This document shows, piece after piece, positions 1 to 49,479 of a stretch of DNA of 49,479 bases. Numbering within the stretch: the first letter of the stretch is position 1; every line of letters starts with the position of its first letter. A model generated the notes under the pieces. That model had not been told where the DNA came from, ran no database searches, and worked only from the letters and a program-made list of their open reading frames with translations. Both the position numbers and the translations under genes were made by a program. The stretch comes from a virus (Duplodnaviria; Caudoviricetes): the IMG/VR virus record IMGVR_UViG_3300034521_000398, positions 1 to 49,479 of that record. One strand, given 5' to 3'.

Positions 1-329
1 TCTCTCTACTTGGGAGGCACAGGCATCACCTCGTTACCTGATAACCTGACCGTAGGTGGTTCTCTCTACTTGGGAGGCACAGGCATCACCTCGTTACCTG
101 ATAACCTGACCGTAGGTGGTTCTCTCTACTTGGGAGGCACAGGCATCACCTCGTTACCTGATAACCTGACCGTAGGTGGTTCTCTCGACTTGGGAGGCAC
201 AGGCATCACCTCGTTACCTGATAACCTGACCGTAGGTGGTTATCTCGACTTGCAAGGCACAGGCATCACCTCGTTACCTGATAACCTGACCGTAGGTGGT
301 TCTCTCTACTTGGGAGGCACAGGCATCAC
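1..329 (+). repeat. 60-bp tandem repeat, about 5.5 copies (coding)
   Basis: Units at 1, 61 and 121 identical; units at 181 and 241 differ at 1 and 4 positions; partial unit at 301. Confidence 0.98.
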
Positions 330-789
330 AAATACAGACAATGTTAATAAGAATGCTCCAGAAGTTTACTTTTGGAGAAAAAAGGAATATATTAAAGTCG
401 ATGGGATATTCTCTAAAGTAGTTTCACATAAAGGACATATATACAAAGTTCGCCAAATTGGAGAAACTAAAGAAAAATACCTTGTAACTGACGGAAACGG
501 TAAATGGGCTCACGGTGAAACGGTTAAAGAAGCTAAAAGCGATCTTATTTACAAAATCTCAAATAGAGATAAAAGCAAATATGAAAGCCTCACATTGGAA
601 AGTGAGTTGACTTTCGAGGAAGCTATAGAAGCTTATCGTGTGATAACTGGCGCATGTAGTGCCGGAACTAAGATGTTCGTTGAGAGCGGATTGCAAAAAA
701 GAAAAGAGAAATACTCTATATCAGAAATCATATTGCTTACTAAAGGTCAATATGGTAATGATACTTTTAATTCATTTTTTAATAAATAA
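1..789 (+). CDS. Leucine-rich repeat protein (20-aa LRR), 5'-truncated by window edge
   Basis: Frame open from base 1; repeats of SLYLGGTGITSLPDNLTVGG followed by a unique C-terminal domain. Confidence 0.85.
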   Translation, partial: SLYLGGTGITSLPDNLTVGGSLYLGGTGITSLPDNLTVGGSLYLGGTGITSLPDNLTVGGSLDLGGTGITSLPDNLTVGGYLDLQGTGITSLPDNLTVGGSLYLGGTGITNTDNVNKNAPEVYFWRKKEYIKVDGIFSKVVSHKGHIYKVRQIGETKEKYLVTDGNGKWAHGETVKEAKSDLIYKISNRDKSKYESLTLESELTFEEAIEAYRVITGACSAGTKMFVESGLQKRKEKYSISEIILLTKGQYGNDTFNSFFNK

Positions 790-792
790 GTT

Positions 793-1257
793 ATGATGCA
801 CACATGGTTTGAAGTGAAAATCCGTTATGAAAAAATGATGGATAACGGAATGAATAAAAAGGTTACAGAACCTTATTTATTTGATGCTCTTTCATTTACC
901 GAAAGTGAAGGTAAATGCATTCAGGAAATGACACCGTTTATAACCGGTGAATTTACTGTATCTGATATTAAAAGAGCCAACTATAGTGAGATTTTCTTTT
1001 CTGATGAAGAAACAGCTGATAGATGGTTTAAATGCAGATTGATGTTTATCACGCTTGACGAAAAAAGCGGAGCGGAAAAGAAAACGGCTACCAATGTATT
1101 GGTTCAGGCTGCCGACTTACGTGATGCAGTCAAGAAGCTGGATGAAGGAATGAAAGGTACAATGGCTGACTATCAGATCGCTTCGGTAGCGGAAACAGCT
1201 ATCATGGATGTATATCCTTACATACCAGAAGAAGAGAAAGAAAAGAAAGAAGAATAA
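793..1257 (+). CDS. DUF4494-family protein
   Basis: MHTWFEVKIRYEK...KKVTEPYLFDALSFTE, typical Bacteroidetes DUF4494 duplicated module. Confidence 0.8.
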   Translation: MMHTWFEVKIRYEKMMDNGMNKKVTEPYLFDALSFTESEGKCIQEMTPFITGEFTVSDIKRANYSEIFFSDEETADRWFKCRLMFITLDEKSGAEKKTATNVLVQAADLRDAVKKLDEGMKGTMADYQIASVAETAIMDVYPYIPEEEKEKKEE

Positions 1258-1325
1258 CAATCATCCCGCACCGTCCACGAGGCTACCATTTGTTTGGAGT
1301 GCGGGAACAAACTAAAATTATTTTT

Positions 1326-1619
1326 ATGAAGAAAGTTAGTAGTAAACAATCCATAAGGAATAGGGAGGTAGCAAGAATAAAAGCTAACCTCCCTAATTTT
1401 TGCTTCCTATGCGGTCAAAGACCAGTAGATGCTGCGCACTTATTACCAAAGTCAGAATACCCTGAGCACTATACTAAAAAGTGGAACATCGTACCGCTTT
1501 GCCGTTCGTGCCATGAAAGGTACGATAGTGATAGGGCATTTAGGAGAGAACAAAAGAAGTTAGTTGAGATTGTGAAAGAGCATGATCCGCTAGCTGCTAA
1601 TAGATATTTTGGATTGTAA
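1326..1619 (+). CDS. HNH endonuclease-like protein
   Basis: CxxC...AAHLLPK...NIVPLCRSCH motif; start moved to ATG at 1326. Confidence 0.7.
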   Translation: MKKVSSKQSIRNREVARIKANLPNFCFLCGQRPVDAAHLLPKSEYPEHYTKKWNIVPLCRSCHERYDSDRAFRREQKKLVEIVKEHDPLAANRYFGL

Positions 1620-1637
1620 AAATTAAAAATGTAAATT

Positions 1638-1886
1638 ATGAAAGAAGAAAATTATAATAGGGCATGTGAGATAAAAAAAGAAATAGAATCTCTTAAAGAA
1701 CATTTGAAACAGCTTGAAAAAGCCCGCTTCACTGAAACCAATAATGGCTTAACATTCCGATTCAATGATAATCACATAGAAGTTCGGCTAACAGGGAAAT
1801 ATATTCCTAATAATTTCAATTTGAATTATGTGAAATCAGTGGAACTTGCGATTGAAAAGTTAGAGTCTGAATTTGATAAATTATAG
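1638..1886 (+). CDS. Hypothetical phage protein
   Basis: ATG after an AT-rich leader, in a tight operon. Confidence 0.6.
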   Translation: MKEENYNRACEIKKEIESLKEHLKQLEKARFTETNNGLTFRFNDNHIEVRLTGKYIPNNFNLNYVKSVELAIEKLESEFDKL

Positions 1887-1891
1887 AAAGT

Positions 1892-2101
1892 ATGAGTAAA
1901 TACAAAAGAATAATTGGTAGCAGAGCTATATTGCTTGAGACTACAACAAACAAAGCGGGCACAACCATTAATAACGGAGAAGCAGTAACTATTAAAGGAA
2001 GCTATAGAGGCTATGAAATCGAGACGGATGACGGTAGACTTATCACACGCATTCCACGCGATTATGTTAGAATTATTAGAGTAAGTTTAAGAAAACAATA
2101 A
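1892..2101 (+). CDS. Hypothetical phage protein
   Basis: Operon-packed ORF. Confidence 0.55.
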   Translation: MSKYKRIIGSRAILLETTTNKAGTTINNGEAVTIKGSYRGYEIETDDGRLITRIPRDYVRIIRVSLRKQ

Positions 2102-2118
2102 TTCAAATTTAGATAGAA

Positions 2119-2403
2119 ATGAAAGGCAATAAATTTAAAGACAAAGATATACTTGTAAGTGATTCTAATAATATAATTTCCATTCTAAAAGGAGATTATA
2201 ATAACGGTGAATTTAGAGATTATGCATGTATAGATTCCAGTGGTATTAATATTAATACCACTGGAGTATGGGATGGAATAACTGATTGGAGACATGCAAC
2301 TGATAAGGAAAAAGCGAAACTTAACACCGGAATCGAACGCCTTAAAAAAAAGGCAGAAAGAGATTTAGCGCACATAATTGAGTTGCAACAGTTGATAAAA
2401 TAA
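2119..2403 (+). CDS. Hypothetical phage protein
   Basis: Operon-packed ORF; FKDKDIL...WRHATDKEK phage-like module. Confidence 0.6.
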   Translation: MKGNKFKDKDILVSDSNNIISILKGDYNNGEFRDYACIDSSGININTTGVWDGITDWRHATDKEKAKLNTGIERLKKKAERDLAHIIELQQLIK

Positions 2404-2408
2404 TAATT

Positions 2409-2762
2409 ATGAGACAAATAATCAAAGGTAAAATACCATCTAAAAGCAATAGTTACAAAATAGTAACTATCAAAGGCCATGCTAGCCTTGCCAAACAATC
2501 ATCATTAAGAGCCTATGAGAAGTCTTTTTATCTACAATGTAACTTATATCGCAATAAGATGATAAAAGGCTTATTTGAGCTTCGTTTAGGCGTCTACTAT
2601 GAGAATCAACGCCCAGACCTAGACAATTCAATGAAGATATTGCTAGATTGTCTACAGGAATGCAAGGCAATAGTCAATGACAGGAATTGCGTAAAAATTA
2701 CAGCGGAGAAGTTTATCGACAAGGATAATCCGAGAATAGAATTTGAATTAATCGAAGTATAA
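2409..2762 (+). CDS. rusA: RusA-like Holliday junction resolvase
   Basis: IPSKSN...RPDLDNSMKILLDCLQ...NDR...NPRIE motifs. Confidence 0.8.
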   Translation: MRQIIKGKIPSKSNSYKIVTIKGHASLAKQSSLRAYEKSFYLQCNLYRNKMIKGLFELRLGVYYENQRPDLDNSMKILLDCLQECKAIVNDRNCVKITAEKFIDKDNPRIEFELIEV

Positions 2763-2773
2763 TATCAATTACT

Positions 2774-2875
2774 ATGAAAATAAAAGAAATAATTAAAAGC
2801 ATTGAGCACATTCCTAAGTGCTCAAAAAGTGGTGAGATAAACCTTTACTACCTGATTAAAAAAAGGAAGACATGA
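2774..2875 (+). CDS. Small hypothetical protein (33 aa, not in ORF track)
   Basis: MKIKEIIKSIEHIPKCSKSGEINLYYLIKKRKT; ATGA overlap with the initiator gene. Confidence 0.5.
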   Translation: MKIKEIIKSIEHIPKCSKSGEINLYYLIKKRKT

Positions 2876-3510
2876 GAGAAAGTTTTGTTTTTTATCGTAG
2901 CTTTTACGAATCAGCAAAACATTTACCATCGGAAGTTCAATGTGAAGTATACAATGCTATTATGGAATATGGGTTAAACGGTAATTTACCGACCGAGTTA
3001 AGCACTATTGCAAATAGCATTTTTATTTTAATCAAGCCACAAATTGATAAAAATAACAAACGTTATGAGAATGGCAAAAATGGAGGTAGACCGGTTATTC
3101 CAAGTGATAAACAAAAACCAAATAAAAACCAAACAATAACCAAAGGTAAACCAAACCATAACCAAACCATAACCAACATAGAACCTAATGATAATGTAAA
3201 TGATAATGTTAATGATATAAAGAAAGAATCTACTAACGTAGATAAGAAAGAAACTTTCGTTTCTTCACCCTCTCCCGATTATCTGAAATTCAATGAATGG
3301 ATGCAAAGGAAAGCTCCTTATTGCAGCAACTCTAAAAACTTCCCATCTCAAATAACCGAATCTGAACTTTTAAAACTAAAAGAGAAGTATTCAGGTCAAG
3401 AGATTGCGGACATTATCGAGCAGATAGAGAATCGAAAGGATTTAAGGAAACGATATACCAACCTCTACAGGACGGTACTAAATTGGGCTAAAAAGGAATA
3501 TGGAAAATAA
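2872..3510 (+). CDS. Phage replication initiator (DUF6291-like N-terminus)
   Basis: MRESFVFYRSFYE...KRYENGKNGGRP, repetitive linker, directly upstream of DnaB. Confidence 0.8.
   Translation: MRESFVFYRSFYESAKHLPSEVQCEVYNAIMEYGLNGNLPTELSTIANSIFILIKPQIDKNNKRYENGKNGGRPVIPSDKQKPNKNQTITKGKPNHNQTITNIEPNDNVNDNVNDIKKESTNVDKKETFVSSPSPDYLKFNEWMQRKAPYCSNSKNFPSQITESELLKLKEKYSGQEIADIIEQIENRKDLRKRYTNLYRTVLNWAKKEYGK
3116..3217 (+). repeat. Putative replication origin: six 11-bp iterons (AACCAAACCAT-like) plus AT-rich AATGAT repeats
   Basis: AACCAA at 3116, 3127, 3138, 3149, 3160, 3171 inside the initiator gene, as in lambda O. Confidence 0.7.
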
Positions 3511-4831
3511 AGAGATGCCACAAAGCATAGATTCAGAACGGCTTGTTCTGGGCACGCTAATGACAGATAGGAATGCATTAAACGAAGTCAGGGAGTTATT
3601 AACGCCTGAATCGTTCTATGATAAATTCCACGGTCAGATATACAAAACAATATTAGATATTGCCGATAAGGGCAATAGACCTGATATGATTATTGTTAAG
3701 AACAGGCTAGATTCTGACGGAGTAGAATTTAATCTAATCGATTTTATGAATATTGCCGGCTGCCGGACATTTGACGTTTACCAGCATGCAGCTATTGTTC
3801 ACGACAAAGCCAAACGAAGAGAGTTCTACGAAATTGGTCATTACCTGATAGCCAACTGTTTCAGTGAGGAATACGACTTAGAGGACGTTCTTCAAAGCAC
3901 TAGAGATAAGTTAGATGGTATATTCGTTGATTCAGCATCTAACATATCCACTATGCAAGATGCCGTTGAGGGAGTTTACAAACAAATAGAACTCAATCTA
4001 TCCGGTAAAACGGGATTGACGGGAAGTCCTACAGGGTTTTCTGAGTTTGACGATAGAACAGGCGGTTTGCAAAAGTCCGACCTGATTATAATTGCAGCCG
4101 ATACAAGCTCTGGTAAGACTTCTTTAGCCATGAAAATAGCTATGAACGCAGGGTGTAACGTAGCGTTTTACTCAATGGAGATGAAAAAAGAGCAAATCGC
4201 TGCTAGAATGTTGTCAATTCAAAGCGGAATTCCGGCTAATATTATCCAATATTCCAAGATGAACGATGTGCAGTTATCCATGATAGATTCAGGAATAGCC
4301 AAAATACTTGATAAGAGCGTCTTCTTTGACGATAGAAGCACCTCGAGTATAGATTCTATCCTTGCATCAATTAGAAGCCTTAAAATCAAGCAAAACATCG
4401 ATGGAGTGATAGTCGACTATTTGCAGATTCTAACAGTCAACCAAAAAGGACTGAATAAAGAGCAGCAATTAGCCGATGCCGCAAGACGTCTTAAAAACAT
4501 AGCTAAGGAGCTTGATATATGGGTAATTGCTCTTTCTCAGCTAAATAGAGACACAGCAAACCCCGTTCCATCTCTAGGTAGACTAAGAGATTCAGGACAG
4601 ATTGCAGAAGCCGCAGACACTGTTATTCTGATTTACAGACCTGAAAATTATGATAGAAGCTATCCAGAACCATTTAAGAATGCTAATACGAGCGGCACCG
4701 CAATGATAGACATTGCCAAAGGTCGTAACGTAGGAACATTCAAATTTCTAGTCGGGTTTAAGGCTGAAACGACTAATTTTTATGAGTTAAATGAAGTTCC
4801 GTTTGCTCCAACCGATGAACAACCATTCTAA
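3500..4831 (+). CDS. dnaB: Replicative DNA helicase
   Basis: AADTSSGKT Walker A, VIVDYLQ, ALSQLNR, LRDSGQIAEAAD, IAKGRN. Confidence 0.95.
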   Translation: MENKEMPQSIDSERLVLGTLMTDRNALNEVRELLTPESFYDKFHGQIYKTILDIADKGNRPDMIIVKNRLDSDGVEFNLIDFMNIAGCRTFDVYQHAAIVHDKAKRREFYEIGHYLIANCFSEEYDLEDVLQSTRDKLDGIFVDSASNISTMQDAVEGVYKQIELNLSGKTGLTGSPTGFSEFDDRTGGLQKSDLIIIAADTSSGKTSLAMKIAMNAGCNVAFYSMEMKKEQIAARMLSIQSGIPANIIQYSKMNDVQLSMIDSGIAKILDKSVFFDDRSTSSIDSILASIRSLKIKQNIDGVIVDYLQILTVNQKGLNKEQQLADAARRLKNIAKELDIWVIALSQLNRDTANPVPSLGRLRDSGQIAEAADTVILIYRPENYDRSYPEPFKNANTSGTAMIDIAKGRNVGTFKFLVGFKAETTNFYELNEVPFAPTDEQPF

Positions 4832-5022
4832 TGCAAGCGATAAGATGGAAACGAAAATCAACGCCCGAACAAATCAGGCGTATAATGGATAAGTTCAATA
4901 TCCCAAACCAAATGACAGTAAACAGAGTAACACTCGTTGAAATCAAAGAAGAGGATATGGAACAGTTAAGAGAAGTCGAAAAAAGAGGTTTCATTCAAAT
5001 AATTAATTATGAAAACTACTAA
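4831..5022 (+). CDS. Hypothetical protein
   Basis: TAATG overlap with dnaB. Confidence 0.6.
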   Translation: MQAIRWKRKSTPEQIRRIMDKFNIPNQMTVNRVTLVEIKEEDMEQLREVEKRGFIQIINYENY

Positions 5023-5089
5023 AACAACGATAGTACTTGCTATCGTATACGCTTTCTTTTGGTATGCAGTTTATTACTTGGCATCATGA
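5009..5089 (+). CDS. Small membrane peptide (26 aa, not in ORF track)
   Basis: MKTTKTTIVLAIVYAFFWYAVYYLAS; ATGA overlap with next gene. Confidence 0.45.
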   Translation: MKTTKTTIVLAIVYAFFWYAVYYLAS

Positions 5090-5253
5090 TAAAAGTTTTA
5101 AAAGTCAAGTATTACACCGAAGAAGGCCTTTTAATGGTGGAGTACAATAAAGGTAGATCGCTATATAAAACTACCGATATTGAGAAACTAAGAAATCAAT
5201 TACAAACCACTCATGGGTGTACCGTGAGATTTACCTATAGAGAACAAATATAA
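5086..5253 (+). CDS. Hypothetical protein
   Basis: ATG at 5086 in frame with track ORF 5059..5253. Confidence 0.55.
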   Translation: MIKVLKVKYYTEEGLLMVEYNKGRSLYKTTDIEKLRNQLQTTHGCTVRFTYREQI

Positions 5254-5264
5254 ACTTACTGTAT

Positions 5265-5462
5265 ATGAATTTATTTGAGTTTAAGAAAGGTGATATTATA
5301 GGAGATAAATACTCCGATAATAGATATGAGGTGATAGAGCCTGATAAAGCAGGCATGGCTAAAATAAGGAAGCTATCTGGAGGATCCATAGAAGACTGGA
5401 ATGCATACAACAATGACAGATTCTACAAAATGAAAGGTCAATTATCTCTATTTACAAATTAA
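5265..5462 (+). CDS. Hypothetical protein
   Basis: Operon-packed ORF ending in QLSLF, a beta-clamp-binding-like motif. Confidence 0.55.
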   Translation: MNLFEFKKGDIIGDKYSDNRYEVIEPDKAGMAKIRKLSGGSIEDWNAYNNDRFYKMKGQLSLFTN

Positions 5463-5480
5463 CACTAAAAGGAATTAATC

Positions 5481-7994
5481 ATGAAAGAATACATAGATTT
5501 TTTAAAAGATAAGATGGCTATAAGCTATCAGACAGGATTTGAAGTTAAGGAAGAAGAGTTAACTGAATCTCTTTATCCACACGTGAAAGATACTGTAAGA
5601 TGGGCAATAGCAGGTGGATGCCGTGCCATATTCTCTTCATTCGGAATGCAGAAAACAGTTACACAACTTGAGATTATCCGTGTTATCCTGAAACATGAAG
5701 GAGGCAAAGGGTTAATTGTTTGTCCGAAACGTGTAGTAGTTGAGTTCCTAACTCAAGCAAAACAGCACTTAGATATAACCGTTACCTATGTGCGTAACAT
5801 GCAGGAAGTGAAAGAGTGCTCAACTGATATTATGATAACTAACTATGAGCGTGTACGTGATGGAGAAGATGGTGTACGAATAGAACCATCATACTTTACC
5901 GTAACATCACTTGATGAAGCTAGCGTACTTCGTGGATATGGAACTAAAACGTATCAGGAATTTCTTCCTTTGTTTTCTTCTGTTCCTTACAGATTTGTCG
6001 CAACGGCTACACCGGCACCGAATAGATTTAAAGAGATGATTCATTATGCCGGGTACCTTGGAGTTATGGACACAGGGCAGGCCTTGACTAGATTTTTTCA
6101 GAGAGATTCAACGAAAGCCAATAACTTAACTCTCTATCCTCACAAAGAAAAAGAGTTTTGGTTATGGGTATCAACGTGGGCTTTATTTCTTACCAAACCA
6201 TCTGACTTAGGCTATCCCGATACAGGCTATGAACTACCTGAATTACGCGTGCATGAAGAAGTGGTAAGCGTTGATAATTCAACGGCAGGAATAGACAGAG
6301 ATGGACAGGCTAAGATGTTCCGTGAGGCTGCTCTAGGACTAGCCGATGCAGCCAAAGAGAGAAGAGATAATATGTCTGAAAAGATAGAGCGTGTTGTCGA
6401 GATTATTAATAGGCCTGAAAACAAAGATGATCACTTTCTTTTGTGGCATGACTTAGAAAGTGAGAGAATAGCTCTATGTAAGGCTATACCCGGATGTAAA
6501 GCTGTCTATGGAAGTCAGGATGATGAAGAAGCCGACAAGGTAATATCAGACTTTAAAGAAGGTCGCCTAAAGTATTTAGCCGCCAAACCTGAAATGCTAG
6601 GAGAGGGCTTAAACTTTCAATATCATTGCCACAAAGCTATAATGTTTATTGACTATCGTTTCAACGATAAATTTCAAGCCATCGCCCGCATACATCGATT
6701 CATGCAACAATATCAAGTTGACCTGTATTTGGTGTATGCCGAAAGTGAGGGTGAAATTTTTAAATCGTTTATACTTAAATGGCAGCAACATAGAGAGATG
6801 GTGGCTAAGATGACCGACATAGTCAAGGAAAACGGATTGTTCGGATTAAAAGCTGAAGAGAAGATGATGCGATGGATGTTTGCAAGCAGAGAAGAAAAGT
6901 CTGGCAAACTGTGGAGATCTATTAACAACGATAATGTTCTCGAGTGCCAAAAGATGGATAGTGATTCAGTTGATTTGGTTGTAACGAGCATTCCATTCTC
7001 TAATCACTACGAATATACACCAACGTATAACGACTTCGGGCACAACACGGATAACGATAAATTCTTTGAGCAGATGGATTACTTAACTCCGGAACTAATG
7101 AGGATCCTGAAGCCGGGTCGTTTAGCTTGTATTCACGTAAAAGATAGAGTCTTATTCGGCAGCGCAACCGGTGACGGAATGCCAACCATCGATCCATTTA
7201 GTGAAATGACAGTATTTCACTACATGAAGCACGGATTTAGATATATGGGACGTATTACGATAGACACCGATGTGGTAAGAGAGAATAACCAAACGTACCG
7301 TCTTACCTATTCCGAGATGTGCAAAGACGGAACAAAAATGGGTATCGGATGCCCTGAATATATTCTTCTATTCCGAAAGTTGCCATCTGATACATCAAGG
7401 GCTTATGCTGATTTACCAGTGGTTAAAAGCAAAAGTGAATACTCTTTAGCGAAATGGCAGATAGACGCTCATGCAAGCTGGAAATCATCCGGGAATAGCC
7501 TCTTATCATACGAAGACATGAAAGGTGCAGGAATAGATAAAATACGCCACCTATTTAGAAATTACCAACGTGAACATATCTACAATTACGAAGAGCATGT
7601 TTCGTTTGCTGAAGAGCTAGATTCTTACGGGAAATTACCTAGAACATTTATGGCCGTTGATCCTGTAAGTAAAAAGCAGTGGATATGGGATGATGTGACT
7701 AGAATGAGAACGCTTAACACTAAGCAGTCTCAAAAGAAAAGGCAGAATCACATTTGCCCGCTTCAACTTGACATTGTTAACAGACTTATTGAAAGGTACT
7801 CAAACAAAGGTGAATTAGTATTCGATCCGTTCGGAGGTATCGGAACCGTATCTTATTGTGCAATTAATTTAGGTCGAAAAGGATTATCTACCGAGCTCAA
7901 TTATGATTATTGGAAAGATAGCCTATCGTATCTGTATGAAGCTGAAATGGAAGTCAGCGCGCCAACATTATTTGATTTAATGGAAGTAGGATGA
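5481..7994 (+). CDS. SNF2-like helicase / N4-N6 DNA methyltransferase fusion
   Basis: FGMQKT, LDEAS, ATATPAPN, GEGLNFQ, QAIARIHR helicase motifs; VTSIPF and DPFGGIGT methylase motifs. Confidence 0.88.
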   Translation: MKEYIDFLKDKMAISYQTGFEVKEEELTESLYPHVKDTVRWAIAGGCRAIFSSFGMQKTVTQLEIIRVILKHEGGKGLIVCPKRVVVEFLTQAKQHLDITVTYVRNMQEVKECSTDIMITNYERVRDGEDGVRIEPSYFTVTSLDEASVLRGYGTKTYQEFLPLFSSVPYRFVATATPAPNRFKEMIHYAGYLGVMDTGQALTRFFQRDSTKANNLTLYPHKEKEFWLWVSTWALFLTKPSDLGYPDTGYELPELRVHEEVVSVDNSTAGIDRDGQAKMFREAALGLADAAKERRDNMSEKIERVVEIINRPENKDDHFLLWHDLESERIALCKAIPGCKAVYGSQDDEEADKVISDFKEGRLKYLAAKPEMLGEGLNFQYHCHKAIMFIDYRFNDKFQAIARIHRFMQQYQVDLYLVYAESEGEIFKSFILKWQQHREMVAKMTDIVKENGLFGLKAEEKMMRWMFASREEKSGKLWRSINNDNVLECQKMDSDSVDLVVTSIPFSNHYEYTPTYNDFGHNTDNDKFFEQMDYLTPELMRILKPGRLACIHVKDRVLFGSATGDGMPTIDPFSEMTVFHYMKHGFRYMGRITIDTDVVRENNQTYRLTYSEMCKDGTKMGIGCPEYILLFRKLPSDTSRAYADLPVVKSKSEYSLAKWQIDAHASWKSSGNSLLSYEDMKGAGIDKIRHLFRNYQREHIYNYEEHVSFAEELDSYGKLPRTFMAVDPVSKKQWIWDDVTRMRTLNTKQSQKKRQNHICPLQLDIVNRLIERYSNKGELVFDPFGGIGTVSYCAINLGRKGLSTELNYDYWKDSLSYLYEAEMEVSAPTLFDLMEVG

Positions 7995-8110
7995 AAAAGA
8001 CAATCAATCCAATCAAGTTATGCCTTAACCTGATTTTAGTGTGCTACACATTAGTAGTATGCTTGATAGCTAGTATAGGTTTTATAGTTTATTTATTAAC
8101 TCAAAATTAG
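7991..8110 (+). CDS. Small membrane protein (39 aa, not in ORF track)
   Basis: MKKTINPIKLCLNLILVCYTLVVCLIASIGFIVYLLTQN; ATGA overlap with the methylase stop. Confidence 0.5.
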   Translation: MKKTINPIKLCLNLILVCYTLVVCLIASIGFIVYLLTQN

Positions 8111-8119
8111 ATAGCTTTT

Positions 8120-8797
8120 ATGGAAGAACTAAAAAACAAAATAATCAATCATGCAAAGACTGAATACAGTTCAAGCCCGTATGAATTTGACGATAATCAG
8201 ATAGAGCTTATCATAGAGCATGATTGTGAATGCGATAATTGTGGAAAATCAATATTTCAACTTGACGATTTCCCAAATGTAAATATTGAACGTAAAGAGG
8301 TGCTTTGTGAAGATTGCTATGATGAATCATATAGAACATTTTGCCCTATATGCGAAGAATCATTTGAGATAGAAGAAAAGACAGATTATTTTTTCATATC
8401 AAAAGGGAACTCAAAACATGTCAAAAAGCCATGCGGTATTTATAAAATATTAGAACACCCATTTTACTACGGAGATTGTGTAACAGGATTTGATGCTTTC
8501 TTTGATTATGCAATACAGAAGGTGTCTGACATTGATATTGAAGAAGTTTATTCTATTCTTCACCCACAACTTGATAAGAGCGGTATTGCGCTTGATTGTA
8601 TTTGTCCTGATTGCGCAGCCAGGTATCTCCGAAAAGATAACTTTATAATGGCAGATCGTTTTTACTCCATCTTAAACGAAAAGGATAGAAATAGATTATT
8701 TGAAGATTATTCAGATGAAAGGATACATCGTACTAGGCAGGACATGATACATAGACGCATTACATTTAGAGGGATGTTGCAATATCATAATAAATAA
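8120..8797 (+). CDS. Cys-rich (zinc-binding) hypothetical protein
   Basis: CDNC, CEDC, CPIC and CPDC pairs. Confidence 0.7.
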   Translation: MEELKNKIINHAKTEYSSSPYEFDDNQIELIIEHDCECDNCGKSIFQLDDFPNVNIERKEVLCEDCYDESYRTFCPICEESFEIEEKTDYFFISKGNSKHVKKPCGIYKILEHPFYYGDCVTGFDAFFDYAIQKVSDIDIEEVYSILHPQLDKSGIALDCICPDCAARYLRKDNFIMADRFYSILNEKDRNRLFEDYSDERIHRTRQDMIHRRITFRGMLQYHNK

Positions 8798-8841
8798 TTT
8801 AAAAGCCTGATGCAGATTAAAATAGCAAGAAAGGAACTAAT

Positions 8842-9075
8842 ATGAAAGCAGAAGAATTAATCAAAAACAACGCACTTCAAAACATTGAAGTCGTTGGCAG
8901 TCAAAAGGTAGTATTTAATGAAATAGCATTAACAGCCGTTTCAATGGCACGTAAAGAAGTTGGCGACAAAGCCGTTGAAGCTTTTGCCGATGTATTTAAG
9001 GAGATTTTGGGCAATTGCTATAAATCGGATATTGATAGATTTAAAGAGAAATTGAATTATGGAAAATCTCTTTGA
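8842..9075 (+). CDS. Hypothetical phage protein
   Basis: Operon-packed ORF. Confidence 0.6.
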   Translation: MKAEELIKNNALQNIEVVGSQKVVFNEIALTAVSMARKEVGDKAVEAFADVFKEILGNCYKSDIDRFKEKLNYGKSL

Positions 9076-9253
9076 TATACCTCAAAAAAAATCGAGCGAC
9101 AATCGGTGTAGGGAATGCAAATACATTGCAAACCTTAATCCGCATAGCAAAAGATACTGGTATTGCACTATTCAGAAGTGTAATAGAACTCCTTACGGAT
9201 TAAAAGCAGTTAAAAGGATGAACAAATCATGCGATAAATTTGAAAAGCGATGA
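9059..9253 (+). CDS. Small Cys-rich hypothetical protein
   Basis: CRECKY...YC...SCDKF. Confidence 0.6.
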   Translation: MENLFDIPQKKSSDNRCRECKYIANLNPHSKRYWYCTIQKCNRTPYGLKAVKRMNKSCDKFEKR

Positions 9254-9828
9254 AAGCGATAAGTGTAAAGCAACCGTGGGCATACTTATTATGTGCCGGC
9301 ATTAAAGGTATTGAGAACCGAGCTTGGAAATTGCCCGATAAGTACAAAGGGAAAAGGGTTTTGATTCATGCGAGTGCTAAAACGGATAAAGAACCGTATA
9401 TGCTGTTTGATGATGCACAAATAGATGCAATTGGAAATGACATAATGGATGTAGTCGCTTCTTATCATAATACTTCTGCTATTATCGGAAGCGTCGTATT
9501 TACAGATTGTGTGATTAACCATCAAAGTGTGTGGGCGGAGAAAACACACATGGCTAAATTGGGAGAATACGAACTTCCATCTTGCTTATATCATCCATAT
9601 AAACCCATATACAACTGGGTGGCATCTTATCCGATCTTATTCGATAAACCAATACCGGCTAAAGGGAAGCTATCCTTTTGGGATTTTCCAAATATCGTAT
9701 GCGAGCAGGATGAAGACTGCAAGGATATATGTTGCTGCCATCTAGGTATTCCCGAAAAAGATCAAGTCCTATCGTATGGTGTCGGAGATTATCGCTGCAA
9801 ATATTGCGGAGGAAAATGGTATAAATAA
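9250..9828 (+). CDS. ASCH domain protein
   Basis: AISVKQPWAYLLCAGIKGIENRAW...VLIHAS...KGKLSFW. Confidence 0.85.
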   Translation: MKAISVKQPWAYLLCAGIKGIENRAWKLPDKYKGKRVLIHASAKTDKEPYMLFDDAQIDAIGNDIMDVVASYHNTSAIIGSVVFTDCVINHQSVWAEKTHMAKLGEYELPSCLYHPYKPIYNWVASYPILFDKPIPAKGKLSFWDFPNIVCEQDEDCKDICCCHLGIPEKDQVLSYGVGDYRCKYCGGKWYK

Positions 9829-9843
9829 GTAAAAAGGAATATT

Positions 9844-10317
9844 ATGAAAAGAGAAATTTTATTCAGAGGTAAACGCACCGATAACGGAGAATGGGTGTAT
9901 GGTTATCTAATAGGTAACAATGTAATTGTAGGTGGGGTAGTCGATTTTGATGATGATTACTTTACCACTGAATTTTGGTATAAAGTCGATCCTGAAACGG
10001 TAGGTCAGTTTACAGGAATGTATGATAATACTAAATGGGTAAATGCGTCTGAATATCATAAAAAATATGCTTATAATCTATCCAAAATCAATGGGACCAA
10101 CCCTAAAGACGAATGGAAAGGTATAATGATTTTTGAGGGTGATATAGTTCTCCAGTCGGTAGAAGGTATTGAATCAAGTCTTCATGAAGTTTATTATGAT
10201 GATGAACTATTAGGATTTGAAATCAAGAATTCTAGTGAATTATTTATTTGCCAATTCTCTCATGAATTTGAGGTGATAGTCAATATCCACGATAGACCAG
10301 AATTACTAAAGCCATGA
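9844..10317 (+). CDS. YopX family protein
   Basis: REILFRGK...WVYG...TVGQFTG...IFEGDIV...EVIVNIHD. Confidence 0.88.
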   Translation: MKREILFRGKRTDNGEWVYGYLIGNNVIVGGVVDFDDDYFTTEFWYKVDPETVGQFTGMYDNTKWVNASEYHKKYAYNLSKINGTNPKDEWKGIMIFEGDIVLQSVEGIESSLHEVYYDDELLGFEIKNSSELFICQFSHEFEVIVNIHDRPELLKP

Positions 10318-10523
10318 ATGAGAGAACAACGAAGGGAACCTATAAAAAGGTAGACCTTTCAGTAAATGGAGATAAGACAAGTCAGGCGGTTGCAGCACAG
10401 AAAAATCGGGAAAAGAAATTGTTCCCGCTACGGCTAAACTCAAAGACTGTCATATATGTAACTAAGGATAAACATAACCCGTGTTACGCCGAAAGAGCAA
10501 AAAAGAAAATGGGGATATTATGA
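10314..10523 (+). CDS. Hypothetical protein
   Basis: ATGA overlaps on both sides. Confidence 0.6.
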   Translation: MNERTTKGTYKKVDLSVNGDKTSQAVAAQKNREKKLFPLRLNSKTVIYVTKDKHNPCYAERAKKKMGIL

Positions 10524-10786
10524 ATAAAAAACAATTACTATCTCATATGCGTACGCTACGTGACTGCATAAGAAACTCAACAACTCCTCCAAAAGAATCT
10601 ATTCAGGCATTCGACAGCGCAATATCTGTCATTGAGAAAACCAACCTACAGACAGTTAATGCGGCCATATACAGAAAGGAGTTACGGGATAAGGTCATAT
10701 CCACTAAAGGAGCCATGATATTAGACGGGTACGAACCGGAGGATTCATGTATTAAGTTTATGAACGAATTAATAAAAGAATTATGA
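10520..10786 (+). CDS. Hypothetical protein
   Basis: ATG at 10520 overlaps the previous stop. Confidence 0.6.
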   Translation: MNKKQLLSHMRTLRDCIRNSTTPPKESIQAFDSAISVIEKTNLQTVNAAIYRKELRDKVISTKGAMILDGYEPEDSCIKFMNELIKEL

Positions 10787-10971
10787 AGAAATATGTAAGA
10801 GACAGGATTAAAGCTTTGGAAGAAGCTAGAATAATAAAACAGGAAAAGAGAAGAAAAGATCCACACGTCAGGCAAGCGCTTGACGTTTCTTTTTTAAAGG
10901 AGGATTGGGAAATAAATATGTATGCAAACGCTCTACGAAGAGCACAAAATTGGGCAAAATATGTTAGATGA
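10783..10971 (+). CDS. Hypothetical protein
   Basis: ATGA overlap. Confidence 0.55.
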   Translation: MKKYVRDRIKALEEARIIKQEKRRKDPHVRQALDVSFLKEDWEINMYANALRRAQNWAKYVR

Positions 10972-11182
10972 AATTTTAAGCAAAATCTTAGGTAGGAAAT
11001 ACTACCTGAATGTGGTTAATGATGGATACAAGGATATGGTATCCTCAATAATCTTTGAGAGTAAAGAGAAAGCGATGGAGCACAAAATCTCATTAAGAGA
11101 TTCACGCTCTATCAAGTACGTATCTACGGTGTCATTTAGAACGCACCGATTAATAGATATGGAAGAAAGTAATAACCTTTAA
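10961..11182 (+). CDS. Hypothetical protein
   Basis: ATG at 10961 in frame with track ORF. Confidence 0.55.
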   Translation: MLDEILSKILGRKYYLNVVNDGYKDMVSSIIFESKEKAMEHKISLRDSRSIKYVSTVSFRTHRLIDMEESNNL

Positions 11183-11191
11183 ATACATTTG
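11150..11191 (+). promoter_or_regulatory. Putative late promoter (TTAATAGATA ... TACATTTG)
   Basis: Bacteroidetes -7 box plus upstream motif at the same spacing as other copies. Confidence 0.55.
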
Positions 11192-11194
11192 TGT

Positions 11195-11533
11195 ATGTAT
11201 GTAATTTTAGATTCCACAGACAATTCGGTAACGCTTTCAAAGAAACTTGCAAAAGCGTTAGATATAGGCGAAGACAGGGGGGCTTGTTTTATATTCATGT
11301 TCTCCGTAAAAGGAGAGAATACATTTGGATTTAAAAGAGTTCCATCATCATTTGCTAAGAGAACTGAATGCGGGCTTGTGTCCTACAATACAGACTTGAA
11401 GTCTTTTGGTTTTATTACGAATTGCCCTACAGTTAACTATATGGTTTACAGAGGGCTTAAGGATAATGTTAAACTTAAAGTCACAAAGGAGATTTTATCA
11501 GATGGAAGCCATTTTTTCAAAATTAAGAACTGA
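11195..11533 (+). CDS. Hypothetical protein (possible AbrB-like fold)
   Basis: NSVTLSKKLAKALDI resembles the next ORF. Confidence 0.6.
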   Translation: MYVILDSTDNSVTLSKKLAKALDIGEDRGACFIFMFSVKGENTFGFKRVPSSFAKRTECGLVSYNTDLKSFGFITNCPTVNYMVYRGLKDNVKLKVTKEILSDGSHFFKIKN

Positions 11534-11843
11534 AATAACATTCAGGGAGGACGGCATCATAGAGCTGTCCTCTAAACTAGCTGATGTTCTTGGGATAGAA
11601 AACGGAGATAGAGTAACGTTCGTAAAAGACGGAGAAGAACTCTACATCATGAAAGACGATAACGGAGCCTTATGTATCCAGACTACAAAAGCCGGTAGGT
11701 TTTTTAGAGTTAGCTGGGTAGACGCTTGCAGAAAAATCACCGGTCTGAAAATGTCAAAGTACAAAATAGGAGAGGTGATCTACAAAGACGAACATAAGAT
11801 GGTAACAATTATAACTAGAAGAAATTATGCAGAAACAAATTAA
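11502..11843 (+). CDS. Hypothetical protein (AbrB/MraZ-like N-terminus)
   Basis: DGIIELSSKLADVLGIENGDRVTFVKDGEELYI. Confidence 0.6.
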   Translation: MEAIFSKLRTEITFREDGIIELSSKLADVLGIENGDRVTFVKDGEELYIMKDDNGALCIQTTKAGRFFRVSWVDACRKITGLKMSKYKIGEVIYKDEHKMVTIITRRNYAETN

Positions 11844-14448
11844 GTATAAAGGAATGAGTACTACACCGAGCGATTACGATTGTCCGGATGGAGATTTATC
11901 TGTATGCATGAATCTGGTTAACGAGAACGGTCTAATACCAACAGACAAACCATCTGCCATATTCTCCACAGAGTACGATGTAGTTCACATCCATAAAAAC
12001 AAGGGATATACAAACTATATCTTAAAAAATGGATTAACACTTAGCCTTAAAGACGGAGCGGACATTGTAACCGTTCCGTCCTTAAGGGAAGTAACCTCTA
12101 TTGGTAATATACTCATTATAATGACAGATGAAGATATAAGATACGCTCTGTTTAAAGATGGAGCGTATAAATATCTTGGTAGCGAAATGCCAACTCCTCA
12201 TATTTATTTTGCTACAGAAAAGTACAACGACTATATGGCAGGAAATGTCACTCCTTTTAATGCTGAATTCTCTACCATAAATTTGCCGTTTGTAAACAAT
12301 GCGCAGGATGCCACAAATGTGTCTGACGGTGAAATGTCAAGCACTATAAAAGAGATGTATGCTTCTGCTCTTAAGACTGTAAGCGATGCTGTTATAGGGG
12401 CTATAAACAAAAAAACATCAAGCCTATTGGAGAGCGGTAAATTTACATTGCCTTTTTTTGTTCGGTATGCATTAAGAATGTATGATGGCACGGTAATAAA
12501 ACATTCCGCACCAATATTAATTGATCCTGGATTTGCTAATATTGTAGCCGTACCACAAGGATCTTCTTATGTACCAAAAACACCTATATCAGAGCTTCCA
12601 ACATATTACATTTCTGGTTTTATAAGAGACTTTTTTCTTTACTACAGGATAATAGGAGATTCTAGGTTTGAAGACTGGAGGGATATAATATCATCCATAG
12701 ATGTATTCATAAGTAAACCTATATACAACTACGACCAGAGTAAAAATATACAAGGTGTTTTCTCAAAAGAATATGCACTACAATGCTTATCGGATCAAAG
12801 GTTAGTAGATGCTATTGATAACGTATACCCCGAATCTCTGTATGTGACTTATAACAAAGTATGGCTACCGTATAAAAAACCATCTGATTATCTTGAAGAG
12901 ATAGTAAACACTTCCACGTTCTACAAAATAGCTTCATTTAATACGGAAGACATTATAAGGGGATATTCCGAATCTGATGATGAAGCTGTTAATGGAGATA
13001 CGCTATACGATCCTGACGGGAATAAGCTTCATATACTAAAACCTAAATTGCTATCATCTCTTACTTCACAGGAAGTTATGTCTGATGATTTCAGAACTCA
13101 CTCAAAGTTATCTGCAGAGGGTTCTTACATTTACAACTCAAGATTGAATATTTATAATTTAGGAACAAAGATAAAAGGATATAATCCTAGAGTTTACAAT
13201 ACCTATAAAAGATTTGCTACAACAGATCCTCCGACTCTCGAAACGCATACAAGTATGCAGGTATCTGTAAAAAAGGAAGATGGAATAACAGCAAATATAC
13301 TATCATCAACAGAAGAGACAGGCGTTAAATATGTATGCCCATTTCCTGTGTTCTATTTCTTCCCAGAAGCCAACGCAGAAAAGGTAATTTGGCAATCAGG
13401 ATCTTTACTTAATACATTGGAGAAAAATCTAAAAACTCACCCGTCACTAAATGGAGCCTACTACCTTAATGAAAATCTACAGAGCGAATCTCTGACAGGC
13501 GTATATAAACAACTTGTCGAATCAAACAACGTTATATACTCACCTAATCAGATTAAATTATCAGAGGTTAACAATCCGTTTGTTTTCAAGGCAGTAAACA
13601 CATATAACGTAGGATCAGGAGAAATTAAAAACGTATCATCCGCATCTAAAGCGTTAAGTGAAGGTCAGTTTGGGCAATTTCCTTTGTATGCGTTTACCAC
13701 AGACGGAGTTTGGGCGCTAGAGGTATCTTCGACCGGAACGTACTCCAGTAAGCAGCCGGCTACTAGAGATATTCTTAGTGGAGAGGTAGCTCAAATTGAT
13801 GGAGCCGTAGCATTTATAACCAAACAAGGATTAATGCTACTATCTGGGATTACAAGTCAGTGCATATCAACCATAATAGGAGAGGATATAATAAACATAA
13901 ATCTTCCATCTTCGATTGTAACACCCGGAACAATACCTTTCAATGAATACATTCAGAGCGCGTTCTTGTCTTACGATTACATCCACAGGAGATTGTTTGT
14001 GATAAACCCGTCTAATAGTTATTCATACTGCTTTAGCATGAGGTCTCAAACGTGGTCCGTCATAAACGAGTCTTATTCTGGATATTTAAACTCATACCCT
14101 GAATCTCTTCTTAAAAAAGGGAATCTAGTATTAACGTATGCTGATAATGATATTTTCAGTTCTCAATACTTAATAACCAGACCCATTAAACTTGATAGCG
14201 AAGAGCTAAAGACTATCACTCAACTCATTCAAAGAGGCGTTTTAACTGATGTTCAGCAAATTTTGTACGGCTCTAGAGATGGAGTTAATTACAGAGTTAT
14301 ATCATCATCCTCAACAAAGAGATTGACCGCCCACGGAAGCCCTTATAAGTACTTTGTCTTAGTTGTAAAAACAGAGATGATTAAAGGGCAAAGCCTTGAA
14401 GGGCTAAGTACTTTATTTGATATTAAATTTAATAATAAATTAAGATAA
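11827..14448 (+). CDS. Putative tail tubular/stabilisation (nozzle) protein
   Basis: 873 aa, beta-rich; ALSEGQFGQFPLYAFTTDGVWAL; context of podovirus-like structural genes. Confidence 0.55.
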   Translation: MQKQIKYKGMSTTPSDYDCPDGDLSVCMNLVNENGLIPTDKPSAIFSTEYDVVHIHKNKGYTNYILKNGLTLSLKDGADIVTVPSLREVTSIGNILIIMTDEDIRYALFKDGAYKYLGSEMPTPHIYFATEKYNDYMAGNVTPFNAEFSTINLPFVNNAQDATNVSDGEMSSTIKEMYASALKTVSDAVIGAINKKTSSLLESGKFTLPFFVRYALRMYDGTVIKHSAPILIDPGFANIVAVPQGSSYVPKTPISELPTYYISGFIRDFFLYYRIIGDSRFEDWRDIISSIDVFISKPIYNYDQSKNIQGVFSKEYALQCLSDQRLVDAIDNVYPESLYVTYNKVWLPYKKPSDYLEEIVNTSTFYKIASFNTEDIIRGYSESDDEAVNGDTLYDPDGNKLHILKPKLLSSLTSQEVMSDDFRTHSKLSAEGSYIYNSRLNIYNLGTKIKGYNPRVYNTYKRFATTDPPTLETHTSMQVSVKKEDGITANILSSTEETGVKYVCPFPVFYFFPEANAEKVIWQSGSLLNTLEKNLKTHPSLNGAYYLNENLQSESLTGVYKQLVESNNVIYSPNQIKLSEVNNPFVFKAVNTYNVGSGEIKNVSSASKALSEGQFGQFPLYAFTTDGVWALEVSSTGTYSSKQPATRDILSGEVAQIDGAVAFITKQGLMLLSGITSQCISTIIGEDIININLPSSIVTPGTIPFNEYIQSAFLSYDYIHRRLFVINPSNSYSYCFSMRSQTWSVINESYSGYLNSYPESLLKKGNLVLTYADNDIFSSQYLITRPIKLDSEELKTITQLIQRGVLTDVQQILYGSRDGVNYRVISSSSTKRLTAHGSPYKYFVLVVKTEMIKGQSLEGLSTLFDIKFNNKLR

Positions 14449-14476
14449 AAAAAAGAGGGGTTTAATTACCCCTCTT
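14449..14476. terminator. Bidirectional intrinsic terminator
   Basis: AAGAGGGG-loop-CCCCTCTT between convergent genes. Confidence 0.8.
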
Positions 14477-14978
14477 AAAATGGAAACATCTTTCTTTTTG
14501 TTATCCCTACCCTGATACTAAGGTATCCTTTCACCTTGTTTAATTCTTCTATAGCCTTTATTCTATATAATTCAGCTTCATCTTTCTTGGTGATAGAGAA
14601 CCATTCAAATAGACTCATACATACCATATATTCATGACAGGCGGCAGTAATGGGGCTCACAATATTTTTATTGAAGTCTACCGGCATATTAAGAGATAAA
14701 ACATATGATGATGGTTCTTTGAACGCATTATCAGATGAAATAGTCTCAATAACATCTCCTGATACTGTTAAACTAACTTTGTTGTATGCGGATAGTCCAA
14801 CAATGAGTTCGTTGTAGGATTTATCCATAATCCTAGTTATCCTGTCAACATTCCCTGTATTAACCACATCCTGAATGCCGCTCTGTGCTTTAGAGTCTTG
14901 TACTAAATCTCCTGTGATATAAGCGATATTGCTTATATCGTACAAGATAGCATCCCTATGTAGCGTAATGGTTATCAT
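14475..14978 (-). CDS. Putative head-tail adaptor/ring protein (paralog 3)
   Basis: Similar to the two upstream ORFs (ITITL...YD...L.MP..F...Y.V...WF). Confidence 0.6.
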   Translation of the reverse strand: MITITLHRDAILYDISNIAYITGDLVQDSKAQSGIQDVVNTGNVDRITRIMDKSYNELIVGLSAYNKVSLTVSGDVIETISSDNAFKEPSSYVLSLNMPVDFNKNIVSPITAACHEYMVCMSLFEWFSITKKDEAELYRIKAIEELNKVKGYLSIRVGITKRKMFPF

Positions 14979-15466
14979 ACAACGGGAGCTGTTCTTGTCG
15001 GTCTGATCCTTTTATTAAGAGACTCCCTCAGCTCTTCAACATTGTTTTTAGCCAATTCAAAGTATGTTTGAGCTTCATCGGGTTTAGTGATTGTAAACCA
15101 ATCAAATAATACCGAATTGACGATATACTTGTCTATTGCCGATTTTACCGCATCAATTACTCCCTGATTGAAGTTATCCGGCATCTCAAGAGATATTGCC
15201 AAATTCCCTTCCGCAGTGAGCAGTATGTTGCTAGCCGTAGTTCCTGTGCCAGATACATAAGAGCTTAGTTTAGCTTTTAACGTATCAAAAGCATTCCCGA
15301 TAGAGCGAAGAAGCTGATTTTCGTTATCATCCTCATCATTAGCTTGCATATTAGCAACCTGTTCATAGTTATTCCCGTTTTCACGAGATTTACCTGTCAA
15401 GAAAGTCTTATTCTTAACATCATAGATAATTTCAGACTTGTACAGAGTGATTGTAATTGTTCTCAT
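14975..15466 (-). CDS. Putative head-tail adaptor/ring protein (paralog 2)
   Basis: Paralogous motifs; ATGA overlap. Confidence 0.6.
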   Translation of the reverse strand: MRTITITLYKSEIIYDVKNKTFLTGKSRENGNNYEQVANMQANDEDDNENQLLRSIGNAFDTLKAKLSSYVSGTGTTASNILLTAEGNLAISLEMPDNFNQGVIDAVKSAIDKYIVNSVLFDWFTITKPDEAQTYFELAKNNVEELRESLNKRIRPTRTAPVV

Positions 15467-15933
15467 ACTGGATTTACTCTAATTGGTTTTTTTCTAAAGT
15501 ATATTTTTCTTCTTATATCATTTCCGTTTCCTAGTGATTCAGCTTTATAATATTCAGACTCATTTTTATCAATTAAGGCAAACCATTTAGATGCTATTGA
15601 ATTGACGAAATAAGAATGCAAGCTGTTTTGTATCGAGTTGGTTAGGTTGCTATCAAACGAACTAGGCATATCCATCACAACAGTGTATATTTCCGTGTTG
15701 TCTATCGTTTGAGAAGTACTTTCTGTAACGCTTTTGATGAAATTTTTAAATTCATCTGTTGATGCGTTGCATGAGTCTCTCCAAAAACGCTCTAGCAAAA
15801 TGCGATCATCATCAGTAGTGAATACTTTATCGTACGTCAACTCTGATTCATTATTTTTAGCCCCGATATAGCCTGTTAATTTAGCTACATCATCGTAAAC
15901 AGAAGCCTTTTTTATATTTAGCGTTATATCCAT
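15463..15933 (-). CDS. Putative head-tail adaptor/ring protein (paralog 1)
   Basis: Paralogous motifs; ATGA overlap. Confidence 0.6.
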   Translation of the reverse strand: MDITLNIKKASVYDDVAKLTGYIGAKNNESELTYDKVFTTDDDRILLERFWRDSCNASTDEFKNFIKSVTESTSQTIDNTEIYTVVMDMPSSFDSNLTNSIQNSLHSYFVNSIASKWFALIDKNESEYYKAESLGNGNDIRRKIYFRKKPIRVNPV

Positions 15934-15937
15934 AAGG

Positions 15938-15979
15938 CAAATATATAACAGTATTATTAAAATGAATTATATGTATTAA
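15938..15979 (-). promoter_or_regulatory. Putative late promoter (TTAATACATA ... TATATTTG)
   Basis: -7 box 4 nt upstream of ATG; shared upstream motif. Confidence 0.6.
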
Positions 15980-15982
15980 CGC

Positions 15983-16017
15983 AAAACCGCCCCAGCCTAA
16001 TTAAAGACTGAGGCGGC
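15983..16017 (-). terminator. Intrinsic terminator ending the tail/DGR transcript
   Basis: GCCGCCTCAGTC-loop-GGCTGGGGCGGTTTT on the minus strand. Confidence 0.7.
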
Positions 16018-16065
16018 TACTTTATAAACACAAAGTAAGACTCTACACCACAAATGTAGTCAATT

Positions 16066-16458
16066 CTACTGTGCCAACCAAGAGGCTACGGTTGAAATTG
16101 CATACTCCCGCTCGATATTGAACAGGTTAAACTCGTCTGCGTACTGAGCCGCAAGCGGATGTTCCGGATCGGTGAGACGTAGAAGCTGATGTGTTTTGAT
16201 TGCATCCTCTTCGGTCTGTGTAAACCTGCTGCGTATGATGCCGTTGATCAGATCATCACGCGTATCGGTTGCGGCATCAATCAAGGTACCACCGTCTGCT
16301 TCAGTGCCTGAATACGTATAAGCCGTTCGAGGTGCGAAGCCTTCAGGCGCATCTTCGGGTGTATAACTCTCAATTACCTGTTCGTGCAGGTATGCTATAA
16401 CTCTCTTGTCGTCGTAACGACTAAACGTTTTGCGATTGAAATATGTAGCTGATTTCAT
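16066..16458 (-). CDS. Hypothetical protein downstream of DGR RT (possible accessory factor or fibre chaperone)
   Basis: 3 nt from the RT stop; same GC-rich composition. Confidence 0.65.
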   Translation of the reverse strand: MKSATYFNRKTFSRYDDKRVIAYLHEQVIESYTPEDAPEGFAPRTAYTYSGTEADGGTLIDAATDTRDDLINGIIRSRFTQTEEDAIKTHQLLRLTDPEHPLAAQYADEFNLFNIEREYAISTVASWLAQ

Positions 16459-16461
16459 AAT

Positions 16462-18000
16462 CTACGTAAATTTATAAAACTTTTTTCTTTGTTTGTTCAC
16501 AAACTCCTTGATTGCTGTCACAAGGGGCAAGTCTTCTTGTGAAAAATCATTCAGAGCCTGTTCAATCATAATCCTCGAACCTGAAAAAGAGTAATACTCT
16601 TCATCATGCCAGGTGTAAGTAGTTTCTTCGCCATCGGAGTTGACCTGGTCCACCTTTTTGTAGCGTATAGCTATACGCTGCTTGCATGATCCATCGTCAT
16701 TCTTCTCAATCACCGAATCCTCTACCTTGTAGTCAATCAGTAAGATAAGCTTGTCTTCTTCGTTATCTCTCTCGAGACAAATCAAATCCTCTACTGATCT
16801 CTTTTGTTCCGCCGTCATACCTTCAAAAGGCGCCTTTTTACGCCTGTTGCGAATAACAGCTCCTAGTCTTTTCTCCATATTTAATTTTTTCAATAAATGT
16901 CTCGTCTGAGCATGTATAGCAAACCCTACACGGCTCGCACAAGCTAGCTCTATCTCCCTGTCTGTCAACCCTTTTTTGCGCAGTTTAGCTACTTGCCGGC
17001 ATAATGCTTTTTTGTTCTTTTTACGTAGCATCAGCCGGTCATGATAGAATACATAACCGCACAAATCGTTACCCATCCATGTTGGCCTGATCGCCCAATT
17101 CTTATTAACGGGCAGCAAAAAGTCACGTGTCAGAGTCATAATAGCAAGTTCGACCATTAATCGAAGGAACACCTTATCACTGTGCTTGATAACGATATTA
17201 TCGGCAAAACGACTGTAGCTGTACAGTCCTCTGCGGACAAAATTATCAAACTTCTGATTGAGGTACTCAACGCCCCGGTTGATCTCAGCAGCTTCAGCTG
17301 CAGTGCGACAGGTAACAATCGAATCGGTTACATACCTGCTTTGCCAGTAGCGGTATTTCTCCGGATCATCCGCAATGCCGAAACAGTTGAGCGCAATACG
17401 ATCAAACGGTGCCAGGTATAACCCCGACAGCAGCTGTGACAGCTTAACGCCTAGAACGATACCCTGCAGAAAGCTATTGATAAACTCATCAATAAAATGC
17501 AGCAAAATAGGGTCTTTGATTTTTTTGCGGATGCACAGCGACATCAACTGATGATCGATGTTAAGGAAGTAGTGATGAATATCAAGCTGAACGAGATAAT
17601 ATAGCTCAGCCTGTGAACATCTGGTAAGCTCCTGCATCTCCTGCCTGACAAAGAAATGTGTGCCTTTGCCTGGAACACAAGCCGGCGAACGATAATAAAA
17701 GGTGTCCATTAGCCACCTCTCTACCGGGAGTAGCGCTGCCCACTGGATCGTGTGATCCGGAACAGCCGACTTGTGTACGGTTCGATGTTTGGGGTAGAAA
17801 ACCTCTTTAGCGACATAAGGTGAAGTCCTCCATGTTCTGGTAGCATAAGCATGAAGAAGATTAGCAAGATTCTCGTCTAAATCAGCTTCGAATAGCCTGA
17901 CTTCACGTCTACCGTGTTTGCCGGCCGAATAACCCCAATAGGCGTTGCTAAAATTCTCATGCGTAGCTATCTGTGTAGATAGGTATCCTTTTCGATTCAT
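16462..18000 (-). CDS. DGR reverse transcriptase with C-terminal extension
   Basis: ACVPGKGTH, QLDIHHYF, GIVLGVKLSQ (DGR-type SQ), RFADNIVI, DLCGY; adjacent TR/VR pair. Confidence 0.93.
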   Translation of the reverse strand: MNRKGYLSTQIATHENFSNAYWGYSAGKHGRREVRLFEADLDENLANLLHAYATRTWRTSPYVAKEVFYPKHRTVHKSAVPDHTIQWAALLPVERWLMDTFYYRSPACVPGKGTHFFVRQEMQELTRCSQAELYYLVQLDIHHYFLNIDHQLMSLCIRKKIKDPILLHFIDEFINSFLQGIVLGVKLSQLLSGLYLAPFDRIALNCFGIADDPEKYRYWQSRYVTDSIVTCRTAAEAAEINRGVEYLNQKFDNFVRRGLYSYSRFADNIVIKHSDKVFLRLMVELAIMTLTRDFLLPVNKNWAIRPTWMGNDLCGYVFYHDRLMLRKKNKKALCRQVAKLRKKGLTDREIELACASRVGFAIHAQTRHLLKKLNMEKRLGAVIRNRRKKAPFEGMTAEQKRSVEDLICLERDNEEDKLILLIDYKVEDSVIEKNDDGSCKQRIAIRYKKVDQVNSDGEETTYTWHDEEYYSFSGSRIMIEQALNDFSQEDLPLVTAIKEFVNKQRKKFYKFT

Positions 18001-18161
18001 GTGTCTTGTCCGTGTCTTTTTTGATTGTCTGCTTTTAACTTTCCCTGCTTTCGGCCGTAAAAACGTCTACCGGCACTTCTTTTTAAATTGTATTTTCCGC
18101 CATGGGGCGAAGTCTCGTTTCTTATAAGAAGTGGAAGCTGACAAACAAACCACTTCAGTAA

Positions 18162-18289
18162 GTTGAGGGGCGAGCCATAGTTCGCATTGGTCGTCGTGAC
18201 TCCATTGTTCACATTCAGGTACTCAAGACCTCCATTGCCTCCATTGTTCGCATTGCCACCGACGGCAGGAACCCGAAGCCCGGAAGACG
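18162..18289 (-). repeat. DGR template repeat (TR)
   Basis: 128-bp ungapped match to 18487-18614; AAY-rich (GGNANNGGNGGLEYLNVNNGVTTTNANYGSPLN). Confidence 0.95.
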
Positions 18290-18314
18290 GCTCACAGAAA
18301 CGACAACTTTAAGA

Positions 18315-18345
18315 CAAAGATACCACTTTTTATTAAATATGCAAA
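18315..18345 (-). promoter_or_regulatory. Canonical Bacteroidetes promoter for TR-RT
   Basis: TTTG-N19-TATCTTTG about 25 nt upstream of TR. Confidence 0.7.
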
Positions 18346-18365
18346 AAAGTCAAGGAGCGCTTATA

Positions 18366-18431
18366 CCCCTTCGCCCTTCCGGGCTCTGGGGTTCTTTGTG
18401 TCCTTCGGCCACTTTTGCAACCTCCGGACAC
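18366..18431 (-). other. Twin hairpins downstream of VR (DGR cis element and/or 3' end structure)
   Basis: GTGTCC GGA GGTTGC AAAA GTGGCC GAA GGACAC and CCCC AGA GCCC GGAA GGGC GAA GGGG. Confidence 0.65.
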
Positions 18432-18438
18432 TTAGTTA

Positions 18439-19860
18439 TCAGGCGGGCACCAGGACAGGCGTTGTGTCCCAGTCCTCGACTGCTTCGCAGAGGGGCGAGC
18501 CAGAGTACGCAAGGGTCGTCGGGACTCCAGAGCTCACATGCAGGCACTCAAGACCTCCAATGCCTCCAGCGCTCGCAAAGCCACCGACGGCAGGAACCCG
18601 AAGCCCGGAAGACGCATTGTCGTTGTAATAGCCGTCGCAATAATACGTTGATTCTGTGCCGCCTGTCACTGTCGGTGTGTGACAGAGATTTTGCATCGAC
18701 AACTGTGTGATATACTCCCACGTTGACGCAACAGCAGCCGCCGGCGCCGTAGCTGCCTTGATCATGCCGGCTAGTGAGTTCATCGAATAGTTAGCTCGCA
18801 TGGACGTTAACACGTATATATCAGCCGAACCGTTGCTGTTTTTAGAGATCAGGCGCCCACGTTCGAACCGTCCGATATACCCGAAAAAGTTCTTCAGCCC
18901 AAACCAAACCGGCACGTTAGCGGTGTATACGGTTGCGTTTGCCGCATCTTTGACTGCATATTGAGACACACCGATACCATCTGCCAGCTCAACACCTACC
19001 GATGTCGGCAGGAATGGATAGAATGCATACTTATCCGGGTCAGTCCACCAGGTGCTTGCACCAAGTACACCCGGGCCGGCTCCTCCCTGGTACAGCCCGT
19101 TAGCATCCTTAACGGGGTTAACCGCTCTGTCGACTTTGCGTGTGCCCATTATGATGCGGAATAGAGCTCCGATCGTAGCCGGGAATGTGTACCAATAAGC
19201 CTCCCATCCATCGCCTTTTTTACGAGCGTAACTACCGAATGTCTCAGCGTTTAGCGACGTTGCGGCACGTCCAAGTTGCGTGTTGTATGCCGCATCCTTG
19301 GTCGCATCGTTGTTGCCACCTCTATACTTAGCTGCATTGCTGACAACAGACACGAGTTCAAGGTTCTCGCGATCGACGACAGAGACGCCTAGTGCAGAGG
19401 TTGATGCAACCGGGATGATGTAATTGTATCTACCGGGAATCGGCTTGAGTGATGCCGCTTCGTAATAGTAACTGCCTTCTGTCCACCAGGCGTAATACCA
19501 TTTTGTGCCCCATCCCCATTGATAGTCACCCATTGAGCCGTCAAGTGCTGCAGCTTCGCCGGTGGCAAATTTGTAGTGATTGGTTGGATCCAGTTTTCTC
19601 CGACCATGGTTGCGATCAACCAGGTAACATCCAAGTCCTAATAAGCTCGGCAGCCGACGAAGATAGTCGATGTTGCCTACTGCTTCGCCTATATCTGTCG
19701 AATTAGACATATTCCACCGACGGCAGGCATAGCCTTCGTTAGTGACGAACGACAAGGGTATGAAGCCAAACTTATCGCCGGCTTCGCTATACCCTAACAC
19801 CTTATCTTGAGATGATACTGAAGATAAGTCTTCAAGAAGAGAAAGTTCTTGCTTTTCCAT
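18439..19860 (-). CDS. DGR target protein, putative receptor-binding protein with C-type-lectin-fold C-terminus
   Basis: FGLKNFFG...YCDGYY...AVGG...GSPLC C-terminus containing VR; in the tail operon. Confidence 0.88.
   Translation of the reverse strand: MEKQELSLLEDLSSVSSQDKVLGYSEAGDKFGFIPLSFVTNEGYACRRWNMSNSTDIGEAVGNIDYLRRLPSLLGLGCYLVDRNHGRRKLDPTNHYKFATGEAAALDGSMGDYQWGWGTKWYYAWWTEGSYYYEAASLKPIPGRYNYIIPVASTSALGVSVVDRENLELVSVVSNAAKYRGGNNDATKDAAYNTQLGRAATSLNAETFGSYARKKGDGWEAYWYTFPATIGALFRIIMGTRKVDRAVNPVKDANGLYQGGAGPGVLGASTWWTDPDKYAFYPFLPTSVGVELADGIGVSQYAVKDAANATVYTANVPVWFGLKNFFGYIGRFERGRLISKNSNGSADIYVLTSMRANYSMNSLAGMIKAATAPAAAVASTWEYITQLSMQNLCHTPTVTGGTESTYYCDGYYNDNASSGLRVPAVGGFASAGGIGGLECLHVSSGVPTTLAYSGSPLCEAVEDWDTTPVLVPA
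18487..18614 (-). repeat. DGR variable repeat (VR)
   Basis: 18 mismatches to TR by manual alignment, all at TR adenines (T on +). Confidence 0.95.
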
Positions 19861-19883
19861 ATAAATTGAACTTAAAAAAATAA

Positions 19884-21089
19884 TTATGATACAATAGAAA
19901 AACCGATATCAGCAACCCACGTCCACACGTTATTGACCTTTTGCGAAGTAATGTGCGCCCGTGCGCTACCACTTATATACGATTTAACTCTGCTGCAGGT
20001 GACGTAATCGCTTGTTGTGCTATTCCATCCCATCATCGCAAAACCTGCACTTTTGAAAGAGGGAAGAGGCATCGGAACCCTTGTTGTAGCGACGGACCCT
20101 TTGAACTCCAGCTCTATCCCTTGATGAAGTGCCGGATCAGGTAGATTGCATATAGCATTTGTCCAACAACTTAGATCGAAGTATGTACCCCTTTTCAGGT
20201 TTAGATTATGTTCAGTCTCCGCTTCACCAAATTCTGCGAGTAGATCACGCCAAACAATTATATCCTTTGATTTGCGATAAGTACGCCCATATTCATCCCA
20301 GCTGAAATTACCCGCTGACAAGTGCCCGGCCCCTGTTAGGAAGTTCAGCAGGATGTTCGGAATAAAGGTTCCGGCTGCAAAATTCTGGTACTCATTAGTA
20401 TCCTCTCCGGACGGGGTTACTCCGTACTGAGACATCATGTAATCATTGAAGAATACCGCCTTGCCCAGTCGTGCAAATTCAGCCATCACGATTTCAAAGA
20501 ATGCTGCCTGAAAGTTATCGTACGGTCTCCAGATCGCGTTAACTCCGTTGGCAGCGTAATCATCTGCCGGATTAATACCCGTAAACGTACCCGTCTTAGC
20601 CAGGTAATAATAAAGGCTGTTATGAGCCACGTATGGAGCTGTCAGCGATGTACGTGTGTATGATTTATCTAGCGAGAATATACCAGCCGGATAGATCAGC
20701 GGCCCTGCTGAGCCGGCAGCGCCTGCACTCCCGTCTTTGACTGTCGGAATCTCTTTAGACACAACCTCTTCAGTGCCTGATAGCCATCTGAATATAATGC
20801 GAAAAATATTATTCATGTTGCTGATATTAGTTGTTATCGTATTAGCTTCGTTGAGCTGCTCTGATTTAAGCAGGTTGCCGGCAGCGTCATACACGTACAG
20901 GAATGCGTTGAAGTCTGCACACAGGCCTACGTTTTGACCGTCAGCCTTATACAGGCTTGCTGATATGCTTACGCTTTTCGGTACGCCGGCAGCCGTTAGC
21001 GCGAGCACATCTGTCGAAGCTCTGATCTCATACGTCACTGCATTCTGAGGTGCCGGGTACAAGGAATCTACAGCGTTAACCTCTCTCAT
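19884..21089 (-). CDS. Putative tail fibre/baseplate-associated protein
   Basis: Ig-like N-terminus, EIPTVKDGSAGAAGSAG collagen-like linker. Confidence 0.55.
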   Translation of the reverse strand: MREVNAVDSLYPAPQNAVTYEIRASTDVLALTAAGVPKSVSISASLYKADGQNVGLCADFNAFLYVYDAAGNLLKSEQLNEANTITTNISNMNNIFRIIFRWLSGTEEVVSKEIPTVKDGSAGAAGSAGPLIYPAGIFSLDKSYTRTSLTAPYVAHNSLYYYLAKTGTFTGINPADDYAANGVNAIWRPYDNFQAAFFEIVMAEFARLGKAVFFNDYMMSQYGVTPSGEDTNEYQNFAAGTFIPNILLNFLTGAGHLSAGNFSWDEYGRTYRKSKDIIVWRDLLAEFGEAETEHNLNLKRGTYFDLSCWTNAICNLPDPALHQGIELEFKGSVATTRVPMPLPSFKSAGFAMMGWNSTTSDYVTCSRVKSYISGSARAHITSQKVNNVWTWVADIGFSIVS

Positions 21090-22150
21090 GACTTGTTAGC
21101 TGTTATCTTAACGTTGATACCTTTGTTTACTTCTACCGTGCTGCCAGGAATGCTGAACGAAGCTCCCGAAGCATTGCCGACTGTCGTGCCGTCATGCTTA
21201 TAAGTCAGGTACGAAAAAGCCCATCCCGTCTGCACAGCCTGATCTGAACGACGTCTGACAGATGGTGTATATGTCACTGTCTGATCAGATTTGATGAGCG
21301 GCGAATCGGTATTGCGCCCCATCACGATGTAATAAGGGTCATGGGTATCTGCTAAAGCTACCGAACGACGGTAAGATTTGCCTCCATAACCCAGTACGGC
21401 CGCATATTCTTCAATTCCGTCAACGGCACTCTCGAATACCTTGAGTGTCTTGCCACCGTTGGACAGCTCAGTAACTCCCGGTACGTGCGTGACTGCCACA
21501 TAGCCGGCTGCCGTCAGACGTTCGTAGGCGTAAGACGTCGGCTCGACGGGGTTGCCCGCATCCTGGAGGTAAGAGTTAAGCACCAGGTATTCGGTATCGT
21601 TGTCAATTACCGAATCGCTCACACCGGCTTCGTTTACCACGTTCACTACAACGTCAAAGGCCGAACCGACAGATTCTTCTACCGGGATCACCACTTTGCA
21701 AGTCACCAGCTTGCCGGCAAACATCGATTTGAAATACAACACCTTGTCGTTAACACTACCTGAAGCTGCGAGATTGCCGATTATCTTCAGCGCGGTAAAC
21801 ACCTTGCCGTTAACGGTGTATGTCGTTTTTTGAAAGCGATCTGCAAAAGCCGCTTTAACGGCACCTGAGCCGTCAAGGATAGCAGCTGTGTCTGTCTCCG
21901 GATTGTTGTAATACCATTGCATACCTTCAGTGTCGGGTATCACGAAAGCTCCCAGCGAGGAGCTGTAAGATTGCGGATAGATAGTCGGCTGATTAGCCGC
22001 TATTGTCCAGTCCGGTGTGCACTTGCCGGTAGACGGGTTGAAGTATTGCTTCAGTCCTTGTCCGGCCGCTAGTGCTACACCCATGCCAGGGATGATAACA
22101 TCACCATCTTGATAGGCTTCGAGGGTCTCAATTGCTGATAAATTAGTCAT
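21086..22150 (-). CDS. Putative tail structural protein (Ig-like domains)
   Basis: Beta-rich, in the tail operon with ATGA overlap. Confidence 0.55.
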   Translation of the reverse strand: MTNLSAIETLEAYQDGDVIIPGMGVALAAGQGLKQYFNPSTGKCTPDWTIAANQPTIYPQSYSSSLGAFVIPDTEGMQWYYNNPETDTAAILDGSGAVKAAFADRFQKTTYTVNGKVFTALKIIGNLAASGSVNDKVLYFKSMFAGKLVTCKVVIPVEESVGSAFDVVVNVVNEAGVSDSVIDNDTEYLVLNSYLQDAGNPVEPTSYAYERLTAAGYVAVTHVPGVTELSNGGKTLKVFESAVDGIEEYAAVLGYGGKSYRRSVALADTHDPYYIVMGRNTDSPLIKSDQTVTYTPSVRRRSDQAVQTGWAFSYLTYKHDGTTVGNASGASFSIPGSTVEVNKGINVKITANKS

Positions 22151-22156
22151 AATTTA

Positions 22157-22345
22157 TTAGTTTAAAAGTTGTTTAACTTGATTTTCGCTCAAAGGTGTCG
22201 CACCTTCATCGACGGCTCGTTCGATGCCGTACGCATCTAAATCAGATGCAGACAGTATGTAACCACCATCTACTTGTTGTCTGTATGCCGATAACTTGAG
22301 CTCGTCTGCCAGCTCTGCCGGCACCAGGTAATAATTCTTGTTCAT
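22157..22345 (-). CDS. Small hypothetical protein
   Basis: MNKNYYLVPAELADEL...; start at 22345. Confidence 0.6.
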   Translation of the reverse strand: MNKNYYLVPAELADELKLSAYRQQVDGGYILSASDLDAYGIERAVDEGATPLSENQVKQLLN

Positions 22346-22355
22346 GCTACTGCGA

Positions 22356-23462
22356 TTATACAGGTACCTGTAACACAAGTACCTTGTTGTTAATAGATAG
22401 CGCCTTGCCGTTAAGGGTCAACGGGCGAAGCGCGGATAATTGTCTCACCTGCACACCGAACACAGCCTCTTTGGTGCTGTCGCTGCCTGCAGAGCTAGCC
22501 GGCATGATAACCTTGTCGCCATATCCGATTGAGTTAAACTCAAAGCCTGACATCTTGAAGAATAGCTCGATGTCAAAGTAGGCTGTCGGGTTGACGATTA
22601 GCCCGGCACTGGAGCTAACGGATGCCGATACCTCGATTTCGGTTGTGTCCGGACGACGGAAGCGACCCCGGGTGATCGCGATATCTTCAGCCCATTGCCC
22701 GTAGAATCTAACCGCACGGATATTCTTCGATAAAACGTTGTCCGGGTTGGCCACGTGAGACACCTCGAGACGAAGAGACTCTTTGTCGACGTAGCGCCTG
22801 TCTATTGTCAGCGCCTTAGTACCCTGTCCGTCTACATAAAATAGGTCATCTGCGTTGATCAGACGGAAGCCGGCACCATCAAGCACCATCCATTTGTACA
22901 CCGCCTGATTATCAGGAACAGTCTGATCACCGTTGCGAAAACTAGCGTTGATGACACGAGTAGTCATCGACTTGAACGGGCTGATATTCAGCACGGGAGG
23001 AGTGTCTACCTCTAGTGATAGATTGAGTTCTGTAACCGCTACCGATGATAGAGTTACCAGCTCCGTTTTGCGGATGATCTCCTGCCTGCGGGTGTCGATG
23101 TATGCCCAGCTGAAGTATAAAGATTTGGGCGCATCAGGTGCGATGTTGCTAGATACCAGGAGCTCACCATTATCAAGGATGGAATATCCGGCTGTAGCTG
23201 CCGTGATACGGTTGGCCTCGTTAATACTGCCGATATACCATCTTGAGTCGATGATGTCTGACGTGTGATCACCTGGTGCAATGATATTGTGCGGGTCGTC
23301 AATCGACAATATCGGTCTGAGCAGCAAGGGTGTGATAGTACGATCGGGGTAATAAGCCCCTGTGATCGTGTCCTTCTTTTGCGAGAGCCCGCCACCTACC
23401 TCAAGGATGTTGAAGGAATAGCTGAGCGGGTCATAAATGATTCTGGAAGATGTTGTTTTCAT
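22356..23462 (-). CDS. Putative tail structural protein (Ig-like domains)
   Basis: Beta-rich, YKW motifs, tail operon. Confidence 0.55.
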   Translation of the reverse strand: MKTTSSRIIYDPLSYSFNILEVGGGLSQKKDTITGAYYPDRTITPLLLRPILSIDDPHNIIAPGDHTSDIIDSRWYIGSINEANRITAATAGYSILDNGELLVSSNIAPDAPKSLYFSWAYIDTRRQEIIRKTELVTLSSVAVTELNLSLEVDTPPVLNISPFKSMTTRVINASFRNGDQTVPDNQAVYKWMVLDGAGFRLINADDLFYVDGQGTKALTIDRRYVDKESLRLEVSHVANPDNVLSKNIRAVRFYGQWAEDIAITRGRFRRPDTTEIEVSASVSSSAGLIVNPTAYFDIELFFKMSGFEFNSIGYGDKVIMPASSAGSDSTKEAVFGVQVRQLSALRPLTLNGKALSINNKVLVLQVPV

Positions 23463-23472
23463 ACTTAAAAAA

Positions 23473-25284
23473 TTAATTAATAGAATATTCGGCTGTCAAG
23501 GGCGCAACGCCCGGTATGATAGTTGCCTGCACGCGAAAGGATACTTTGCGTGTGTCTAGCCAGTTGGATGCCATGTCTGCATTAGTGATTGTCAAAACCG
23601 ATTCGCTTGCTTTGCGCTCGATAGCCCAAAGGTTGTCTTCAGCCGGCAATCCCGAAGACCTGGTCCACTCCCACAGTACGACATCGGATGTGATATCCAT
23701 CGTGCCGTGTCTCACAACAACGCTGAGTGTTGCTGCTACTGCAGTAACTCTCACCAACTTATCCGGGTTGAGAATCTCAATCGTATAGTTTTTATCGCCC
23801 ACCAGGCACGTCCATTCGGTGTTATTGAATCGAGGCGGCACGCCAATGGTAGACTGTGCTGCCGTACATCGCCAATAGCAGCTCTCGTGCCAAACACCTT
23901 CGCGGACGTATCGTTTCGATACGTCGTTGTAGCCGTTGATATATTGCCGGTTGCTATCCCAAAGCCCGCAGTCTATATCCTCATAAGACGGGTTGCCCTG
24001 GTAGTCTATCCGGAAGAGATCCTGAATGATCGCGCCTCGAGCGTACAGGTAAGGGTTGTTGTAATTCAATGGCAATCCGTTGAATAACTCCAACTGTTTT
24101 GGCCGGCCAAGGATAAGGGAGTAATTAGACTCTTCGAGAATAGGCTTGGTCACACCGGTCAGATACATGATAGCTCCTTCGGTTGTAGAGATATACCAAC
24201 ACGATTGACGATCTTCGTTCGTTGTGTTGCCCCTGCGAGCCACTACCATGCCGTCGGTTGGCGGGTAATTCACGCCGCCTGGCACCATGTTATCAGTGTA
24301 TTGCACAACGATCAGCTCGTTGCTGCCAAGGTCGCGGTCCTGCACGAGAAACCACACCTTGTAATAGTTGCCGTTGAATAGATCATTGACAATGCCATAG
24401 ACCACATCGCCTACGTCAAACGAGGTGAAATCAGTCTTCCACCTTCTGCGCATCTGCAGCTTGTAAGTTAGCTCTGCAACCTGAGTAACTGATTCGATTG
24501 TGCCCGAATCGGAGAATGAGGTATCGCCCTCCATTGCCGACAATCGATTTAAAATTAGCTCCATGAACACCGCCTGTCCGCGAACCTCAAGCCGTGGTGT
24601 TTGTATCTTATCAGGCGTGATCAGAGTACCACGTCCGGCGAGCATAGAATCAATAACCTCTCCAACCTCGATAGGGGATAGCGACTTTAAGCCCTTTATA
24701 AAAGTGATCAATTCAGCGGCCGAATTAGGAATATCTTTACGGAGAAACATTTCAGCAAGAGCTTCATTGTTTTCCGATAACTCCTTTAACAATCTAAGCA
24801 TAGACGGTATATTAGAGTTTGATGGAATATCTGTATCATAGTCAGTAACTATGTCTACATTTCCACCTCCTTGAACTTCTCCAAGTCCGTCAATATCGCC
24901 TACATTATGCCTATGTGACTTAGGAGCATAATCATGCACATGCCCAATCTTAGAATACGTTAAATCATGATTATGATCCTTAGCGGCAAATGGATCACTG
25001 TTTATTAAGATGTTATCAACCTCTAAAGAATTGTACTTAGCCGTATTCCCTAATGTATGCTCTCCTACTGTTAAGTCTTTAGTTACGGTTAAGTCTCCGT
25101 TTATTGTCTGTGTCGGATCGGTAGATACCGCAGCATCGGGATTACCCCATACATTCCTATACTCATTCCAATATATCTGTTCCCCCGCGATGTAAACGTA
25201 ATCACCAGGGCAACCACCGTACGGAAGGAGCTTCCATACTTCCTCAAGTGTATTATATGAACCTAGGTTATGTAGATCAGCCAT
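23473..25284 (-). CDS. Putative tail fibre/spike protein
   Basis: HNH-HVH-HRH (HxH) fibre motifs, FLRKD, LEVRG; Ig-like C-terminus. Confidence 0.6.
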   Translation of the reverse strand: MADLHNLGSYNTLEEVWKLLPYGGCPGDYVYIAGEQIYWNEYRNVWGNPDAAVSTDPTQTINGDLTVTKDLTVGEHTLGNTAKYNSLEVDNILINSDPFAAKDHNHDLTYSKIGHVHDYAPKSHRHNVGDIDGLGEVQGGGNVDIVTDYDTDIPSNSNIPSMLRLLKELSENNEALAEMFLRKDIPNSAAELITFIKGLKSLSPIEVGEVIDSMLAGRGTLITPDKIQTPRLEVRGQAVFMELILNRLSAMEGDTSFSDSGTIESVTQVAELTYKLQMRRRWKTDFTSFDVGDVVYGIVNDLFNGNYYKVWFLVQDRDLGSNELIVVQYTDNMVPGGVNYPPTDGMVVARRGNTTNEDRQSCWYISTTEGAIMYLTGVTKPILEESNYSLILGRPKQLELFNGLPLNYNNPYLYARGAIIQDLFRIDYQGNPSYEDIDCGLWDSNRQYINGYNDVSKRYVREGVWHESCYWRCTAAQSTIGVPPRFNNTEWTCLVGDKNYTIEILNPDKLVRVTAVAATLSVVVRHGTMDITSDVVLWEWTRSSGLPAEDNLWAIERKASESVLTITNADMASNWLDTRKVSFRVQATIIPGVAPLTAEYSIN

Positions 25285-25912
25285 TTATATAGCTTTTAGC
25301 GATTTGAAACAACCGGTCTGAATGAGCATCTTTGAATGTGTTCAATACCAATCCGGCAATATAATAGATTGATGGAGTATATAATTTATCCCCTATAAAT
25401 ACACTATTACTCACTATCTTTGGATAAGATACGTACCTTGCCACCTTAACAATAACTGTCGATCCCTCGACTGATGAATAGAACTCCATCCTCTTCCCTG
25501 TAGACGAGGTTGTAATGGCACAAACAGGCTTATCAATGTTTCCTCTTATTCCGGGGAACTTAGATTTTTGCAGAAAATACTTTGAATCTGTATCTTCTAT
25601 AGGTTCTAGTACAGGTCGTTTCCAATCCGACATCTGAAAGATAGCCAACCGCATAAAATCAGACGGCAATTCTGTATAAGCCATTCCTATACCTATCTGT
25701 CCGCTTTCCCACGATAATTGTGAGGCGAATGATTTATCCCCATCAACCATACTAGATGGAGCCGCCTCCGTTATCGTGCGCACTCCGTCAGGTATCTTTT
25801 GCGTGATTATAGTGTCAAGAGATAAAGCCCCGTCATCTACAATTAAATTCTGAGCATCTTCATCCATACATACTCTCACGGCAGTTATTATATCTTGTAC
25901 ACTGTAATCCAT
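25277..25912 (-). CDS. Putative head-tail connector protein
   Basis: ELPSDFMRL motif; downstream of capsid. Confidence 0.5.
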   Translation of the reverse strand: MDYSVQDIITAVRVCMDEDAQNLIVDDGALSLDTIITQKIPDGVRTITEAAPSSMVDGDKSFASQLSWESGQIGIGMAYTELPSDFMRLAIFQMSDWKRPVLEPIEDTDSKYFLQKSKFPGIRGNIDKPVCAITTSSTGKRMEFYSSVEGSTVIVKVARYVSYPKIVSNSVFIGDKLYTPSIYYIAGLVLNTFKDAHSDRLFQIAKSYING

Positions 25913-26262
25913 TACTCTATGATTAAATTAAAACCAATTTCTTTTAACGCCTCGGTGATAGAAGCTTTTGATTTCTTCACTTCAAGCCCTTTCTCTTTTG
26001 CGAATAGGGCAGCATCAGCTAGGTTGCTGAACTTCACATCTTCAAGAGTAGGAGGTACTTCTACTGTTACTTCCTCTACAACCGATTCCTCTACTGTATA
26101 ATCAATACCATAAACAGAGCGGGCTTTCAGCGCATCGATAACATTTGGATTATTTGTCTCATAGTAAGAACCTCCTCGTGTTAAGGGGATAAACTGAACA
26201 TGTAAGCACTTTCCATTAATCATTAAATGGAATGATATATTTTTTTTAGATATAAATTTCAT
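25912..26262 (-). CDS. Hypothetical structural-region protein
   Basis: TAATG overlap; follows capsid. Confidence 0.6.
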   Translation of the reverse strand: MKFISKKNISFHLMINGKCLHVQFIPLTRGGSYYETNNPNVIDALKARSVYGIDYTVEESVVEEVTVEVPPTLEDVKFSNLADAALFAKEKGLEVKKSKASITEALKEIGFNLIIE

Positions 26263-26275
26263 GGCTTTTTAAATT

Positions 26276-26310
26276 AAAAGCCCTCCCTCTTGTAAACAGG
26301 GGAGGGCTTT
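26276..26310 (-). terminator. Terminator after the major capsid gene
   Basis: AAAGCCCTCCC-loop-GGGAGGGCTTT(T). Confidence 0.8.
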
Positions 26311-26331
26311 ACAGTTAAACTTATGAGTGAA

Positions 26332-27723
26332 TTATGCTGACGCTAACTTAATACGTGCGTGAGCCTTAGGATAACGGAGATACAAACATGCAACCTCCTG
26401 CAGAACAACGGCATCAGTGTTTCTAACACCAGCTTTCTTTAATTCAAGAACCGATCTGCTCCATGAGATGAACGTTCTCTTAGTTAAGAAACTTGGGTCC
26501 ATAATCAAGCCTTGATCAGACATACCGTTCTGGTCAAATAGTTCATGGTGCATAACAAGTACTTCACCGAAATCGGTATCAAACGATTTGAATTTTAGGT
26601 TCCAAACTTCGACTGATTCTTTCAACTTGAATCTCTCTGATTTAATCTTAGAGAACACAGCCATCAAATCAGAACCGAAGAAACCAACCTTTCGTTTGTT
26701 TCCAACGCCACTACCTACAAATAGATCTTTAGCGATATCCACCAACTGATCATCGGTCATAGTTGTTGCCCCACTTGTTGCATCATATGTTCCTGCGGTA
26801 ATATCCTTTCCGGCCATCCACCAGATACCTCCTGTAAAGTAAACAGGCTGATTAGATTTTTTAGGATTAGTGATTTTACCTTTTGCTCCAAATAGGAATG
26901 AGTTTTCCTGAACCAAACGCATATCATAGATTGCATCTTCTTCCAAGTCAGAGAAGCTCCAATTTACTTCCTTAACGGCAATCTTATTGAATGTTGATTC
27001 CTCTACCTGAATCATGAAATTCTGGCAATACTGAGTCTCGGGAGTAGGAATGTTAGAGAACACAGCAGCTTGAGCATCAATTTCAGCGCATGCTTTACCC
27101 ATACGAACGAGTACGGTACCGGCAGTGATAGCAGGAAGCCACGTCGGCTCTCCATTAGTTGCTGTCAATCCGTTAACCGCTCTTACAGTAGGCAATCCGC
27201 TTGTATCCGACAAACCGACAACATGCAGAACCAAATCTTCGTCTGCATCGGTTGCACCTCCGTCTACTTTACCTTTAACACCGACTACACGAATGGTATC
27301 ATCCACATCAAACATGCTCTCATCATTAACTCCTAATTCATAGGTAGTTCCTGTTGACTGAGCAGCGGCAATAGCAGTCTTTAGGGTAGTCTTAATAGGT
27401 TTTGAACTGACTGTGTAATACTTAACTTCAAATGACTTCGATTCCATAGCTTTTCCGTACCTTGAAATCTGGTCAACAGGAGTTGACATAGGACGAATTT
27501 TTGTGATTCGTTGGTCAATCTCAGACAGATACAATCCATCTACAGCCGACCTACCTATCGCCTCGGTTAATCCTGATTGAACGGTTACACCGCCATCGGC
27601 AAGTGGTGCCGGTTCAGCATCGGGAACAATACCCTCAGCCATCAAAACATTACCTGCCGCCCCTGTAGCGAATGCCAAAACGACAAGCAATAAATTCACT
27701 AACAATAATAAACTTTTCTTCAT
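26332..27723 (-). CDS. Major capsid protein with hydrophobic N-terminal leader
   Basis: ETQYCQNFMIQVEES...QENSFLFG...FTGGI (DUF5309/SU10-like HK97 fold); preceded by scaffold, followed by a terminator. Confidence 0.8.
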   Translation of the reverse strand: MKKSLLLLVNLLLVVLAFATGAAGNVLMAEGIVPDAEPAPLADGGVTVQSGLTEAIGRSAVDGLYLSEIDQRITKIRPMSTPVDQISRYGKAMESKSFEVKYYTVSSKPIKTTLKTAIAAAQSTGTTYELGVNDESMFDVDDTIRVVGVKGKVDGGATDADEDLVLHVVGLSDTSGLPTVRAVNGLTATNGEPTWLPAITAGTVLVRMGKACAEIDAQAAVFSNIPTPETQYCQNFMIQVEESTFNKIAVKEVNWSFSDLEEDAIYDMRLVQENSFLFGAKGKITNPKKSNQPVYFTGGIWWMAGKDITAGTYDATSGATTMTDDQLVDIAKDLFVGSGVGNKRKVGFFGSDLMAVFSKIKSERFKLKESVEVWNLKFKSFDTDFGEVLVMHHELFDQNGMSDQGLIMDPSFLTKRTFISWSRSVLELKKAGVRNTDAVVLQEVACLYLRYPKAHARIKLASA

Positions 27724-27739
27724 AACACATTAATTAAAA

Positions 27740-28519
27740 TTATTTTCTCTTTATTCTTCTCTCTGCTCCTTTATTCCAAATATCATCAGCATTCGATACT
27801 CTATCTAGTGCTCCAAAATTAGGAGTTGGTGCCGGCTTACCTGAATTACCTGCAATCATAGGAGGTAGGTCTGGAGTAGTCCTTTTCAGTTTTTCTTCAA
27901 TCTTAGCGTTTCGACCTTTAATCTCTGCTTCAAGAGCGGCATCCTCTACTGCCTGATCAAAACTCAAAGCTTTAAACGCCATCTCCCAAGTCGAACGTTC
28001 AATCCTATTCACGATACCATTATCTATAATACCGGCAATAAACTCAAACGCTTGCTGAACCTGTTCATCACTAAGACCTTTCTCTTCTTGAAGTTTATCT
28101 AACTCCTCTAATGAATTGGATAAATTCTTCTCGGCTTCGGCTTGTAGCTTTTCGTTGTTAGCTTGCTTTTCGAGGTATTCTGAACGAGCCTCCGCTACCT
28201 TTTCCATATTTTCAGGATCATTCATTGCATCCATGAAATCAGGGCCAAACATTTTGACTAGTTGAACGACAGGATTCTCGCCTGCTTTCCATGCCATTAA
28301 GAAAGCTGCGGAGCGAGGATCAGAAGAAAACATCTTAGAAAGACCCTCTTCATTTTTTTGGTATTCCGACATTCTACTGTCGTAATTGTCGTAATCGTCG
28401 TAAATTTTTCCATACAAAGCGTCTTCTTCGTCAAAATTATCCTCGGGGTATTTAGCCCTAAGCTTTTCGAGAAGCAAGTCTCTTTTCGTCTTAACTACTT
28501 GATTATCAGCCTTTTCCAT
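27740..28519 (-). CDS. Putative capsid scaffolding protein
   Basis: Acidic, helical/coiled-coil, directly upstream of the capsid gene. Confidence 0.6.
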   Translation of the reverse strand: MEKADNQVVKTKRDLLLEKLRAKYPEDNFDEEDALYGKIYDDYDNYDSRMSEYQKNEEGLSKMFSSDPRSAAFLMAWKAGENPVVQLVKMFGPDFMDAMNDPENMEKVAEARSEYLEKQANNEKLQAEAEKNLSNSLEELDKLQEEKGLSDEQVQQAFEFIAGIIDNGIVNRIERSTWEMAFKALSFDQAVEDAALEAEIKGRNAKIEEKLKRTTPDLPPMIAGNSGKPAPTPNFGALDRVSNADDIWNKGAERRIKRK

Positions 28520-28561
28520 ACATTCTATTTGTTTTATACTATTTATCGTTTATGATACGAA

Positions 28562-28622
28562 CAAATGTAAAGTTCTTCTTTTGATTCATGTTTGTATGTA
28601 TTAACTCTTATATGTAAATTTG
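28562..28622. promoter_or_regulatory. Divergent promoters (leftward late-type; rightward TTTG-N20-TAAATTTG)
   Basis: CAAATGTA at 28562 with TATGTATTAA at 28595; TTTG at 28591 with TAAATTTG at 28615. Confidence 0.65.
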
Positions 28623-28627
28623 TTTGC

Positions 28628-29050
28628 ATGGGATACAAAGACACAGAATTTGAATACCGCTATCAAAGGGATACCGAGTTAATCAAAGCATACAATACTG
28701 TGCTTTCAGACATAAGACCTCCCTTTACCATGTGCGACGTTTTAGCACGTGCGGTGAAACTTCCCTGTTCACGTTTCTGGGTTTCTGAGACTAGAGCAAA
28801 AACTGTAATAGCTAGAATGAAGCATGGATACGATCTTTCAGACATGAAACCGAACAAAAGGAAGATGTTTCAAGAGATATACAGAAGAGTAGAAGAACAG
28901 GAGAAACTTGGTCCTGTGGAAATGGTAGACATACTAGAATCTGGTGCTCCCGAATTCTATCTAACTACAGAATCCGCCAAGGTGATAATCCATTACGCTA
29001 AAAAGAGATGGTTAGACAAAAAATTAAAGCAGCTTCGGTTCTATTGGTAG
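28628..29050 (+). CDS. Hypothetical basic protein (candidate regulator)
   Basis: ATG at 28628; two internal P.xFWVS/PEFYLT repeats. Confidence 0.6.
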   Translation: MGYKDTEFEYRYQRDTELIKAYNTVLSDIRPPFTMCDVLARAVKLPCSRFWVSETRAKTVIARMKHGYDLSDMKPNKRKMFQEIYRRVEEQEKLGPVEMVDILESGAPEFYLTTESAKVIIHYAKKRWLDKKLKQLRFYW

Positions 29051-29463
29051 GTTATTTCATACCTTTTAGTATCTCACCTTATATGCATCTATATTATATG
29101 TTCATGCACGCATCCTTACTACACTTAGTGATTAACATGTATGCGGTGTTCCTATGCACTAAGGAGCGGACCAACTTATTACACGTTTACATATTAGGAG
29201 TGATAGCCTCTTTATTATCCCAATCAGACAAACCGACAGTAGGAGCTTCCGGGCTTGTTTATATCATGCTTGGTATGAACGTATTCGGAGCGTGGAGATC
29301 GTTTTTTATAGGAGCTGCATTCACTATATTTTCATGCTTCATGCCAGGAGTCAATTATAAGATTCACGTTATATCATTCATTTTCGGGCTAATATATTCA
29401 GCCATAGAAAGAGAATATAAATCATACAATGAGAAGAGAGAGTATATTAAAGGAAAACGATAA
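29008..29463 (+). CDS. Rhomboid-family intramembrane serine protease
   Basis: FMHASLLHLVIN, VGASG (catalytic Ser), VNYKIHVISFIFG (catalytic His); about 5-6 hydrophobic segments. Confidence 0.85.
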   Translation: MVRQKIKAASVLLVGYFIPFSISPYMHLYYMFMHASLLHLVINMYAVFLCTKERTNLLHVYILGVIASLLSQSDKPTVGASGLVYIMLGMNVFGAWRSFFIGAAFTIFSCFMPGVNYKIHVISFIFGLIYSAIEREYKSYNEKREYIKGKR

Positions 29464-31495
29464 TAGGAACAAGGAGATTAACGCTCTATTTGATCCTCTT
29501 ACGGGAGAAGGTGCTATCTTAGATAGATTCACCCTCTCTCTTCCTGATTTTTATATTCCAAAACAATACATACCGGTACAGATGAAGAATGTACCTTTAA
29601 TCAAAAAACTAATCAAACACAAAACAATAAAAGACTTTTTGATAAACGAGTTCGGATATTACGATGAGAATAATAAACTTGAGGTAGAAAAAGGACTTAT
29701 AAAAGCAAGAGTTAAGCACGACTTTTGTTTCTGGGCATTTTTCGCAGCAAAGATTAAAAATAAAAAAGGAGGGAAAAACATCCCATTTAAACTCAACAAA
29801 CCACAGATAAAGCTTCTCAAGGTCTTAGAAAGAATGAGGCTAGAGTGCAAGCCGATAAGAATAATCCTACTAAAAGCAAGACAGTGGGGAGGATCAACAC
29901 TCATTCAGTTATATATAGCATGGATTCAGCTAGTTCACAAAGAAGGGTTTTATTCTGCTATTATCGCTCAAGACTCCGGCACATCACGTAAGATTAGAGC
30001 GATGTACACTAAGATGCTTATGGATTACCCGCCATTCCTGCTTGATGGAACGGATAACAGTCCATTAGAGCTAAAGCCATATGAGGGTTCTCACAACGAC
30101 ACTATTGTTACCCAAAAAGGCAAGATAGTAAGAGATACCGTTATATGTATCGGAACAGCCGAACGACCTGATTCTATCCGTGGTGGTGATATATCAGAAT
30201 CCCACATGTCTGAGGTTGCATTTTGGAAAGCGACAGACGGGAAGACACCGGAAGATATTATTCGCTCCATATCTTCATCAATACTACTTGAAGAGTTGAC
30301 TCTTGATGCAATAGAATCAACACCAAACGGAACGGGGAACTTCTTCCACAAAGAATGGCTGGCCGCCAAGAATGGAGAATCAGAAAGAGAGCCCGTATTT
30401 GTTGCGTGGTATGAAATCCCGATGTACTCTAAACCTTTCAAGACCAAAGAAGAAAAAGAATCTTTTGCCGATTGGATTATAGACAACAGAAACGGTACCT
30501 ATTCAACAGATAGGAGCGAACCAGGGACGTACTATTGGTACCTATGGAATCTAGGAGCTACTCTTGAAGCAATTAATTGGTACATAACAAAAAGAAAAGG
30601 ATACAACTCGCACGCAGATATGGCAGCCGAGTTCCCTAGTGACGATATAGAAGCGTTCAAGCACTCGGGCAAGATGGTGTTTGATAGAGTTAAGCTCGAA
30701 GAATTAAGAAAGTCCACTAGAAAACCTCAATACATAGGTGATGTTATCGCAGACGGATATGAGGGAAGAAACGCCATTAAGAATGTTCGATTCACGCAAG
30801 ATACACAAGGATGTTTGTCCGTATGGGCTCTTCCCGAAGAATACATAAAAAACAGATATGCTGTCATTGTTGATGTGGGAGGACGGTCAAAGGGAGCGGA
30901 CTTCTCCGACATCCTAGTGATAGACCGATACTGGATGATGGAAGGCGATAAACCCGAAGTAGTGGCTGAATGGCATGGTCATATAGACCACGACTTATTA
31001 GCATGGAAAGCTGCACAAATAGCTACCCTGTATCACAATGCACTATTAGTTATCGAGTCTAACACACTAGAAACAAAAGACAAAGAGCGTGATACAGACG
31101 GGAATCATACCGAGTTTATACTTAATCAGATTGGAAGTGTATATGATAACCTATATGCTAGAAAACAATCAGAAGAGGATATAATTGCAGGCGTACCTAG
31201 AAAATATGGATTCCACACTAATACGGCCACTAAGCCTATGATTATAGACCACTTAATTAAGATGGTAAGGCTACAGGCATGGGTAGAAAGATGCAGCGAG
31301 GCTATAGACGAATTTGGCGTTTACGAGAAGAAACAGAACGGATCATTTGGTGCGATACCCGGAGAACATGATGATAGATTAATGACAAGAGCTATCGGAC
31401 TGTTTATCGTTTATTGCGAGATGGAACTTCCGAAAATTATAGAAAAAATTAATAAACCACGCGCAAGCCGGCCGGCAAGTGCGGCAACAATTTAG
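29429..31495 (+). CDS. terL: Terminase large subunit
   Basis: LLKARQWGGST, HMSEVAFW, IESTPNG, IVDVGG, LVIESN, HDDRLM. Confidence 0.92.
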   Translation: MRRESILKENDNRNKEINALFDPLTGEGAILDRFTLSLPDFYIPKQYIPVQMKNVPLIKKLIKHKTIKDFLINEFGYYDENNKLEVEKGLIKARVKHDFCFWAFFAAKIKNKKGGKNIPFKLNKPQIKLLKVLERMRLECKPIRIILLKARQWGGSTLIQLYIAWIQLVHKEGFYSAIIAQDSGTSRKIRAMYTKMLMDYPPFLLDGTDNSPLELKPYEGSHNDTIVTQKGKIVRDTVICIGTAERPDSIRGGDISESHMSEVAFWKATDGKTPEDIIRSISSSILLEELTLDAIESTPNGTGNFFHKEWLAAKNGESEREPVFVAWYEIPMYSKPFKTKEEKESFADWIIDNRNGTYSTDRSEPGTYYWYLWNLGATLEAINWYITKRKGYNSHADMAAEFPSDDIEAFKHSGKMVFDRVKLEELRKSTRKPQYIGDVIADGYEGRNAIKNVRFTQDTQGCLSVWALPEEYIKNRYAVIVDVGGRSKGADFSDILVIDRYWMMEGDKPEVVAEWHGHIDHDLLAWKAAQIATLYHNALLVIESNTLETKDKERDTDGNHTEFILNQIGSVYDNLYARKQSEEDIIAGVPRKYGFHTNTATKPMIIDHLIKMVRLQAWVERCSEAIDEFGVYEKKQNGSFGAIPGEHDDRLMTRAIGLFIVYCEMELPKIIEKINKPRASRPASAATI

Positions 31496-31498
31496 ATT

Positions 31499-31813
31499 AT
31501 GAGATACTTTAAAATGAAAATCGCAGAATTGCAATTATGGTATGCTAAACGAAAAGCGGACGAACTTCACGAAAAGTACAAAGAACGGTTTTTCGTGGTA
31601 CCTGACGAAAAAGACAGGTTGATAATAATTAATCGGAAGAGTTTCCGCAACTATAAACGAAGAGGACAGATAAACAGAAATGCACGTATGTTGCACATCA
31701 TAAAAGAGTGTTTCTACATGACGCCAACAAGAGATAACATCCCAGTAGAGGATTACGTTATTAAAAGAAAGAAGCTCATGTGGATTGAGTACAAATTAAA
31801 AGGGAAGCACTAA
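31499..31813 (+). CDS. Hypothetical basic protein
   Basis: 3 nt after the terL stop. Confidence 0.6.
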   Translation: MRYFKMKIAELQLWYAKRKADELHEKYKERFFVVPDEKDRLIIINRKSFRNYKRRGQINRNARMLHIIKECFYMTPTRDNIPVEDYVIKRKKLMWIEYKLKGKH

Positions 31814-31827
31814 GCTCCCCTTTTTTT
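31798..31827. terminator. Terminator between convergent genes
   Basis: AAAAGGGAAGC-ACTAA-GCTCCCCTTTTTT. Confidence 0.65.
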
Positions 31828-33700
31828 ATTGCATCGGAATAGGAGGTAGCGCATCAGGTACTTCTCCTTTCTCTAGCTTTTCTCGCTGTGTCTGTAAACT
31901 CTGGAGTAATGTATCTGCAAACGGGAAGTCTCCATGCTGTAGAAGCTGCTCGATAGATATCTGCCCCTGTCTCCATATCTCCATCAAGAAATCATTCGCT
32001 ATCTGACGATAAACAGGAGTAGAGGTTGACTGAACCACGCTCAAATCAAATTCAACGTCGGATATCTTCTCCGGATCGTACTCGATTAATGTACTAGCTT
32101 TATTCCCAACGATATTAATCACTCTCTTATCATCATAGAATTGCTGTATATTCTTCACTTTCTTGTAAGCCGCATCTACTATGAAGCTATCAAACGTCTC
32201 TAGTAAGTCAAGCAGTGAAGAGCTTGCATTTTGCATCTGTTGAGAATATAAAGCGGCACTCATTCCAGAATACCCGGGCTTTCCTTGAAGAGCTCCCGTT
32301 ACACCTGTAACGTCCTCCATCATATTCATTTGGAGTTGAAGCATTTCGTGAATACCTATATTAGTAGAGTTTGTAGATACCTGCTTTGGAAGCTCGACAC
32401 CCGGCTTGGATTTAATAGCGATAACTCCATTAAACCTAGTCCATTCCTCTGCAATGTCCTCAATAGACAAGTTATCTGGAATAAGTTCCTCGGGGAAGAG
32501 TAACACACCCTTAGATGATGACCTTATTATCCAATCATTCATCATGATAAGTCTATTCACATACTTCTGTTGGTCTATAGCATCCGCTACAAACGAATGA
32601 ATCTCCCCATCGAGGAAAGGATATAATTTAATCGTGTATGGGTGAGACTTATGCTTAAATGGTGTTTCTCCCTCAGATAGAATATCTCCGAATGGGGTGA
32701 GGAATCTATAATACCAATAGGAATCCATAAACCACTCGTACTCTATAAGAGGTATATCATCCTCTTCCATTCCGGCCTCTAATCCTTGTTGGATACGTGA
32801 CCTGTTTTCTAGCTTAATATTATTCTCGTTATCGACTTCGTCCTTGTAGAAATCTCCGTTGAGATAATCATGGCACCTGAACCTAGGTTTTTGTTCGATT
32901 CTCCACACCTCGATAACCCTGCACATATTAGTATTGTAAGGCGAAAAGAAATCTATGTTCTTTAGGTCTGAATACCCAAACTTACTTAAGTACCCTGACA
33001 TATATTCCCTATGACAAGCATTAGAATAAATCTGTCTAAGCTTACTAACATCAAATGGTGATTTTGCAAACTTAGAACATAAATCTTCAAAAGTCAAATC
33101 GTGTATCTCACCTATAAGAGAGCAATCCCAATGACGAATATCACGCATGTTGCTATCCACAAAGAAGTTATTGAGAGAAACCATATCAGTCCACGTATCC
33201 ATCTTATCATTTCGCCATCCATAACTCTCTTTCTGAACAGCCGCTCCCGATATTAAGAACTCTTCAAATGTACGCCCATTAACCTCATTCATGCGGTTTA
33301 CCTGATAATTACACTGTAAAGCTACCGACATCGTTTCTCCTAGAGATTGTTCATCTCTGTCTCTGGCTACACAGGTAGGTTCTTTAGACTGTGAGCGATA
33401 AGTTCCCATCACAGTCCTTACAAGCCTCCTTATCAAGTTGTTTTTCAGTGGGATTCCTCCCTCTGATATGATGTAATCCTCTTCCTTTACGGTTTTATCT
33501 CCGTACTTTACTAAATCAGACCACTGATCTCCATAGCAGAACTTTTTGGACCGCTCTCTGTCTTTTCTGAATTGATCCATGTTAGACCACGCATATTGGG
33601 CTTGGAGAAGAACGTCAAACATTCGCTCTTCTGTATACTCTTTCTGAGTTCTTACGGAATCCAGATTAGATATTTTGCTTTTTCTGATAAGTTTTCTCAT
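31826..33700 (-). CDS. Portal protein (P22-like)
   Basis: FCYGDQW...NLIRRLV...DQQKYVN...EDVTGVTGALQG. Confidence 0.85.
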   Translation of the reverse strand: MRKLIRKSKISNLDSVRTQKEYTEERMFDVLLQAQYAWSNMDQFRKDRERSKKFCYGDQWSDLVKYGDKTVKEEDYIISEGGIPLKNNLIRRLVRTVMGTYRSQSKEPTCVARDRDEQSLGETMSVALQCNYQVNRMNEVNGRTFEEFLISGAAVQKESYGWRNDKMDTWTDMVSLNNFFVDSNMRDIRHWDCSLIGEIHDLTFEDLCSKFAKSPFDVSKLRQIYSNACHREYMSGYLSKFGYSDLKNIDFFSPYNTNMCRVIEVWRIEQKPRFRCHDYLNGDFYKDEVDNENNIKLENRSRIQQGLEAGMEEDDIPLIEYEWFMDSYWYYRFLTPFGDILSEGETPFKHKSHPYTIKLYPFLDGEIHSFVADAIDQQKYVNRLIMMNDWIIRSSSKGVLLFPEELIPDNLSIEDIAEEWTRFNGVIAIKSKPGVELPKQVSTNSTNIGIHEMLQLQMNMMEDVTGVTGALQGKPGYSGMSAALYSQQMQNASSSLLDLLETFDSFIVDAAYKKVKNIQQFYDDKRVINIVGNKASTLIEYDPEKISDVEFDLSVVQSTSTPVYRQIANDFLMEIWRQGQISIEQLLQHGDFPFADTLLQSLQTQREKLEKGEVPDALPPIPMQ

Positions 33701-33742
33701 AACGTAAAATTACTTAGCTTTTTATATTACCCTTTGTATATA

Positions 33743-36700
33743 TTACTCTATCGCATCTAAAGCTTCAACCAATTGAGTCTTAATAAGATTAAGAGTGTTA
33801 TTCAAAGAGGCCTTTTCTTCACCGTCTGCGGTTTTTAATTCGTCATAGAGATAATCAATCTCTTTCTGATATTCTTTAAATACCTCATAACGCTTGTATT
33901 CGGGTGAATTATAGAGCTTATTTGCTTTCTCGGCAAACCCAAACACTCCTTTATACGCTTCTTTTTCGTACCCTTTTAATCGTTGATTGGTCAGATCGTA
34001 TTCTTTACGATAATTGTTATAGGAATTTCCAACCCTAGAGAATGCATTTTTTTCGTCAGTCTCTGATAAGAACCTATTAACAACGGGAACATTCCGCATG
34101 ACACGCTGATCTTCATCCCAAATCATAGAGATTGTTTTCCATGTCTGATTAAGAGTCTTACCCATTCCACCCAGATAGCCCTCCACTAGATGTTCTGCTA
34201 TTGACGGATTAAGGTTTATAGATCCTTTGGTATACTTATCTCCTCCTGTAATCTCATTCAGAAATTCAGCCGATTCCACAAGTTGTTTATTGGTACCTTT
34301 GAACGCTTTGGTATATTCAGGCATATCCTCATTGAATGGAGTTTTCTTGTAAATTGGTTTACCAAAAAAGTCCTCATTGGTATAAGACTGGACAATCGGT
34401 TTTGCTACATCAGGCCACATAGTAGTCATTATATCACCATCATTAGACAGTGGATCTATTGGCAGTAGTTCAGTAATCTGACTTACCATTCTTAAACCAA
34501 CATTCTCACCTTTCATCTTTCCACCTGACCATTGTGTAAACATCTCACCCATTCCGTAGAAAGCTCTTAGCTCTATAGGTAGTGGTATGGTTAGGAATCT
34601 GTCACCGCCTAACCATAGACAGAAGTTATTTTTTCTAACCCACTCAGGAAGATTATCATAAGAATCATCATCACCTCCAAACATGTTCATCAACATTTGA
34701 TTCATAAGAGGAATAAGTATTCCAGCAGAAACAAAACCACCAACAACACCGCTAAACTTAATAGGATTATTCTTCCCTAACCTATAGAAATTATTCAAGG
34801 ACTGAACAGCGGCATTAAAGAATAAATACAATGCTTTTAGTGTGGTAGCGCCATTGCCACCTGCGCCCTTTTTATTGAAGTTAACAGTAACCTCTTTAGC
34901 GTCATTGATAGACTGAGTAACACTTCTTCCCATTTCACGAGAAGTAAGATAAGTGTTGAACCTAGATATGTCCTCTGCACACTTATTACTGAATTCAATA
35001 AAGCTAGCTAAACCTTTAAAAGCGGGAACGATACCTAGCGTAGTAGGAGTTGTCACCTTTCCTGGCTTCAATCCAATGATCCTACCAATATCCACTTTCC
35101 CATCTAATTTTAAAAGGTCTTTTTCGATTAACTTTTTGTACTCATCGACAGATGTTAACATGGAATATCCCGTTTCTCCTCCGTTTTCTAGGAATTCTTT
35201 GAAATATTTATCCATTCCAAAGTCTTTAAGCTCACCTTTATACCTCCTCCTCATAAGACCGGCTATGTTAGCCGTTGTTCTCGGAAGATTAGATGTGAAT
35301 CTCTTAGAGTATTTCCCATCTTCCTTGATTAGAACAGCAGAAGAAGAGAATATTAAATCTCGTGATAAGTTACTTATCACAAAAGCAGGGTTCCTCGTTG
35401 TGAAGTTGGCTGATAGCTGCCTATTCGCCCATCCTATCCACTCTATCAATTTATGATTTACCGCATCAGGGTTTGTAAGACCGTTAACAGCCTGAGCAGC
35501 TCTAGGATTGCCATTGACAAAAACAACCTGCTCTTTGCCATTCCTTTTAACAACAACAGCATGCTGTCTCTTTTCCCTGTCATTTGCTCTATAAGAGATA
35601 TTAAGACCTTTCTTGTCTTTCTTCGCACGACCCTCTTTTTGGAGTTCACGCATTAGATTGTAGTGAGCTTCGACAGCCTCGCTAACTTCTTCTGCAGTGG
35701 CACCTTCTGGAATGTCTGGGAGAGACTCCACCCAGTCAGGTGCTTTGTCCGTACCATTATTAACGTACCACATCTCCTTAACGGTTAACAATGGCGTTTT
35801 ATGATTCAATGCCATGTTGAGGAACTTCTGTTTCATGAGATTCCTATTCCCTTGCAGTATGGCGCTTTCAGCCATATTAGCTATAGTGGCTATAGGATCA
35901 TCAGATACAGACAAACGCCCTTTAGCCGTCACAATGGGAGCATTAAATACCGGTCTGTCAAGTTCTATGTAGTCGTAAACATCGGCTGCGGTATCTTCTT
36001 TCCATCCTCTAAGCGGAACATAGTATGAGAACATCTCTTTTATGTTATCATAGTTATCCTTACTCATTAAGCCGGATGTATATGTTTTACGAAGTGTCTC
36101 TTTTGTTGCGTTATTAATCTTATCCCATAAATCAGACGTATTAACATCAGCCTCAAATGACTCTACAAACGCTTTAGCTTTATTCTCAAAGTCTTCTTTA
36201 TAGAGAGATGACAATCCGGAATAATCCGTTCCCAACTTCTCTTCAAGATATGTTTCATAAGCTTTACTTTCTTTTTCGTCCAACTCTATCATCTTAGCAT
36301 CATACGCTTCTTTATCAATAAGATTCTTATATAACGCAAACTCTAGGTTAGATCTTTCTATCTTGGTATCTTCTTTGGCTTCATTTCTAGCATCTCTTTG
36401 AGCGAATACAACATTTCTCTCCAATCCATGCTTAGATATGAGATACTGGTTGAATTCTTCACGTGATTTAACCTTTAATATCTTAGACATCTCCTTGACT
36501 ATCGGAGTAAAGAAGTTAGTGTGATAAAACTCTGCTTCGTAGGCGTTCTTAGATGATAATTGATTTTCATGAATATACGCGTTCTCGAAGTCTTCTATCT
36601 TACCCGTATCTTTCTCTATTGACTCTTGCAGTTTCTTAAGCCCCAACATGCTGTCTTGATAGGACTCCTGAAACTTGTATAGAGAACCTTTGAACTTATC

Positions 36701-39700
36701 GTCATAATTCTCACCGTCCCTAAACCTTATGTCAGGATTGTTGGGATCAAAACTTCCCACGTTGTCAGTAGCTGACTTAATCTGATTAGGCTCAAAAACT
36801 ACAACCATTTTAGAAGAACCATCATTGATAATTGCTCCATCAGTTTTTTTATCCTCAATCTCATCAAGCATAAAAGACTGGTAATTATCCCAAAACTCAA
36901 TAGAATCCATTTTTTTTAAGGCATTCCCCAAACCATTCTTTACAGCCCATCTATTGTCAGCCATTATCGGCTTTCTTATATTCAAAAATACAGGAATTAT
37001 GGCTCCCTTAACTGCAGAATCAAATTCTGAAGTGGAATAGTCCTTGGCAATACTCTCTTTATCCGTAAAAAAGAATCCCGATTCATCGTAAGAATATCGA
37101 CTTCCAATCATATCCTTTCTGAACCGTTCTATACTTTTGGAAAGCGTACCATGATAAACCACCAAAGGCTCTCCATTCTTATCCACCACTTTAGAAGCCT
37201 CCTCTGGATTATTTTGCCAATCTCCAAACCAATCCTTAAACTCCTGAGTACGCACTTGCGCCCATTGTTTTTCGGTTAGCTTAGTAGGTTCACCGTTGGG
37301 AGCTTTCATGTACGTTCCATCCTGCTTTGCGTTTCTAATGATTGCTTCCACGCTGTTTTCATCACGGAACATTTTGTCTTTCATTAACTCATTTGCGGCA
37401 TTCCTGAATACAGAGTTCTTTTCCAGATTATTCTTGCTAGTCCACAATATGTACTTAACATCGTTATCGCTTAATTCGACATCCATGTATTTACGCAGGA
37501 ACTCTCTGACAACTGCTTTTATCTTACCAAAGAACGATGGAGTTTCGTCCATTTCAGCTATCCTTGCTAAGTACTCCTCTACATCTGTATTATCCTTCAT
37601 ATCCTTGCTGACATCGGCAGGAAGTTGCTTTTTAACCTTATCAAGGAAAGAATCAAAACCTTCTCCCATTAAAGACCTAAGACCCTTGTGTCCTACCACT
37701 TCATGCAAGAATGTGCGTTTAGCATCATTTACACTTGTTGCGTTTGATGTGATTATAACAACCTCCCCGGATGATACATCATACCATCCTTTTGAATTCT
37801 TCATTCGTTTTTCCATTGATTTGTTATCGTTGGAAACATCTTCTGAATTAATCATTTTAACGGGAACTCCCATCTTTTCAGATAGAGATTGAAGCGTATC
37901 CCTTATTTCTTCATTAGGAGAAACGGAAAAACTTGAATCTTCCCTAAATCTTATATCTGAGCTTCTGAAGTTAAACCTTTTAGAAGGCAATATGATATTA
38001 CCATCATCATCACGAGTTATTAGATCATTGAGTTTTCTATTATTTTTAGTGTTTCTATATTTATAATCATTTTTGTCATCATATCCCCATTCATTAATAT
38101 CGTTTCCATCCCAATATAGGTTTTCGGCTGGAACTTTATCTTCCATTATCTTATAATCGCCATCAATATTCCCTTTCCCGTGCATCTCTGCATATGATCT
38201 TGATAATGTTATCCAATCTCCGTTTCTGACATTACCTTCTTTGATATTTTTAGGAACTGCTCTATAAATGGTAACAGTAGGTTTTTCTCCACGTTTGATA
38301 GCGGATAAAGCCTCTTTTATAGATGAAATACTTTCCTCTCTTTCCTTTGTGCGATTCATTTTAAACTGCTCTTCCATGGATAGCATTACATTATCTTTGT
38401 TTTGAGCTATGTCAACCATATTCTTGTCAATACCATCTTCGTCAAAAGACGGTGCACGGTGTGACATTCTAAAATCGTCAGTTAATATATATCCGTTTCT
38501 TCTAGCAACTTCATTGATAATATCACGTGCCCTTTCTTGATTATTCTCCAAAGATTTTATATATTCAGCATCCAATTCATTATCAGTCATGACTTCGAAT
38601 TCTTTTAACCGATTCCTTTCAGCATCCAATTCTTCTTGAATGCGTTTTTGCGCAGCCTCCATAATACCTCGTTCCTCCATAGTTCGCTGCACGTATTCTT
38701 CAGTGAGCTTATCTACACTTCCAAACCTCTCATATAAATCTGATTTAACTGGTCTGAATATTTTATTCAGCGCGCTAAGACCTTTATCCGAAAAAGGATC
38801 ATCTGATTCCATATTGTTTAAAAGTATCTGTCTCCTTATCTCATGCAATGCCCTATGAGCACCTCCTGTTTTTCCCATTTTCATCGATTCAGCATAGAGC
38901 TTAACAAATTTTTCATCCAATCCGTATTTATTAGCAAAAGATGAAACTTCATCATCTGAATTCCTGAATCTTACATCCGTAAATGGAACAGAAACAACAT
39001 CTCCGTTCTCTAACCTAAAATGGTGATACTCCTGATTGCTTCCTGAATATTTATGTCCAGCAAAAGGTAACATCCCATTTTCCAAGGCATGCTTTGCACC
39101 AGAAGAGGCAGCTACTACTTCTCCCCCGAAATATTCTTTTAGTTCGTCAAGAATCCTAGACGGATCGGATGTGTTTTCTGTGTTATCAGAAAGGTAGTCA
39201 TATATTTCATCTTGATTAATTTCACGCTCAAATTTCCCGTCTCTGAATCTAACATCAGAATCTCCAACAAGTTCTATCTTCAAAGGACTTACAACCTCAT
39301 AGATACCATTATCGTTAAGCTTTATTCTCCCTTTCTCAATAACCTTGTAGTTTTTAGCGTCAGCTAATGGAATTCTACCTTTAATATCCACAACATCATC
39401 AACACCGTCTAAGCTCTTGATTCTATTCAAGGAAGATATTGTAAATGTTCCATTACCATTATCTTCTATTTCAGCATCAAAAACTCTAACGTCTTTATCG
39501 TTTGTTTGATTATGAAGATACTTATCCGCATTTAAACCAAACGATACTTTATTGACTTTCTTGGGAATACTTTTATATTCGGAGAAAGGTTTTGTTTTTC
39601 GCTTAGAACTTTCAACCCATTTATTGAAGTCCTCAACCGGAACACCGGTTATATTACCCAATCCTTGCCATCCATCCTCGTAGTTAGACAGATAAGCATC

Positions 39701-42700
39701 CTTTGCTGATTGTTCGCTATCAAATCCCCAAAGAACCTTATGTTCATCAAACGATCCATCGTTATTGACCTGATCAACGACATAGACAGTCTTAGGAGAT
39801 GGATTATCCCCAATAAACACATCTATCTGGTCTCCATCCTTGCCTTTTGTTCCTTTGAAATATCCATAGGTGTTATTCATAGTGATGGACCACTCTTTAC
39901 CGTTAGCGTCAACCCCTGAACGAACACTACCTTTCGGGTTTTCTATCGTTACATTATAAGGACCTATCTTAACATGTCCTTTTTTATAGTTGCCTGCTTG
40001 TTTTTGCGCTTCGGTGGGAGATGAGTTTACCTCTTTCTCCGCATCTTGTATCTCTTTTGCCTTAACGACCTTTTCGGCATAATCAAAGAGGTCACCCCCT
40101 TTAAATTCAGGGGCGACAAAACTAGGACCTACTTGTGCAGGTTCTGTATTTTCTCCTCTTGCTCCTGAATCATTTGAATCAGGGAGTCCTTGTACACCTG
40201 TGCGTAATTCTTCTCCTCCGCTTCCTGTAGCTTCTTCTTGAGCTGCCGGAGCCATAATTTCAGTCTCACTTCCTCGATTTCCATATAATTCATTTTCTAG
40301 CTCTTCCATTTCGTCGACAGTCATTCCATTATCGAGTACTTCGGAGTAGCGGTTAAACATTTCTTCGTCACGTGCATTAGCTAACTTAGAAAGCTCATCT
40401 TCTGATATTCCGTCAAGATAGCTTTGTTCCTCGGATAACACATCTTCCTTAATAGTAGGAATCATGTTTATTTTATCCTCTTTATCTTTATTCATCAAAT
40501 ACAATCTTCCTGTACTTGATTCAGGACCGCCAACAGGAAAGCCCATTTCCTTTGTGGCTAGTTCGCTAAACTTTCTGTTTAAGTCGAGTTGTAGGTCATT
40601 CGTAGTCCTTACTCTGTTCGTAGGATTAGAAAGCATGAAGTCTATAATATCATTCTCACTTACTTCACGCCCGAATCCGCTCAACTCCTGTGCAAGGGCA
40701 TCAATTTCCTCACCGTCTTTTTTAAGCCATCCTTTTGCAAATGTACCTGAAATTTTATTCCTGTCACCAAAACGATTGAATGAATTGGGAGAAACCTTTC
40801 TACCCAACAGCTCTTTTTGCCACGGTTGAAGTTCTTCTTTAAAATCCTTAGACGCTTCATAGGCGCTTCTTACTTCATTTATATCATCTGAATTATCCAA
40901 CACCCACTCAATATAATCTCTATCAGTTTTTACGTCCTCTGTGATTGGATTTAATAGCTTCTTTACCTGATTCATTTTATCAAGTTCAAGTTGCAACGCT
41001 TTCTTTACTCGTACTCTCTCTATAGCGGATGAACGGTTTTCAGCTTTCTTAATCTTCTTTTGGATATCGCTTATATTTTCATTAACCACATCCAGAGCAT
41101 CAACGCCAAACTCCTCCTTTAAAGCGTTCGCGTATATATCAGAATCTTCAATCTTAGAATAATCTATAAAACCTCCTTTGTCACGCGGATAAGTGACACT
41201 TTGCTTTATCTCTTCTTCTGGCCTGCTATCAATCACCGGTGTTTCTTCTGACAAATTGATAGTTTCTTCTATTGGAGATTCAATCTTTTCAGGCTCTTTT
41301 ACCTCTGTTTTATCTTCTGCTTTAGGAAATTCTTGCTGCAATCTATCAGACAATTCCCTTTTAGGCATAACCATCACAGATTTACCGTCTACGGGTGATT
41401 CTGTCTGAATTTCTACACCATCCTCTGATACGTTATTAACGACAGCGTTAACCGGTCCGTCAGGAGTAGGGATGGATATTGTCTCTCCTATGTTAAACTC
41501 ACGTACTCCATCTATCTTATCGGCAGCTTTTTGTGCTTCACTCATGCGGATACGCTCTTCTAGTTCAGATAAGACAGAGTTTGAATCTTGTTTGGAAGTG
41601 AGTTTGAATAGATTTTCTTTCGGTTCCATCCTTACCTCACCTTTATCGTCACGCAAAAATACGTAATCAGGACTATTGGCGTAATCTATTGTACCGTCTT
41701 CGTTGAATACCGGCATACCCTTTACGATATTGTAATGCACATCATCACTTGTTTTAAGGGTGACATCGTAAATACTACCATCCTCTGCGGTTCTGCGCTT
41801 AATCTCTTTCTTCTGACTATCTATCTGTGAATCTATATCATCTCTAACACCATCAATGAGCCCGTCATAAGAAGCTTTTGCATTATAGTAATTAAGAAGA
41901 ATATCTCCGTCTTCCTTACTGCCCTCATAGGCGAGTTTAACGTACGACATAGGATCACCGGATTCAAGTCCGGCAATAAGAATATCAGGATCAACATTAA
42001 AACGTTCAGCCACCTTTTCAACGCCAGAACGAGCCTCATCTAATCTGACTTTAAAACTGTTGTCAGGTTCGGAATTAAGACCTTCTTCATACGCATCTTC
42101 AAGTTCTAATTGTTCAGCAGGTACCTCGCCCTCGGCACGTCTTTTTATTTTGGCGAGTTCAAGTCCATGCATGTACGATTCCCTAGCCACATACTCCTTA
42201 ACAAGAGGTTTTACTTCTTCATCTAAAGAGTCTATAATAACGGACTTCTGAGTATCATCTGCATTTTGCAGTTTAGATATAATTTCGGTTGCCTTAACCT
42301 CACCAAGTGCGGATTCCATCTCGTTTATAGATGAATTAAGTCTTTTCTGTGCCTCTCTTTTAGGACCACGATAACCGGATAACTTAACGCCTCCGATAAG
42401 ACCTGATATGAGACCTACAGACATAAACGTTTCCGCTTGCTGTTTAGGGTCTACTAGGTCACTAAATTTGCTATCACCTACAATAGCAGCGTTAAGAGCC
42501 GTTCCTACTAGTTCTTCTCCATACTCCTCCAGCACACCACTGAATTGAGCCCTATTCTGAACGTCGGTAACAGTTTTAGCCCACTTGCTTGCCGGTATAT
42601 CAGCAATCAATCTATGAGCCTTTTCTAAACCTATTTTATCAGCTACCTTTCCAGCTACTTTACCTAGTGGTTTAGTGATAGCTTTAAAGTAGCTACCTAC

Positions 42701-43870
42701 CATCTCGGAGTAATCCTCAACAACTGTAGAACCAAAAGCTTTTGCAAGGGCTTTTAATGGCTCGTCTCCCTCACTTCGTCCTACGTATCCATTTTCATCA
42801 GGCGTAACATCCCCTAAGTTTCTATTGTAAGCGTCTCCAAACACCCTAGGAGCGTGAACGGTAGAAGCCATTCCCATAGCGCCTACTACATCCCCACCTA
42901 CTCTAAGAGCAGTGTTTTTTGCTATTTGCGCAATAGTCTTTTCAGCAGCTATAGAACCAAACTTTTTAACGGCAGCTTTTCCGAATGTTCCCATACCTGG
43001 AGTCATCGCAAAATCTTTCATATAGCCTAGACTCTCAGCAGCTCCAGACCCTATACGATAGCCTGTTCCCGTATCAGTAGATTGATTAACAGAAGCCTCC
43101 AGAGCAGCAACATCAAGCAATTTCTTTTCAGGTTTAGAAAGGGGTTCTCCTCTCTCGTATTTCTTTGCAGCGTTCAGCAAGGTAAGATTGCTTTCCATTT
43201 CTCCTATCCCAAAAGATGTGATAGCGCTAGCATTATCCTTGAATCCTTTTACTACATCCCCAAAGCCTCCAGTCTTTTCCCTATCCGCTTTGATTTGTTT
43301 TTGTACTTCTTTCGATTTATCAATAACCATTTGAGAAGTTTGCACTTCCGGATTTTGATTATTGGTAAACGCAAACCCTAATGCGCTAAGAAGAGGACTT
43401 TCCTTGAACTTATCTATTTCTTTTTGATTACCCTCTTTAATAAGCCGATCCCTTTCGTTCGTAGCCGACAATTCATCTGCTTTTGCTTTTTCTTCCTTTA
43501 GACGGTTCTCGTAATCCTTATAATAGAACTGCTTAGATTCAGGCTTAAGTTCTTGCCACACGTTATAAGGAACTCCGGCTACAGTAGTATCTTTTCCTTT
43601 CCCCTGAACGAACTTATCGGCGCTATACGGTCTGGGCGTTGTTTCCTGAACCGGCTGATCCGAAATCTTTGCTGTGTTAGTTAATCCATATTCGACCGCA
43701 TCAGGGAACTTGCTTAAAAAAGAACTTTTTTTAGAAGCAGGTATATCATATCTACCATCCTTTGTTTGATAAGAAACTGTGGCGTTTGGGTATTTAGATT
43801 CAAACGCACCTACCTTATCATCAGGAATATTATATATCTCACCATTAACTACATATTTAGGCATAATCAA
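33743..43870 (-). CDS. Giant polyvalent/ejection protein (InPase, ART-like, metallopeptidase, ART-PolyVal, LPD38-like)
   Basis: GNYKKGH..DGDQIDV..DEHKV; YRAV..GDWITLS..EWGY; HEVVGH; VVYHGT..GFFFT..PNQIKSA; VNFNKKG..YLFFNAAVQ. Confidence 0.8.
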   Translation of the reverse strand: MIMPKYVVNGEIYNIPDDKVGAFESKYPNATVSYQTKDGRYDIPASKKSSFLSKFPDAVEYGLTNTAKISDQPVQETTPRPYSADKFVQGKGKDTTVAGVPYNVWQELKPESKQFYYKDYENRLKEEKAKADELSATNERDRLIKEGNQKEIDKFKESPLLSALGFAFTNNQNPEVQTSQMVIDKSKEVQKQIKADREKTGGFGDVVKGFKDNASAITSFGIGEMESNLTLLNAAKKYERGEPLSKPEKKLLDVAALEASVNQSTDTGTGYRIGSGAAESLGYMKDFAMTPGMGTFGKAAVKKFGSIAAEKTIAQIAKNTALRVGGDVVGAMGMASTVHAPRVFGDAYNRNLGDVTPDENGYVGRSEGDEPLKALAKAFGSTVVEDYSEMVGSYFKAITKPLGKVAGKVADKIGLEKAHRLIADIPASKWAKTVTDVQNRAQFSGVLEEYGEELVGTALNAAIVGDSKFSDLVDPKQQAETFMSVGLISGLIGGVKLSGYRGPKREAQKRLNSSINEMESALGEVKATEIISKLQNADDTQKSVIIDSLDEEVKPLVKEYVARESYMHGLELAKIKRRAEGEVPAEQLELEDAYEEGLNSEPDNSFKVRLDEARSGVEKVAERFNVDPDILIAGLESGDPMSYVKLAYEGSKEDGDILLNYYNAKASYDGLIDGVRDDIDSQIDSQKKEIKRRTAEDGSIYDVTLKTSDDVHYNIVKGMPVFNEDGTIDYANSPDYVFLRDDKGEVRMEPKENLFKLTSKQDSNSVLSELEERIRMSEAQKAADKIDGVREFNIGETISIPTPDGPVNAVVNNVSEDGVEIQTESPVDGKSVMVMPKRELSDRLQQEFPKAEDKTEVKEPEKIESPIEETINLSEETPVIDSRPEEEIKQSVTYPRDKGGFIDYSKIEDSDIYANALKEEFGVDALDVVNENISDIQKKIKKAENRSSAIERVRVKKALQLELDKMNQVKKLLNPITEDVKTDRDYIEWVLDNSDDINEVRSAYEASKDFKEELQPWQKELLGRKVSPNSFNRFGDRNKISGTFAKGWLKKDGEEIDALAQELSGFGREVSENDIIDFMLSNPTNRVRTTNDLQLDLNRKFSELATKEMGFPVGGPESSTGRLYLMNKDKEDKINMIPTIKEDVLSEEQSYLDGISEDELSKLANARDEEMFNRYSEVLDNGMTVDEMEELENELYGNRGSETEIMAPAAQEEATGSGGEELRTGVQGLPDSNDSGARGENTEPAQVGPSFVAPEFKGGDLFDYAEKVVKAKEIQDAEKEVNSSPTEAQKQAGNYKKGHVKIGPYNVTIENPKGSVRSGVDANGKEWSITMNNTYGYFKGTKGKDGDQIDVFIGDNPSPKTVYVVDQVNNDGSFDEHKVLWGFDSEQSAKDAYLSNYEDGWQGLGNITGVPVEDFNKWVESSKRKTKPFSEYKSIPKKVNKVSFGLNADKYLHNQTNDKDVRVFDAEIEDNGNGTFTISSLNRIKSLDGVDDVVDIKGRIPLADAKNYKVIEKGRIKLNDNGIYEVVSPLKIELVGDSDVRFRDGKFEREINQDEIYDYLSDNTENTSDPSRILDELKEYFGGEVVAASSGAKHALENGMLPFAGHKYSGSNQEYHHFRLENGDVVSVPFTDVRFRNSDDEVSSFANKYGLDEKFVKLYAESMKMGKTGGAHRALHEIRRQILLNNMESDDPFSDKGLSALNKIFRPVKSDLYERFGSVDKLTEEYVQRTMEERGIMEAAQKRIQEELDAERNRLKEFEVMTDNELDAEYIKSLENNQERARDIINEVARRNGYILTDDFRMSHRAPSFDEDGIDKNMVDIAQNKDNVMLSMEEQFKMNRTKEREESISSIKEALSAIKRGEKPTVTIYRAVPKNIKEGNVRNGDWITLSRSYAEMHGKGNIDGDYKIMEDKVPAENLYWDGNDINEWGYDDKNDYKYRNTKNNRKLNDLITRDDDGNIILPSKRFNFRSSDIRFREDSSFSVSPNEEIRDTLQSLSEKMGVPVKMINSEDVSNDNKSMEKRMKNSKGWYDVSSGEVVIITSNATSVNDAKRTFLHEVVGHKGLRSLMGEGFDSFLDKVKKQLPADVSKDMKDNTDVEEYLARIAEMDETPSFFGKIKAVVREFLRKYMDVELSDNDVKYILWTSKNNLEKNSVFRNAANELMKDKMFRDENSVEAIIRNAKQDGTYMKAPNGEPTKLTEKQWAQVRTQEFKDWFGDWQNNPEEASKVVDKNGEPLVVYHGTLSKSIERFRKDMIGSRYSYDESGFFFTDKESIAKDYSTSEFDSAVKGAIIPVFLNIRKPIMADNRWAVKNGLGNALKKMDSIEFWDNYQSFMLDEIEDKKTDGAIINDGSSKMVVVFEPNQIKSATDNVGSFDPNNPDIRFRDGENYDDKFKGSLYKFQESYQDSMLGLKKLQESIEKDTGKIEDFENAYIHENQLSSKNAYEAEFYHTNFFTPIVKEMSKILKVKSREEFNQYLISKHGLERNVVFAQRDARNEAKEDTKIERSNLEFALYKNLIDKEAYDAKMIELDEKESKAYETYLEEKLGTDYSGLSSLYKEDFENKAKAFVESFEADVNTSDLWDKINNATKETLRKTYTSGLMSKDNYDNIKEMFSYYVPLRGWKEDTAADVYDYIELDRPVFNAPIVTAKGRLSVSDDPIATIANMAESAILQGNRNLMKQKFLNMALNHKTPLLTVKEMWYVNNGTDKAPDWVESLPDIPEGATAEEVSEAVEAHYNLMRELQKEGRAKKDKKGLNISYRANDREKRQHAVVVKRNGKEQVVFVNGNPRAAQAVNGLTNPDAVNHKLIEWIGWANRQLSANFTTRNPAFVISNLSRDLIFSSSAVLIKEDGKYSKRFTSNLPRTTANIAGLMRRRYKGELKDFGMDKYFKEFLENGGETGYSMLTSVDEYKKLIEKDLLKLDGKVDIGRIIGLKPGKVTTPTTLGIVPAFKGLASFIEFSNKCAEDISRFNTYLTSREMGRSVTQSINDAKEVTVNFNKKGAGGNGATTLKALYLFFNAAVQSLNNFYRLGKNNPIKFSGVVGGFVSAGILIPLMNQMLMNMFGGDDDSYDNLPEWVRKNNFCLWLGGDRFLTIPLPIELRAFYGMGEMFTQWSGGKMKGENVGLRMVSQITELLPIDPLSNDGDIMTTMWPDVAKPIVQSYTNEDFFGKPIYKKTPFNEDMPEYTKAFKGTNKQLVESAEFLNEITGGDKYTKGSINLNPSIAEHLVEGYLGGMGKTLNQTWKTISMIWDEDQRVMRNVPVVNRFLSETDEKNAFSRVGNSYNNYRKEYDLTNQRLKGYEKEAYKGVFGFAEKANKLYNSPEYKRYEVFKEYQKEIDYLYDELKTADGEEKASLNNTLNLIKTQLVEALDAIE

Positions 43871-44838
43871 TCTACTTTATATTGTGAAAAATCGTCTACT
43901 TTATACTGTGAGAAGTCATCGCTATCACCTCCCCAATATTTACCCATATCGGTAGCGAACTTCCTTGCAGTAGGAGAATTATTAAAATCACTTCTTCCAT
44001 AAGGGCTAGAATCTTTTGAATTATTAACCCAACCACCTGATTTGTATCCTCCTAAGTCTTTTTTTATTGCATTTGATAAAAATTCTCTTCTCATACTAGG
44101 GGAAACAAATCTTCTATCCACTTTAATTGGCTTACCCATGGAGTCATACACTACTATAGTATTATTTCTCTTCTCTTTTTCTATCCTTTTAAGATTTGCT
44201 GCAGCCTCTTTTTGTTCGGCAATCTTTTCCGATTTACCGGAAGATATAGCTAATTGAGCTCTCCATCTCTTTTCATCAGCTTCCATTTGCTCCCTTTCAA
44301 GCTCTAATTTTCTATCAAAATTACTTTGAGCTAATGCATCTTGACCTTTTTTATACTCAAACTCTGTATTCCATTTGTTCCTTTCAGCATCAGCGTTTTC
44401 TTTGTACCTGTTATCAAGCAAAGAATCTCTATCAGATTGGTACTTCCATTTTCTATCATTCTCACCGATCTGATAATCTCTATCCATCGCATTCATGAGA
44501 CCCGCATTATACGCGGCCTCCTGCTTACCTCTAAGATCTTTTAAATAGTTATACCTAGCTACATTCTTTTCGGAAAGCTTAGGCTGCTCTACACTAGGAG
44601 CTCCCTTAGTTGTAAAGTACAGATTGGATAAAGCAGATAATCCGTCACCTATGGCGCTTACTATTGCCCTATTGCGCTCCCTCTTTGGATCAATCTCCAC
44701 ATCCGGCTTGCGTGTCAATTGAGTGTAGATATCCGTCATGCTCTTAGGCTTAATCTCAAGACTAGGAGCAGGTGCCGGAGTAGAAACAACGACAGGTTTC
44801 GCAGGAGCTACTTTTGTTATATCATCTAGCGTGCTCAT
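43867..44838 (-). CDS. Putative internal virion/ejection protein
   Basis: Coiled-coil rich; upstream of the giant protein; C-terminal DDFSQYKV x2. Confidence 0.55.
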   Translation of the reverse strand: MSTLDDITKVAPAKPVVVSTPAPAPSLEIKPKSMTDIYTQLTRKPDVEIDPKRERNRAIVSAIGDGLSALSNLYFTTKGAPSVEQPKLSEKNVARYNYLKDLRGKQEAAYNAGLMNAMDRDYQIGENDRKWKYQSDRDSLLDNRYKENADAERNKWNTEFEYKKGQDALAQSNFDRKLELEREQMEADEKRWRAQLAISSGKSEKIAEQKEAAANLKRIEKEKRNNTIVVYDSMGKPIKVDRRFVSPSMRREFLSNAIKKDLGGYKSGGWVNNSKDSSPYGRSDFNNSPTARKFATDMGKYWGGDSDDFSQYKVDDFSQYKVD

Positions 44839-45353
44839 TTCTTAGGCATTGAGGAGATTAAATCTAGATTAGAAGCCATCCCACCGGCAGCACTTGCGAT
44901 ACCACCAATAGCTTGAGATATAGCAGCGGTTTTTTGAGCTTGAACCTGCTGCTGTTGATTGCTAAGGTCCTGATCCCTTTGCAGGTATTGAGACTCCACC
45001 GCGTCTTTACGTGCTTCACCCTGTGCGGCTATGTTTGATGTCGTAGCTGCAAGGGCATTATTCTGAGCTTCTTTTTCTGCGGCAGCAGCTTCTTCCCCCG
45101 TTCCCATAACGGCAGCCGTTCCGGCAGAACGTTGACTGCGCTCTTGCATAACTTCACGCATACGATTAAGGGCAGACTGCGCATCCGCTCTCTGTGTGCT
45201 GTCTTCGTTATAACGACGGTTGTACCACGCTTCGTTCTTCTTTTTCTCGTCTGCAAGCATCCTGGCCTGCTTACGAGCCGCTTTACTTGCCGAGATTCCT
45301 CCGAATATTGAGCCTGCGACTCCAAGTCCGGCTCCAATTATACTTCCTAACAT
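44835..45353 (-). CDS. Putative ejection (DNA pilot) protein
   Basis: Gly/Ala-rich hydrophobic termini around a Gln-rich coiled coil. Confidence 0.6.
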   Translation of the reverse strand: MLGSIIGAGLGVAGSIFGGISASKAARKQARMLADEKKKNEAWYNRRYNEDSTQRADAQSALNRMREVMQERSQRSAGTAAVMGTGEEAAAAEKEAQNNALAATTSNIAAQGEARKDAVESQYLQRDQDLSNQQQQVQAQKTAAISQAIGGIASAAGGMASNLDLISSMPKK

Positions 45354-45384
45354 AAGCTTTGAATTAATATATATACTAATGCCT

Positions 45385-45427
45385 CAAATGTAAATGATTT
45401 ACTTTGTCATAGATGTATATGTATTAA
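45385..45427 (-). promoter_or_regulatory. Putative late promoter (TTAATACATA ... TACATTTG)
   Basis: Same motif and spacing as 28562-28604. Confidence 0.6.
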
Positions 45428-45438
45428 TCTATAGAATT

Positions 45439-45714
45439 ATGGAAGAGAAAAGAGAAAAAATCGGAGGACGCAAAAAGGGAACTCCGAATAAGTTTACAAC
45501 AGAAACAAGAAAGCTGTTTACTCACTTAGTTGTTAGGCGCTTTGATAGGTTTGAACAGGACTTGAATTCAATTGATGATCCTTATAAACGAGCAAAACTA
45601 TTTTTAGAAGCGTGCAAGTTTGTTATACCTAGCTTGTCTAGCGTACAACTTGAAGGAGAAATGAAAAACACGGTTATCGCAGACCGTATTAATGACCTGC
45701 TAAAAGAAGACTAA
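45439..45714 (+). CDS. Putative terminase small subunit
   Basis: KIGGRKKGTPNK motif typical of small-terminase-like proteins. Confidence 0.55.
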   Translation: MEEKREKIGGRKKGTPNKFTTETRKLFTHLVVRRFDRFEQDLNSIDDPYKRAKLFLEACKFVIPSLSSVQLEGEMKNTVIADRINDLLKED

Positions 45715-45974
45715 TGAAGATAGAAAACATTATCGGTTGGGCACTGACAATTGTAATATCAATCGCTGGAGCGTGGTACACTATTGACGCACGAGTTTAC
45801 AGCGTTGAGAAAAAAATCGAGTTGCTGCAGATGCAGATAGATAACTGCAACAAAGTGCTAGATAAGCAACAGGAAGATATGGAGGTCGTTAAAGACCTAT
45901 TTAATCGGATAGACAAGAATATTGTCGAGATACGAGGAATACTTAATACCAAAGCAGATAAGAAATACAAATGA
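45714..45974 (+). CDS. Single-TM coiled-coil protein of the lysis cassette (holin/antiholin-like)
   Basis: N-terminal TM then coiled coil. Confidence 0.5.
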   Translation: MKIENIIGWALTIVISIAGAWYTIDARVYSVEKKIELLQMQIDNCNKVLDKQQEDMEVVKDLFNRIDKNIVEIRGILNTKADKKYK

Positions 45975-46216
45975 AAAAGATCATTTTATTTATCAAAGAC
46001 TTACCTCGGCAGTGGAGAGCTGAAACTCCGAGAATAGCAAAGTGGATCAGGAACATATCAGCCGTAATTGCAACCGCGGTGCCGGGTGCGTGGCTGACTT
46101 TTCAAGGAATGGGGATTACTCTCCCCGAATGGTTTGTTAACCATGTCGGCTACATAACTCTAGCATCATTAATCATCACCGCAATAGCGGGTACGAAAGA
46201 AAAGAAGAATGGCTAA
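45971..46216 (+). CDS. Putative holin
   Basis: Two TM segments, basic C-terminus, overlaps the endolysin. Confidence 0.65.
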   Translation: MKKIILFIKDLPRQWRAETPRIAKWIRNISAVIATAVPGAWLTFQGMGITLPEWFVNHVGYITLASLIITAIAGTKEKKNG

Positions 46217-46781
46217 GATTGAATTACTAGTACCTCATATTCTTAGATGGGAAGCTGGAATTGTAGGAACAGGTACAAATGAACAACTTTTCGAGAAAGC
46301 CCGCAAAACTGGCTTTTCAGATGATCCTGACGATGTAGGAGGTGCAACGATGATAGGAGTTACAATCTCAACATTCGAGACTTACTGTAAGAAAAAGGGT
46401 TATCCTAAACCTACGGTCGACAGATTAAAGAATATCCCATACTCTCAATGGCTTGACATCATGAAATCCATGTATTGGGATAAATGGCAAGCCGATAAAA
46501 TTGTTAATCAATCTATTGCTAATATATTGGTAGATTGGGTTTGGGCATCCGGCCTGTATGGTATCAAGATTCCGCAGAGGCTGCTTAAGCTGCAAGATGA
46601 TGGGATAGTAGGACCTAAGACTTTAGACGCAGTTAACTCCTTTAATCAGGAAACATTATTCAACCTCATTCAGGCGGCACGCAGGTCCTACATTGAGGAT
46701 ATAATCAGGCGTAGACCGGCAAACGCAAAGTTTAGGACCGGTTGGTTAAATCGAATAAATTCATTCGAGTATGAGGGATAG
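46209..46781 (+). CDS. Endolysin, glycoside hydrolase 108 with peptidoglycan-binding C-terminus
   Basis: DDPDDVGGATMIGVT, DGIVGPKTL, KFRTGWLNRI. Confidence 0.9.
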   Translation: MAKIELLVPHILRWEAGIVGTGTNEQLFEKARKTGFSDDPDDVGGATMIGVTISTFETYCKKKGYPKPTVDRLKNIPYSQWLDIMKSMYWDKWQADKIVNQSIANILVDWVWASGLYGIKIPQRLLKLQDDGIVGPKTLDAVNSFNQETLFNLIQAARRSYIEDIIRRRPANAKFRTGWLNRINSFEYEG

Positions 46782-47286
46782 AATAGGAGTTATAATTTTC
46801 TTCATTACTACGATGTTAGTAATGAGTATAGTTTGTTCGTGTGGAAGCAGCAAATCAAGCCTAAAACAGACGACTGCAACTGAACAGAAATCTGCAACTC
46901 AAAAAAATGATAGTTCTGTTACTGATAAAAAAGTAGTCATAGTTGAGAATGAAAACTCAAACGAGGAAATCAAAGAGGTGACAACGGAATATGATACAGA
47001 AAAACCGATTAATCCTGAGACGGGGAAACATCCTGTTAAAAAGGAAACGGTTAAAACCACATCCAAAGGGAATACCTCTATGAAGCGCACCGAGGACGAT
47101 ACAAAGAATATCTCAACTACAGTGGAACAATCTACAGTGAATAAGAAAGAGTCTGTTACAGTCGAGCAAAACAAGCAAAAAAGCGAAACGAATATATTCA
47201 AGCAAATTAAATGGCTTGTATTGTTATTATCCTTATTAGGTATTGTAGCTATTGTTGGTTGGCTAATCTATAAAAAGAGATTGTAG
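46771..47286 (+). CDS. Putative unimolecular spanin (lipoprotein plus C-terminal TM)
   Basis: Signal ending IVCSC-GSSK, polar middle, C-terminal TM WLVLLLSLLGIVAIVGWLIY. Confidence 0.65.
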   Translation: MRDRIGVIIFFITTMLVMSIVCSCGSSKSSLKQTTATEQKSATQKNDSSVTDKKVVIVENENSNEEIKEVTTEYDTEKPINPETGKHPVKKETVKTTSKGNTSMKRTEDDTKNISTTVEQSTVNKKESVTVEQNKQKSETNIFKQIKWLVLLLSLLGIVAIVGWLIYKKRL

Positions 47287-47322
47287 TCGAGTAGAAGCGA
47301 CTATGATGGTTGATAAATGTGT

Positions 47323-47353
47323 GCCCCGATTCTTAATTGAGTCGGGGTTTTTT
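47323..47353 (+). terminator. Terminator after the lysis cassette
   Basis: GCCCCGATTC-TTAATT-GAGTCGGGGT followed by a T-run. Confidence 0.85.
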
Positions 47354-47364
47354 CTTCGTATTTA

Positions 47365-47460
47365 TTCCGAAGAAATAGCGGTTTCTTCCGAAGTTATGCT
47401 CATTTCTTCCGAAGAAATACATATAACTTCCGAAGAAATGCCATTTTCTTCTGAATAAAT
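47365..47460. repeat. 21-bp period repeat, 5 units (TTCCGAAGAAAT core)
   Basis: Cores at 47365, 47386, 47407, 47428, 47449. Confidence 0.9.
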
Positions 47461-47474
47461 AAGCCTATTTGTAC

Positions 47475-47551
47475 AACCAAACCATAACCAATCAATAACC
47501 AAAACGTAACCAAACAATAACCAAGGTATAACCAAACCATAACCAACATAG
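47475..47551. repeat. 11-bp period repeat, 7 units (AACCAA core), copy of the origin iterons
   Basis: Cores every 11 bp from 47475 to 47541; 47528-47551 identical to 3158-3181. Confidence 0.9.
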
Positions 47552-47561
47552 CGCTGACTAT

Positions 47562-47637
47562 GTAAACACGTGGTGTACACGTATGCAGCTCATTTACACG
47601 AAAAATCATTTGTCGTAATTGTCGTAAAAGTCGTAAA
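47562..47637. repeat. Short repeats ACACG x3 and GTCGTAA x3
   Basis: GTAAACACGT/GTGTACACGT/ATTTACACGA; TGTCGTAAT TGTCGTAAA AGTCGTAAA. Confidence 0.65.
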
Positions 47638-47734
47638 ATAATCCTTATTTTGACCTTATAGATAAAATCTATCAAGACGAGAAAGCCGATAAACACGCAT
47701 TCACAGAACTTTGTCGAAAAAAGTAAGAAAGATT

Positions 47735-47766
47735 TTTGCCCAACTTATTGCATAGAACTAAATTTG
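47735..47766 (+). promoter_or_regulatory. Canonical Bacteroidetes promoter
   Basis: TTTG-N20-TAAATTTG. Confidence 0.7.
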
Positions 47767-47770
47767 TGAT

Positions 47771-47860
47771 ACCAGTGACATGGGAATGAAGTAGTTGCTC
47801 TATCGTGAGCTCTATATACAAAAGGGTCCGAGTATCGTCACTGGTCGGACCCTTTTCTTT
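47771..47860 (+). ncRNA. Putative ~85-nt sRNA/attenuator leader
   Basis: Promoter upstream; ends in hairpin AAAAGGGTCCGA-loop-TCGGACCCTTTT; no ORF. Confidence 0.5.
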
Positions 47861-48116
47861 GTTTGTCGGAGACATTACGCTTGGCAAAGGAAATAAAGCG
47901 CAAAAGGGGATGGTACAAGGCGCACATCAGGATGAAAGCAAGATGATGGTACCAGCGTGTTACAGCATGCGAATCTTGCAACTCAATTACACTGTAATGG
48001 CAATTGAGCAGTTAAAGCGAAAGCGACCGAACGACAAGTTAGGTAACTGTACTCCACCTCCTTAGGGTGGATTGTACACTAAGCTCTGCTCTCTCACTCT
48101 TAGTTAAGTATAGAAG

Positions 48117-48158
48117 TTAATACATATAAGATTAGTATATAGTTAATTCGTACATTTG
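48117..48158 (+). promoter_or_regulatory. Late-type promoter facing the integrase 3' end
   Basis: TTAATACATA at 48117 and TACATTTG at 48151. Confidence 0.5.
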
Positions 48159-48201
48159 AATAACCATTAAAATAGTAAAAGTTTATATTTGCCAAGCGTT
48201 T

Positions 48202-48231
48202 CAGCTCACTGTGAAGTGGGCTGTTTCTATT
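48202..48231. terminator. Hairpin/terminator downstream of the integrase
   Basis: CAGCTCACT-GTGA-AGTGGGCTG followed by TTTC. Confidence 0.6.
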
Positions 48232-48273
48232 TAAACCCTACTCTACACACAAAACATGCTATAAAACATATTT

Positions 48274-49479
48274 TCACCTCATTATCATAATACTAGCCCT
48301 CATCTCAATATACTCTTTATACCTATCTGGATTCTGCGTATAATCAATTACCCTATTAACGGCTATTTCAGCCTGTGACTGCTTAGTTCGAGTATAATAC
48401 CTTATAACTCCCTTACTTCTAGTAGAGTGCCCCAGACAGTAATCTATAACCCCGTCAGGAATGCCCAACTCGTACGAAAATTGCGCAAACGTTTTCCTGG
48501 CAGAATAAAAACATATTCGCTGTTTAATACCAAGATGATCCTGCAGTAGTCTCATACACAGATTTATGTATTTCTGCATATTCGAGTAGCTATAAGAGTA
48601 CCCTAGATTTATCTTCCCGTTCACTAAGTACTTATCAATGATTTTTCTTGCCTCTTCATGTATGGGTATTGTTATAACAGAGTTTTTTGTTTTTGTCCTT
48701 TCGAAAGATAACACATCACCGGACAGATCAACACACAACAGATCCTTTAGATTTATACCACATAGATAAAAGGATAACAGCAACATATCTTTCCCTAGAT
48801 TCAACCTCTTACCCTCCACAGAAGTATCTCGTATTAAGATAAACTCCTCTAACGACAGATCGCACTCTTTAGGATCAGCAGCCGGTATTTTAGTATAGGC
48901 AAACGGGTGTACATCTGCTTTTAGTAATCCTAACTTAATTAAATCATTTATCCTAGCCTTTAGATGCGTAAGCCTTAATCCTATATTACCTTTTGCATAC
49001 CCTTTCGAGGTCATCCACTTTTTAAAATGTTCTACAACGGAAGTGTTTATAGCCGCTATCGGGAGATCGCCCTCAGACTTAATAAAAAGCCTTAATGTTT
49101 CCTCATTCATCTTAGCATAGCTTTCACGCTTATCTTTTCTTATCTCCGATATTCTATCCCTCCAAAATTCGATAAACGATATATGAGACGGACCGGACTT
49201 GGAAATAAGTATCTTCTTTATCTGCATTGCAGTAAGAAAAGAGCAATCTATAGAGTTAAACTTTTCTTTATAGCCATCAAAAACGAATTTTATTTTCTTG
49301 TTTATCAGAGAAGCATCTTTTCTGTATACTACCATCCCGGACTCAAACTGCTCGACTCCATCAAGGAGGAAATCTGTTTGTATGTACGCACGTTTTGATT
49401 TCTGCGATATGCAGATCAGGATAGGATACTGACTACCTATCATCTTAGAACTTAGAACTGTTAACTTGATTGTTGCCAT
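48274..49479 (-). CDS. int: Tyrosine integrase (arm-binding, SAM-like and catalytic domains)
   Basis: CGINLKDL, ERTKTK, FYSARKTFA, CLGHS, IRYY; Bacteroidetes-type N-terminus. Confidence 0.9.
   Translation of the reverse strand: MATIKLTVLSSKMIGSQYPILICISQKSKRAYIQTDFLLDGVEQFESGMVVYRKDASLINKKIKFVFDGYKEKFNSIDCSFLTAMQIKKILISKSGPSHISFIEFWRDRISEIRKDKRESYAKMNEETLRLFIKSEGDLPIAAINTSVVEHFKKWMTSKGYAKGNIGLRLTHLKARINDLIKLGLLKADVHPFAYTKIPAADPKECDLSLEEFILIRDTSVEGKRLNLGKDMLLLSFYLCGINLKDLLCVDLSGDVLSFERTKTKNSVITIPIHEEARKIIDKYLVNGKINLGYSYSYSNMQKYINLCMRLLQDHLGIKQRICFYSARKTFAQFSYELGIPDGVIDYCLGHSTRSKGVIRYYTRTKQSQAEIAVNRVIDYTQNPDRYKEYIEMRASIMIMR

Follow-up and report, generated by a model that had tools for sequence, protein, structure and literature searches.

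A Phage-Encoded Rhomboid Protease as the Probable Processing Enzyme of a Hydrophobic Leader in the Capsid Protein of Bacteroidales Phages

Related phages have repeatedly lost a hydrophobic leader of the major capsid protein (MCP) and a phage-encoded rhomboid protease together, and for this reason the rhomboid likely cuts the leader. Judging from sequence comparisons, we consider it probable that cleavage takes place at the V-L-M-A-E-G junction, which would release capsid protein from the membrane so that heads could assemble in the cytoplasm. The window analysed here, the 49,479 nucleotides of IMG/VR record IMGVR_UViG_3300034521_000398, is a Bacteroidales prophage that carries an SU10-type capsid gene and its own rhomboid, with an estimated completeness of 79%. 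Its relevant features are as follows.

25277-26262, minus strand: two conserved genes of the head cassette (116 aa and 211 aa), 3' of the capsid gene (phrog_23743, phrog_22135; synteny)
26332-27723, minus strand: MCP, 463 aa (PF17236, E 1.4e-35; phrog_1328, major head protein; match to PDB 9IN6)
27631-27723, minus strand: MCP leader, residues 1-31 (sequence, hydropathy, conservation in homologues, motif counts in 51 leaders)
27740-28519, minus strand: probable scaffolding protein, 259 aa (phrog_22323, of unknown function; position and composition)
28520-28627, no strand: intergenic gap from which the capsid operon and the operon of ORF140, rhomboid and terL diverge (sequence and ORF map)
28628-29050, plus strand: ORF140, 140 aa (phrog_27246)
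29008-29463, plus strand: compact rhomboid, an intramembrane serine protease of 151 aa (PF01694 above cut-off; invariant catalytic columns; matches to GlpG structures)
29429-31495, plus strand: terminase large subunit, terL (phrog_24361, terminase; a homologue matches phrog_5989, terminase large subunit)
31826-33700, minus strand: P22-like portal protein (PF16510, E 2.4e-37)

The original prediction placed the rhomboid beside the capsid gene. Strictly, the two are not adjacent, as the 259-aa ORF and ORF140 intervene, but the divergent arrangement around the gap and the overlap of the rhomboid ORF with terL, which amounts to 35 nt, are as it described. ORF140 is usually located directly 5' of the rhomboid and is retained in leaderless genomes where the rhomboid has been lost. 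The 259-aa ORF is a probable scaffold on the basis of its position and its acidic, coiled-coil-like make-up. This candidate was found in 12 of the 12 genomes compared and gave a sub-0.9 lead to Phage-scaffold (PF09306) and nothing better, while the ESM Atlas returned no family for either ORF140 or the scaffold candidate. In a hydropathy scan, neither the portal nor the scaffold candidate possesses a leader.

The MCP scores 123.7 bits with Pfam SU10_MCP (PF17236; cut-off 24.1), and its family profile retrieves the major capsid protein in PDB 9IN6 (E 5e-7); we take the SU10-type MCP to have the HK97 fold. As originally stated, the ORF begins MKKSLLLLVNLLLVVLAFATGAAGNVLMAEG, in which a basic tip, a hydrophobic helix (residues ~5-23), a G-x4-G-like turn and the V-L-M-A-E-G junction can be distinguished. 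The hydropathy (Kyte-Doolittle, 19 residues) reaches its maximum of 2.55 at residue 5, while the remainder of the protein peaks at 1.0. The leader thus has an n-h-c layout with a basic n-region and a hydrophobic h-region; across the leader set the first 12 residues carry a mean net charge of +2.9, and the part that follows the helix one of -2.1. The MCP N-termini of 80 loci show the leader, which is therefore not a product of chance. Among 62 homologues, A29 is invariant and G21, V26 and M28 are each conserved in at least 90%.

The cut is predicted after A29 or G31. Leaderless capsids begin about where this cut is predicted: their starts lie 34-58 residues before the MCP core, and the conserved Ala of the leader forms lies 29-61 residues before it. 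In the set of 51 leaders, for which the motif picker misplaced 3 sites and missed 3 rows, a Met is present at the junction in 42 and absent from that region in 8. M28 was considered as the main start and rejected, because the context of the ATG within the junction is poor for initiation (AT fraction of 0.39, A at -3 in 26%) compared with the leader ATG (0.80 and 67%) and with leaderless starts (0.72 and 75%). Translation from an internal Met, which had been named as an observation that would refute the original prediction, is accordingly unlikely.

The rhomboid scores 30.2 bits against PF01694 (cut-off 22.6), and the motifs that had been described as intact, namely H34-x4-H39-x3-N43, G79-A-S81-G and H120, are all present. 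Whether 48 or 67 homologues are aligned, H34, H39, N43, G79, S81 and H120 are the only invariant columns; in the larger set these six residues occur in 67/67 sequences at a mean column identity of 27%. By its motifs, the enzyme thus appears to be catalytically intact. The family profile retrieves GlpG structures at E 1e-12, aligned along the GlpG core (positions 10-158), and the charge bias alternates as would be expected of a putative six-helix membrane core. Loop L1 of the window rhomboid is shorter than that of its relatives, and a His replaces the usual L1 Arg. As the sole query, the window rhomboid recovered one homologue, and the yield of a phylum-wide sample was 3 of 401 genomes.

The leader junctions fit the published rule for rhomboid substrates on P4, P1 and P2' (PMC2941825). 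Of the 51 leaders, 46 have V, M, F, L, W or Y at P4 and 31 have Ala at P2'; Ala at P1 was imposed by the search pattern but is independently invariant in the 62 homologues. Gly at P2' blocked the cleavage of TatA (PMC2941825), and in the window leader the A29 register places Gly at this position; the G31 register alone agrees with the rule at all three positions. From the charge bias, the leader is predicted to insert N-in (type II), which would place its junction on the periplasmic side, where the active site of the rhomboid is predicted as well. By contrast, PMC2941825 tested four substrates in which cleavage occurs at the N-terminal end, or top, of the helix, and that article discusses type II cleavage solely as looping back, for Star.

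The distribution of the two traits supports a functional link between them. The rhomboid is present at 76 of 80 close viral loci, and of the four misses, three end short of its position and one is interrupted. In one leaderless phage clade, 76 loci show both ORF140 and terL, and 75 of them have no rhomboid; none was found either in the five leaderless records that are 98-100% complete. Leaderless phages nevertheless retain the genes for the portal, the terminase, the scaffold and the 3373-aa protein found in their leader-bearing relatives. In a single contrast, the rhomboid is the only family found in 7/7 rhomboid-side and 0/5 leaderless genomes. ORF104 and an 86-aa ORF split 6/7 versus 0/5 in the same contrast; ORF104 is absent from several loci with leader and rhomboid.

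Within one genus, the prediction was set beforehand for 42 genomes, of which 12 with and 8 without the leader were truly blind. A phage-type rhomboid (E <= 1.2e-19) was found in 27/27 leader genomes and 0/15 leaderless genomes. The best rhomboid matches in the latter (E >= 1.4e-8) are frames of 273-337 aa that are also found in leader genomes. Full terL is present in 13 of the 15. A further observation is that ORF140 is retained in four leaderless genomes in which the 3.5-5 kb that follow it contain no rhomboid.

The co-occurrence test suggested with the original prediction was passed on the MCP tree as well. Nine of its 105 rows were dropped because their rhomboid status is unknown, and L513, L499, L509 and L512 were left unscored; the 96 scored rows comprise 58 with both traits, 22 with neither, 15 with the leader only and 1 with the rhomboid only. 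The tree implies nine leader changes, and six of seven independent pairs are concordant, with joint loss, and none opposite (median p 0.031). Several candidate exceptions were rejected. The apparent loss of the rhomboid at 13 rumen Prevotellaceae loci is a rearrangement artefact, as the gene lies >8 kb away or on another contig. Among three loci listed as leaderless with a rhomboid, L016 and L022 do have leaders and L208 contains a run of N. At G428, which has a rhomboid and no capsid in view, a Mu-like element inserted after ORF140 accounts for the pattern.

In leader-bearing Bacteroidales genomes, the predicted pairing partly failed: 15 of 20 lack a phage-type rhomboid, which indicates that the leader can persist without the phage enzyme. 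A Pfam search of those genomes gave no extra phage-type rhomboid, while host rhomboids are present. All 15 leader-only rows fall in one clade, in which the head cassette lies among housekeeping genes, often adjoining fumarate hydratase, and terL is located 14-385 kb from the cassette where both are on one contig. This clade looks host-domesticated, and its leaders end in forms such as YALA followed by AI and FAMA followed by AV. The sole rhomboid-only row, L703, combines an intact rhomboid with a leaderless capsid that is nearest to the leaderless clade (68%), while its scaffold, ORF140 and ORF211 are nearest to a leader clade. Because of these different nearest clades, a gene swap of undated age is likely, and L703 is likely a capsid-gene mosaic. 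With leader-only rows confined to one domesticated-looking clade and a mosaic as the rhomboid-only row, the rhomboid depends on the leader more than the reverse.

Other enzymes and other roles were weighed against this reading. In the main alternative, signal peptidase I or a rhomboid of the host would cut at A-x-A/G, and the phage rhomboid would do no more than clear the membrane of the many leader remnants or of stalled precursors. The n-h-c layout and the N-in charge bias would suit a signal peptidase, as would the A-x-[A/G/S] site that 42 of the 51 leaders have after the conserved Ala. A host enzyme would also account for the asymmetry between 15 leader-only rows and 1 rhomboid-only row, and for the leader ends of the domesticated clade, in which host rhomboids are at hand. 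However, signal peptidase I prefers a small residue at -3; its -3/-1 rule fails at the invariant Ala in 35/51 leaders, where -3 is L, M, I or F, and passes two residues further on in 42/51. Cleavage by this enzyme is normally coupled to export, which is a poor fit for a cytoplasmic capsid, and the rumen-clade leaders are weakly hydrophobic and contain Asp, yet the rhomboid is kept there. We therefore regard cutting by the host as unlikely. A role outside the cytoplasm, in which the leader exports some or all MCP to the periplasm and the rhomboid releases it for assembly there or for a non-assembly job such as a decoy or exclusion, is consistent with a junction and an active site that are both predicted to face outside, and the Met at most junctions could supply cytoplasmic MCP from an internal start. 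The poor context of that ATG, the eight leaders without it, the lack of a leader on portal and scaffold and the repeated loss of the leader with retention of the same head genes make such a role highly improbable.

The rhomboid could instead cut another phage or host membrane protein, in which case its match to the leader would reflect shared ancestry and gene decay. A candidate is the unimolecular-spanin-like lipoprotein encoded at 46771-47286, whose lipobox, C-terminal helix and basic tail give the usual orientation of a rhomboid substrate. L655 and L656 carry a fusion of the rhomboid with a similar protein that has a C-terminal helix, and besides L703, G426 keeps a rhomboid with no capsid or scaffold match; several losses also sit in dispersed, possibly decaying elements. 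In a crude pattern scan, though, such a lipoprotein occurs in only 3 of 7 rhomboid-plus-leader genomes, and one genome (G1120) has such a protein after ORF140 without any rhomboid. Co-loss in six of seven independent pairs, one of them with complete phages, would not be expected from a different substrate, so that this explanation has very little probability in our view.

For leader cleavage by the phage rhomboid, the following mechanism can be envisaged. The MCP gene encodes a basic-hydrophobic leader of 29-31 residues, which may enter the inner membrane in N-in orientation, as a signal peptide does, so that the junction would reach the outer leaflet, where the rhomboid active site presumably faces it. 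A linker that is Gly-rich and acidic and extends over 29-61 residues up to the core would cross back and leave the folded shell domain in the cytoplasm, from where it would slide free after the cut. Assembly in the cytoplasm is suggested because the leader is lost easily and repeatedly and because portal and scaffold lack one. This geometry taken by itself, with an N-in leader, a junction at the outer leaflet and a linker spanning back, is somewhat doubtful. The original prediction envisaged membrane-tethered procapsids freed by the rhomboid; the functional link is backed by the co-loss, while whole procapsids that hang from the cytoplasmic face and are clipped within the helix would need an extra step. 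Simple cytoplasmic tethering is no more than a possibility, since the charge bias puts the junction on the periplasmic side. The likely benefit would be that head assembly is staged and timed at the membrane, which T4 and SPN3US achieve in other ways. More broadly, we tentatively picture widespread temperate phages of Bacteroidales in which the capsid is parked by a periplasm-looping leader, clipped by a dedicated rhomboid as a type II substrate and slides back, with a domesticated GTA-like offshoot that uses host enzymes for the cut.

As originally noted, no conventional prohead protease was recognised among the 41 ORFs of the window, and none of the HK97 gp4, T4 gp21 or ClpP-like families was found in the 48 of 64 called ORFs below 1500 aa of a complete relative (G1224). 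P22- and T7-like heads mature without such a protease. For this reason, and because the window is incomplete, its absence says little.

To our knowledge, tailed-phage heads are thought to mature by soluble proteases or none. If true, the present proposal would introduce a step at the membrane into the head assembly of common gut phages and provide a natural rhomboid enzyme-substrate pair with an unusual orientation. The leader and the rhomboid come from known families, while for the system joining them we found no description: a literature search returned no paper on the pairing, and the DLP3, DLP5 and halovirus work that surfaced was not relevant to it. The cultured Bacteroides phages BS-TP4 (PQ571277), BKO1-TP3 (PQ571269) and BF1-TP2 (PQ571263) have MCPs 50-56% identical to that of the window, and in each a rhomboid gene lies between ORF140 and terL; for BS-TP4 and BF1-TP2 the annotation names it as a rhomboid. 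In the records the MCP is labelled DUF2951 or DUF5309. The word 'rhomboid' occurs 0 times in the main text of PMC12694917, in which these relatives are described and BS-TP4 is detected in 31.3% of 930 viromes. Cultured phages together with natural leaderless variants make the pairing directly testable.

Known systems share single elements with this proposal. The hepatitis C virus core protein is freed from its membrane anchor by host signal peptide peptidase, an intramembrane aspartyl protease; unlike here, this involves a eukaryotic RNA virus, a host enzyme and a C-terminal anchor. In T4, SPN3US and HK97, maturation relies on soluble prohead proteases, and the propeptides, such as the HK97 delta domain at the capsid N-terminus, are not known to be membrane helices. 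Removal of an N-terminal capsid piece would be common to these phages and to the system proposed here. T4 and SPN3US also form proheads at the inner membrane whose release needs a phage protease (PMC7411985), a feature that the system proposed here would share. Like the window, Stenotrophomonas phage DLP3 encodes a rhomboid, gp93, but this gene lies ~57 kb from the head genes and adjoins WcaG/WecE, a separate serine protease is present in the head cluster, and the excerpted account shows no capsid link (PMC7326821). Rhombosortase and GlyGly-CTERM (TIGR03902) likewise combine a dedicated rhomboid subfamily with a Gly-rich motif plus helix and were first found by co-distribution, although that signal is C-terminal on exported proteins rather than N-terminal on a capsid (PMC3237569). 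TIGR03902 is the best NCBIfam match of two rhomboid homologues (17.3 and 37.8 bits, cut-off 84) and gave no match to the window rhomboid. E. coli GlpG and Providencia AarA with its substrate TatA (S54/PF01694, PMC2941825) share with the phage enzyme the catalytic motifs, the P4-hydrophobic/P1-small junction and the proposed removal of a short N-terminal piece. In contrast to them, the rhomboids described here are phage-encoded and comprise 151-170 aa, and their proposed substrate is a soluble capsid protein with the helix before the cut (type II).

The window, a provirus record rated 79% complete, encodes an integrase, DnaB, a P22-like portal, a terminase and a 3375-aa polyvalent protein. Judged by record titles, its relatives are prophages of Bacteroidales, and the capsid proteins of three cultured Bacteroides phages are 50-56% identical to its own.

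Features of the window
26332-27723, minus strand: capsid ORF, matching SU10_MCP
29008-29463, plus strand: rhomboid ORF, above the Pfam cut-off
33743-43870, minus strand: polyvalent protein, 3375 aa, with LPD14, InPase, ART-PolyVal and LPD38 domains
16462-18000, minus strand: reverse transcriptase (phrog_1423), after the tail genes
5481-7994, plus strand: SNF2-type helicase fused to an N6/N4 DNA methyltransferase
14475-15933, minus strand: three tandem paralogues (phrog_19255 and phrog_35482), no function assigned
45714-45974: holin-like gene
46209-46781: endolysin gene
46771-47286, plus strand: lipoprotein ORF with lipobox, C-terminal helix and basic tail, after the holin-like and endolysin genes

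A T7 gp14-like gene precedes that of the polyvalent protein, and both products are likely ejection proteins; the reverse transcriptase is likely part of a diversity-generating retroelement, and the paralogue family occurs in 12/12 compared genomes. The lipoprotein ORF has no PHROG match and, by its layout, is presumably unimolecular-spanin-like.

The original prediction placed the rhomboid beside the capsid gene. It does lie across a divergent gap from the capsid side, but a scaffold-like ORF, the gap and ORF140 (a 140-aa ORF) intervene, which separates the rhomboid and capsid genes by 1.3 kb. The capsid gene and the scaffold-like ORF run away from the gap in one direction, and ORF140, rhomboid and terL in the other; this order is identical in BS-TP4 and BF1-TP2.

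The rhomboid assignment was borne out by the PF01694 search, and the motifs are intact. The family profile matches GlpG structures (E 1e-12), and across 67 homologues with a mean column identity of 27%, the sole invariant columns are H34, H39, N43, G79, S81 and H120. As only catalytic-motif residues are invariant at such identity, this points to selection for catalysis. In the rhomboids, K+R is 2.3 at the N-terminus, 1.7 in L2, 2.7 in L4 and 2.4 at the C-terminus, against 1.1 in L1 and 0.2 in both L3 and L5, a distribution that we read as oriented like GlpG, whose active site faces the periplasm. At two loci (L655:14935-15927 and L656:1143-2159), the rhomboid is fused to a downstream protein whose C-terminal end is a membrane helix followed by a basic tail; L639 has a similar lipoprotein after ORF140 without the rhomboid.

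The capsid N-terminus indeed carries the predicted basic tip and hydrophobic helix, with a 19-residue Kyte-Doolittle maximum of 2.55, whereas the remainder of the protein peaks at 1.0. Among 51 representative leaders, the upstream ATG lies in a context (AT 0.80, A at -3 in 67%) like that of leaderless-capsid starts (AT 0.72, A at -3 in 75%) and unlike that of the internal ATG at the junction (AT 0.39, A at -3 in 26%), and 8 leaders lack a Met in the junction region. These features indicate that the leader is translated and speak against an internal-Met start, named with the original prediction as a refuting alternative. The junction consensus is G-x3-G-V-x-M-A, with Gly at P9 in 36/51 and at P5 in 34/51, and V/M/F/L/W/Y at P4 in 46/51; the Ala was imposed by the search pattern but is independently invariant in 62 homologues. 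Leaderless capsids start 34-58 residues ahead of the core, in agreement with the leader junction, which lies 29-61 ahead of it.

Among close relatives, 76/80 viral loci contain the rhomboid; three of the misses end too early and one is interrupted. Of 448 redundant loci with the capsid gene, ORF140 and terL in view, 437 have leader and rhomboid, 8 neither and 3 are caller errors, while none has a leader without rhomboid. Because such near-universal pairing could reflect shared descent, independent losses were examined. In five genome loci, the capsid begins at the mature-like end; four keep terL and ORF140 but lack a phage rhomboid, both across the assembly and within the 3.5-5 kb that follow ORF140, and the fifth, without terL, is uninformative. 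In one genus (42 capsid-positive of 401 genomes, leaders classed before the rhomboid search), the phage-type rhomboid occurs in 27/27 leader versus 0/15 leaderless genomes, of which only 12 and 8, respectively, were truly blind; full terL is present in 13/15 leaderless genomes. A leaderless phage clade lacks the rhomboid in 75/76 informative loci, mostly with ORF140 adjoining terL. Its five records at 98-100% completeness all lack the rhomboid, although they have portal, terminase, scaffold, ORF211 and the large protein in common with rhomboid-bearing phages.

An order-wide sample with the prediction fixed beforehand (26 new capsid-positive of 401 genomes) partly failed: the phage-type rhomboid is present in 5/20 leader genomes and missing in 15/20, with 0/5 among leaderless genomes and one further element broken. 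All 15 leader-only genomes fall in a single clade. There (loci L634-L646, L649 and L294; genomes G1133, G899, G1045, G924, G986, G1120, G849, G1101, G882, G1072, G1175, G1046, G925, G1149 and G323), an intact cassette of scaffold, capsid gene, ORF116 and ORF211 (the two conserved genes after the capsid gene) sits amid housekeeping genes of Bacteroidales chromosomes, often divergent from fumarate hydratase, with portal, ORF140 and terL scattered away from it; terL lies 14-385 kb off in the 6/15 genomes with both on one contig and otherwise on a separate contig. Given this setting and the distant terL, the clade looks like a host-domesticated, GTA-like element, to which PMC12946183 may be relevant. 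Conversely, in L703 (IMGVR_UViG_3300017585_000296) the rhomboid is intact although the capsid has no leader; this looks like a mosaic phage, with a capsid swapped in from the leaderless clade and a rhomboid-bearing backbone from another. In G426 (L461:11849-13761), rated 99% complete, the rhomboid is present, while no capsid or scaffold gene is detectable between ORF116 and ORF140. G428 carries a Mu-like element directly after ORF140 (L463:8024 onward). Rumen Prevotellaceae elements (L242-L263, L275-L293, L476-L483) have weakly hydrophobic, Asp-containing leaders and a head module in distant pieces; several leader and rhomboid losses fall inside their clade, possibly a second domestication.

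On a quick tree (LG+G4, leader columns excluded, exceptions included), 96 scored rows comprise 58 with both traits, 22 with neither, 15 with leader only and 1 with rhomboid only. The rhomboid is concordant in 6/7 leader-differing pairs and opposite in none (median p 0.031), while about 6.5/11 rhomboid-differing pairs are concordant, 4.5 show no leader difference and none is opposite. From these pair counts, the rhomboid depends on the leader, as an enzyme does on the one substrate for which it is needed. In phages and prophages the leader depends in turn on the rhomboid, but not in the domesticated clade. The functional link is well supported by sequence comparison, whereas the cleavage mechanism is putative.

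Host signal peptidase may instead cut the leader, with the rhomboid clearing remnants; this would explain the asymmetry between leader-only and rhomboid-only rows and fits the A-x-A/G/S site in 42/51 leaders, but we consider it unlikely. A still smaller chance attaches to a different rhomboid substrate, such as the spanin-like lipoprotein, which tracks the rhomboid poorly (3/7 rhomboid-plus-leader genomes in a crude scan). Export of the capsid protein with an internal start is similarly improbable, as it fails on start context.

For cleavage of the leader by the phage rhomboid, which we favour as the likely reading, the net charge of +2.9 before and -2.1 after the helix implies an N-in leader, so that with an outward active site, junction and enzyme would come together at the outer face. 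The shell domain, however, is expected to finish in the cytoplasm, because neither portal nor scaffold bears a leader and the leaderless phages rely on that same gene set. In the weakest step of the proposal, the leader would form a signal-peptide-like loop, with cleavage at the outer leaflet and the folded capsid domain remaining inside. Rhomboid substrates, as described in PMC2941825, have a small P1, a large hydrophobic P4 and a hydrophobic P2' of any size; the motif may lie outside the helix, and looping back of a type II substrate was suggested. The family junction fits this rule in two registers, V-x-M-A| or M-A-x-A/G|, of which only the second satisfies P4, P1 and P2' together in the window.

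Existing databases already annotate the gene as rhomboid, but our literature search, covering few subscription papers, found no publication that connects capsid leaders with phage-encoded rhomboids; 'rhomboid' is absent from the main text of the paper on the cultured relatives, whose supplements may annotate the gene. Membrane-bound proheads freed by proteolysis are described for SPN3US and T4 in PMC7411985. The proteases of these phages are soluble, whereas here a membrane rhomboid is proposed.
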